A stretch of 42,252 nt of DNA from positions 1-42,252 of IMG/VR virus record IMGVR_UViG_3300011443_000025; one strand, 5' to 3'. The translations under genes were made by a program, and so were the position numbers. Positions 1 to 42,252 of this stretch are shown here, in pieces (within the stretch, counting starts at the first letter, position 1; the number at the start of each line of letters is the position of its first letter). This stretch comes from a virus. Its lineage: Duplodnaviria; Caudoviricetes. The notes under the pieces are model-generated. The model did not search any database and had not been told where the DNA came from. It was given only the letters and a program-made list of their open reading frames with translations.

Positions 1-2
1 CG

Positions 3-1151
3 CGCGGCGCACAAATGGTGGAGGACAGCCTGCGCCAGTACGGCGCGGGGCGGTCGATTCTGGTGGATCGGCATGGGGTCGTGATTGCCGGCAACAAGAC
101 ACTGGAGGCGGCGGTCAGCATTGGGCTCGACGACGCGATTGTGGTGCAGACGGACGGCCGCCGGCTCGTGGTGGTGCAGCGGACGGACCTGGACCTGGCG
201 ACGGACGCGGCGGCGATGGAGCTCGGCGTGGTGGACAACCGAGCGGCGGAGTTGGGCCTGTCGTGGGACGCGCCGGTGCTGCAGTCGCTCGCGGAGTCGG
301 GTGCGGACCTGTCCAAGCTGTTCACGGCCGACGAACTCGCCATGCTGCTCGGGCCGCAGGAGGGGTTGACCGACCCGGATGCGGTGCCGGATGTGCGGGC
401 CACGGACATCCAGGCGGGCGACCTGTTTGAGCTGGGCGCGCACCGGCTGCTGTGCGGCGACAGCACGAGTGCCGACGACGTAACCCGGCTGCTCGCGGGC
501 ACGGTGCCGTTCCTGATGGTGACCGACCCACCGTACGGCGTGAACTATGACCCGGCTTGGCGGAACGTCGAAGCGGCGAAGGGCAACCTGGCCTACGCGG
601 CTCGCCGCGTAGGCCAGGTGATGAACGATGACCGGGCCGATTGGCGGGAGGCGTGGGTGCTGTTCCCTGGCGACGTCGTGTACTCGTGGCACCCGGCGGG
701 TGCCCCGAGTCTTGAGCACGCCGCGGCGCTCCAAGACTCGGGGTTTGCCATTCGCATGCAGATTATCTGGGCCAAGTCCAACTTCCCGATTGGGCGCGGT
801 GATTACCACGTGCGGCATGAGCCCTGCTGGTACGCCGTGCGCGAGGGGCGTCCCGCACACCGGACGGACGACCGGACGCAGACGACGCTCTGGGAAATCA
901 ATCTTGACAAGAACGTGGAAGGCGGGCACTCCACACAGAAGCCCGTCGAGTGCATGGCTCGGCCGATCCGCAACCATCAGTGCACAGTCGTCTATGACCC
1001 GTTCCTCGGGTCGGGCACGACGTTGATTGCGGCCGAGCAGCTCCGCCGGGCCGCCTTCACGATCGAACTGGCGCCCGTCTATTGCCAGGCATCCATCGAC
1101 CGGTGGGAAGCCTTCACGGGGCAGAAGGCGGTGAAGGTCGATGGCCGGTAA
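3..1151 (+). CDS. ParB-like N-terminal domain fused to N6A/N4C DNA methyltransferase (probably 5'-truncated by the window edge)
   Basis: The frame is open from nt 3 (RGAQMVEDSLRQYGAGRSILVD...VIAGNKT, ParB/Srx-like). It has the catalytic TDPPY, H-x-TQKPVE and SAM-binding YDPFLGSGTT motifs. This is a typical position upstream of terS. Confidence 0.9.
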   Translation, partial: RGAQMVEDSLRQYGAGRSILVDRHGVVIAGNKTLEAAVSIGLDDAIVVQTDGRRLVVVQRTDLDLATDAAAMELGVVDNRAAELGLSWDAPVLQSLAESGADLSKLFTADELAMLLGPQEGLTDPDAVPDVRATDIQAGDLFELGAHRLLCGDSTSADDVTRLLAGTVPFLMVTDPPYGVNYDPAWRNVEAAKGNLAYAARRVGQVMNDDRADWREAWVLFPGDVVYSWHPAGAPSLEHAAALQDSGFAIRMQIIWAKSNFPIGRGDYHVRHEPCWYAVREGRPAHRTDDRTQTTLWEINLDKNVEGGHSTQKPVECMARPIRNHQCTVVYDPFLGSGTTLIAAEQLRRAAFTIELAPVYCQASIDRWEAFTGQKAVKVDGR

Positions 1152-1626
1152 TCACCGCAGCGGTCGCAAGCGGCAGCCAGACGCGCTGCGCGTGCTGGCC
1201 GGCGGTCGCCCGCGGCAGGCGGTCGTGCTGCCGCCGTCGGTGGAGCCGGTCTGCCCGGAGGTCATCCAGGCCGACGCCATCGCGCTCCGCTACTGGCAGG
1301 CGTATGCGGCGCATCTGATGCCGCTTGGCATCCTGCAGCCGGAGCATGCGGAAGCCTTGGCGACGTTGGCGTGCGTGTCGGCGGACTACGAGCGGGCGCG
1401 GCAGCAGTTCGCGCAGACAGCGTTCCGCGCGTTCGTGACGGTGAAGAAGGGCGACGACATGCGCGTCATTGAGACGCCGATTCTGCGGCGGCTCGAGCAC
1501 CTGGCGCAGCTCAAGACGCGGCTGCTCGGCGAGTTCGGGCTGACGCCGGTCATGGCCACCAAGGTCGCGCGGGCCGCCGCGCCCAAGGCACTGAGCAAAT
1601 GGGAACGACTCACCCAGGCGCGGTGA
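1141..1626 (+). CDS. terS: Terminase small subunit (P27-like family)
   Basis: N-terminal SGRKRQP..LRVLAG and C-terminal LLGEFGLTP motifs; lies directly upstream of terL. Confidence 0.85.
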   Translation: MAGNHRSGRKRQPDALRVLAGGRPRQAVVLPPSVEPVCPEVIQADAIALRYWQAYAAHLMPLGILQPEHAEALATLACVSADYERARQQFAQTAFRAFVTVKKGDDMRVIETPILRRLEHLAQLKTRLLGEFGLTPVMATKVARAAAPKALSKWERLTQAR

Positions 1627-3191
1627 CGCGCGGGCCGCTCTCGAAGAAGCGCGCCGACCACGTGGTCGCGTTCATTGAGGGCCTGACGCTCTCGACTGAC
1701 AGCATCGCGTCGCATGCCGGCGAGCCGTTCGTGCTGCGGCCGTGGCAGCAGCGGATCGTGCGCGAGCTGTTCGGGCGCATGCGTGCCGACAACAAACAGC
1801 GTCGGGCGTATCGGACGGCGTTCGTCGCGCTGCCCCGGAAGAACGGGAAAACCGAAGTCTGCGCGGCGCTCGCGCTGTACGGGCTCATCGGCGACGGCGT
1901 GAAGGGCGGGCAAGTCTACTCGGCCGCGGCCGAACGCGAGCAGGCGGCGCTCGTCTTCAATGCGGCGCAGGCCATGGTGGAGCACGACCCGGAGCTCGCG
2001 GCGCGGATCGACATCCTGACGACGCGCAAGCGGATGGTGGACAAGGTGAGCGGCAGCTTCTACCAGGCGCTCTCAGCTGAGGCGTACAGCAAGCATGGGT
2101 TCAACGCCAGCTTCGTCATTTACGACGAGCTCCACGCGGCGCCGTCGCGGGAACTGTGGGACGTCCTGCGCACGTCGCAGGGCGCGCGGCGCGACCCGAT
2201 GATGGTGGCGATCACGACGGCCGGCTTCGACAAGACAACCATCTGCTGGGAGTTATGGGACTACGCGCGCAAGGTGCGGGATGGCGACGTGATCGACCCG
2301 TCGTTCTATCAGGTGTTGTACGAGGCGCCGGACGGGGCCGACTGGACGGACGAGACGGTGTGGCGCGCAGCCAACCCGGCGCTCGGGGACTTCCGCGACA
2401 TCGAAGAGATGCGGGCGTGGGCGCTCGAGTCGTCGCACAAGCCGGAGCAGCAGAACAGTTTCCGGCGGCTGTACCTGAACCAGTGGACGGAGCAGGAGGT
2501 GCGGTGGCTCGACATGACGCGGTGGGCGCAGTGCCGGCGGGTGGACCTCAGCGCCGCGGACGGGTGTGTGTCGTATGCCGGGCTCGACCTCGGGCTGAAG
2601 TCGGACTTGTCGGCCTTCGTGGTGGTGACGCGGCTACCGGATGGGACATGGCTGGTGCGGGCGCACTTCTGGATGCCGAAGGGCGCGATGGACGTGTTCC
2701 GCGCGCGGCCCTATGAGACGTGGAAGCGGTCGGGCGTGCTGACGCTGACCGAAGGCGACGTGACGGACTTCGAGCGGATCGAAGTGGACATCGCGCGGCT
2801 CTGGACGGAGTGGGGCGTGGTCGAGTGCGGCTTCGACCCGGCGTTCGCGGAAGCCTTACGGCAGCGGCTGGTCAAGCGGCTGTGGCCCAACCGGAAGGCG
2901 CCGCCGATGCACGAGCAGACGCAGGGCTACGCGCTCAACCTTGGGTTGCGCGCGATCGAAGAGGCCGTCGTGGATGGCTCGCTCGCGCATCACGACAACC
3001 CGGTGCTGACCTGGATGGCGAGCAACGCCGTCGTGCAGACGGGCCAGAAGGGCGACCTGCAACTGCGGAAGATGAAGGCGCGCGACAAGGTGGACGGCAT
3101 CAGCGCGCTCTCGATGGCGATGCAATTAGCGTCCATTCGCCAGCCGGCGAATCCCGGTGTGTATGACCAGCGCGAGGTACTGATCCTATGA
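1623..3191 (+). CDS. terL: Terminase large subunit
   Basis: Walker A PRKNGKT, Walker B IYDELH, ITTAG coupling motif, nuclease AGLDLG and KVDG. The GTG at 1623 overlaps the terS stop (GTGA). Confidence 0.97.
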   Translation: MTRGPLSKKRADHVVAFIEGLTLSTDSIASHAGEPFVLRPWQQRIVRELFGRMRADNKQRRAYRTAFVALPRKNGKTEVCAALALYGLIGDGVKGGQVYSAAAEREQAALVFNAAQAMVEHDPELAARIDILTTRKRMVDKVSGSFYQALSAEAYSKHGFNASFVIYDELHAAPSRELWDVLRTSQGARRDPMMVAITTAGFDKTTICWELWDYARKVRDGDVIDPSFYQVLYEAPDGADWTDETVWRAANPALGDFRDIEEMRAWALESSHKPEQQNSFRRLYLNQWTEQEVRWLDMTRWAQCRRVDLSAADGCVSYAGLDLGLKSDLSAFVVVTRLPDGTWLVRAHFWMPKGAMDVFRARPYETWKRSGVLTLTEGDVTDFERIEVDIARLWTEWGVVECGFDPAFAEALRQRLVKRLWPNRKAPPMHEQTQGYALNLGLRAIEEAVVDGSLAHHDNPVLTWMASNAVVQTGQKGDLQLRKMKARDKVDGISALSMAMQLASIRQPANPGVYDQREVLIL

Positions 3192-3376
3192 GCAACAAGA
3201 CCCCCAAGGACCAGTGGACGATGAAGGACACGGCCCGGTGGTACGACGTCACGTACAACACCATCAAGCGGTGGAAGCGCGTCAAAGACCCGCGGCTGCA
3301 CGTCGTCGCGGATACGCCCGGCCGCGGCGTGCGGATCTGGCCGCCCGTCACGAGCACCACCACCAGCACGAAGTAA
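3188..3376 (+). CDS. Small MerR/Xis-like HTH DNA-binding protein, candidate late regulator
   Basis: 62 aa with TMKDTARWYDVTYNTIKRW helix-turn-helix and a TPGRGVRI wing. ATGA coupling with terL. Confidence 0.7.
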   Translation: MSNKTPKDQWTMKDTARWYDVTYNTIKRWKRVKDPRLHVVADTPGRGVRIWPPVTSTTTSTK

Positions 3377-3378
3377 CC

Positions 3379-3415
3379 GGGTACATCTGGGTACACGCGG
3401 GTACATTTGGGTACA
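3379..3415 (+). repeat. Four GGGTACA direct repeats at exact 10-bp period (putative protein-binding array)
   Basis: GGGTACA at 3379, 3389, 3399 and 3409, intergenic, starting 3 nt after the HTH gene stop. Confidence 0.85.
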
Positions 3416-3468
3416 CGGCGCGCCCGCCGCCGTTCCACGTGCCACAACCTCTCCCACCATAGGTCGCG

Positions 3469-3636
3469 GTGAGAGCCGACCGACCGAGCGGGCTGGGCGT
3501 CGCCGACGGCATGGCCGTCGTAGGCGCGGGCCTCGTCATCTGGGGCGTCGGCCTGACCTCGCTGTCAGGCGGCCTGATTGCGGCGGGCGTGGTGCTCGTC
3601 GTCCTGTCCGTGCTGCTGGCGCTGCGGCATGGCTGA
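3469..3636 (+). CDS. Small two-TM membrane protein
   Basis: Not in the ORF track. GTG..TGA gives 55 aa MRADRPSGLGVADGMAVVGAGLVIWGVGLTSLSGGLIAAGVVLVVLSVLLALRHG. Small membrane genes of this kind are common between terL and portal, and it overlaps the next start. Confidence 0.65.
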   Translation: MRADRPSGLGVADGMAVVGAGLVIWGVGLTSLSGGLIAAGVVLVVLSVLLALRHG

Positions 3637-5008
3637 CCTCGCGCACTACTTCATGGACGTGCCCGGCTGGTTTGACTGGCCGGACCTCTACGCGCAGCTC
3701 GTGGATACGCTGCCGTCGGGCGCGCACGTCGTCGAAGTGGGTGGCTGGAAGGGCCAGTCGGCGGCCTTCATGGGCGTCGAGATTGCGCTCAGCGGCAAGG
3801 CCATCCGGTTCGACGTCGTCGATACCTGGCTCGGCACGCCGACCGAGACGCTGCACACGGACGACCCCGACGTCCGAGCCGGCCGCCTCTACGAAGCCTT
3901 CCTCACACACACAGACCCGGTGCGGGAATTCGTCCATCCTGTCCGGTTGGCGAGCGTGGAGGCGGCCGGCTCGTACGCCGACGGCAGTCTCGATGCCGTC
4001 TTCCTCGACGCCGACCATGCGACCGCGTCCGTCCTGAGCGACCTCGAGGCGTGGTGGCCAAAGGTGAAGCCGGGCGGCCTGGTCGCCGGGCATGACCGCG
4101 ACTGGGCCAGTGTCGGGCGGGCGGTGAAGGCGTGGGAAGCGTTCGCGGGCGTGCGGGTCAAGCCGGCGAGCCGGTCCTCGTGGGCGTTCCGCAAGCCGGT
4201 GCCGGTGACCGACTGGACGGTGCCCGAGGACGAGCGCGCCATCCTCATCGCCATCTGCTCCAACGAGCGCAGCATCTACCGGCAGACGGCCAAGTCGCTG
4301 CTCGCGTCGCTCGCGGGCGGGCACGCCGAAGAGGCGGTCAAGAAGCACGGCTTCCAGGACTACGCCATCCGCTGGGTGGACCAGTACCCGTCGGTCGCCG
4401 CGATGCGCGATTACGCCCTCATGCAGGGCACGGTCATGGGCGCGTCGCATGTCCTGTTCCTCGACGCGGATATGACCTGGCCGACCGACCTGCTCGACAA
4501 GATGCTGCGCCATCACAGCGTCGGCATGGTGTCGGGGGTGTACCACCTGAAGCAGTGGCCCTATTGGCCGGTCGTGCTCGACCAGCCGTTCATCGACCCC
4601 GAGAAGCACACCACCGAGTACCACTACGCGCCGCAGGTGCTCGACGAGACGGAGCTGCAGCGGGTGGACCTCATCGGCATGGGCTGCGCCCTGGTGCCGC
4701 TGCGCATCACGCGGGCCTTCATGCGGCCGTGGTTCGAGTACGTGCTCGACAACTGCGGGCTGCCGGCCATCACGGAAGACGTCGCGTTCTGTGCGCGCTC
4801 GCGGGCGGTCGGCTGTCCCATCTGGGTGGACCCGACCGTCAAGTGCGGACACATCGGGCAGCAGGTCATCGACACGCCGTGGTTCCGGCGGGGCGAGCTC
4901 GAGATGCGGCTGCTGAAAGAGAAGCGCGCGGCCGGCGAAGACGTGAACCAGATGGCGCAGCTCTTCGAGGCGACCACCGAGTCGCAGCAATCCGGGAGTG
5001 CGGCATGA
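3629..5008 (+). CDS. Class I SAM methyltransferase (Methyltransf_24-like) fused to a GT-A glycosyltransferase
   Basis: N-terminal VVEVGGWKGQS, VFLDADH and KPGGLVAGHD. C-terminal HVLFLDADM (DxD), IGMGCALV, TEDVAFC and DPTVKCGHIG. Start at ATG 3629 (MADLAHYF). Confidence 0.85.
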   Translation: MADLAHYFMDVPGWFDWPDLYAQLVDTLPSGAHVVEVGGWKGQSAAFMGVEIALSGKAIRFDVVDTWLGTPTETLHTDDPDVRAGRLYEAFLTHTDPVREFVHPVRLASVEAAGSYADGSLDAVFLDADHATASVLSDLEAWWPKVKPGGLVAGHDRDWASVGRAVKAWEAFAGVRVKPASRSSWAFRKPVPVTDWTVPEDERAILIAICSNERSIYRQTAKSLLASLAGGHAEEAVKKHGFQDYAIRWVDQYPSVAAMRDYALMQGTVMGASHVLFLDADMTWPTDLLDKMLRHHSVGMVSGVYHLKQWPYWPVVLDQPFIDPEKHTTEYHYAPQVLDETELQRVDLIGMGCALVPLRITRAFMRPWFEYVLDNCGLPAITEDVAFCARSRAVGCPIWVDPTVKCGHIGQQVIDTPWFRRGELEMRLLKEKRAAGEDVNQMAQLFEATTESQQSGSAA

Positions 5009-6288
5009 GCCTGCTCGGCGGTCTGCTGAAGCGCAGCACGTTTGCCAACCCGGATGACTTCCTGCGCTCCGCGCTGGGCGGGGAGCCGACGGCGTCCGGC
5101 GTGGCGATGACCTCCGAGAAGGCGCTCGGCATCCCGGCGGTCTATGCCGCGGTGTCGCTCGTGTCCGACGCGGTGGGCTCACTGCCGCTCAAGGTGTTCA
5201 AGCAGACGGCCACCGGCAAGGCGGTGGATACGACGCACCCGCTGTCGTCGGTGCTGCACCAGTTGCCGAACCCGGAGATGACGGCGATCGAGCTGCGCTC
5301 CGCGATGCAGGGCCACCTGATGCTGCGCGGCAATGCGTTTGCCGAGATTCAGCGCGACACGTCGGGCCGGGTCGTGGCGCTGTGGCCATTGGCGCCGCAC
5401 CTGATGACGGTGACACGGGACGAGCGCCGCGGGCTCGTCTACCTGTACCGCCTGCCGGACGGCCGCGACGTCAAGTGGACGTGGAGCCAGCCGAAGACGC
5501 AGCCGGCGCCCATCTTCCACGTGCGCGGCTTGGGCTACGACGGATATACGGGCTATTCGCCGCTGACGCTGCACCGGGAAACGCTCGGCCTAGCCTATGC
5601 CGCGAAGGAATACGGCGCGCGGTTCTTCAGCAACGCGGGCCGGCCGAGCGGGGTGCTCAAGGCGCCGGGCCAGTTGAGCGACGAGGCGCGGCTGCGGCTC
5701 AAGGCGGCGTGGGATGCCACGACGCGCGGCCTCTCGAATGCGCACCGGGTGGCCGTGCTCGAAGAGGGCATCGAGTGGCAGCAGGTCGGCATGGACCCGG
5801 AAGACTCGCAGATGCTGCAGTCGCTCCAGTACAGCGACGCGCAGATCGCGACGTTGCTGCGGGTGCCGCCGCACATGATCGGCCAGGTCGATCGCTCGAC
5901 GTCGTGGGGCACCGGCATCGAAGCGCAGCAGACGATGTTCCTGCAGTATTCGCTCGTGCCGTGGCTGTCGCGCTGGGAGCAGGCGGCCGGACGTGACCTC
6001 CTGAGCGTGAAGGGCTTTGCCACGCGCTCGGTGCGGTTCGTGGTGCAGGGCATGCTGCGCGGCGACCTGCAGAGCCGCAGTGCCTTCTACCAGACGATGT
6101 TCGACCGCGGCGTCTTCTCCGTGAACGACATCCTGGAGCTCGAAGACCGCAACACCATCGGCCCGGCCGGGGACGTGCGGTACGTGATGGGCAACCTGAT
6201 GCCGCTCGGCGAGACGCCGATTGCGGCACCCGAGCCTGCGCCCAGACCGGCCCTGACCGGCGACACCGAACCGGAAGGGGTCATGTGA
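5005..6288 (+). CDS. Portal protein, HK97 family
   Basis: AVYAAVSLVSDAVGSLP, LRGNAFA, GYSPL, FFSNAGRPSGVL and RVPPHMIG motifs. ATG 5005 overlaps the upstream stop (ATGA). Confidence 0.96.
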   Translation: MSLLGGLLKRSTFANPDDFLRSALGGEPTASGVAMTSEKALGIPAVYAAVSLVSDAVGSLPLKVFKQTATGKAVDTTHPLSSVLHQLPNPEMTAIELRSAMQGHLMLRGNAFAEIQRDTSGRVVALWPLAPHLMTVTRDERRGLVYLYRLPDGRDVKWTWSQPKTQPAPIFHVRGLGYDGYTGYSPLTLHRETLGLAYAAKEYGARFFSNAGRPSGVLKAPGQLSDEARLRLKAAWDATTRGLSNAHRVAVLEEGIEWQQVGMDPEDSQMLQSLQYSDAQIATLLRVPPHMIGQVDRSTSWGTGIEAQQTMFLQYSLVPWLSRWEQAAGRDLLSVKGFATRSVRFVVQGMLRGDLQSRSAFYQTMFDRGVFSVNDILELEDRNTIGPAGDVRYVMGNLMPLGETPIAAPEPAPRPALTGDTEPEGVM

Positions 6289-6911
6289 TGGGCGAACGGG
6301 AACGCCGTGTCGTCACGGCACCGATGGAAGCGCGCGCGGGCGACGGCGACGGCGGCACCGCGCGCACGCTGAGCGGCTATGCCGCGCTCTACAACAGCGA
6401 GACGCGGATCGCCAACTTCCGCGAAGTCATCGCGCCGGGCGCGTTCCGGTCGGCGTTGAAGCGTGGCGACGATGTGCGCGGGCTCTTCAATCACAACCCG
6501 GATCACGTGCTCGGGCGCACGGCTGCCGGCACGCTGCGGCTGTCCGAGGATGCGCGCGGCCTGCGGTACGAGCTCGACCTGCCAGACACGCAACTCGGGC
6601 GCGACCTGTGGACGTCGGTGCGCCGCGGCGATGTCAGCCAGTCGTCCTTTGCCTTCACCGTCGAGGCGCAGGCCTGGCAGGACGAATCGACGGCCGTGCC
6701 GCTGCGCGTCATCAAGGACGTCCGGCTGTACGACGTGAGCGCGGTCACGTACCCGGCGTACGACGAGACGTCGGTCGCGGCGCGCGGCTACGTCGAGGCG
6801 CTCCAGGCCGATGTGGCGCGGCTCGCGGCCCGGGCGTCGTGGCAGGCGCAGGCGGCCACGTTGCGCGCGAAGGCCGCGATGGTGGACGTATGCGGCCGGC
6901 GGCGCCATTAG
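6288..6911 (+). CDS. Prohead protease, HK97 family
   Basis: LSGYAALYN, FREVIAPGAF, LFNHNPDHVLGRT (His), SQSSFAF (Ser) and LYDVSAVTYPAY. Confidence 0.95.
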   Translation: MGERERRVVTAPMEARAGDGDGGTARTLSGYAALYNSETRIANFREVIAPGAFRSALKRGDDVRGLFNHNPDHVLGRTAAGTLRLSEDARGLRYELDLPDTQLGRDLWTSVRRGDVSQSSFAFTVEAQAWQDESTAVPLRVIKDVRLYDVSAVTYPAYDETSVAARGYVEALQADVARLAARASWQAQAATLRAKAAMVDVCGRRRH

Positions 6912-7159
6912 GCGATGTCCGGTGCGACTTCTGTCGCAAGAAGTTGTGCCTGATGACGGAGGACGCGCTCGCGCCGGGCGGGCGTCTGCAGTTCAAGTGC
7001 GACCGGTGCAACAAGTACACCGAGCGTCGAGGACCAGTACCAACCGACCAGAAGCCCGTTGAGGCTCCGTGTCACTCAGTCGCCGCCGTGGCGACGAGGG
7101 GCGGACATGAACACGGAGTTTCTGATCACGAAGCGGACGGCTCTCGTCGCCAAGGCTGA
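6890..7159 (+). CDS. com: Com-family (phage Mu Com-like) zinc-finger translational regulator
   Basis: ATG 6890 follows GGTGGA. DVRCDFCRKKL...LQFKCDRCNKYT matches the Com pattern RCxxCxKxL...xKCxRC. The ORF overlaps the capsid start, as com overlaps mom in Mu. Confidence 0.75.
   Translation: MRPAAPLGDVRCDFCRKKLCLMTEDALAPGGRLQFKCDRCNKYTERRGPVPTDQKPVEAPCHSVAAVATRGGHEHGVSDHEADGSRRQG
7046..7109 (+). promoter_or_regulatory. Putative Com-binding site plus translation-inhibitory hairpin over the capsid RBS and AUG
   Basis: GACCAGAAGCCCGTTGAGGCTCCGTGTC, then nested pairing GTGTC/GACAT, CTC/GAG and GTCGCC/GGCGAC that buries part of GAGGGG and the ATG at 7107. Confidence 0.7.
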
Positions 7160-8306
7160 AGAGCTCGTCTCCCGCACCGAGACCGACCAGCGGGCGATGT
7201 CGCCCGAGGAACTGACCGAGCACGCCGACGTGCTGACGCAGGTCGGCAGCATTGACGCCACGCTGCGCGCCCATGATGCGCAACTGGCCGTGGAAGTGGC
7301 CGCCGCCAACCCGGCGAAAGCCGAGCGGGCCATCGTGCCTGGCGCGGGCGAGCACAGCGTCGCGCGGGTCGAGCGGCACACGGCGACCGAGGAGTACCGC
7401 AGCGCGTTCGAGACGTTCGTCCGCAGCGGCCTCGTGCTGCCGGAACTGCGCGCGCAGACCGTCACCACCGACACCGCGGGCGGGCATCTCGTGCCGGACG
7501 AATGGCACAACGAGATCGTCCGCAAGATGTCCGACTACAACGTGATGCGGCAGTACGCCACCATCATCCAGACGAGCATGGGCAGCTTCAACATCCCGAC
7601 CGAAACCAGCCGCGGGACGGCCGGGTGGACGGGGGAGACGGTTGCCTACAACGAGACTGAGGACGTGTTCGGCAACATTGCGCTGACGCCCTGGAAGATG
7701 ACGCGGCTCGTCAAGGTGTCGGAGGAACTGCTCGCCGACAACGCCTTCAACATCGGCGGCTACCTGGCGGACACGTTCGCGCTGGCGTTCGCCGAGTTGG
7801 AGGAAGCGGCGTTCGTGGACGGCGACGACTCGAGCAAGCCCAAGGGGCTCATCCGCTCGACGGCGCTGGGCACGACCGCCACCGGCACCAACGTGATCAC
7901 GTTCGACGACATCGCCAGCTTGTACTACTCGGTGAAGCCGGCGTACCGGAACCGCGGCGTCTTTCTCATGAACGACGCGACCCGCGCGTCGCTCGCCAAG
8001 CTCAAGACGGGCGTCGCCTCCGATGCGCGCTACCTGTGGGCCGAGAACCTGGAAGGCTCGCAGCCGGCCACGCTGTTCGGCCGCCCGGTGATTTCCTCCA
8101 GCGCCATGCCGGTGCTCGCGGCCACCAAGAAGGTCGTGGCCTTCGGCGACCTCAGCTACTACTACGTGGCCGACCGGCCGAGCACGGGCTTTACCCGGCT
8201 CAACGAACTCTATGCCGCCAACGGGCTGATCGGCTTTGTCGCCAATCGGCGCGTGGACGGCGAGCTCACGCAGTCGGAAGCCGTGAAGCATCTGACCACG
8301 ACCTGA
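7107..8306 (+). CDS. Major capsid protein, HK97 fold with N-terminal delta/scaffold domain
   Basis: Coiled N-terminus, AGGHLVP, VSEELLADN, FVDGDDSSKPKG, TLFGRPV and AFGDLSYY. RBS GAGGGG before ATG 7107. Confidence 0.97.
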   Translation: MNTEFLITKRTALVAKAEELVSRTETDQRAMSPEELTEHADVLTQVGSIDATLRAHDAQLAVEVAAANPAKAERAIVPGAGEHSVARVERHTATEEYRSAFETFVRSGLVLPELRAQTVTTDTAGGHLVPDEWHNEIVRKMSDYNVMRQYATIIQTSMGSFNIPTETSRGTAGWTGETVAYNETEDVFGNIALTPWKMTRLVKVSEELLADNAFNIGGYLADTFALAFAELEEAAFVDGDDSSKPKGLIRSTALGTTATGTNVITFDDIASLYYSVKPAYRNRGVFLMNDATRASLAKLKTGVASDARYLWAENLEGSQPATLFGRPVISSSAMPVLAATKKVVAFGDLSYYYVADRPSTGFTRLNELYAANGLIGFVANRRVDGELTQSEAVKHLTTT

Positions 8307-8311
8307 CGGCC

Positions 8312-8479
8312 ATGGTGCGCATGCGCCTGCGGGAGACGGGTCGGATCGTCGTCTGTGATGACGAGCAGGCCCGGCTCTGGATCGCGCAGGGGTATGCCGA
8401 GCCGGCGCCCGAGGCGGAGACCACCGCCCGGACGACGGTCCCTGTCCCGGCCCGGGTGCCGGATGTGGAGACGCGATGA
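8312..8479 (+). CDS. Small head-associated hypothetical protein
   Basis: 55 aa MVRMRLRETG...ARLWIAQGYAEP, between capsid and connector, with ATGA coupling downstream. Confidence 0.6.
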   Translation: MVRMRLRETGRIVVCDDEQARLWIAQGYAEPAPEAETTARTTVPVPARVPDVETR

Positions 8480-9081
8480 GCCGCACTGCGATGCTGACGA
8501 GCGTGGGGTACACCGGCCCGGTGGGACGCGAGCGCGTCACGCCGCCGGACGCCCCGTTGCTGCGTCTCGAGGACGTGCGGGCGCGGCTCCGGCTGCCGCA
8601 TGACGACGAGGACGTGCAGTTGCAGGACTTCCTCGAAGCGGCGCTCGACGACGTCGAGGCGCAGCTCGGGCGGTTGTTGCTGCCGCAGACGGTGCGCTGG
8701 TGGTATGACGGCCTGCCGTGTGCCGACGTCGTCCTGCCGGAACCGGCGCGGGCGATCGTCGCCGTGACGACGTACGCCACCGACGACGACACGACAGGGA
8801 CGGTCGTGGACGCCGGCTCGTACGGGCTGGACGCCTATCGGTCCCGCCTCCTGTTCACGACGTCGCCGTCGAGCGGGCGCTCCTGGAACGGCGTCTCGAT
8901 CGAGGCTGAGGTCGGCTACGCGAGTGCCGTGGCTGTGCCGCCCGCGCTCGTGCAGGCGGTCTACCTCGAAATCCAAGGGCACTACCTGCGCGGCAGCGAG
9001 CCACCCGGGGAAGGCACCGCGCGTCGTGAGGCCGTGACGCGCCTGCTGGCGCCGCACCGGTTCCGTATGGGGGTCGCGTGA
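8476..9081 (+). CDS. Head-tail connector (gp6-like)
   Basis: LEDVRARLRL..DEDVQLQDFLEAA..VEAQLGRLLLPQT, GY...VPPALVQAV and LLAPHR; synteny. Confidence 0.88.
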   Translation: MSRTAMLTSVGYTGPVGRERVTPPDAPLLRLEDVRARLRLPHDDEDVQLQDFLEAALDDVEAQLGRLLLPQTVRWWYDGLPCADVVLPEPARAIVAVTTYATDDDTTGTVVDAGSYGLDAYRSRLLFTTSPSSGRSWNGVSIEAEVGYASAVAVPPALVQAVYLEIQGHYLRGSEPPGEGTARREAVTRLLAPHRFRMGVA

Positions 9082-9422
9082 TCGGCACCTACACCGAGCG
9101 GATCACGGTGCAGACGCGCACCGTCGTCAACGACGGCGGCCAGCCCGTCGAGTCGTGGGCCGACAGTCTCGTGCGGGTGGCGGCGAGCGTCATGACGACC
9201 GCGGGCGCGCGGGTGGAGCGGGTCTTTGGCGCACAGGTGCAGGGTGAGACGACGCATGTCGTGGCGCTGCCGGCGCCGAGCGGGGACGTGGCGTTGACGA
9301 GCCGCGTGGTGTGGCACAGCCGGCATGGCGATCGGACGCTGGCGATTGTCGGCAAGGCCGTCATGCAGGACGCGCGGCAGCGCGAGGTGACGCTGGCCTG
9401 CCAGGAGGCGCGCACGCCATGA
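9078..9422 (+). CDS. Head closure / head-tail adaptor (SPP1 gp16-like)
   Basis: ERITVQ...GGQPVESW...LACQE pattern; synteny. Confidence 0.82.
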   Translation: MIGTYTERITVQTRTVVNDGGQPVESWADSLVRVAASVMTTAGARVERVFGAQVQGETTHVVALPAPSGDVALTSRVVWHSRHGDRTLAIVGKAVMQDARQREVTLACQEARTP

Positions 9423-9850
9423 GCGTGAGCCTCACGTTGAAGGGGTTGACAGACCTCGTGAAGTCGCTCGAGCGGATGCCCGACGGCCTGGAGCAGAAGG
9501 CGGGCGCTACCGTGCGTCAGGCGGCCATCGAGACGGCGGCCGACCTGCAGAGCAAGCTGCCGATTGGGCCTGGTCGCAAGGCCACGAAGAAACGGGCGGC
9601 GGTCGCGGGCGGCAACCTGCGCAAGGGTGTGCGGGTCGTGCAGCGTGACCCGCTCGTGTGGCAAGTCGTCAGCGCCGCCCCGCATGCCTGGATTCACGAG
9701 GAAGGCACGAAGGCGCGCACGAGCCGGCGCGGCAACCGTGGCGTGATGCCGGCCAGCAAGATTGTCGCGGGTGTGGCGTCGTCCCATCGGCGGGCCATGA
9801 ACGGCCGGCTGGAACAGGTGCTCGTGCAAGTGCTCTCGGAGGCGCGGTGA
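9419..9850 (+). CDS. HK97 gp10-like tail completion protein
   Basis: LKGLTDLVKSLE, GNLRKGV and APHAWIHEEGT. ATG 9419 is coupled to the upstream stop. Confidence 0.8.
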   Translation: MSVSLTLKGLTDLVKSLERMPDGLEQKAGATVRQAAIETAADLQSKLPIGPGRKATKKRAAVAGGNLRKGVRVVQRDPLVWQVVSAAPHAWIHEEGTKARTSRRGNRGVMPASKIVAGVASSHRRAMNGRLEQVLVQVLSEAR

Positions 9851-10248
9851 GCAGCACCGTGACCGCGTCCCTGCAGGCGTACCTGGCGGCCGATGCCACG
9901 TTGACGGCGGCGGCGGTGGGCGGCGTGTGGGTGGAGCCGGCGCCGCAGGATGTCGCCGAGCCGTTCGTGGTGATTGAGCCGACCGGCGGCGGGGACGAGG
10001 GCTGCGGCATTACGCGCCTGACGTACGAGGTGGCGGTGGTCGCGCCCACGGTGGCGGTGGGCACGGTGCGTACCGCGGCCGAGCGGCTCGACTGGCTGCT
10101 GCACTACGCGGCGATGCGGGAGTCGTTGGACGGGTTTCTCGTGTTGGGCAACCGGAACACGGCGCCCATCGACGAGACGTTCGAGGAAATCACTGGCCGG
10201 TATGTGCGGGTCGGTGGGGAGTACACGCTGCTCGCCGAGCATGCGTAG
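9847..10248 (+). CDS. Tail terminator (DUF3168-like)
   Basis: LAADATLTAAAVGGVW..PAPQDVAEPFVVI. GTG 9847 coupled; precedes the tail tube gene. Confidence 0.78.
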   Translation: MSSTVTASLQAYLAADATLTAAAVGGVWVEPAPQDVAEPFVVIEPTGGGDEGCGITRLTYEVAVVAPTVAVGTVRTAAERLDWLLHYAAMRESLDGFLVLGNRNTAPIDETFEEITGRYVRVGGEYTLLAEHA

Positions 10249-10268
10249 CACCGTGAGACGACGGACTG

Positions 10269-10316
10269 GACCTGACGCCCCTCGAGGCGCCGTGTCGAAG
10301 GGAGACGATTGACATG
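10269..10316 (+). promoter_or_regulatory. Second putative Com-binding site plus AUG-sequestering hairpin (tail tube gene)
   Basis: GACCTGACGCCCCTCGAGGCGCCGTGTC is 23/28 identical to 7046-7073. GUGUCGA can pair with UUGACAU, covering the ATG at 10314. Confidence 0.7.
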
Positions 10317-10715
10317 GCACGCATGAGTGGCGAAGACCTCGCCGTCCAGCAGACCACGAACGGCACCACGTGGACGTCGTTTGGATGCTTCCGGCGGTTC
10401 AGCATCAACGCGACGCGGGACTTCTACGAGGCGACGTGCGCGTCGGATACCAACAAGACGTACAAGCCCGGCAAGCGGGACTTCAGCGTCAACGGCGAGT
10501 TCGTGTACGACGACGCGCAGCTGTCGATCTTCTCGGCGGCCGAGGGCACGTCGGCGGTGACGTTGCGCTTCATCCCGAACGACACCGTGACCAATCACAA
10601 CTGGTCCGGCACGTTCTGGGTCAGCTACACGGTGGACGCGCCGTACGACGGGATCGTCACCGGCACGCTCGAAGCGCGGGCGGATGGTGCCGTGACGCGC
10701 AGCACCACGACGTAA
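10314..10715 (+). CDS. Major tail (tube) protein
   Basis: FSINATRDFYEAT...KTYKPGKRDFSVNGEFVYD...WSGTFWVSYTVDAPYDG, a TP901-1/lambda-like tube pattern; synteny. Confidence 0.85.
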   Translation: MARMSGEDLAVQQTTNGTTWTSFGCFRRFSINATRDFYEATCASDTNKTYKPGKRDFSVNGEFVYDDAQLSIFSAAEGTSAVTLRFIPNDTVTNHNWSGTFWVSYTVDAPYDGIVTGTLEARADGAVTRSTTT

Positions 10716-10730
10716 CACGGAGGGCGGCTG

Positions 10731-10997
10731 ATGTCGCTGTGTTTTACCGGCAAGGGCGGCGAGCTGCGACAGGGACGTCGCCAGCTCGCGCGCCTGGCGA
10801 CGTTCTGGAAAGACGACAAGCGGGTGACGTTCTCGACCGACTACGTGAACCCCTTCGCCGCGGGCCTCGGGCCGCCCACGGAGATTGTGTTGCCCCTGAC
10901 GCCGAAGGCCGTCCGCATCTATCCGGTGACGGCCGGTAGCGTGGAGTCTGGGGTCGTGATGATTGACCTGATGCAGGCCCGCACGGAGACCCTATGA
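10731..10997 (+). CDS. Hypothetical tail-region protein
   Basis: RBS GGAGGG; coupled to the next gene by ATGA. Confidence 0.6.
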   Translation: MSLCFTGKGGELRQGRRQLARLATFWKDDKRVTFSTDYVNPFAAGLGPPTEIVLPLTPKAVRIYPVTAGSVESGVVMIDLMQARTETL

Positions 10998-11377
10998 GCG
11001 ACCGTCTGACCAAGATCGCCTCGGATTGGACCGCCGAGGATTCGAGTACCCGGCACGTCCTGCCGAAGGGGCAGTGGATTGAGTTTCGCGACGAGGTGGC
11101 GTACGGCGAGCAGGCCGCGCTCGACATCGCGTGCAAGCCACTCGCGGATGAACTCGCGCTCCCGAAGCGGCTCGCGTTCCATGTGACGGCGTGGTCGCTG
11201 ACCTACGCCGATGGCAAGCCGTTGCCGGTGTGCGAGGAGTCGCTGCAGGCGATGCCGATGTCCCGGCTGTGGGTGTTGCTCGAGGCGCTGCGGACGCACA
11301 CGGAGGCGACGAAGGCCAAGTATGCCGACCCTTTGTCCGAGGACGACTCGAGCAGTGCTTCGCCGTCTGCCGCGTGA
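10994..11377 (+). CDS. Tail assembly chaperone (G-like)
   Basis: Position before the tape measure; VTAWSLTYADGKPLP motif; slippery site near the 3' end. Confidence 0.75.
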   Translation: MSDRLTKIASDWTAEDSSTRHVLPKGQWIEFRDEVAYGEQAALDIACKPLADELALPKRLAFHVTAWSLTYADGKPLPVCEESLQAMPMSRLWVLLEALRTHTEATKAKYADPLSEDDSSSASPSAA

Positions 11378-11493
11378 TGCGGTGGTCGTTTCGGGACACC
11401 TGGCGTTTGCCGGTGCCGGTGTTTGAAGCGGCCGTGCGATTCGTCAACGAGTTCGTCGTCAAACAGGCCGACCCGGATGACTTCCTGGACTAG
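11329..11493 (+). other. -1 programmed frameshift (C CCT TTG) and GT-type chaperone extension
   Basis: The heptamer CCCTTTG at 11329-11335 is in X XXY YYZ phase (GAC CCT TTG). The -1 frame continues FVRGRLEQCFAVCRVMRWSFRDTWRLP... to a stop at 11493, 3 nt before the tape measure. Confidence 0.78.
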
Positions 11494-11496
11494 CTG

Positions 11497-14400
11497 ATGC
11501 CGACCGTCAAGGCCACCTTCACCGCCGACATCAGCCAGTTCCGGCAGTCGCTCGCGCAGGCGAGCACGGCGGTGACGGCGTTTGACCGGACGGTGGGCCA
11601 GGTCAACACCGACCTCAAGAAGTTCGGCAATCAGTTCAGCGGCGCGACCCTCACGCGCCAGGCCGAGACGATGGCCAAGGCCATCGCGGATATCGGCGGC
11701 GCGACTCGCCTCACCGACGCTGAGATGAAGCGGGCCAACGCCACCATCAGTGAGGCGATGGCCAAATACAAGGCGCTCGGCACCGAGGCGCCCGCCTCCA
11801 TCCGCTCACTCTCGCAGGAACTCCAGAAGCTGAACACGGAGTCGGCCAAGGTCGGCACGTCACTCACGGGCGCCAGCAGAGGGCTCGGTGGGTTGCTGAC
11901 CGGCATAGCGGCGGGCGCCGGCTTTGCGGTCTTCACGGCCGCGCTCGGACAACTGAAGGGCCTGGCCAGCGAAGCGACCGCGTTTACGCCGCTACAGCAA
12001 TCGTTCGAGAAGCTCCAGGGCGGCGCCCTGCAGGCCGAGTCGGCCCTGCTCGGGCTCCGTGTCGCCACCAAGGGCTTGGTGTCCGATACGGACCTGCTGC
12101 GGGCCGCGAACAAAGGCAGCCTGCTCGGGCTCGGCGACATGGGCATCAAGTTCGACGAGGTGGCGCGCGTGGCCACCGTGCTCGGCCGCGCGATGGGTCA
12201 GGACGCCGCGAAGTCGGTCGATGACCTGACGACGGCGCTGTCGCGGATGTCGCCGCAGATTCTGGACAACCTGGGCATCAAGGTCGATCTGACCAAGGCC
12301 ACCGCGGACTACGCGAAGGCGAACCACAAGTCGGTCGAATCACTGACGGAGGAGGAGAAGAAGCTCGCCTTCGCGACGGCGGCCATGGACGCGGCGCGCA
12401 CGAAGGCGAAGGCGCTCGGCGACGCCCAGCTCACAGTCTGGGAGAACACGCAGAAGATCACGACGGCGCTGTCGGACATGGTCGTGCAGGTGATCAGCGC
12501 CGGCAATGAGTCGCAAGGCTTTGCCGCCGCGCTGGGCAAGGTGGCGGACGCCCTCGACCGCCTGCGCAATACGGGGCCGGCCGCGATCCGCGCGATTAAG
12601 ACCGAGATGGATCTCGCGCTCAAGCTCGGCGTCCAGGGCGCGGGTGGCGGGACGCCCATGGGCGCGGCGATGTTCGGCGGCGGCCCGTTCGGCGCGCTGA
12701 TCTCGGCCTACATGAATATGCGCATGGGGCCGATGCAGGCGGCCGATATTGGCACATTCGGAGGCGCCGCGCGTGGGCGCGACATTACACTACCCGGCGC
12801 GGTGACGCCGGCCACCGTCGCGCCCGCCGCCGTCGAGAAGGCCGAGAAGACGACTAAGAAACTCACCGACCTCCAGCGCGAACTGAACGCCGAGACACAG
12901 AAGGCGTTCAAGTTCGCGCATGACGCCGCGCGCGGGTGGGAAGAGTACGAGGGCAACCTGCAGCTCGCGCGCATGGAGATGGAAGCCTTCATCGCCATGC
13001 AGCCGGACAACCTCATCGGCGCCAAGCATCCGATGTCGGCCATTCTGTCCGGCCCGTACCAGTACCAGATCAGCGACAACATGACCGGCGGCGTCCTCGA
13101 CGGCACCAAGAAGGTCGCCGTCGCGACGAAGGACTGGCGCGTCCAGTTGCAGGGCGTGGCGCAGGCGTTCGCGCAGCTCGCGCAGGTCGGCGGCCCGGCG
13201 TTACAGCGCATCAACCAGTCGCTCGGCACGGTGTTCGCGGCGGCCAACGCGGGGCAGCAGATGGTGTCCGCGTTGGCGGAGATGGTCGGCGGCCTGACGA
13301 CCACCAAGGATGGCAAGACTGTCCCGACCACCGCGGGCAAGGCGCTCGGCGGCGGGCTCGCCGGACTCAGCGCCGGCATGTCGGTCGGCAGTCTGTTCAC
13401 GAACCGTGGCAAGGGCGCGCTGGCGGGGGCGGCCAGTGGGGCTGCGGCCGGCGGGATGGCCGGCGGCTGGGTGGGTGCGGGCGTCGGTGCGCTCGTGGGT
13501 GCCTTCGCGGGCATGTTCGCGTCGGCCGCCAATGCGGCAGCGCAGCGTGTCGCGAAGGACGTCCAGGCGGGCCAGCTCACCGCGGAGTTTGGCGGGCTCG
13601 ACAAGTTGCTCGACGTGGTCGGCGGACTCGGCATGTCACAGGGCGGCTTCCTGAAGGCGTTCTACGGGGAGCCGAAGGCGTTCGCGCAGGCCGTGACGCA
13701 ACTCAATCAGGCGCTCGCGAAAGAGCGGCAGGAAGCCGACAAGCTCGCCAAGAGCCTGGCCGAAGTCGCGCGTGTGCAGGGCGTGCTCAGTCGGCAGCAG
13801 CTCACGGCGATGACGCACATCCGTCCTGGCGGCCCTGGCTCTGAGGAGGTCGTGGCGTTTGCCGCGCAGCAGCGCGACCAGGCGGAAGCCGGCATCACGC
13901 AGGCCATTGCCGCGCTCGATACGCTCACGGCGGGCGGCACGCAGAACCTCGACCAGTTCGACGCCAGCGTGGGCGCCGTGACGGCGTCGCTCGTCGTCCT
14001 GTTCGACCAGGCGGTCAAGAGCGGCGAGTCGGCGGTCACGGTGCTCAAGCGGCTCGCGGCGCCCATCCAGCAACTGCAGGCGCTGATGGCCGCGGGCGGC
14101 ATGACGCCGGGCGCGGGGTTCGGCAACCTCCAGGCGTTGTCCGACATCGCGGGTGGCGCACAGACCGGGCCGCTCGTCGAGATGGCGCAGGGGTTGGGCT
14201 CGGCGCTGGCTGGCCTGGCCAACACCGGCCTGCTATCACCGGAGCTCTTCGCCGAACTCGCCAACGGCATCGGCGAGGCCTACAAGCAACTCGAAAACCT
14301 CGGCAAGGGCGGGCTCGAAGCCGCGCGGCTGATGCAGCCGAGCCTCCAGGCCCTGTGGCAGATGCTCCAGGACAACCCGGAACTCGCTGCGGGCCTGGAC

Positions 14401-14811
14401 GAGAGCACGAAGGCCTTGCTCGATTTCGCGGAATCGTCCGGCCTCATCGGTGACAAGTTCCGGCCGGCGATCGACCAGATGATCGCGTCGCTCAATGACT
14501 TGATCGCCAAGATTGGCGAGTTGATCGACACGATGGCGGACGTGCCCGCGCTGCCAGGTGGATCGTCGTCGGGGCAGCCGTTCGGCGGGCAGGACCCACC
14601 GGCCATGGCCGCGGGTGGTGTGGTCACGCGGCCGACCGTCGCGCTCGTGGGCGAAGCCGGCCCGGAAGCCATCATCCCGCTCGCCAAGCTGGGCGGGATG
14701 CGCGGCCCCAGCGAGCAGACCATCAACATCATGCTGGACGGGCGCCTCATTGCGAACTCCGTTGTGCGTGAGCTGCCGCGCGTCGTGCGCGTCTACACGG
14801 GGGCGGCGTAA
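11497..14811 (+). CDS. Tape measure protein
   Basis: 1104 aa, Ala/Gly-rich and helical. N-terminal FTADISQF, ILDNLGI, and C-terminal MAAGGVVTRPTVALVGEAGPEAIIPL. Confidence 0.95.
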   Translation: MPTVKATFTADISQFRQSLAQASTAVTAFDRTVGQVNTDLKKFGNQFSGATLTRQAETMAKAIADIGGATRLTDAEMKRANATISEAMAKYKALGTEAPASIRSLSQELQKLNTESAKVGTSLTGASRGLGGLLTGIAAGAGFAVFTAALGQLKGLASEATAFTPLQQSFEKLQGGALQAESALLGLRVATKGLVSDTDLLRAANKGSLLGLGDMGIKFDEVARVATVLGRAMGQDAAKSVDDLTTALSRMSPQILDNLGIKVDLTKATADYAKANHKSVESLTEEEKKLAFATAAMDAARTKAKALGDAQLTVWENTQKITTALSDMVVQVISAGNESQGFAAALGKVADALDRLRNTGPAAIRAIKTEMDLALKLGVQGAGGGTPMGAAMFGGGPFGALISAYMNMRMGPMQAADIGTFGGAARGRDITLPGAVTPATVAPAAVEKAEKTTKKLTDLQRELNAETQKAFKFAHDAARGWEEYEGNLQLARMEMEAFIAMQPDNLIGAKHPMSAILSGPYQYQISDNMTGGVLDGTKKVAVATKDWRVQLQGVAQAFAQLAQVGGPALQRINQSLGTVFAAANAGQQMVSALAEMVGGLTTTKDGKTVPTTAGKALGGGLAGLSAGMSVGSLFTNRGKGALAGAASGAAAGGMAGGWVGAGVGALVGAFAGMFASAANAAAQRVAKDVQAGQLTAEFGGLDKLLDVVGGLGMSQGGFLKAFYGEPKAFAQAVTQLNQALAKERQEADKLAKSLAEVARVQGVLSRQQLTAMTHIRPGGPGSEEVVAFAAQQRDQAEAGITQAIAALDTLTAGGTQNLDQFDASVGAVTASLVVLFDQAVKSGESAVTVLKRLAAPIQQLQALMAAGGMTPGAGFGNLQALSDIAGGAQTGPLVEMAQGLGSALAGLANTGLLSPELFAELANGIGEAYKQLENLGKGGLEAARLMQPSLQALWQMLQDNPELAAGLDESTKALLDFAESSGLIGDKFRPAIDQMIASLNDLIAKIGELIDTMADVPALPGGSSSGQPFGGQDPPAMAAGGVVTRPTVALVGEAGPEAIIPLAKLGGMRGPSEQTINIMLDGRLIANSVVRELPRVVRVYTGAA

Positions 14812-14814
14812 CCG

Positions 14815-16533
14815 GTGGCGCTCACCTTCACCATCAACGGCGTGAACCGGCGCGCGAACCTGCGCGACGGCACGCTGTCGATCGACAAGCATCTCGGGCT
14901 CGAGGTGCTGACGGCGCAAGTGCTCGAAAAGACCACGCCCGGCGCGTCCGCGTTCCGGCCGACGCTCGGCCACGCCGTCTATGTGACCGACGGCGCCAAC
15001 CTGCTCTTCGGGGGCGAGATTATCGAGCGCCGCGAAGAGACGGTGTGGCAGGCCGGCGGGCTGCCGACGCTGACGCTCAACACCATCACGGCCAAGAGCT
15101 ACGACGCGCTGGCCGAGCGCATCGTGATCGACACGCTCACCGTCCCGTCGCAGGGCGTCTTCACCACGGCGGCGTCGCTGTGCACGACGTACCTGACGCC
15201 GCTCGGCGTGACCAACATCGGGACGGTGTCGGGTGGCCCGGTGCTGCCCGCGTTGGAGTTCGACCATCAGACGTTGTCGGCGATTTTTGGGCAGCTCACA
15301 TTACTGAGTGGGTATCCCTGGCGGATCAATGGCGACAAACAGTTCGCCTTTGTCGCCCCCGGCTCCTTCACTGGCACGACCATCACGGAAGCCAACGCGC
15401 TCGAAGCCGACCTGCGCATCGAGCAGACGCGCGCCGTGCGGGTCAATCGGCTCTTCCTGCAGACCGGCGGCACGGGCACGGTGACTCACACCGAAGGGCG
15501 CACGCTCAACGGCACGCAGACGACGTTCCTGCTGAACGTCGAACCGGCCGAGCCGCCCACCACCGTCACGGAGAACGGCGTCTCCATGGCCATCGGCGGC
15601 GGGACCTGGACGTACAACAGCACGCTCAAGGCGGTCGTGCGCGCGTCGGGTGGCACCAACGGCCATCTCATCGTCGTGCCGTTCACGGTGACGTTCCCGG
15701 CGTGGGTGCGCGTGTGGGATGCGAGCGTGCAGGCGGCCTCGGGCGCGTGGACGACGACGGCGCTCGTGGACGGCCTGGTCGAGGCGTCCGAGCAGACCGA
15801 CCTCGGGCAGGCCAAGGCGTGGGGCGATGAGGAACTGTCGCGCCGCTTCCTCGAACCGCTCATCGTGACGGTGCGGACGCGCACGAAGAACTACTACCCG
15901 CTGCTCCACGTGACGCTGACCCTGCCCGACAGCAACATCAGCGGCACGTACCTCGTGGAGTCGGTGCGCGTCGAAGCGCAGGACGACGACAACATCGTCT
16001 ACGCGGCGGTGTGCGTCCAGGACGACGTGCTGCACACGGCCTGGTTCGACTACTTCAAGCGCCGCGGCGGGACGACGGGCGGCGGGATGTCGGTCGCGGG
16101 CACGGGCAGCACGAGCGGCACACCGGGCACGCCGGGTGGTGGCGGGACGACGCTCCCGTCGGGCACGACCTTCCATCTGGGCGGCAGCAACGACCAGTCG
16201 ATCACGGCGACCACGAGCTGGCAGGCGGCGCCGGAAGCCATCCCGACACAGCTCGGCGGCACCGGGATGGCGGGCACCTGGACGCTGCGCGTGCCGATGT
16301 ACCAGCTCTCGGCGGGCACGATGGAAGTGCGGCTCTATGACCAGACGGCGGGCGCGGCCCTGGCGACGCTCTCCAGTACGGCGGTCGGCACCTATGTCGA
16401 TGTGAGCTTCTACTCGTACCAGACGGGCAGCGTGACGGCGCCGGCTGGTGTCTCGAATGTGCTGCTCGAGGTGCGGGTCACCTCGGGGTCGCGGCCGGTG
16501 GTCGTGGGGCATTCCACGGTGGTGAAGGCATGA
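14815..16533 (+). CDS. Minor tail protein (distal tail / hub-like)
   Basis: Follows the tape measure; beta-rich, Thr/Gly-rich, with a Gly-rich linker and a C-terminal beta domain. Confidence 0.7.
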   Translation: MALTFTINGVNRRANLRDGTLSIDKHLGLEVLTAQVLEKTTPGASAFRPTLGHAVYVTDGANLLFGGEIIERREETVWQAGGLPTLTLNTITAKSYDALAERIVIDTLTVPSQGVFTTAASLCTTYLTPLGVTNIGTVSGGPVLPALEFDHQTLSAIFGQLTLLSGYPWRINGDKQFAFVAPGSFTGTTITEANALEADLRIEQTRAVRVNRLFLQTGGTGTVTHTEGRTLNGTQTTFLLNVEPAEPPTTVTENGVSMAIGGGTWTYNSTLKAVVRASGGTNGHLIVVPFTVTFPAWVRVWDASVQAASGAWTTTALVDGLVEASEQTDLGQAKAWGDEELSRRFLEPLIVTVRTRTKNYYPLLHVTLTLPDSNISGTYLVESVRVEAQDDDNIVYAAVCVQDDVLHTAWFDYFKRRGGTTGGGMSVAGTGSTSGTPGTPGGGGTTLPSGTTFHLGGSNDQSITATTSWQAAPEAIPTQLGGTGMAGTWTLRVPMYQLSAGTMEVRLYDQTAGAALATLSSTAVGTYVDVSFYSYQTGSVTAPAGVSNVLLEVRVTSGSRPVVVGHSTVVKA

Positions 16534-18617
16534 GACGCGCCCTGCTCCTGTGGCTCGTCCTGGTGGCGCTGGCGGGGCCCGCGTGGGCGCAGAACACGAG
16601 CACGCGCACGCTCTCGGTCGGGCCGACGCCCGCGCCGCCCTCGGGGACCACGGTGCGCCTCGACGGACTGGGCACCGTGGGCGGCACGCTCGTGCTGCTG
16701 ACCGACCTCGACGGGGACGTCTTCGAGCGCGTGCTCGGCAAAGCCGACCTGCCGGCGAGCCTGGCGTACGAGGACGAGGCGAACACGTTCGCGCTCCTGC
16801 AGACGTTCACGTCGGGCCTCACGAGCAATGGCAACGTGACCGTGAGCGGGGCCAACGACGTCATTCTCGGGACGGGCGGCATCCGTGGCCCGGCGAGCAA
16901 TCCGCTGCTGATTCGCAATAACACCGACGCGGCCACGGTGGCGAGCTTTGCCAACACGGCGATCACGTTGAGCCAACCCACGACGATTACCGGCAACCTC
17001 ACCATTGACGCCGTGACGACGACGTATGCCGCGACGCTCAATGCCGCGCTGACGTCCGGCGTCTACTATCACGCGCTGTTCCAGAACGCGGGCACCAGCG
17101 TCGGGAACATCACTAGCACCGGCACCGGCCCCATCATCAACAGCCTCGGCGCCGCGAGTGCGCTGACGCTCACGACCGGCACGGGCGGCATCCTCGTGAG
17201 CGCGAATGGCCCCGTCCGCACGGGCGATTACGTGAGCCACACGACCGGGTGGGCCATCACGCCCGCGGGCGCCGGGGACTTCCGCTACGTCTATGTGGAT
17301 GAACTGCACGCCAAGGCGTTCATCGCCGATCTGGAAATGGCGCTCAACGGCGGGCAGGTCATCGCGAAGAGCACGGTCCTGCTGGCGCAGGCGTTCACGT
17401 GCCCCGCGGCGGCCGGCAACAACTACCTCTGGGCGCGGGACTTTCCCGGCTTTCCCAATATCCGCGCGTTTGCCGAAAACGACTGGGTGTCGCTCCGGTC
17501 GTTCTCTCGGACGGATGCCGACAACGACGGCAACACCGATCTGACGATCGGGGACTGCGTGGGCCAGGTGAACTATGTCGGCGACGGGTCCGGGGCCACC
17601 GAAGGGCAGCAGCAGTGGTGGTTCACGCGCGGCAGTGGCGGCAGTGCGGGCGGCATGCCGACGAGCACGGTGGTGGCGGAGGACGCCATCGTCATCGACT
17701 ACGGCGTGAGCGGCCAGGGGTTTCTCGTGGCGCGCAGCAACGACGGGCCGGAAGGGATCAACTCGCCCTATTGGCAAGCCGTCACGTGGACGACCGCACC
17801 CGTGGCGGCCAATATGACGCTCCAGACACGCTGGGGCAATCTCAACGGGAGCTATGGGTACACGTCGGCGACCTATGGCTTCGCGGCCGGGCCGTCGTCC
17901 GGCCAGTGGCTCAGCGTCGATCCGACCAACGGCGTGCGCATGATGACGGCGACGACGCCGCGCGTCGTGTTAAGCCCGGACGGATTTCTGGAGATATTCA
18001 ACGACGCGGGCGTCCGGCAGATCCATCTCTCGAGCACGTATGGGTTCGTGATGGGCGGCAGTGGCCGCCCGGCCGTGTCGATCAACACCACATCGATGTC
18101 CTTCTGCGCGTCGTCCGGCACGCTGTGCCCGTTCGTGCTCGACGGCGCGACCGGCACCATCACGAGCACGGGCAGTATCACCATCGGCAGCGGCGGCCAC
18201 ATCAAGGGCGGCGCGACCGCCTACGCGACCGGGACGGGCTTCTGGCTCGGTAACGACGGGGGCACCTACAAGTTCTACATCGGCGAAGGGACCGGCGCCA
18301 CGGACGATTACCTGACGTGGAGTGGCACCGCGCTGTCGGTGAGCGGCGCGATCACGGCCGTGTCGAATCTGGTCTTGGGTGCGTCGGCGAATATCGTCAA
18401 GGGGTCGGGAAATCTGTCGATCAGTTCGACGGGCGTGAGTGCGGGGCTCACGCTCTCGGCTGGCGGCGGGGCCGGCACGCTGACGCTGAACGCTGGGGGC
18501 CTCAGCATTGGCGGCAGCACCGCGCTCACCACGACCAAGACCGTGCGCGATAGCGCGGGCACGGGCACCTGCACGCTGATTTTCACGTTGGGCTCGCTGA
18601 CGGGGGGGAGTTGCTGA
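16530..18617 (+). CDS. Tail fibre/spike-like protein with an N-terminal Sec signal peptide
   Basis: Begins MRRALLLWLVLVALAGPAWA|Q. The body is beta-stranded and Gly/Thr-rich with fibre-like motifs (YVSHTTGWAI, RWGNLNG, TGFWLGNDGG). ATGA coupling supports the start. Confidence 0.7.
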   Translation: MRRALLLWLVLVALAGPAWAQNTSTRTLSVGPTPAPPSGTTVRLDGLGTVGGTLVLLTDLDGDVFERVLGKADLPASLAYEDEANTFALLQTFTSGLTSNGNVTVSGANDVILGTGGIRGPASNPLLIRNNTDAATVASFANTAITLSQPTTITGNLTIDAVTTTYAATLNAALTSGVYYHALFQNAGTSVGNITSTGTGPIINSLGAASALTLTTGTGGILVSANGPVRTGDYVSHTTGWAITPAGAGDFRYVYVDELHAKAFIADLEMALNGGQVIAKSTVLLAQAFTCPAAAGNNYLWARDFPGFPNIRAFAENDWVSLRSFSRTDADNDGNTDLTIGDCVGQVNYVGDGSGATEGQQQWWFTRGSGGSAGGMPTSTVVAEDAIVIDYGVSGQGFLVARSNDGPEGINSPYWQAVTWTTAPVAANMTLQTRWGNLNGSYGYTSATYGFAAGPSSGQWLSVDPTNGVRMMTATTPRVVLSPDGFLEIFNDAGVRQIHLSSTYGFVMGGSGRPAVSINTTSMSFCASSGTLCPFVLDGATGTITSTGSITIGSGGHIKGGATAYATGTGFWLGNDGGTYKFYIGEGTGATDDYLTWSGTALSVSGAITAVSNLVLGASANIVKGSGNLSISSTGVSAGLTLSAGGGAGTLTLNAGGLSIGGSTALTTTKTVRDSAGTGTCTLIFTLGSLTGGSC

Positions 18618-18642
18618 CGTGTTGAGAGAAAAGGCTGACATT

Positions 18643-19176
18643 ATGCGACAGAGTCTCCTGCTGATGTGTCTGTGTCTCTGGCCGACTGTCGGCGTCGCGC
18701 AGTTGACCTATGAGCAGCGCGCGGCGTTCGCCAAGGACCAGACGTTCATCGATCGCGTGGGCGTCGCCGCGCAGCAGCAATCGGTGATTGCACAGGGCGA
18801 GAATCCCCCGACGTGCTGCCAGACCTCGGCGCAGGAAGCGCTCGCGCCTGGTGCCAGCACCCTGTGCTCGCTGGTGATTCCGCCAGGGTCGCCGACGGCG
18901 CCGGATTATGTGAAAGCGAAATCCGTCGATCGCCATAACGCACGGGCCCGACTGGCGGTCTCGGTGGCGCAGAATCCGTCACTCTGGGCGCAGCGGTTTG
19001 CGGCGTCCATTGCGTCGGATACGTGTGTGGTGCCGCCGTTTACCGATGCGCAGTTGCAGGCGTACATGACGCGCATGTGGGACCTCTGGGCGCTGTCGCC
19101 GGAGCTCGCCGCGACGGCCACGGCCCAAGCGGCGACACAACAGGGCGTGGTGGCGTTGCCGCCGTCGCTGCGGTGA
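18643..19176 (+). CDS. Secreted hypothetical protein
   Basis: MRQSLLLMCLCLWPTVGVA|Q signal peptide; several Cys. Confidence 0.65.
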   Translation: MRQSLLLMCLCLWPTVGVAQLTYEQRAAFAKDQTFIDRVGVAAQQQSVIAQGENPPTCCQTSAQEALAPGASTLCSLVIPPGSPTAPDYVKAKSVDRHNARARLAVSVAQNPSLWAQRFAASIASDTCVVPPFTDAQLQAYMTRMWDLWALSPELAATATAQAATQQGVVALPPSLR

Positions 19177-19182
19177 TCGGCC

Positions 19183-19488
19183 ATGGTGATCGAACTGTTG
19201 ATCGCGGGTCTGTTGAGTCAAGGCCCGAGCCAGGCGCCACGGGCGCCCGCGACGCCGGCAGACGCCGTCCCGCCGTCACCAGCGTTGTCCGAGCTGCACC
19301 AGGCGCAGGTTGAAGCGCATCTGCTGCGCGTCAAGACGCTGCAGCTCGAAGTCCAACTCCAGCAGATGGTGCTCTCGGAGCAGCGCACGAAGCTCGAGGC
19401 GGCCATCGTCGCCGACCACCCGGGCTGGACGATGAATTGGGAGAAGGGCGTGCTCGTGCCGGTGCCGCCGAAGGGGACGCAACCATGA
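19183..19488 (+). CDS. Hypothetical protein with hydrophobic N-terminus and coiled coil
   Basis: MVIELLIAGLLSQ, a Pro/Ala linker and a Leu/Gln heptad segment; coupled to the next gene. Confidence 0.6.
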   Translation: MVIELLIAGLLSQGPSQAPRAPATPADAVPPSPALSELHQAQVEAHLLRVKTLQLEVQLQQMVLSEQRTKLEAAIVADHPGWTMNWEKGVLVPVPPKGTQP

Positions 19489-21293
19489 GTGAACGACTGC
19501 CGACGGGCCCGGTGGCGCTGTTCGCGCCGAGTCATCAGACCTACGTGTGCGCGGAGATTACGACCGACCCGCCCGTCGTCGTGTGCAACCGCGGCGCGCG
19601 TGGCCCGTGGGAAAACTTCACGCTGGAACCGGGCGAGCAGCCGGACACGGTCGCCTTTCGCGCGGCCAACGGGCGGTACATGCGCGCGCTGGAGTCGCTC
19701 GAGGTCATCGCCGACGCCGAGCGCATCCAGTCGTGGGAGTCGTACACGCGCGTGCGCAACGAGGACGGCACGTCGGCGTTCAAGACGGCGCACGGCAAGT
19801 ACCTGCGCGCCGTCGATACCGGCGAGCTGCTCGGCGACGCCGAGCGCATCGGCGCGTGGGAGTCCTTCGAGACGGAAGGGTGGATCGACGCCGTCCGCGG
19901 CGGGGGCGTGACCCTGCTGCACGGCCGGGTGACGCACCAGGGCCGGGCCCTCGTGGACGCCACCGGCCCGCGCGCCTACGCCGTCTGTCATTTCATGGAA
20001 GCCTTCAGCCTGTTCACGCGGAACGAAGGGACGGCCCGCGCGCAACTCGAGGCGGTCGCGCGCGTCTATCCGGCGATCCGCGTCTGCGACACGCTGGGCT
20101 ACTACGACTATTGGCGCGGGCGCGAAGTGGCGCCGCATGCGTTCACCGCGAAGGGCGGCTACGGGGTCCCGGCGACGCCGGACTACTGGGGCGCGCTCGT
20201 GCGCTTCTATCAGGTGCTCGCGTCGCTCGGCCTGAAGGCGCACCACAGCCGCGGCGACCTGCAGATGTTCGGCAGCCGCTCGGCCATCCGCGATCACATT
20301 GCGCAGGTCTGCCGCACGCTGCGCGACGCGGGTCTGCAGGACGTCGTCGAGATCCACGAGGTCTGCAACGAGCCGCCGTATAACGGCGTGCAGACGCCCG
20401 CGGATGCGCGCTATCTCGCCGGCGCCATTCGCACCGAGACGCCGGGGACGCTCGTGTGCCACGGGGCCCCGGGCAACAGTGAAGAGCCCGACGAGTTGCG
20501 CGCGTGGGCCGAAGGCGCCGACGTCGGCTCCGTGCACGGGCTGCGTCCGGGCCCGTGGGTGGACGTGCTGCGGCACATCTTCTCGATTCGCCGGGAAGGC
20601 TGGGGCGACCCGAACCAGTGCGGTATCCAGGGCGAGCCGTTTGGCCCCGGCGCGGATGTCTCGGGGACGCGGCACGACGGCGACCCGCTCGGCCGCAGTG
20701 ACGACGTGGAGTTCCTGGCCGCGGCGGGTCTGCTGTCCACCCTCACGGCGCAGCGGTGGTGCTACATGAGCGGCTACGGCGTGCGCTGGAACGGCGACTT
20801 GCACCGGCAGCCCGGCTTCGGCGAAGTGGCCCGTGCCGTCTCGTCGCTGCCCACCGACGTTTTCGGGTGGGACACCACGCGCGGCGGCAGCAGTAACAAC
20901 CCGTTCCGCTCGCCGACGGGCTACCACGGCGATCCTGGCGTCTCGAGCGGGCCGGCGCGCATTGACGGCGCGATTGCCGGCGACGGCCGCTACGGCGTGC
21001 TGGTGTACGGTGGCAAGGCGCCGTACGTGGTCGCCGCCACGCGGGCGCTCGCCTTCGACATCGTGAACCCGGCCACCCTGCAAGTGGAACAGACGGGCAC
21101 CCTGGCCGCGGGCCAGACGCTAACCCTGAGTTATCGCATCGGCCGCCTGCTGCGCGGCACGGTATCCGGCGGCAAGGCCGCGCCGCCGGCCGACGACGAG
21201 CCACCCACGACGAAGCCGCCGCGGACGCGCCGCGCGCCTGCGGCCACGAAGTCACCCGCGAAGGGCAGTAGACCCTCGACCAAGAAGAGGTAA
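19485..21293 (+). CDS. Fascin-like beta-trefoil plus clan GH-A-like TIM-barrel glycoside hydrolase
   Basis: Repeats WENFTL..VAFRAANGRYMRA / WESYT..AFKTAHGKYLRA / IGAWESF. Acid/base motif HEVCNEP and candidate nucleophile IQGEP. Basic disordered C-terminus. Start at ATG 19485. Confidence 0.72.
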   Translation: MSERLPTGPVALFAPSHQTYVCAEITTDPPVVVCNRGARGPWENFTLEPGEQPDTVAFRAANGRYMRALESLEVIADAERIQSWESYTRVRNEDGTSAFKTAHGKYLRAVDTGELLGDAERIGAWESFETEGWIDAVRGGGVTLLHGRVTHQGRALVDATGPRAYAVCHFMEAFSLFTRNEGTARAQLEAVARVYPAIRVCDTLGYYDYWRGREVAPHAFTAKGGYGVPATPDYWGALVRFYQVLASLGLKAHHSRGDLQMFGSRSAIRDHIAQVCRTLRDAGLQDVVEIHEVCNEPPYNGVQTPADARYLAGAIRTETPGTLVCHGAPGNSEEPDELRAWAEGADVGSVHGLRPGPWVDVLRHIFSIRREGWGDPNQCGIQGEPFGPGADVSGTRHDGDPLGRSDDVEFLAAAGLLSTLTAQRWCYMSGYGVRWNGDLHRQPGFGEVARAVSSLPTDVFGWDTTRGGSSNNPFRSPTGYHGDPGVSSGPARIDGAIAGDGRYGVLVYGGKAPYVVAATRALAFDIVNPATLQVEQTGTLAAGQTLTLSYRIGRLLRGTVSGGKAAPPADDEPPTTKPPRTRRAPAATKSPAKGSRPSTKKR

Positions 21294-21297
21294 CGCC

Positions 21298-21441
21298 ATG
21301 CGTGCGCCTTTAGCCTTACTGCTCGCGGACACGGTGCCACCGGACGACGAGCTGCCGCCGCCGGACGACGACGTGCCGGACGACGAGGATGACGACGAGG
21401 ACGAGGACGACGAGCCGGACGACGCGCCGACGGCCGGCTGA
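21298..21441 (+). CDS. Tiny highly acidic protein
   Basis: Not in the ORF track. RBS AAGAGG; 47 aa MRAPLALLLADTVPPDDELPPPDDDVPDDEDDDEDEDDEPDDAPTAG; TGATG coupling to the next gene. Confidence 0.55.
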   Translation: MRAPLALLLADTVPPDDELPPPDDDVPDDEDDDEDEDDEPDDAPTAG

Positions 21442-21950
21442 TGCGCGGGCCTCGGGCCCTCCTGGTGACGTGGCTGCTCGTGGTGGCGGCGCTCGTCGGC
21501 TGTGCGGCCCATCACGTCGGCACGAACACCGCGACGCAGCACGCCGGACAGACGGCGCTGGCGGTGGTCATCCGGCTCGGGCTCGTGATGGAGATGGGCA
21601 AGTCGGCCCACGCCACCGGGCGGCTGCCGACCGACGAGTACCTCGGCGCGCTGCACACGCTGAAGGCGGGGAACGATGCCGCGCTGGCGTTGGCGGATAG
21701 CCTGACGGTGCAGACGCCGCGCACGCGCGTGCTCGGCCAGAACGCCGTGAAGGTGCTGGGCGTGGTGTTGCCGCTCGTGGCCGACCAACTTGGGCACGTG
21801 GGCGCCTCGGTGGGCGACCTGCTGGCCGATGTGCGGCGCATCAGCGTGCAGCAGGCGCGTGAAGATGCGGCGGTGTTGGCGCTCTTACGCGACCGGGCGC
21901 GTGCGAATACGCAGGCGATTGCGATCGAACTCGAGCGGGTCACCCGCTGA
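21441..21950 (+). CDS. Predicted lipoprotein (possible spanin-like or exclusion role)
   Basis: MRGPRALLVTWLLVVAALVG|C lipobox; amphipathic helical body. Confidence 0.65.
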   Translation: MRGPRALLVTWLLVVAALVGCAAHHVGTNTATQHAGQTALAVVIRLGLVMEMGKSAHATGRLPTDEYLGALHTLKAGNDAALALADSLTVQTPRTRVLGQNAVKVLGVVLPLVADQLGHVGASVGDLLADVRRISVQQAREDAAVLALLRDRARANTQAIAIELERVTR

Positions 21951-21980
21951 CGTAAGGACAACCAGACAGGGAGGACACCC

Positions 21981-22400
21981 ATGGCGGGATTCGTGTTCAA
22001 CGAAGGGGCCGATAGTCTGCTCGACGGCACCATCAACTGGGCCAGCGACACCATCAAGGCGCGGCCGGTGACCACGGCCACCGAGGCGGCCGTCAGCAAG
22101 GACGCCACCGTCATGACCGGCATCGGCTCGACGGGCTACGACGTCACGCTCGGCACCAAGACGCGCGTGAAGGACGACACGACTGACCGGGTCTACTACG
22201 ACGTGGCCGACTTTGCCTTCGCGGCCGTGCTCGGCGCCGTCGGGGAGGTCAATCACTTCGTCGTGTTCAAGTTCGTCACCAACGACGCGGCGAGCATCCC
22301 GATCGCGAAGGTGGCGATGACGGCCATCACGCCGAATGGCGGGGATATCAACGTCGCCGTCGCCGCGCCTCCGGCAGGTCTCTTCTACACGCAGCAGTAG
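21981..22400 (+). CDS. Putative virion/tail-associated protein
   Basis: Strong RBS GGAGG. LLDGTINWASDTIKA...TPNGGDINV is a pattern seen in phage tail accessory proteins. Confidence 0.7.
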   Translation: MAGFVFNEGADSLLDGTINWASDTIKARPVTTATEAAVSKDATVMTGIGSTGYDVTLGTKTRVKDDTTDRVYYDVADFAFAAVLGAVGEVNHFVVFKFVTNDAASIPIAKVAMTAITPNGGDINVAVAAPPAGLFYTQQ

Positions 22401-22402
22401 CC

Positions 22403-23698
22403 ATGCCGCTGCCCACGACCAACCTGCTCGCGCGGTACGTCGGCGGAACCGGGATCACCATCACCGGTGCCGGCGTGTCGGCGTGGGCGGACCAGTCCGG
22501 CAACGGGCACCACGCCACGCAGACGACCGATGCCAATCGGCCGACGACCAAGGTCGTGCGCGGGCGGGCGTCGGTGTCGTTCTCCGGGTCCACGTACCTC
22601 AGCTTGCCCGGCACGCTCACCGTCGATCGGCAGGCGTGCGCCATCTTCGTCTGCTGCCGCCAGCGCCAAGGCGGCGGGCCGTTGACGCTCGTCCACTTCG
22701 ACAACAACAGCGTGGACCTCGTGCTGTACCTCGCGTCTACGACCGGCACCGTCAAGCCCGCGGTCTACACCAACGGCGGCGCGCGGCTGGGCAGCTTCCG
22801 TGCCGGGCACGGCGTCTCGACGGTCGGCGTCATCTGCGGGGCGAGCACCAACATGACCCTCGTGCACGACGGGCGCATCGAGACGCTGACGGGCAACGCG
22901 GCCGGCAGCTTCACGGGCGGCTTCATCGGCCAATGGAACGGCGATACGTTCCGGTTCGTCGGCGAAATCTACGAGATCGCCATCTACGCGGCCGCGGTCG
23001 ATAGCCCGACGCGCGAGCAGGTCGTGGATTACTTCGCCGCCACGTGGCAGGCCACGGCGCGCACGTCCGACGTCTTCGTCGTCTATGAAGGCGACAGCAT
23101 CACGGAGGGCAGCACCGTACCGCCCTCGGCCGATCGGTCGTACCCGCTGCACGTGGCGACGCAGGCCCGCCTGGTGGCGGTGCCCAAGTGGTTCAACGAC
23201 GCCGCCGGGGGCAACAAAATCTCCGGCACGGGCGGGATGGCGGAGCAGACGCAGGTCACGGCCGAACTGGCGGGCAACACCGCGTCCGGCACGCGTCTCG
23301 CTGTCCTCTTGGGCGGGGTGAACGACCTCAACACCGGGGCGACGTCGGCCGCGATCATCGCCGCGATGGACACGTGGATTGCCGGTCGGCAGGGCGAGGG
23401 CGCCACGGTCTATGTCTGCACCATCACGCCGACGAGTGACTTCGACGGGACCGAGACGACGCGGTGGAACGCGGTGAACACGCACATCCGATCGACGGCC
23501 ACGCATAACGGCTATATCGAGCTGGCGCTCGACGCGCGGCTCAGCAACCCGGCCAACACGACGTACTACCAGGGCGACGCGCTGCACTTGACCGAAGCCG
23601 GGCACGCCGTCGTCGCGGAACTCGTGTCGGCTCGACTGATCGCGGATGGCTACTTGACGCGCACGCCGCCACCCGGCACGCGGCGGTGGAGTTACTGA
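22403..23698 (+). CDS. Lectin/LamG-like domain plus SGNH/GDSL esterase
   Basis: VSAWADQSGNGHHATQ...GEIYEIAIY (LamG-like). SGNH blocks GDSITEG, GGVND and DALH. Confidence 0.85.
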   Translation: MPLPTTNLLARYVGGTGITITGAGVSAWADQSGNGHHATQTTDANRPTTKVVRGRASVSFSGSTYLSLPGTLTVDRQACAIFVCCRQRQGGGPLTLVHFDNNSVDLVLYLASTTGTVKPAVYTNGGARLGSFRAGHGVSTVGVICGASTNMTLVHDGRIETLTGNAAGSFTGGFIGQWNGDTFRFVGEIYEIAIYAAAVDSPTREQVVDYFAATWQATARTSDVFVVYEGDSITEGSTVPPSADRSYPLHVATQARLVAVPKWFNDAAGGNKISGTGGMAEQTQVTAELAGNTASGTRLAVLLGGVNDLNTGATSAAIIAAMDTWIAGRQGEGATVYVCTITPTSDFDGTETTRWNAVNTHIRSTATHNGYIELALDARLSNPANTTYYQGDALHLTEAGHAVVAELVSARLIADGYLTRTPPPGTRRWSY

Positions 23699-24069
23699 TG
23701 GCGCAGCTCGTGATCCGCATCGTGGACCGGACGCATCCCGATCCGACCGTGGCCGCGACGCTCTACACCCGCGGCGATGTCGTGGACGTGTTCCCTGATG
23801 GGCAGCTCACCGTGCCACAGGCCCACCCGCAGTGGGCGGTGCTCGAGGTGGCGGGCCTGGAGGTGGAGCACGCGAAGGCGGTCTTGACGGCGCAGGACTG
23901 CGACGAGGACGGCGTGGTCATCCGCCGCCGGCTACGCGCGCTCCATTGGCCGACGCTCCCGTCGGCGATCCGCGACGCCTTGCTCACCGCCCGGCACGCC
24001 GCCCTGCAGGTCGATGACCTACGCGGGTGCATTCGCCACAAGCGCACGGGCGCCACCGAGGATCTGTAA
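23698..24069 (+). CDS. Hypothetical protein
   Basis: TGATG coupling; MAQLVIRIVD...YTRGDVVDVFPDG. Confidence 0.6.
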   Translation: MAQLVIRIVDRTHPDPTVAATLYTRGDVVDVFPDGQLTVPQAHPQWAVLEVAGLEVEHAKAVLTAQDCDEDGVVIRRRLRALHWPTLPSAIRDALLTARHAALQVDDLRGCIRHKRTGATEDL

Positions 24070-25131
24070 ATGGCACTGCCACCACAGTACGTCGTGATCG
24101 GCTCATCGGGCGGCGACGGGTCCACGAACAACACGTCAGGGAGTACGGCCGCCTTTGCCTCTCTCGCCACCTGGGAGGATACGGCGGACGGCATCGCCGC
24201 GCCGACCGACCAGCTGACCGTCTATTGCTCGACGTCCAACGGCAACGCGGACACGACGGCCGTTACCCTCTCCGGGTGGGTCTCGTCGCCGGTCTCCACG
24301 AACTACCTCCAGATCCAGGCCGCGTCCACGGACAAGGCGGGGACGTCCTGGAACCCGGCCAAGTATCGGCTCCAGGCGACGAGCGCGACGGCGCTGTCGT
24401 TGGCGTTCGACTATGTGCGGGTGGTCGATCTCCAAATCACGACGACGCCCAACGCGAACAACCAGGCGGTCATTGCGTTCACGGGCAACAACGTCGCCAA
24501 CGACATGCGGATCAGCGGGTGTCTGCTGAAGCAGGGCGGCACCGTCAATCGTGAGCCGGTCATCTATTGTCCGACGTCGGTCAACACGATCCTGAAGGTC
24601 TGGAACACGATCTGCTACGGGAACGGGTCGTCGCTGAACGCCAATAGTTCAGGGATCGCCGCGCTCTCGTGCGCCTCGGTCGATGTCTACAATTGCACGC
24701 TGGTCGGCGGCACGTACGGCGTCTATCGCGTGACAGGCACGGTCACGCTCCGGAACACGTACTGCTCCGGCGTCACCGCGAGCACGTCCGGGACGATCAC
24801 CGCGACCTATTCCGCCTTCTCGGATGCGGGCGTGGCCGGCACGGGGAACGTGGCGAGCGTCGCGAAGTCCATCTCGGCGGGCGCGTACTTTACGAACGTC
24901 ACCGCCGGCTCGGAGAACTGGGCGATTGCGTCGGCCAGTTCGGCGCTCGACAACGTCGGCACGGACGTCAGCGGCGGCACGGCGCCGCTCAACTACACGG
25001 TGGATATTCTCGGCACGACGCGGTCGGCCTACGACATCGGCGCGCACGAGCTCGTGGTCGGTGGCGGCGGCGGCGTGCCCGTGCCGGTCCTGCTCGCCCG
25101 CGCGACCTCTCTCGGAACCGGAGCACGCTGA
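24070..25131 (+). CDS. Putative right-handed beta-helix (pectin-lyase-like) virion protein
   Basis: FASLATWE start, Asn/Cys-ladder repeats (VWNTICYG, VYNCTLVG, LRNTYCSG) and a DILGTTRSAYDIGAHE end motif. Confidence 0.65.
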   Translation: MALPPQYVVIGSSGGDGSTNNTSGSTAAFASLATWEDTADGIAAPTDQLTVYCSTSNGNADTTAVTLSGWVSSPVSTNYLQIQAASTDKAGTSWNPAKYRLQATSATALSLAFDYVRVVDLQITTTPNANNQAVIAFTGNNVANDMRISGCLLKQGGTVNREPVIYCPTSVNTILKVWNTICYGNGSSLNANSSGIAALSCASVDVYNCTLVGGTYGVYRVTGTVTLRNTYCSGVTASTSGTITATYSAFSDAGVAGTGNVASVAKSISAGAYFTNVTAGSENWAIASASSALDNVGTDVSGGTAPLNYTVDILGTTRSAYDIGAHELVVGGGGGVPVPVLLARATSLGTGAR

Positions 25132-25805
25132 TGTACCCACGCAACGCCGCCTCACCGCCACGCCTCTCCATCGGCGCCGTCGTCCAGATCAGCGATGGGG
25201 CCGTCCAGACCAGCGGCGTCAGTCTCAAGGTGCGGCCTGAGGGCGGGGCCGCGTCGGCGGGGGGCGGCACGACCGCCTACGAAGAGGGCATCGTCCTCTA
25301 CACGCCGACGCAAGCCGAGACGGACTACACCGCGTTTGTGGTCATCGCGTACAAGACCGGCTGCGTGCCGGTAAGCCTGGCCGTGGTGACGACGGCGAGC
25401 GCCACCGCCGGCAAGGTGGACGTGGGGGTCATCAGCACGGGTGCCATCACGGCGGCGGCGATTGCCAATGACGCCATCGACTCGGCGGCCCTGGCGAGCG
25501 ACGTCACGACGCGCATCGAGGCGTCGGTCTGGGATGCCGTTCGCAGTGGGCACGTGACGTCGGGGACGTTCGGCGACGTGGACACGACGGCCGAACTGGC
25601 CGACGCGGTGCTCGATGAAGTCGTGGAGGGCAGCTACACGCTCCGTCAGTTGATTCGCCTGATTGCGGCCTCGACCGCCGCCAAGCTCACGGGCGCGGCC
25701 ACGTCTACCGTGACCGTGCGCGACTTCGCGGACAGCAAGAACCGGATCACTGCCACGGTGGACGCCGATGGCAACCGTACGCCCACGGCCTACGACGTGT
25801 CGTAG
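25131..25805 (+). CDS. Putative tail fibre-associated structural protein
   Basis: TGATG coupling; YTPTQAETD, GAITAAAIANDAI and RITATVDADGNRT motifs. Confidence 0.62.
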   Translation: MYPRNAASPPRLSIGAVVQISDGAVQTSGVSLKVRPEGGAASAGGGTTAYEEGIVLYTPTQAETDYTAFVVIAYKTGCVPVSLAVVTTASATAGKVDVGVISTGAITAAAIANDAIDSAALASDVTTRIEASVWDAVRSGHVTSGTFGDVDTTAELADAVLDEVVEGSYTLRQLIRLIAASTAAKLTGAATSTVTVRDFADSKNRITATVDADGNRTPTAYDVS

Positions 25806-25810
25806 CGGCC

Positions 25811-26338
25811 ATGTTCGCGCCTCGGTTCTTCGCGCCTCGGTTCTTCGCGCGCCGGTTCTTCCCGCCGCGTCCGGCTAGTCTCGGCCAGAACGCGACCGCC
25901 ACCGCGAGCAACGCCACGTGGACGACGGCCGCGGCCACCGCCACCCCCGGCGCCCTGACGGCGACCAGCACCGCGAGCGCCGCCGCGTGGAGCACCGGCC
26001 CGGCCATCGCCACGGGCGGCAACAGCGTCGCCAGTGTCGCGGCCGTCGTGACATGGGTGACGGCCGCGGCCACCGCGTCGTCGAGTGCCGCGGGCGTTAC
26101 CAGCACGCCGGCCCTGACGACGTGGACGGTGCCCGCGAGCACGGCCACGGCGGGTGCCCGCACGGCGACGGCCACGGCGTCCGTCGTGACGTGGGTGGCG
26201 GCCGACGCGCGTGCGGCGGATGGCGAAATCCCGACCTATGTCGGGCTCGACCTCGCCGGAGCCGCCGCGGGTGGCCCCAGCGTCACGGCGGCCGTCGGCC
26301 GTCCCACCCTCACCGCGCGCACGCACCGGTCGGAGTAG
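25811..26338 (+). CDS. Ala/Thr-rich repeat protein with N-terminal FAPRF repeats
   Basis: MFAPRFFAPRFFARRFFPP, encoded by 15-nt repeats, then about five W-anchored Ala/Thr repeats. Confidence 0.6.
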   Translation: MFAPRFFAPRFFARRFFPPRPASLGQNATATASNATWTTAAATATPGALTATSTASAAAWSTGPAIATGGNSVASVAAVVTWVTAAATASSSAAGVTSTPALTTWTVPASTATAGARTATATASVVTWVAADARAADGEIPTYVGLDLAGAAAGGPSVTAAVGRPTLTARTHRSE

Positions 26339-26340
26339 CC

Positions 26341-26724
26341 ATGTCCATCACGCTCGGCACCGTCATCACGCTCGACGACGTCCTCACCGAAGGCGCCGAC
26401 GCCCAGTACGTCGATCTCGACCTCGTGGATGCCGAGGGCACGCCCATCGCACCCATCGCGGTCACGTCCATCGTGGGCACGCTGCGCTCGCTCGACACGG
26501 AGGCGCTGCTGTTTGCCGACGCGGACCTCGTGGCCACCGGCCGGGCGTCGAATCCGCCGGGCGCACCCGGTCGCCTGCGCATCACGTTCACGGCGGCCGA
26601 CCTGGCGGCGACCGGCGCGCGCCAACTCCAGCGGCGCATGCTGACCGTCGTCGCCACGCACAGCGACGGCCTGCTGTTCCATTGCGGCGTCGTGTTCAGC
26701 CTGGTCACGCTGGCCGACGCCTGA
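26341..26724 (+). CDS. Hypothetical beta-sandwich structural/adaptor protein
   Basis: RBS GGAG; LVDAEGTPI...GRLRITFTAADLA pattern. Confidence 0.55.
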   Translation: MSITLGTVITLDDVLTEGADAQYVDLDLVDAEGTPIAPIAVTSIVGTLRSLDTEALLFADADLVATGRASNPPGAPGRLRITFTAADLAATGARQLQRRMLTVVATHSDGLLFHCGVVFSLVTLADA

Positions 26725-26738
26725 GAGGACGACCCATC

Positions 26739-28124
26739 ATGGCGGACCAGACGGTGATCACAGTGGTGAGTGGGCCTGGCGTGGTCACGCTGGGCGTTAC
26801 GGCGTTGCCGACGGTGAGCCTCTCGCCCGGGCCGACGGTCGCCGAAGGGGAGCCGGCCACGTTTCTCGTGGCGCTCACGGCGTCCACCGCGGTGGAGGTG
26901 TGGGTGGACTATGCGACCGCCGATGACACGGCCCTGGCCGGTGTGGACTATGAGGCGGCCGCGGGCACGGTGTGCGTGGCCGCCGGGGCTGTCACCGCCG
27001 CGATCACGGTGCCCACGTCCGCGCGGGCTCCCGTGTCGCCGGCGCGGGCGTTCACGGTCACGATTCGTGACGCGCGGGCCGTGGCCGGCGGGTCCACGGT
27101 GGCGCTCGGGCTGACCACGACCACGGCGACCGCGACGATCCAGGGTGACCCGGTGCCGGTGCGCCCGACGGGTGAAGGGCCGCATGACTTCTTCGACGCG
27201 TGGGTCGCCTCCCCGGCGCACCACTCCAGCAATTCGCTGCGCTCGATCGCGGACATCGTGCGCGTCGGGGGCAAGTCGGTGCTGGAACAGTGGACCTACG
27301 ATGCCGCCCGGGACGCCGCGCACCTGTTTCGGACCAGCTACGAGAACAACCCCGCGTGGGGCAGCTGGAACGGCCATCAGCTCAAGTTCCCGATCGCCCC
27401 GCTCGTCAAGGGCCGCGTGCTGGTCATCTGGGACGAGCTGTTCTCGGAGTCGTTCCGCACCGGGTGCGGTGGACAGACCGGCGTCTACGCCTACAAGGCC
27501 ATGCAGATGATGCTGCAGGGGGATGCGGGCTGGTGGACGCTGATGCATCTGCCGGGTGTCGTCTACAACAACGTGGGCGGCAAGTTCCCGCCCGAGACCG
27601 GCTACACCGTCACGACCGAGTTCCGCGCGCCTGGGCGTGTGGACCTGTTACCGGCCGGCCTGCACAGTGCCGAGACGGTCATCCCGGCTGGTCCGGGGAC
27701 CGCCGCGCAGGCGCCCGCGCCCGGGGCGACCCCGATGCCCCATAGCGTCTGGGTCCGCAACTGGGTCGAGATCGTCCACCTGCAGCCGCCCGAGGCGTTC
27801 GGCGACTGGAACCAGACCTACGCCGTCACCGTGCAGCCCAATCCGTCGCCGCTCTCGAACGGCTGCTGGCACATGGTGTCGCACTGGATGGCCTCCGAGA
27901 TCAGCGACCCGGTGCGCATCCTCTACCGCGTCCCGATGTGGATGCAGGAGGCCTGGGCCGACGCGCCGTACCTGGCGTGGATGCGCTTCGAGCTGAACTC
28001 GTCCAAGCACGGCGCGACGGCGCCGCTGCAGGTGTGGGGCCGCAACGTGATCGTGCTCAAGGATCTGGTCACCGACGACACCGACACGCAGCTGTTCCGG
28101 CGCCCGGTGGCCACGCCCGTGTGA
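26739..28124 (+). CDS. Calx-beta domain plus Trp-rich C-terminal domain (possible lectin or lyase)
   Basis: VAEGEPATFLVAL...VDYATADDTALAGVDYEAAAGTV is Calx-beta. RBS GAGAGGA before ATG 26739. Confidence 0.72.
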   Translation: MADQTVITVVSGPGVVTLGVTALPTVSLSPGPTVAEGEPATFLVALTASTAVEVWVDYATADDTALAGVDYEAAAGTVCVAAGAVTAAITVPTSARAPVSPARAFTVTIRDARAVAGGSTVALGLTTTTATATIQGDPVPVRPTGEGPHDFFDAWVASPAHHSSNSLRSIADIVRVGGKSVLEQWTYDAARDAAHLFRTSYENNPAWGSWNGHQLKFPIAPLVKGRVLVIWDELFSESFRTGCGGQTGVYAYKAMQMMLQGDAGWWTLMHLPGVVYNNVGGKFPPETGYTVTTEFRAPGRVDLLPAGLHSAETVIPAGPGTAAQAPAPGATPMPHSVWVRNWVEIVHLQPPEAFGDWNQTYAVTVQPNPSPLSNGCWHMVSHWMASEISDPVRILYRVPMWMQEAWADAPYLAWMRFELNSSKHGATAPLQVWGRNVIVLKDLVTDDTDTQLFRRPVATPV

Positions 28125-28259
28125 CGTCAGAGGGGGCTGCGGGCGTCGGCGCTTCTGCCGGCGACGTGGTGCTGACACCGACGGGGCGACCCTTGGTACC
28201 GGCAGGCTGGGCACCCGGCCGGCGCCACCCCGTCGGCCCTCGCGAGCACTGGGGGACGC

Positions 28260-29096
28260 ATGCAGACGGGACTGGTGTGGCCGATACCTGGCGCCGAGTC
28301 GGTGTGGCCGAGCCCGGCGTGGGCGCAGACCTTTGCCGACGCCGGGTTTGCCTTCATCCGCATGGACGTGCCGGTCAGCCGCGACCGCGCGAACGCCGAG
28401 GCGAGTATTCGCGTGATGCGCGACGCCGGGCTCGCGGTGCTGCCCATCCTGGCGTGGCCGCACGCCGAGCCGGACGTCGAGGCCCTGTGCGGCTTTGCCC
28501 GCTGGTACGTCGAGACGTTCCCGGACAGCCAGTGGGTGACGCTTGGCAACGAGCCGTGGATTCTCGACAAGGTGTGGGGGCAGGCGTACCTGCGCGTGGC
28601 GGCGCCGATGGCCGACGCGCTCGAGGCGGCGCATCCCACCGTGCGCGTCGTGCTCGCGATGGACCTGTACGACCACGTGAGCGGCGAGGAGCGGCACTGG
28701 CCGGGCGTCGATGACGTCATTGCCTGCATTGCCTCCAGCCCGCGGCGGTATGCCGACCTGCACCCGTACCGCAACCCCTACCGGCCGACCTTCTCGCCGT
28801 GGGGCAGTCGGGACGCGGAGTACGCGGCCATCTGTGAGCGGCTCGGGCATGACCGCATCATCTACAGCGAGGTCGGGTGGAAGCCGAACGAGGGGGCGCG
28901 GCAAGCGAGCGGCGCCTACCACGTCGAGGAGCTTGAGATTGACGCGCGCCACGGCCTCCCGCTCGTCGCCCTCTACTGCCATATCGCCGACCTCGTCACG
29001 CCGGCCATGGACTTCGGGCTGTGGCTCGTCGAGCCGGACCACACGCTGACGCCGCGGCCGGCGGCGGTCACCGTCGCGGCCTTCCTGCAGACGTAA
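28260..29096 (+). CDS. Clan GH-A-like glycoside hydrolase (TIM barrel)
   Basis: FIRMDV, TLGNEPW (acid/base), DLHPY, IYSEVGW (nucleophile) and DFGL. Confidence 0.75.
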   Translation: MQTGLVWPIPGAESVWPSPAWAQTFADAGFAFIRMDVPVSRDRANAEASIRVMRDAGLAVLPILAWPHAEPDVEALCGFARWYVETFPDSQWVTLGNEPWILDKVWGQAYLRVAAPMADALEAAHPTVRVVLAMDLYDHVSGEERHWPGVDDVIACIASSPRRYADLHPYRNPYRPTFSPWGSRDAEYAAICERLGHDRIIYSEVGWKPNEGARQASGAYHVEELEIDARHGLPLVALYCHIADLVTPAMDFGLWLVEPDHTLTPRPAAVTVAAFLQT

Positions 29097-29121
29097 GTTG
29101 GTACTCCTAGGCGAGTTCTGT

Positions 29122-29151
29122 TTGACGCGTGCTGAATGGCTGAGCTACGCT
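29122..29151 (+). promoter_or_regulatory. Sigma70-like promoter for the stand-alone HTH gene
   Basis: TTGACG-N18-TACGCT, ending 9 nt before ATG 29161. Confidence 0.6.
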
Positions 29152-29160
29152 GCGCGCACC

Positions 29161-29553
29161 ATGCAAGTCAACCCACCGCAGATGATTGCAGCACCCAGTG
29201 GCAAGTATTCGTCGATGCCGGACTACATCGCCAAGGCTATCCATCAGGTCGGCTCTGGGAAGTCGCTCGCCAAGCTGGTCGGGCTCACGACCGGCGCGCG
29301 TGTCTCGGATTGGCGGGCGGGGCACGGCGTCCCTGGCGTGTTGATGGCGCTGCGCCTGGCGCGCATTACCGGGGACGATCCCTTCGATGTCCTGACGATG
29401 GCGGGGCACACGGAAGAAGTCGAAGAACTGCGGAAGGTCATGGCCGGCGGCGGCGCACCTGCGGCCAGTCACATCCACGCCAGCGCAGCGGCGGAGAAGA
29501 TGGAGATGGCCATCCGCCTGGCGCATCGGGCGATGGAGGCGTTGAGGCCATGA
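29161..29553 (+). CDS. XRE-family HTH regulator
   Basis: SGKSLAKLVGLTTGARVSDWRAGHGVPGVLMALRLARITG. Confidence 0.75.
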   Translation: MQVNPPQMIAAPSGKYSSMPDYIAKAIHQVGSGKSLAKLVGLTTGARVSDWRAGHGVPGVLMALRLARITGDDPFDVLTMAGHTEEVEELRKVMAGGGAPAASHIHASAAAEKMEMAIRLAHRAMEALRP

Positions 29554-29605
29554 GCGAGCTGCGGTGTCACGCATCCCGTGACACAGGTGCTCAGGCCTGC
29601 TGAGG

Positions 29606-29839
29606 TGTGCTGCACGCTGTGCTGCACGGAGTGCCCAAAAGAGCCCTTTTGTGGCCCAAGTTGACGTACCGCGCCGCCATCGGGCGTGGGCCGGAATCGT
29701 GCGGTTTCCTCAATATTCTCTAGGGAGAAGTGGTGGAGCGGGCTACGGGAATCGAACCCGTCTGACTGGCTTGGGAAGCCTAGGAATGTGAACACTTTTC
29801 CTGAATGATGTCGCGCTGTGCTGCACCGCTGTGCTGCAC
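29606..29839. repeat. Integrase arm-type sites: four TGTGCTGCAC copies flanking the att core
   Basis: Copies at 29606, 29618, 29817 and 29830, i.e. one pair on each side of the tRNA-like core. Confidence 0.8.
29731..29780 (-). mobile_element. attP core: 3' part of tRNA-Gly(CCC)
   Basis: The minus strand reads GGC-TTCCCAA-GCCAGTCAG-ACGGG-TTCGATT-CCCGT-AGCCCGC-T-CCA-CCA: anticodon loop, T-arm and acceptor 3' strand. No D-arm or 5' acceptor strand is present. It lies about 85 nt past the int stop. Confidence 0.88.
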
Positions 29840-29864
29840 GGATCGGCGAAATGCACCAGCGTCA

Positions 29865-30905
29865 TCAGGACAGCTTCTCGATCGCGTCTACCGCGGCTCG
29901 TTGCGCCCGGCTCCGCGCGTACCGCATCGACGTCTCGAGGTCACGGTGCTGCAGGAGCTGCTGCAGCGCCTGGATGTCGCCGCCCGTGGCATCGAGCACC
30001 CGCCCGGCGAACGAGTGCCGCAGGATGTAGGGCGTGCAGGGCGGCACCGCCGTCCCGGCCTGCCGGACCACCGCGCAGGCCCGGTCCCACACGATACACA
30101 ACGTCTGCCGGGTGACGCCGCCCCAGGCGTCCTCGGTGCGGTAGGCCGCGAAGGCGAACACCGCCGCGGGCGTCAGCGGCAGGACGACGCCGGCCACCTT
30201 CCCGCCCTTCTGTCGCACGCCCAGCGTCACCCGTCGCCGCCGCTCATCGACGTCGGCCGGCGTCAGCTTGCGTAGCGTCTCGGGTGGCAGGCCCGTCTCG
30301 GCCATCACGACCAGGAACGCCGACGCCTTCGACGGCGGCATCGCCGCGAGCAGTTGGCGGATGAGCGGGTAGGGCAGCTCGCGCGGCACGGGCAGGGGCT
30401 CGACCGTGTAGGGCAGCGTGTCGCGCGCCAGCGTGGCCAGGGCCGCGTCGTGCAGCGCGAGGCAGGCCACCAGCGCCGTGCGGCGGTGATTGAGCGTGGA
30501 GACGGCCGTGCCGGCCTTGCGCCAGGTGTTCACGGTGGTGAGCAGGTCGCGCACGGTCAGCGCGTCGAGTCGGACGTGGCCGAGGGCGCGGCGCCACGCC
30601 AGGACATCCGCACAGCGGGACTCGTAGGAGGGCATCGCGGTCACGGTGAGGAGGTAGGCATGGGCCGCCTCTTCGAGCGTCTGTGCGGGGCCGGCACGCG
30701 GCTGGAGTTCGGCGTCGGCGTCGGCCGTCGCACGGAGCCGGACCTTCGCGGCTTCCTGCCAGGCGCGCATCTCGCGCGTCGGCGTATCCGACGGGAAGAG
30801 TGTCGAGAGCGTGCGCCTGGCGCCGCGCCCGCCGACACTGACCGACGCGCGCCATTTGTCGCGAAACCAGCGAATGCCGGGCGCAGGCGCAGGCCGGTCA
30901 GGCAT
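29865..30905 (-). CDS. int: Tyrosine integrase (atypical box I)
   Basis: N-terminal arm-binding domain; STLNHRRTAL; YILRHSFA; LLQHRDLETSMRY with catalytic Tyr; adjacent to attP. Confidence 0.9.
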   Translation of the reverse strand: MPDRPAPAPGIRWFRDKWRASVSVGGRGARRTLSTLFPSDTPTREMRAWQEAAKVRLRATADADAELQPRAGPAQTLEEAAHAYLLTVTAMPSYESRCADVLAWRRALGHVRLDALTVRDLLTTVNTWRKAGTAVSTLNHRRTALVACLALHDAALATLARDTLPYTVEPLPVPRELPYPLIRQLLAAMPPSKASAFLVVMAETGLPPETLRKLTPADVDERRRRVTLGVRQKGGKVAGVVLPLTPAAVFAFAAYRTEDAWGGVTRQTLCIVWDRACAVVRQAGTAVPPCTPYILRHSFAGRVLDATGGDIQALQQLLQHRDLETSMRYARSRAQRAAVDAIEKLS

Positions 30906-30907
30906 GG

Positions 30908-31342
30908 CTAGCTGCCGGACGCGCGCTCGATCTTGATGCCCGACCGGGCTTCCAGGGTCGCGATCATCCGCGGGGCGGTGTCCTTCCCCATCTCGACCTC
31001 GATGTACTCGCCGCGCCCGGTGGACGTCTTGTACTGGATGGTGAGGAAGTGGTCCTCAGCCTTGCCGGTTCTGGGGCCGAACAGCTTCCGCACGCGCGAC
31101 CGGCGGTCGTAGACGAGCGACGTCATCGCCGTGTACGGCACATCAATCGGATCGGCCTTCTTGATGGGCACGAAGGTCACCGTGGCGGCCGTGAACGTGA
31201 CCGTCATGTCCACCTTGACCGTGTCGTCGCCCTGCATCAGGAACTGGCGGATCTGTTTGGTGAACGTGACGGGGGCGACGTCCTGCGCGGCGACCGGCAG
31301 GGCACAGAGGACAACAAGACACACACACAGCAGACGACCCAC
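30908..31342 (-). CDS. Secreted/periplasmic protein, candidate superinfection exclusion or lysogenic conversion factor
   Basis: MGRLLCVCLVVLCALPVAA|QD signal peptide; RBS AAGGAG; located between the repressors and int. Confidence 0.65.
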   Translation of the reverse strand: MGRLLCVCLVVLCALPVAAQDVAPVTFTKQIRQFLMQGDDTVKVDMTVTFTAATVTFVPIKKADPIDVPYTAMTSLVYDRRSRVRKLFGPRTGKAEDHFLTIQYKTSTGRGEYIEVEMGKDTAPRMIATLEARSGIKIERASGS

Positions 31343-31470
31343 GATTACTCCTTCACTGCCGAGCCATTCTCACGCAGCACTCCCACAAGCATGCGGGCTT
31401 CGCGCCGCCGCCGCTACTGCCGCCCGATAGCGGTCGCTCACGCGGCTCGCACCCGGCGAGCGTCGTGGAG

Positions 31471-31752
31471 TCAGGTGACGGCGAGCGCCTGCGCGATCAG
31501 CGTGACGATGGGCGCCACCCGTCGAAGGGCCACCGGCAGCGGGGCCGGTGTGGTGCGTGGCCGCGTCGCGGCATGCAGTGCGGCATGGCGTTGACGCGAA
31601 GCGGTGGGTGGACGGGCCGACCGCAACATGAAGGGCGCGAGCGCGTCGCGCACGGCCGCACAGATGGCCGTCCGTTGATTGCGGTGTCGCTCCAGCACAC
31701 TTGTGACCAACAGTAACGCTGCGCGCCCTTCGGGGCCGATCCTGATTGGCAT
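31471..31752 (-). CDS. Hypothetical protein
   Basis: Strong RBS AGGAAAGGA upstream; same strand as the lysogeny operon. Confidence 0.5.
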   Translation of the reverse strand: MPIRIGPEGRAALLLVTSVLERHRNQRTAICAAVRDALAPFMLRSARPPTASRQRHAALHAATRPRTTPAPLPVALRRVAPIVTLIAQALAVT

Positions 31753-31937
31753 CCGTGACGGTCCTTTCCTGAACGGCGTGGGGCTGGGGCCAGACGCGGG
31801 TAAGCGGAAGGATGGTCACTGTAGCGAAGGTGTCTCGGCCCTGTACAGCACGGCTATACCAAGGTCTAGATTTGTAGGTAAATGCCACAAAACCGGCGCG
31901 AATTGCCACATGCGCCCATGTCACGACGCACATGTGC

Positions 31938-32366
31938 TTACGCTTTCCGCTCGCGTCGGATGCGGTTCAGGTGCGCTTCAAACGTGTCGATGACGTCGTC
32001 CTCGCAGTCGGGATACGTGTGGACCGTCGCGGCGGTTTTCACACTCAGGGCATAGACCATCGCCCCACCCAGCCGGAGCAGGATCGGATCATCCGCGGGC
32101 AACTTCACGATGGGCGCGGCGTGTCGCGGCGCGCGGGCATCGTAGGCACCACCGAAAGCCGCGAAGTGATCGACGGGCACACCGAGCGCCGCCGCGAGCT
32201 TTTCGAGTGTGGCCGGGTCGGGCGTCACGCTGCCGTTCTCGTACTTGGTGACTTGCGTCGCCCGTTGCTGTCCGATGGCCCGTGCCAGATCCTCCTGGCG
32301 CATCGCGCCGGAATTGTGATGGAGGCGTAGTCGTCGGATCTCGGCACCCAGCGTCCGTGTCGTCAT
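31938..32366 (-). CDS. XRE/CI-like repressor paralogue 2
   Basis: LGAEIRRLR..MRQEDLARAIG..QVTKYENG..PDPATLEKLAAALGV. Start at ATG 32366. Confidence 0.85.
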   Translation of the reverse strand: MTTRTLGAEIRRLRLHHNSGAMRQEDLARAIGQQRATQVTKYENGSVTPDPATLEKLAAALGVPVDHFAAFGGAYDARAPRHAAPIVKLPADDPILLRLGGAMVYALSVKTAATVHTYPDCEDDVIDTFEAHLNRIRRERKA

Positions 32367-32380
32367 GCGTCGGTGGCCCT

Positions 32381-32935
32381 TTACGCGTGCTTGCGTTTCT
32401 GGTGGGGAGTGCTGTGCTGGACCTTGGCGGCGAGCGCTGCCAGGAACTCTTCGATGGTGAGGTTGAGTTCGTCGCCGCTCGCGCGGTGCTTCTCGAGGAC
32501 GGCGATGAGCGACCACACGGTCGCCATGCCACGCGACCCGACCAGCCGCAGCATCTCCGGACCGTCGGTCGCCAGGGCTTCGATCTGCTGCAGGATGTCG
32601 CCGGGCAGCTTGTCGCTGTGCGAGTGGGAGATGAAGACGTCCGACTTACTGCGTGACTCCGTTGGCGTGGCCGTCGCTTCCGCGAGCGCGCGCTGCCGGC
32701 GTGTCATTCGTGGGGCGGCTGGATCGTAGGCCTGGCCGAACTGACGGAGATACTCTGGCGTCACGCCCAGCACGTCGGCGAGCCGCAGCAGGTTGGGCTC
32801 GGACGGTCGGCGATCGTCATTCTCCCAGAGCGAGACCTTGCCGGCCCGTGCGTGTCCGACGGCCTTGGCGACCTGTTCCTGCGTGAGTCCACGCGCCTCT
32901 CGAAGTCGGGCTAGTTCCCTTCCAAGAGTCAGCAC
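32381..32935 (-). CDS. CI-like immunity repressor (XRE HTH)
   Basis: LGRELARLREARGLTQEQVAKAVG..VSLWENDDRRPSEPNLLRLADVLGV; divergent from cro. The GTG start at 32935 is inferred. Confidence 0.85.
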   Translation of the reverse strand: MLTLGRELARLREARGLTQEQVAKAVGHARAGKVSLWENDDRRPSEPNLLRLADVLGVTPEYLRQFGQAYDPAAPRMTRRQRALAEATATPTESRSKSDVFISHSHSDKLPGDILQQIEALATDGPEMLRLVGSRGMATVWSLIAVLEKHRASGDELNLTIEEFLAALAAKVQHSTPHQKRKHA

Positions 32936-32965
32936 ACCAGCTATCTGACAGGCCGCAGCACTACC

Positions 32966-33021
32966 CGTCAAATAATCCGGGGAGAATGTGCTTGACGTCC
33001 CCGGACACATCCGGCTAGTAT
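32966..33021. promoter_or_regulatory. Divergent immunity promoters/operators
   Basis: Plus strand TTGACG(32992)-N18-TAGTAT(33016), 7 nt before cro ATG 33029. Minus strand TTGACG at 32971-32966. Inverted TCCGGGGA/TCCCCGGA at 32976 and 32998. Confidence 0.65.
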
Positions 33022-33028
33022 GCCGGCC

Positions 33029-33256
33029 ATGCGCTACTTCAACCGATTGCGCGATCACCGCGAGGCTCTCCGGTACACGCAGTGGGACGTGGCCAAGGCC
33101 GTGGACATCACCGTGGACAGGTACGGGCGATTGGAGCAAGGCCGTGGGCGTCTCGCCTACGACGAAGCCAGACGGCTCGTCACGTTCTTCAAGGTCGAGC
33201 CCGATGTGCTCTTCCCGGCCGAGGTCGAGGAGACGGCCGAGGCAAAAGCGTCCTGA
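33029..33256 (+). CDS. Cro-like HTH protein
   Basis: NRLRDHREALRYTQWDVAKAVDITVDRYGRLEQG...VEPDVLFP. Confidence 0.85.
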   Translation: MRYFNRLRDHREALRYTQWDVAKAVDITVDRYGRLEQGRGRLAYDEARRLVTFFKVEPDVLFPAEVEETAEAKAS

Positions 33257-33344
33257 CGCGGTTCAACCATGCGCGCATGTTCGCGCACACATACCGGCGC
33301 AGGTAAGACGGAACGGCTGCAGTGATTCTGGGTAGCGACAACTC

Positions 33345-33650
33345 ATGGCCCACCTGAACGTGAAGGCGCTCGAACTCAAAGCCGCGCTGCGGCGCACGGC
33401 CGACGAGAGCGGCCTGCCACACAAGGCGATTGCCGACATGCTCGGCGTCAGCTACTCGCAGTTCCAGAGCTACTTCGACCCCAGCATCGACGTCCACATG
33501 CCGAGCCATTGGCTGCCGGCCTTCATTGCCATCTGCCACACCAGCACCGCCGCGCTCGACTACCTGACGTCACTCGTCGGGTGCTGCGTGGTGCGCCTGC
33601 CGGCGAAGGGCAGCGGCGAAGTGCTCGTGCTCGAACGGAGACGCGCGTGA
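33345..33650 (+). CDS. CII-like phage regulatory protein
   Basis: KAIADMLGVSYSQF HTH and ALDYL..LVGCCVVRLP; located after cro. Confidence 0.6.
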   Translation: MAHLNVKALELKAALRRTADESGLPHKAIADMLGVSYSQFQSYFDPSIDVHMPSHWLPAFIAICHTSTAALDYLTSLVGCCVVRLPAKGSGEVLVLERRRA

Positions 33651-33889
33651 ACGCCTACCACAGAACTCCGTCCATCGCCGACACGCTGGGCCACACGCTG
33701 ACGCTTGAGGAAGTGCTCGGCGTCCTGAAGTGGTCGCGCACCACCGCGAAGCGGAAGATGCGCGCCGGCACCTTCCCGATTCCGGCGTTGCCACGCATCG
33801 GCCAGGAGCCGTATCGCTTCGCGGCCATCCAGGTTGACCGCTATCTCGCTCGTGCCATGGACACCCCCTACATGCGGAGAGTCGGATGA
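33647..33889 (+). CDS. Excisionase/AlpA-like HTH protein
   Basis: LTLEEVLGVLKWSRTTAKRKMRAGTFPIP...YRF..VDRYL. GTG 33647 coupled. Confidence 0.72.
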   Translation: MNAYHRTPSIADTLGHTLTLEEVLGVLKWSRTTAKRKMRAGTFPIPALPRIGQEPYRFAAIQVDRYLARAMDTPYMRRVG

Positions 33890-34197
33890 GCATCCTGTAC
33901 AGCGACCACTTCGACGGCGCCACCTTCGACAGCACCGAGGATGCCGAGCGGCTGTCGAGCCAGGCGGTGCGCGTGCTCGCGCTGATGCTCGACGGCGAGT
34001 GGCGCACGTTGGCCACCATTGCCGACGCCGTCAGCGGCAGCGAAGCGGGCGTCAGTGCGCGCTTACGTGACCTTCGTAAGGTGCGCTTCGGCGCCTACCA
34101 AGTCGAGCGCCGCCGTGTCGAAGGCGCGCACGGTCTGCATGAGTACCGCGTGCTGCTGCCGGAACCGGAAGTGGTGCTTGACGGGTGGCTGTTCTAG
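33886..34197 (+). CDS. Winged-helix hypothetical protein
   Basis: MLDGEWRTLATIA..GSEAGVSARLRDLRK. Confidence 0.65.
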   Translation: MSILYSDHFDGATFDSTEDAERLSSQAVRVLALMLDGEWRTLATIADAVSGSEAGVSARLRDLRKVRFGAYQVERRRVEGAHGLHEYRVLLPEPEVVLDGWLF

Positions 34198-34344
34198 ATG
34201 ACGGCCGCCTGGTATCTCAGTCGCTGGTGCCGCTGGCGCCGACACGACGAGCCGCTCTGGATGCTGCGTGACCGTGGCCCTGGTTGGGAGTGTCCGACCT
34301 GCGGTCGCTTCCGTGTCTCCCCCGTGCTCAAGGAGCTGGCCTGA
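34198..34344 (+). CDS. Small Zn-binding hypothetical protein
   Basis: Not in the track. 48 aa MTAAWYLSRWCRWRRH...WECPTCGR; fills the gap between neighbours exactly. Confidence 0.5.
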   Translation: MTAAWYLSRWCRWRRHDEPLWMLRDRGPGWECPTCGRFRVSPVLKELA

Positions 34345-34345
34345 C

Positions 34346-34648
34346 ATGCCTGACCTTTCGCCGAGAGTCCTGGCGGCCATGGCGGCCCTTGAGTCGCAGG
34401 CCAACCTGCAACGCCGCACGACCTTGCGCCGCGACGACGTGGACGTGCTCACCGACCTCTTGGTGCCGCACATGTACTACGAGTCGATGGTGCGCGCGCC
34501 GCAGGCCGTCATCGACGCCCTGCGCGCGCGTGGTATCGCCGACGTCGTCACGTACGAGACGCGTGACGACGCTGACGCCGGGCATGACGCGCTGTGTGAC
34601 CGTGTCGGCGACGTGCTGACGGCGATGAAGGCGGGCAAGGTCGCGTGA
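34346..34648 (+). CDS. Hypothetical protein
   Basis: RBS AAGGAG; begins MPDLSPRVL. Confidence 0.6.
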   Translation: MPDLSPRVLAAMAALESQANLQRRTTLRRDDVDVLTDLLVPHMYYESMVRAPQAVIDALRARGIADVVTYETRDDADAGHDALCDRVGDVLTAMKAGKVA

Positions 34649-34649
34649 C

Positions 34650-34889
34650 ATGTCGCTGCCGAGCGGGTGCGCGAAGGGCGACAACGGCTTCGTCTTCATT
34701 CGCCGGCTGCGCGGCGAGCTGCAGGCGTGGAGCGACGTGGAACTGCGCGACCGCCTGTGCCAGGTGACCGCGCACATGACGGCCGACGGGGGCGGGCTGG
34801 AATGGCGGCGGTCGTACACGCGCGCCGTGGCCGTGAGCGAGCGGAAGGCGTTGGTGGCCGAGATTGACCGGCGCGCACGACCGCGCTGA
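34650..34889 (+). CDS. Hypothetical protein
   Basis: Tightly packed in the early operon. Confidence 0.5.
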   Translation: MSLPSGCAKGDNGFVFIRRLRGELQAWSDVELRDRLCQVTAHMTADGGGLEWRRSYTRAVAVSERKALVAEIDRRARPR

Positions 34890-34962
34890 CGCAACAAGCG
34901 CCTGACGACGGATGGGGCCATCGTCAGGCGCATCACACACACGGCCTTGGAGGGCCGCGCAC

Positions 34963-35211
34963 ATGTTCAGCAGGACTGCAGTGTACCGCACCCAGACGCC
35001 GATGCCGACCTTACTGCACCGTCATCTCGACCAGGGACTCGCCGCGATGGCGCGCACCGACGGCCTCCTCGTCCTGACCGAAGCCTACGACGTGCTCGCG
35101 GTGGCGGCGGTGCGGTTGCTCGACCACGTCCCGGCGGATGCCACCGTGGAAGACCTGCGCGCAGCCTTCGCCACCCGCGCCACCCTGGACGCCGCCACGA
35201 AAGCGCCGTGA
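34963..35211 (+). CDS. Hypothetical protein
   Basis: RBS GGAGG; TGATG coupling to erf. Confidence 0.5.
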   Translation: MFSRTAVYRTQTPMPTLLHRHLDQGLAAMARTDGLLVLTEAYDVLAVAAVRLLDHVPADATVEDLRAAFATRATLDAATKAP

Positions 35212-35945
35212 TGCAGACCAGCGAGACGCTCGGTAAGTTCGCGGACGCCCTGGCCAAGGCGCAGGGGACGATGAAGGCGGCGACGAAGAACGCGCTGAAC
35301 CCGCACTACTCGTCTCGGTACGCCGACCTCGACGCCATCATGGACGCCTGTCGCGTCGCGCTGTCGGCGCACGGGATCGCCGTCAACCAGTTCGTGACGG
35401 CCGTCGAGGCCCTTGTGACGGTGACGACGCGGCTCACCCATACCTCAGGCGAGTGGGTGGCGTCGTCGCTGCCGGTGCGGGCCCGCGACGCGACGCCGCA
35501 GTCGATTGGCAGCGCCATCAGTTACGGCCGTCGCTACGGCTTGGCGGCGCTCGCTGGTGTGGTGGCCGACGAGGACGACGACGGTGAAGCCGCGCAGGCC
35601 AAGCCGGCCACCAAGCCACCCGCCGCGCAGAAGCCCTTGCCAACGTCGTCACCGTCACCCGGCCCTGGCCCGGCGGTGACGGCCGCGCGGGCGAACCTGC
35701 GCGCGATTTCTGAACCCCAAAGGAAGCGGCTCTTCGCGATTGCCAAGAAAGAGCAGTCCTGGACAGACGACGACCTGAAGAAGCTGATCGCGACGTTTGG
35801 TTACGAGTCATCGAAAGATATCCGGCTCGCCGACTACGACGCGATCGTGAACGCCATCATGACCGGCGAAGTCGGGAAGCGCGCGCCGGGCGAGGACGAC
35901 GCGGGCGGCTTCGGCGACGCGCCGTGGGAAGGGGAGAAGCACTAA
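35211..35945 (+). CDS. erf: ERF-family ssDNA annealing protein
   Basis: ALAKAQG..KNALNPHYSSRYADL, LTHTSGEW and QSIGSAISYGRRYGLAALAGV..EDDDG. Confidence 0.92.
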   Translation: MQTSETLGKFADALAKAQGTMKAATKNALNPHYSSRYADLDAIMDACRVALSAHGIAVNQFVTAVEALVTVTTRLTHTSGEWVASSLPVRARDATPQSIGSAISYGRRYGLAALAGVVADEDDDGEAAQAKPATKPPAAQKPLPTSSPSPGPGPAVTAARANLRAISEPQRKRLFAIAKKEQSWTDDDLKKLIATFGYESSKDIRLADYDAIVNAIMTGEVGKRAPGEDDAGGFGDAPWEGEKH

Positions 35946-36890
35946 GTGGCCCGTATTCGGAATCTGAAACCGGCGTTCTTCAAGGATGAAGACCTGGCCG
36001 AGCTGCTCCCGCTGACCCGCCTGCTGTTCGCCGGGCTGTGGACGCTGGCCGACAAGGCGGGCAACCTCGAGGACCGGCCGCGCTTCATCAAGATCGAAGT
36101 GCTGCCTTACGACGACTGCGTCATCGCCGACGAACTCGAGGCGCTGCTGCTCCGTGGCTTCATTCGCCGGTACGAGGTAGACGGCCGGGCGTACATCCAT
36201 ATCCCGACATTTACTAAGCATCAGCGCATTAGCGGCGACGAAGCGCGAGCCGAACCGAGCATCCCACCCCCGCCAGAAGCAGGTAAGAAGCAGAGGCGAA
36301 GCACGCCCGAAGCATGTCCGACGCACGAAAGCGTGCGGAGTACGGAAATCGGAGTACTTGTTACTGACGACGGACGACGGACGACGGACACCGCGCCGGT
36401 GGCGCGTCTCGTGTCGTCGTCGTCCACGGCTCACGGCATGGGACGGGAACACCTGGCGGGGCTCGAGCTGGTGGCGGCCTGGAACCGCATCAGGCCTGCG
36501 CCGCCTGTGGACTTCGGCGAACTGCAAGCACCCTCCAGGCGCCAGATTCGCGACGCCTTGCGGGCCAAAGGGCTCGCCGCGTGGGAGCGCATCTTCAAGC
36601 GGATTGAGCCGAGCGACTACCTCGCTGGACGGCTCGACATGCCCGTGGTGAGTCTGTTCAAAGCCCTCGAATTAGGCGACCACATCGACGCCGGCCAGTA
36701 CGACAACCGCAGGCCGACCCGCGCCGCCGGCCTGTCGGGTGGCGGGCAGTCGGCGCGCACGTCCGGCACCGTCACCGTGACTGACCCGGACTACAACGGG
36801 GCGCCCTATCGCTTCCCCTGCAGCCACACGCCGCCCTGCGCGACCTGGCCGCAGTGTCGCGACCATGACCAGGCGGCGAGGACAGCATGA
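35946..36890 (+). CDS. Phage replication initiator (lambda O-like role)
   Basis: MARIRNLKPAFFKDEDL..RLLFAGLWTLADKAG...YIHIPTFTKHQ N-terminal family motif; internal repeats; GQYDN C-terminal domain. Confidence 0.82.
   Translation: MARIRNLKPAFFKDEDLAELLPLTRLLFAGLWTLADKAGNLEDRPRFIKIEVLPYDDCVIADELEALLLRGFIRRYEVDGRAYIHIPTFTKHQRISGDEARAEPSIPPPPEAGKKQRRSTPEACPTHESVRSTEIGVLVTDDGRRTTDTAPVARLVSSSSTAHGMGREHLAGLELVAAWNRIRPAPPVDFGELQAPSRRQIRDALRAKGLAAWERIFKRIEPSDYLAGRLDMPVVSLFKALELGDHIDAGQYDNRRPTRAAGLSGGGQSARTSGTVTVTDPDYNGAPYRFPCSHTPPCATWPQCRDHDQAARTA
36276..36389 (+). repeat. Putative replication origin iterons inside the initiator gene
   Basis: GAAGCA at 36276, 36287, 36298 and 36309, plus GACGCA at 36320 (exact 11-bp period). 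(GACGACG)x3 follows at 36366-36386. Confidence 0.65.
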
Positions 36891-36907
36891 GAGCAGGACA
36901 CAACTGA

Positions 36908-36931
36908 GAGCGCCTTTGAGCGCCGAAGGAG
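36908..36931 (+). promoter_or_regulatory. Tandem GAGCGCC-TTT-GAGCGCC (Com-type site) upstream of the MT-A70 gene
   Basis: Intergenic direct repeat, followed one base later by AAGGAG. Confidence 0.5.
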
Positions 36932-36946
36932 ATCACCGACGACAGG

Positions 36947-37993
36947 ATGTCCATGAGTGACACGAAGCCAGTGAAGTCACGCCGCGCCCTAATCAAAGCC
37001 TCGGCGCCGCATGTCCTGAAGGACCGGGTTATTCAGCGACTCACGGAGGCCGAGAAGGCGCTGGCTTTCGCGGCCGGCATCGACCAAGTCAAGCTAGTGC
37101 TGGACGTGGCTGCGGCCCAGGAGGTCTTTGCCAAGCGGCAGCAGTTGGGCGAGGAAGTGATCGCGACCGCACATGTCCTGAAGACGCGGGCACTCGCGAA
37201 GCTTGGCGAGCTGCTCACGGTCCTGCCGAAGGCCGCAGGTGGGAGTGTGGGCGGACGTCATCGGATAGATGGTTCCCGATCGGAACCATCTATCACCACG
37301 CCCACCTTGGCTGAGATCGGCATCGACCGCAAAACGTCGATGGTCGCGCAGCAGCTTGCGGCGCTGCCTGAAGAGACGCGCGAGGCAATCGCTCAACGCG
37401 AGACGACCATCACGAAGGTGAACCGCGAGCGGAAGGCCGCGACGATCTGCAAGGAGATCAGCCTGCCAGACGCGAAGTATCGCGTCGTCTATGCCGATCC
37501 GCCGTGGAGGTACAACGATACCCGCGACCTGGCCGGGTACGAAACAACGGCCGCCGTGCAGAACTACCCGACTATGTCGGTCGCGGAGTTATCGGCGCTT
37601 CCAGTGCGCGACTTGGCGCATGCCGATGCGGTCTTGTTTTGCTGGGCGACGTTTCCGCTTCTGCCAGATTGCCTAGCGGTCGTGAAGGCGTGGGGATTCA
37701 CGTATAAGACGGCGTTTGTGTGGGACAAGGGACGGAGCACCTTCGGGCATTACCACACGGCAAGCGCAGAGCTGCTGTTCGTCTGCACCCGCGGATCGGC
37801 CGTGCCGGACGCCGCGACGCGTGAGCCGCAGGTGATTCGCGCCGAGCGCGGGCGGCATTCGGAGAAGCCGACGGAGTTTCGCGCGCTGATTGACCGGCTG
37901 TACACCGCCGGCCGGCGGATCGAGTTGTTCCGCCGCGGTGACGCACCAAGCGGCTGGGACGTGTGGGGCCATGAGGCAGAGCAGGCGTCGTGA
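36947..37993 (+). CDS. MT-A70 family adenine methyltransferase with N-terminal helical/HTH region
   Basis: YRVVYADPPWRY, NYPTMS, LFCWAT, AWGFTYKT.FVWDK, HSEKP, RIELF and WDVWGHE. Confidence 0.92.
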   Translation: MSMSDTKPVKSRRALIKASAPHVLKDRVIQRLTEAEKALAFAAGIDQVKLVLDVAAAQEVFAKRQQLGEEVIATAHVLKTRALAKLGELLTVLPKAAGGSVGGRHRIDGSRSEPSITTPTLAEIGIDRKTSMVAQQLAALPEETREAIAQRETTITKVNRERKAATICKEISLPDAKYRVVYADPPWRYNDTRDLAGYETTAAVQNYPTMSVAELSALPVRDLAHADAVLFCWATFPLLPDCLAVVKAWGFTYKTAFVWDKGRSTFGHYHTASAELLFVCTRGSAVPDAATREPQVIRAERGRHSEKPTEFRALIDRLYTAGRRIELFRRGDAPSGWDVWGHEAEQAS

Positions 37994-38002
37994 GGTGTGC
38001 CC

Positions 38003-38575
38003 ATGTACGAGTACGGCATTCACACGTCGCGCGCGGATTTCTGGATTCACGTGGTGCCTGGGACCGAGCAACTGTTCATCTACGAGCGCAGGCGGATGAG
38101 TAAGGAGATCAAAAGCGGGAAGTACAAGCACGTAGAGATCCCCACCGCTAGCGGCGTCTTGGTGCCGTTGGATGAGTGGTTTATCCGCTCGGTGTGCCTG
38201 AGCCGCACGCGCTTGTTCAAGGCGTGCAAGGGGCACTACGCGTCCGACGCCGATATCGGGCATCGGTGTGAAGACGTCGTCGAGACATGGCTCAACATGC
38301 ACAACCTGCATGGCGGATTTCCGCCGCTGTTGATGGCCACGCGGATCACGGATCGCGAGACGCAGTTCACAGGGTGCGACTTGGTCGTCGAGCGCCCGCC
38401 TGCTGTGCTGATTGAAGTCAAGGCGGATACGCGCGCGGACGACACCGGCAACCTGTTTGTACAGACGCACGAGCAACACCATCAGGTTGATCAACGGAAC
38501 GGGCACCGGCAGCCGGAGCCGTACCTATTGCGCGTGGACCGCAACGAGAAACACGGTGACGATGATGCTTACTAG
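38003..38575 (+). CDS. Putative PD-(D/E)xK nuclease
   Basis: GHRCEDVV...GCDLVV...LIEVKAD..DTGNLFVQ; directly after the methylase. Confidence 0.6.
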   Translation: MYEYGIHTSRADFWIHVVPGTEQLFIYERRRMSKEIKSGKYKHVEIPTASGVLVPLDEWFIRSVCLSRTRLFKACKGHYASDADIGHRCEDVVETWLNMHNLHGGFPPLLMATRITDRETQFTGCDLVVERPPAVLIEVKADTRADDTGNLFVQTHEQHHQVDQRNGHRQPEPYLLRVDRNEKHGDDDAY

Positions 38576-38912
38576 CGAGAGCCTTTACGGACTGCAGCAT
38601 GGCAGGACGGCGAGTCTCGAAGATGTCCGTGGCTTTCAGCAATGGCTGCTCGGGACGATCAACCGCGAGCACCTCTCGTCGGTCATGGTGATGACGGAGT
38701 GGATCGTCGAGTCGCCGCCAGGTCGGCCAGACGAGTGCAACTGGCTGGTCGTCCACGTGCAGGTGCACGGCGAAGTGTGGTCGCTGCCACCGTGGCTCGC
38801 CGAGCATCCGCGCCGCGTGATGCAGGTGTGGCGCGAACATTGGCTGGCCATGCTGATCCGGTTCGCTGAGATCGGTCTGCCAGGGCGTGACCGGAAGGAC
38901 CCGCCCGCATGA
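38562..38912 (+). CDS. Hypothetical protein
   Basis: Overlaps or couples with both neighbours. Confidence 0.5.
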   Translation: MMLTSESLYGLQHGRTASLEDVRGFQQWLLGTINREHLSSVMVMTEWIVESPPGRPDECNWLVVHVQVHGEVWSLPPWLAEHPRRVMQVWREHWLAMLIRFAEIGLPGRDRKDPPA

Positions 38913-39247
38913 GCCTCTGCCCGTACTGCGGCCTGCGTCCGCTGTCGTCGCGGCGCGTCAACAGTGGGCCGCCCGTGACCTGCGGCGCCGTCGCCTGCCG
39001 GCATGCCCGGCGTCGCGAGCGCAACACCAGCCACCACCGTGTGCAGTCGGCTCGTCGCATGGCCGAGCGGCGCGCCAGCCCGGAGTTCGGGCGTCCGCTG
39101 CGCGAGTCGCCGGAGGAGATTGCGCGGCTATTCGAGCTCGCCAAGGCGGCACGGCTGGCCGAGGAACGCCGCACCGGGCAGCGCCGCTACACCATCACGG
39201 ATGGCTGGCAACAGCGCGGCCCCGTCGTCGAACGGGAGTGGTTATGA
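38909..39247 (+). CDS. Hypothetical Zn-finger protein
   Basis: CPYCG...TCGAVAC; ATGA coupling. Confidence 0.55.
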   Translation: MSLCPYCGLRPLSSRRVNSGPPVTCGAVACRHARRRERNTSHHRVQSARRMAERRASPEFGRPLRESPEEIARLFELAKAARLAEERRTGQRRYTITDGWQQRGPVVEREWL

Positions 39248-39546
39248 CGGCCGACGGCGTCTGCATCCACGGCGTCCTGGCCGTCAACTGCGAGGCGTGC
39301 GTGGCGTGGGCCGCGGCGCTCTACAGCTCGCAGCGGGCCGACGCCGCGGAGCGCGCGCTCGCAGCCTACGCCGCGCCCTGCGAGTGGCGGGAAGCGGCTG
39401 AGGATGGCTGCTGGGTGCCGTCCTGCGGCGAGACGAGTGACCGGTGGGTGTTCGGCGACCGCGGCCCGGTGGGCGTCGGCATGCGGTTCTGCGGCTACTG
39501 CGGGCACCGCATCGAGGTCGTGCCGGCACCGGAGCGGGTGGCGTGA
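39244..39546 (+). CDS. Hypothetical Cys-rich protein
   Basis: CIHG..CEAC and CEW..WVPSCG..FCGYCGHRI. Confidence 0.55.
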   Translation: MTADGVCIHGVLAVNCEACVAWAAALYSSQRADAAERALAAYAAPCEWREAAEDGCWVPSCGETSDRWVFGDRGPVGVGMRFCGYCGHRIEVVPAPERVA

Positions 39547-39923
39547 AGGCGCGCGTCAGCGAGAAGGTCGAGCAGTCGCACGTCGTCCAGGCGCTGCGCT
39601 CGGTCGGCGCGCGGGTGTACGTGATTGGCCGGCCACCGCGCCGTGACGCCGTCCACAAGGGCACGGGCCAGACGCCTGGCCTTCCCGACGTGCTCGCGCA
39701 CTTGCCGCATGCGCCGGACTTGCGGGTGGGCGCGCACGAGCTCTGGGTCGAAGTGAAGGCGCGCGGTGGGCGGCTCCGGGTCGAGCAGGTGGCCTTCCGC
39801 GACTTCTGCCGGCTTGCCGGTATCGCGCACGTTGTCGGCGGGCTCGACGCGGTGCTGCTGTACATGCTGCAGCACGGCTATCTCACGGAAACGGCGCACT
39901 ACCGCAAGGCGGGCGACGCATGA
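39543..39923 (+). CDS. VRR-NUC domain nuclease
   Basis: SEKVEQSHVVQAL, PGLPDVL and WVEVKARGGRLRVEQ. Confidence 0.85.
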   Translation: MKARVSEKVEQSHVVQALRSVGARVYVIGRPPRRDAVHKGTGQTPGLPDVLAHLPHAPDLRVGAHELWVEVKARGGRLRVEQVAFRDFCRLAGIAHVVGGLDAVLLYMLQHGYLTETAHYRKAGDA

Positions 39924-40015
39924 CCCTCGACGTCGTGCTGACCATCGTCGTGCTCGTCGTGCTGGCCGGCGCCGTCTTCCTCGTGGCCTGCGTGCTGTGG
40001 GACCGGTGGATATGA
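39920..40015 (+). CDS. Single-TM micro-protein
   Basis: 31 aa MTLDVVLTIVVLVVLAGAVFLVACVLWDRWI with ATGA overlaps at both ends. Confidence 0.55.
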   Translation: MTLDVVLTIVVLVVLAGAVFLVACVLWDRWI

Positions 40016-40344
40016 GCGACGACGCGCAGCGGGCGCAGGACCGGGCGCGCTTCTCGCTGCAGGGCAAGGCGCTGGCCGACCTCGGGCAGCAAGTGGTGCG
40101 CGCACGCGCCGAGAACCGCGAGCTGCGCCGCCGGCTCGCCAGCGTTGAAGCGGTGCTGAAGGCGGTGGTGCCGCACGTCGAAGCGTGCGAAGGCGCGCTG
40201 CGGTTTTACGCGGACTTGCAGTCGTACCACACGGGCGACGGGCCGGCGATGCCGGTCCTGCTCGACATGCCCATCCTCGACGACTGCGGCTTCAAGGCAC
40301 GCGCGGTGCTCTACAAGGCGCGCGAGACAAAGGACACACCATGA
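40012..40344 (+). CDS. Hypothetical coiled-coil protein
   Basis: MSDDAQRAQ...ALRFYAD...DCGFKARAVL; coupled. Confidence 0.55.
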   Translation: MSDDAQRAQDRARFSLQGKALADLGQQVVRARAENRELRRRLASVEAVLKAVVPHVEACEGALRFYADLQSYHTGDGPAMPVLLDMPILDDCGFKARAVLYKARETKDTP

Positions 40345-40517
40345 TTAGTCTGCTCGTCACGCTCGTCGTCGTGGGGTTGATTCTGTATCTCATCGAAAAC
40401 TACATCCCGATGAGCCCGCCCATCAAGGTGGTCATTCGGGTGGTGGTGGTGCTGTTCCTGATCCTGTGGTTGGTGCGGTTGTTCGGGCTGGACGTGCCCG
40501 TCCCGCACTTCCGGTGA
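40341..40517 (+). CDS. Small two-TM membrane protein (Thivi_2564-like)
   Basis: MISLLVTLVVVGLILYLIENYIPMSPPIKVVIRVVVVLFLILWLVRLFG; RBS AAGGA. Confidence 0.72.
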   Translation: MISLLVTLVVVGLILYLIENYIPMSPPIKVVIRVVVVLFLILWLVRLFGLDVPVPHFR

Positions 40518-40529
40518 GGTCCTCTACTG

Positions 40530-40805
40530 ATGAGCCTTTACGGCGTAGAGGCTGACGTGACACAAGCCGAGCAGTACGAACTGGACCGCCTCGTGCGCGA
40601 CATCAGTAAAGGCACGAACGGCCGGTATACGCCGGACGATTACCCGTGGCTGGCCGACGTCGCGCGGCGGTGTGCCGCGGATATGTGGCGCCGCGAGACC
40701 ATCTGCCATCTCTGCCCGCGCAATGGCGAGAAGCACGTTTGCAGCTGCCCTCACCGGTTGGCTAGGAAGCGGCTCACGGCGTACGGCGTGTGGCCTGATG
40801 CCTAA
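40530..40805 (+). CDS. Hypothetical protein
   Basis: RBS GAGG; CHLC..CSC cluster. Confidence 0.5.
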   Translation: MSLYGVEADVTQAEQYELDRLVRDISKGTNGRYTPDDYPWLADVARRCAADMWRRETICHLCPRNGEKHVCSCPHRLARKRLTAYGVWPDA

Positions 40806-41163
40806 CGCCGCGAGCCGCTTGTGTGCGTCGCCGGGCTGCGGCGAGACGGCCTTACGCCAGGGCCGGTGCGCGGTGCACCAGCGGGCCGAGTGGCGGCGCG
40901 TGGAGCGGTATCGCGGGACGGCCAAGGCCAGAGGCTACGACGAGGACTGGAAGCGCCTACGGGCCGCCGTGCTGCGCGTGGAGCCGTTCTGCCGGACCTG
41001 CACCGCGGCCGGCGTCATCCAGCTCGCGCAGGAGGTGGACCACGTGGTGCCGCTGGCCGAGGGTGGGGCCAGGTTGGAGCGGGCCAACGTGCAGCCGCTG
41101 TGCCGCGAGTGCCATTTCGAGAAGACCGCGGCCGAGCACGCGACCAGGGGGAAACGCGCATGA
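40798..41163 (+). CDS. HNH endonuclease (HK97 gp74-like, packaging-associated)
   Basis: CASPGC..RCAVH, RGYDEDWKRLR, PFCRTC, VDHVVP and NVQPLCRECHFEKT. Confidence 0.92.
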   Translation: MPNAASRLCASPGCGETALRQGRCAVHQRAEWRRVERYRGTAKARGYDEDWKRLRAAVLRVEPFCRTCTAAGVIQLAQEVDHVVPLAEGGARLERANVQPLCRECHFEKTAAEHATRGKRA

Positions 41164-41756
41164 AGCTGCTCGTGTCTGGCAAGCACCGGACGCTCTACGA
41201 CGAATACGACGTCGGGCACTTGGTCTGCCCGCGGTCGCGCAATGTCGTCTGGTCGCCCGTGTGGGCGGCTGACAATGCGGCGTTCTCGCGGTTCGATGCC
41301 GACGCTTACCGGCTCATGCTTGAGACGGTCCAGGGCACGCCGGGCTGCCTGTTCGTGACGGTGCCCGATGTGGTCGGCGACGCCTTCGCCACGCGCGAAC
41401 TGTGGGACGCCTGGGCGCCCGTCGTGCAGGCGCACGGGCTGCCTGCGGCGTTCGTGTTGCAGGACGGCGTCGAGGACGTCGGTGTGCCGTGGTCGGCGTG
41501 CGACGCCGTCTTCATCGGCGGCACGACCGCCTTCAAGCTCGGCCCGGTCGCACGCCTCTGTGTGCGGGAAGCCAAGCGGCTCGGCACGTGGGTCCACATG
41601 GGCCGCGTGAACACGGTGCGGCGGCTCAAGTATGCGCAGTCGCTCGGCGTGGACAGCATCGACGGCTCCGGCTTCGCGCGGTTCCCCGACGCCATGCTGC
41701 CGCGCTTCACGCGGGTGGTCGGGATTACGCCGCTCTTCACGGAGGGGGTCGCATGA
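41160..41756 (+). CDS. TGT/DpdA-like TIM-barrel protein (putative base-exchange enzyme)
   Basis: WAADNAAFS, VPDVVGDA..T, FVLQDG, VFIGG, VHMGRVN and VDSIDGS parallel the TGT-fold motifs DSGxF / PD / GG / HxxG / DSxD. Confidence 0.55.
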   Translation: MKLLVSGKHRTLYDEYDVGHLVCPRSRNVVWSPVWAADNAAFSRFDADAYRLMLETVQGTPGCLFVTVPDVVGDAFATRELWDAWAPVVQAHGLPAAFVLQDGVEDVGVPWSACDAVFIGGTTAFKLGPVARLCVREAKRLGTWVHMGRVNTVRRLKYAQSLGVDSIDGSGFARFPDAMLPRFTRVVGITPLFTEGVA

Positions 41757-41892
41757 CCTTCTTTGGCCTGCCGCCCTTCTTCCCGTTGGCGCGTGCGGCG
41801 GCGACCTTCGCGTCGGTCATCGCCTTCCCGCCTTTCTTGCCCATCGCGACGGCGTGCGGATTCTTCTTCTTAGGCGCCACTGGCTTATCCAT
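41737..41892 (-). CDS. Small basic peptide with KGG and GRP (AT-hook-like) motifs
   Basis: MDKPVAPKKKNPHAVAMGKKGGKAMTDAKVAAARANGKKGGRPKK; the start overlaps the stop of the upstream ORF. Confidence 0.7.
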   Translation of the reverse strand: MDKPVAPKKKNPHAVAMGKKGGKAMTDAKVAAARANGKKGGRPKKVMRPPP

Positions 41893-42106
41893 ACATCGCG
41901 ACGGCAAGCGCCTCGTACCGCGAACCCTCGGTCGCCATGTCGATCGCGAGGGCGGCTTCAGCATCGGCCATGGTGTCGTGCAGCGTCTGATACCACGCCC
42001 ACGCCTCGGCGAGAAACTGACCCGTGTCGCGTGCTTTAAAGGCGCGATCGGCGGCGTCGAAATGAATCTGGCGGGGCGTGGTGGCGGTCTGTTCGTTCGT
42101 CATCAT
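41885..42106 (-). CDS. Small hypothetical protein, first gene of the leftward moron
   Basis: 73 aa; ATG lies 6 nt after a -10 box (leaderless). Confidence 0.65.
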   Translation of the reverse strand: MMTNEQTATTPRQIHFDAADRAFKARDTGQFLAEAWAWYQTLHDTMADAEAALAIDMATEGSRYEALAVAMYG

Positions 42107-42112
42107 GAAGAC

Positions 42113-42141
42113 AGCGTAAACCCAAACGTTTGGGATGTCAA
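42113..42141 (-). promoter_or_regulatory. Sigma70 promoter with a 14-bp palindromic operator in the spacer
   Basis: Minus strand TTGACA-N17-TACGCT. The spacer contains the perfect palindrome CCCAAACGTTTGGG (42121-42134). Confidence 0.8.
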
Positions 42142-42168
42142 CACCATTCGGCTGCGCGGAGGGCGCTC

Positions 42169-42252
42169 ATGACCGGACGCGGGCGTGGGTTCGCCAGTCT
42201 GTCGCCGGAGCAGCGGCGGGAGGTCGCCTGTGCGGGTGCGTCGGCCCTGCGC
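42169..42252 (+). CDS. KGG/general-stress-like small protein (3'-truncated)
   Basis: RBS GGAGG. MTGRGRGFASLSPEQRREVA resembles the GFASMxxExQREIASKGG motif. The ORF runs off the window. Confidence 0.55.
   Translation, partial: MTGRGRGFASLSPEQRREVACAGASALR

Follow-up and report, generated by a model that had tools for sequence, protein, structure and literature searches.

A Com-like zinc ribbon and candidate RNA hairpins ahead of virion genes in an HK97-type temperate phage

Com of phage Mu is an RNA-binding activator of mom translation, and its published site has a core, CC-N2/3-GAG, within a loop whose C-G closing pair was invariant in SELEX (PMC6483171). According to the accessible parts of the respective papers, operons joining com to an adenine methyltransferase gene are found in the Mu-like prophages FluMu hin1523, hia5, and nma1821 and in phage B3 (PMC3299994), and com-like genes precede Pseudomonas llpA bacteriocins, tailocin cargo/lysis genes, and levansucrase homologs (PMC6240691, PMC4684702); the authors of one of these papers, in the portion available, describe the general role of com-like genes as unexplored (PMC6240691). 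Our literature search found no Com regulon of structural genes.

The window (the whole 42,252-nt stretch of phage DNA analyzed here) carries an 89-aa ORF with two CxxC motifs, which the first-pass annotation had placed between the protease and capsid genes and across the capsid start; the translation and coordinates show that it is real (Table 1). Its first 22 nt coincide with the end of the protease gene, and downstream it extends 53 nt into a gene for capsid, not for DNA modification as in the com-mom and com-methyltransferase operons. The locus is like Mu com-mom in having a small N-terminal CCCC finger (cf. Pfam PF10122, Zn_ribbon_Com), a com ORF that overlaps its target gene, a site in the 3′ part of that ORF in an equal codon frame, and the layout GA-[4 bp]-C-N3-GA-[4 bp]-CC, in which the 3′ CC begins the start-codon stem. 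The Mu layout GAAnnCC-N3-GAGnnnCC given in the first-pass annotation was correct when compared with the Mu site. First-start ORF calling misses the com-like ORF, and such genes are therefore likely under-annotated.

Table 1. Coordinates of the com-like ORF, the hairpins, the predicted stems, and the putative target genes in the window.
Feature	Position	Strand	Remark
Third, non-consensus hairpin, portal 3′ end	6245..6261	+	27 nt before protease AUG
Prohead protease gene, probable third target, overlaps com start	6288..6911	+	PF04586, E 2e-49
Com-like CCCC zinc-ribbon ORF, 89 aa	6890..7159	+	Finger codons about 6923-7009
Com-type hairpin before capsid, within com ORF	7046..7068	+	Codon frame as in Mu com
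Predicted translation-inhibition structure of capsid	7068..7109	+	Folding prediction
HK97-type major capsid protein gene, 399 aa from AUG	7107..8306	+	PF05065, E 6e-73; predicted target
Com-type hairpin before tail tube, intergenic	10269..10291	+	Present in 4/4 independent relatives
Predicted start-hiding stem, tube gene	10290..10317	+	SD at about 10300-10304
Tail tube gene, 133 aa, predicted target	10314..10715	+	phrog_1407 major tail protein, E 5e-15
Candidate fourth hairpin, MT-A70 methyltransferase gene	36908..36925	+	29 nt before second AUG (36953)

The cysteines of the 89-aa protein (C12-x2-C15 and C37-x2-C40) are invariant in all eight rows of a family alignment (A2) that includes no Mu sequence, and its structure model is a four-strand ribbon with a mean pLDDT of 85. 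Membership in the Com family, as first claimed, is supported through homologs and profile comparison, but not by the window protein itself, which matched neither Pfam PF10122 at E <= 1 nor any NCBIfam family. All seven of its A2 homologs match PF10122 at E <= 0.05; relative to the gathering cut-off of 22.9 bits, the closest (P0002) reaches 19.5 bits and two more distant ones exceed it (P0038, 31.8 bits; P0040, 27.8 bits), and it is through these two Pfam-positive members that the sequence link to Mu runs. When the A2 HMM was searched against 16,014 ORFs, Mu Com was the top non-self match (E 7e-5), and HHalign of the family profile against Mu Com gave 94.5% (E 8e-8). In PHROG the window protein matched a single family, phrog_6417 (annotated "translational regulator"), at E 0.012; the match of Mu Com to that family is at 3e-10. 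Foldseek returned generic zinc ribbons only, with no match at E <= 0.001, the ESM Atlas only clusters without a name, and tblastn with P0002 only matches at E >= 0.1, one of them annotated as "translational regulator Com." Because it falls below the Pfam cut-off, we file the protein as Com-like and not as a formal Pfam member; it is likely a divergent Com-family zinc ribbon, distantly related to Mu Com.

At the capsid site, a GACC element (7046-7049) is followed by GA-[AGCC]-CGUUGA-[GGCU]-CC at 7051-7068, spanning codons 54-60 of the com-like ORF in the frame shared with Mu. The tube site, which lies 65 nt beyond the previous stop with no ORF across it, has the same order, with GACC at 10269-10272 and GA-[CGCC]-CCUCGA-[GGCG]-CC at 10274-10291. 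The near-copies reported before the two genes are real, the 28-mers at 7046 and 10269 being 23/28 identical where no other ungapped match, on whichever strand, exceeds 18/28, and contigs from other public runs are identical over 6100-6806 (X4) and over 6803-7322 and 9970-10500 (X5), so the loci are not an assembly artefact. Pairing of GUGUC with GACAU is predicted at both copies and is longer than had been claimed, with six base pairs joining 7068-7073 to 7104-7109 at the capsid (AUG included) and seven joining 10290-10296 to 10311-10317 at the tube, where L015 has the same stem. Inner stems are also predicted at the capsid (7075-7077/7096-7098, at the SD, and 7079-7084/7090-7095), and folding agrees with the earlier remark that they cover part of the SD, its GAG included.

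What the sequence comparison shows to be conserved is a hairpin of 4 bp with C-N2/3-GA in its loop (GA-[4 bp]-C-N2/3-GA-[4 bp]-C, laid out as in Mu's Com site), not the 28-nt string. The hairpin precedes the tube start, by 19-63 nt, in all four independent relatives (L013, L014/L019, L015/L020, and L016), which were chosen by tube-protein homology alone (68-79% identity), and precedes the capsid gene in one, L012, which also keeps the ORF and the start-hiding stem and agrees on the position of the capsid start. The GUGUC/GACAU stem is retained in only some relatives, others pairing the SD with the hairpin itself. Hairpins end 19-63 nt before the start, and their background rate is 0.0007-0.0014 per 60 nt. 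Compensatory changes occur in the tube relative L015 (C-G to U-A) and in the inner capsid stem kept in L012 (U-A to C-G). Across the eight sites with 6-nt loops (three with 5-nt loops were left out), 32/32 cells are paired, with two-sided changes in all four pairs, a count that is partly circular because the sites were picked by pattern. The CC-N2/3-GAG loop with a C-G closing pair and a preceding GA half-site is present at the capsid, tube, and MT-A70 sites and in L012, L013, L014, and L016; the closing pair departs from the C-G consensus at the protease site (G-C) and in L015 (U-A).

Of 43 matches found elsewhere by sequence pattern alone, not one retains the three variable stem pairs in full or is accompanied by a Com-like ORF; when viral and genome collections were scanned for the pattern, they yielded only chance matches (L011, L022, L073-L115), together with near-copies of the window phage and L012/L023, and the window had no match in Rfam. 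Neither ORF nor hairpin was found at the protease-capsid junction of 49 distant protease loci (29-56% protease identity). L012 is the sole independent relative covering com, protease, and capsid, and none spans both com and tube, so the four tube relatives bear on the hairpin and not on com. No tube relative was found in genome contigs, hence no host; cultured-phage capsids are at most 45% identical among the best 15 of 577 matches, and no RNA run is listed among the sequencing runs with the sequence.

A regulon of two targets, capsid and tube, as originally proposed, is probably too small: a third hairpin, GA-[CCGG]-CCCUGA-[CCGG]-C, precedes the protease gene, which is a probable third target of the Com-like protein, so the regulon would be wider than the two highest-copy proteins. 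An alternative fold is predicted to pair this hairpin with the protease SD. Sixteen nucleotides of the site are identical in L012, with diverged flanks, and its leading GA is kept by rare Arg codons, AGA in the window (3/280 Arg codons across the counted genes) and, in L012, CGA (1/55). The encoded [RP]PA[LP]TG tail ends 11/14 of the closest portal homologs; P0052 and P0053 do not have it. The capsid and protease hairpins both lie within coding sequence, itself able to conserve bases.

The candidate hairpin of the MT-A70 gene, GA-[GCGC]-CUUUGA-[GCGC]-C, matches the SELEX bipartite consensus. No strict hairpin occurred at 80 MT-A70 loci (737,960 bases), which are from unrelated phages without a detected com, so that the figure describes background and is not a conservation test. 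Other candidates were rejected. A site at 10986, at the SD and AUG of a chaperone-like gene, fits the layout but forms only 1/4 stem pairs and is absent from L015, L016, and L018; ahead of the portal start, a CC-N3-GAG hairpin at 4969 has no leading GA, and L012 carries a deletion of it; and a weak zinc-finger ORF near an HNH gene in L036 (HMM E 0.058), with no PF10122 match, was not counted as com.

From these comparisons we consider it probable that the Com-like protein binds GA-loop hairpins before the capsid, tube, and probably protease starts and thereby frees their ribosome-binding sites. In the predicted folds, the stem that sequesters each start or SD either overlaps the hairpin by some bases or directly abuts it; by analogy with Mu, the protein would bind the loop GA, fix the hairpin, and weaken the competing stem. 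Because the tube site is 3.2 kb from the com-like gene, it would act in trans, at several sites of the late message, and synthesis of high-copy morphogenesis proteins would be delayed or raised relative to minor ones. Blocking the hairpin in silico lowered the predicted opening energy (in kcal/mol) of the window capsid start by 3.2-3.9, the window protease start by 3.0-7.9, the L012 capsid start by 5.6-8.4, L013 by 3.8-9.2, L015 by 3.0-7.2, and Mu by 6.2-6.7. The corresponding control values, approximate because they come from 28 mostly mechanical starts (that of the portal 6 nt off), had a median of 0.3-0.8 and a 90th percentile of 3.3-3.8. The effect thus exceeds the control 90th percentile for some sites and is absent or model-dependent elsewhere: none was seen at L016 or the MT-A70 site, L014 was variable (1.3-5.3), the window capsid effect was about 1 in the other model, and that of the window tube was 1.3-2.8 in one model and about 9 in another. 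The tube start was not unusually occluded (opening energy 12.0-12.7, control median 10.2-11.5).

The capsid start might instead be opened in cis by ribosomes on the overlapping ORF, with the tube hairpin serving another factor or a fixed rate. The ORF reads through the entire capsid stem, ends at the capsid AUG in L012 and P0002, and overlaps the protease end with its own start in both the window phage and L012; this coupling is nevertheless improbable in our judgment, as it leaves unexplained the conserved four-Cys finger related to Com and the same hairpin ahead of the tube, with no ORF over it, in 4/4 relatives. Repression from sites close to the ribosome-binding site is common among phage RNA-binding proteins, and the Com-like protein could likewise bind the same hairpins but repress or cap capsid, tube, and protease translation, a reading with which the predicted free-forming hairpins at L016 and the MT-A70 site, where blocking opens nothing, are consistent. 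We think this quite improbable, given that the hairpins stop short of the core ribosome footprint, that in L013, L014, and both protease sites the hairpin is predicted to pair with the SD when free, so that occupying it would release the SD, and that Mu Com activates (PMC6483171). A role of the hairpins in transcription (antitermination, mRNA processing or stability) and not in translation initiation is very unlikely, given that of the 8 terminator-like sites in 1-20000 (7.3 in shuffles) none coincides with, or directly follows, any of the three hairpins, and that all hairpin sites abut start codons or SDs. Least credible is a reading at the DNA level, in which a DNA-binding zinc ribbon recognizes the repeats as operators or internal-promoter elements: a small zinc ribbon does not by itself point to RNA binding, and Com is termed "DNA-binding" in NCBI-style names, but stem sequence varies while pairing is kept (on the partly circular count above), every site is on the coding strand at ribosome-binding-site distance, and a search for a sigma-70-type promoter found none.

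Activation in trans by the Com-like protein could, in a tentative and rather unlikely extension, form a self-reinforcing late switch. Com would open the protease start, protease translation would cross the com start and yield more Com, and as Com rose it would release, in trans, the synthesis of capsid and tail tube and perhaps of the distant MT-A70 methyltransferase, which would be a target of the ancestral kind. In this way the timing and ratio of the main virion proteins of a lambda-like phage would be set, over a single late transcript, by a positive-feedback RNA circuit.

Capsid and tube proteins (hundreds of subunits) and portal and tape-measure proteins (few) are made from one late transcript, a disparity usually credited to fixed ribosome-binding-site strength. 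If true, a trans-acting RNA-binding activator with sites before high-copy genes would offer an inducible route to unequal subunit output, one small protein likely switching on translation of several virion genes. It would also answer what Com-like genes do outside com-mom, a question raised in the available part of an earlier study (PMC6240691), and the small parts (about 45 aa for the core of the protein, 18 nt for each of the naturally varying hairpins) could yield an orthogonal translational ON switch.

Compared with Mu, whose target is a DNA-modification gene, the apparent targets here are structural genes of an HK97-type, non-Mu temperate phage; there are several sites, one of them far from the com-like gene; the finger is 5 residues longer between its Cys pairs and below the Pfam cut-off; and most sites have an extra GACC element ahead of them, with some closing pairs differing. 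With the com-methyltransferase operons, as far as the accessible text describes them, the locus has in common a Com homolog whose predicted sites precede the target gene (PMC3299994), and the window has its candidate hairpin before an adenine methyltransferase (MT-A70) gene; in those operons com directly precedes the methyltransferase, whereas here MT-A70 is 30 kb away among replication genes (PMC3299994). The Pseudomonas com-like mini-genes are similarly often unannotated and placed ahead of diverse late or inducible genes (PMC6240691, PMC4684702), but occur one per cargo gene, and the available parts of those reports describe no distant RNA sites and no capsid, protease, or tube targets. Judged from sequence, the system appears to be a variant of Com/TIS control.

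The two copies of a 28-nt element that the first-pass annotation placed before the capsid and tail tube genes agree at 23/28 positions, against 18/28 for the next best match in the window, and the sequence at the capsid, tube and protease sites was confirmed by contigs from other runs. Folding predicted the start-codon stems claimed for both copies (six pairs at the capsid, seven at the tube). The Mu site reads GA-[AUGC]-CUGCGA-[GCAU]-CC, followed by a stem containing the mom GUG, and its codon frame within com is identical to that of the capsid site. As described in PMC6483171, the Com site has a CC-N2/3-GAG core in the loop, an invariant C-G closing pair and a variable stem of 3–4 bp, and Com binding is modeled to melt the adjacent inhibition stem. 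The strict hairpin pattern occurred three times in the window, always on the coding strand and 5′ of a start, vs. 0.31–0.56 per window in Markov controls (three reached in 2–6 of 300). As regards the first two sites, this count is in part circular. At most sites (window 7046–7049 and 10269–10272; relatives L012, L013, L014, and L015) the leading GA is immediately preceded by a GACC-like element, which may be an additional half-site specific to this clade; within the protease site itself GACC is present twice.

Features of the phage genome discussed in the text
Feature	Position	Strand	Description
Capsid site	7051–7068	+	GA-[AGCC]-CGUUGA-[GGCU]-CC
Tube site	10274–10291	+	GA-[CGCC]-CCUCGA-[GGCG]-CC
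Protease site	6245		upstream of protease gene
Candidate MT-A70 site	36908–36925		matches SELEX consensus; precedes MT-A70 adenine methyltransferase gene, replication region
Mini-ORF	36888–36908		6 codons
MT-A70 region	36947–37993		
Com-like ORF	6890–7159		89 aa, two CxxC pairs
Structural genes		+	terminase, portal, protease, capsid, connectors, tube, tape measure
Integrase and HTH genes			later than the structural genes
N6_N4_Mtase gene	15–1151		second DNA methyltransferase, at the record's beginning, immediately 5′ of small terminase gene
Methyltransf_24 gene	3578–5008		between terminase and portal; Methyltransf_24 domain plus a C-terminal half with no assignment; same position in L023
Chaperone-like ORF and open stretch	10994–11494		127 aa, then 39 codons in another frame reaching tape-measure start
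618-aa ORF	19437–21293		downstream of tail genes; weak fascin/FRG1-like beta-trefoil matches

The hidden ORF reported between the protease and capsid genes is present and does overlap the capsid start; it begins in the protease gene, within its final 22 nt, and stops 53 nt into the capsid gene. Its closest homolog, P0002, is a 72-aa protein with 65% identity, and in L012, a relative covering all three genes, the ORF is also found at the protease-capsid junction, its start overlapping in the same way and its stop placed on the capsid AUG. Across 38 aligned codons of the finger, the window and L012 differ at 7, 11, and 15 first, second, and third codon positions; one alternative frame of this region contains stops in both sequences and the other in L012. 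Judged by sequence comparison, the predicted ORF is a real gene. In a diverged contig from another sequencing run (X5, window 6950–7191), alignment covers the start of the finger and 7043–7100 and fails in the interval and immediately downstream, which hints weakly that the RNA element is kept better than the surrounding coding sequence.

Among 1.84 billion representatives, nine matches to the protein were found: six small proteins and three long repeat proteins, the latter excluded from the homolog set. Similarity to the Pfam Com family held for its relatives rather than for the protein itself, which had no match, whereas all seven homologs in the family alignment (A2) matched at E ≤ 0.05, two of them above the cut-off. 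Mu Com was the top non-self match of the A2 profile against 16,014 six-frame ORFs (E 7e-5), and HHalign of the family profile to Mu Com gave 94.5%, a link that depends in part on the two Pfam-positive members. The predicted structure is a four-strand zinc ribbon, a fold that fails to separate families. The window protein is Com-like, with no formal Pfam membership. A small ORF between the HNH and terminase regions of another locus (L036:3505–3702), with a CxxC pair and a KLL motif, weakly matched the Com-like profile (E 0.058) and did not match PF10122.

Tube-gene relatives were retrieved by protein homology and provide an independent test of the hairpin. L003 and L017 were left out as copies of the window itself or nearly identical to it, L018 for want of upstream DNA and L021 for its weak 15-residue match, and L014 was merged with L019, and L015 with L020, as single cases. 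The hairpin precedes the tube gene in all four independent relatives, 19–63 nt 5′ of the AUG, against a background rate of ∼0.001 per 60 nt. In L015 a U-A pair replaces the C-G closing pair, and the start-hiding stem is identical to that of the window; in the predicted free folds of L013 and L014 the SD pairs with the 5′ arm and loop of the hairpin itself, and L016 carries an insertion plus a separate stem over the SD. None of 43 sequence-only pattern matches elsewhere had the full stem or a Com-like ORF. Neither a Com-like ORF nor a hairpin was found at the protease-capsid junction of 49 distant protease loci (571,952 bases, with one strict match, on the opposite strand), and likewise in five distant capsid loci.

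Allowing any closing pair gave seven matches in the window vs. 2.0 ± 1.4 expected, four of which sit 24–40 nt 5′ of a start. The protease site is among the matches; its closing pair is G-C, contrary to the SELEX rule. Sixteen nucleotides of this site are identical in the window and L012, with diverged flanks, and its bases pair with the protease SD in the predicted free fold of both. Among the 14 closest portal homologs, 11 have the encoded peptide as their C-terminal end (protein sequences only), and a Leu/Pro change in this portal tail affects a loop position only. The leading GA is supplied by an Arg codon, AGA in the window (3/280 among the Arg codons of 13 structural genes) and CGA in L012 (1/55); this codon choice points to constraint on bases beyond that on amino acids. 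For the candidate MT-A70 site, the probability that a further strict match of this kind falls near a start by chance is roughly 0.02; none of the close relatives extends over it. This hairpin lies directly 3′ of a mini-ORF and is followed by an SD-like GAAGGAG at least 15 nt from the nearest AUG. Two other candidates, at 10986 and 4969, were rejected as targets.

By analogy with Mu, the com protein would occupy the hairpins and open the start regions of virion genes, as Com does for mom, and we consider such activation in trans probable. In silico, the 18-nt site was blocked and the change in energy to open the start region computed. Blocking lowered this energy by 3.2–3.9 (window capsid), 3.0–7.9 (window protease), 5.6–8.4 and 2.9–4.7 (L012), 3.8–9.2 (L013), 3.0–7.2 (L015), and 6.2–6.7 kcal/mol (Mu), and 140 control blocks had a median of 0.3–0.8 and a 90th percentile of 3.3–3.8 kcal/mol. 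No effect stood out in the same model for the window tube (1.3–2.8), L014 (1.3–5.3), L016 (below 0) or the MT-A70 site, where blocking altered nothing (∼0); in a second folding model the window tube reached ∼9 and the window capsid ∼1. Compared with control starts, closure exceeds the upper quartile at the capsid and protease but not at the tube. Terminator-like sites were absent from the capsid, tube, and protease hairpins. The modeled folding leans toward activation, short of proof. We infer action in trans from the window alone, since no relative spans both com and tube; a circuit with positive feedback via the protease-com overlap seems doubtful.

The 42,252-base window spans an entire virus record and has 68% G+C; the phage itself is HK97-type and temperate by its gene content. 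Near-identical DNA occurs in sediment and groundwater metagenome runs, and no host was found. The chaperone-like ORF and the open stretch after it resemble tail-chaperone frameshift pairs.

In the literature searched, which took in few subscription journals and none of the classical Mu papers, we found no description of Com sites upstream of capsid, protease or tube genes. The proposal that the com-mom design serves here as a multi-site virion regulon stands as regards the element, which by its sequence is real and conserved and likely has more sites than the two first proposed; activation we infer, the folding only leaning that way. The system is well explained as a switch resembling that of Com and its translation-inhibition stem in Mu, moved to virion genes and distributed over several sites.
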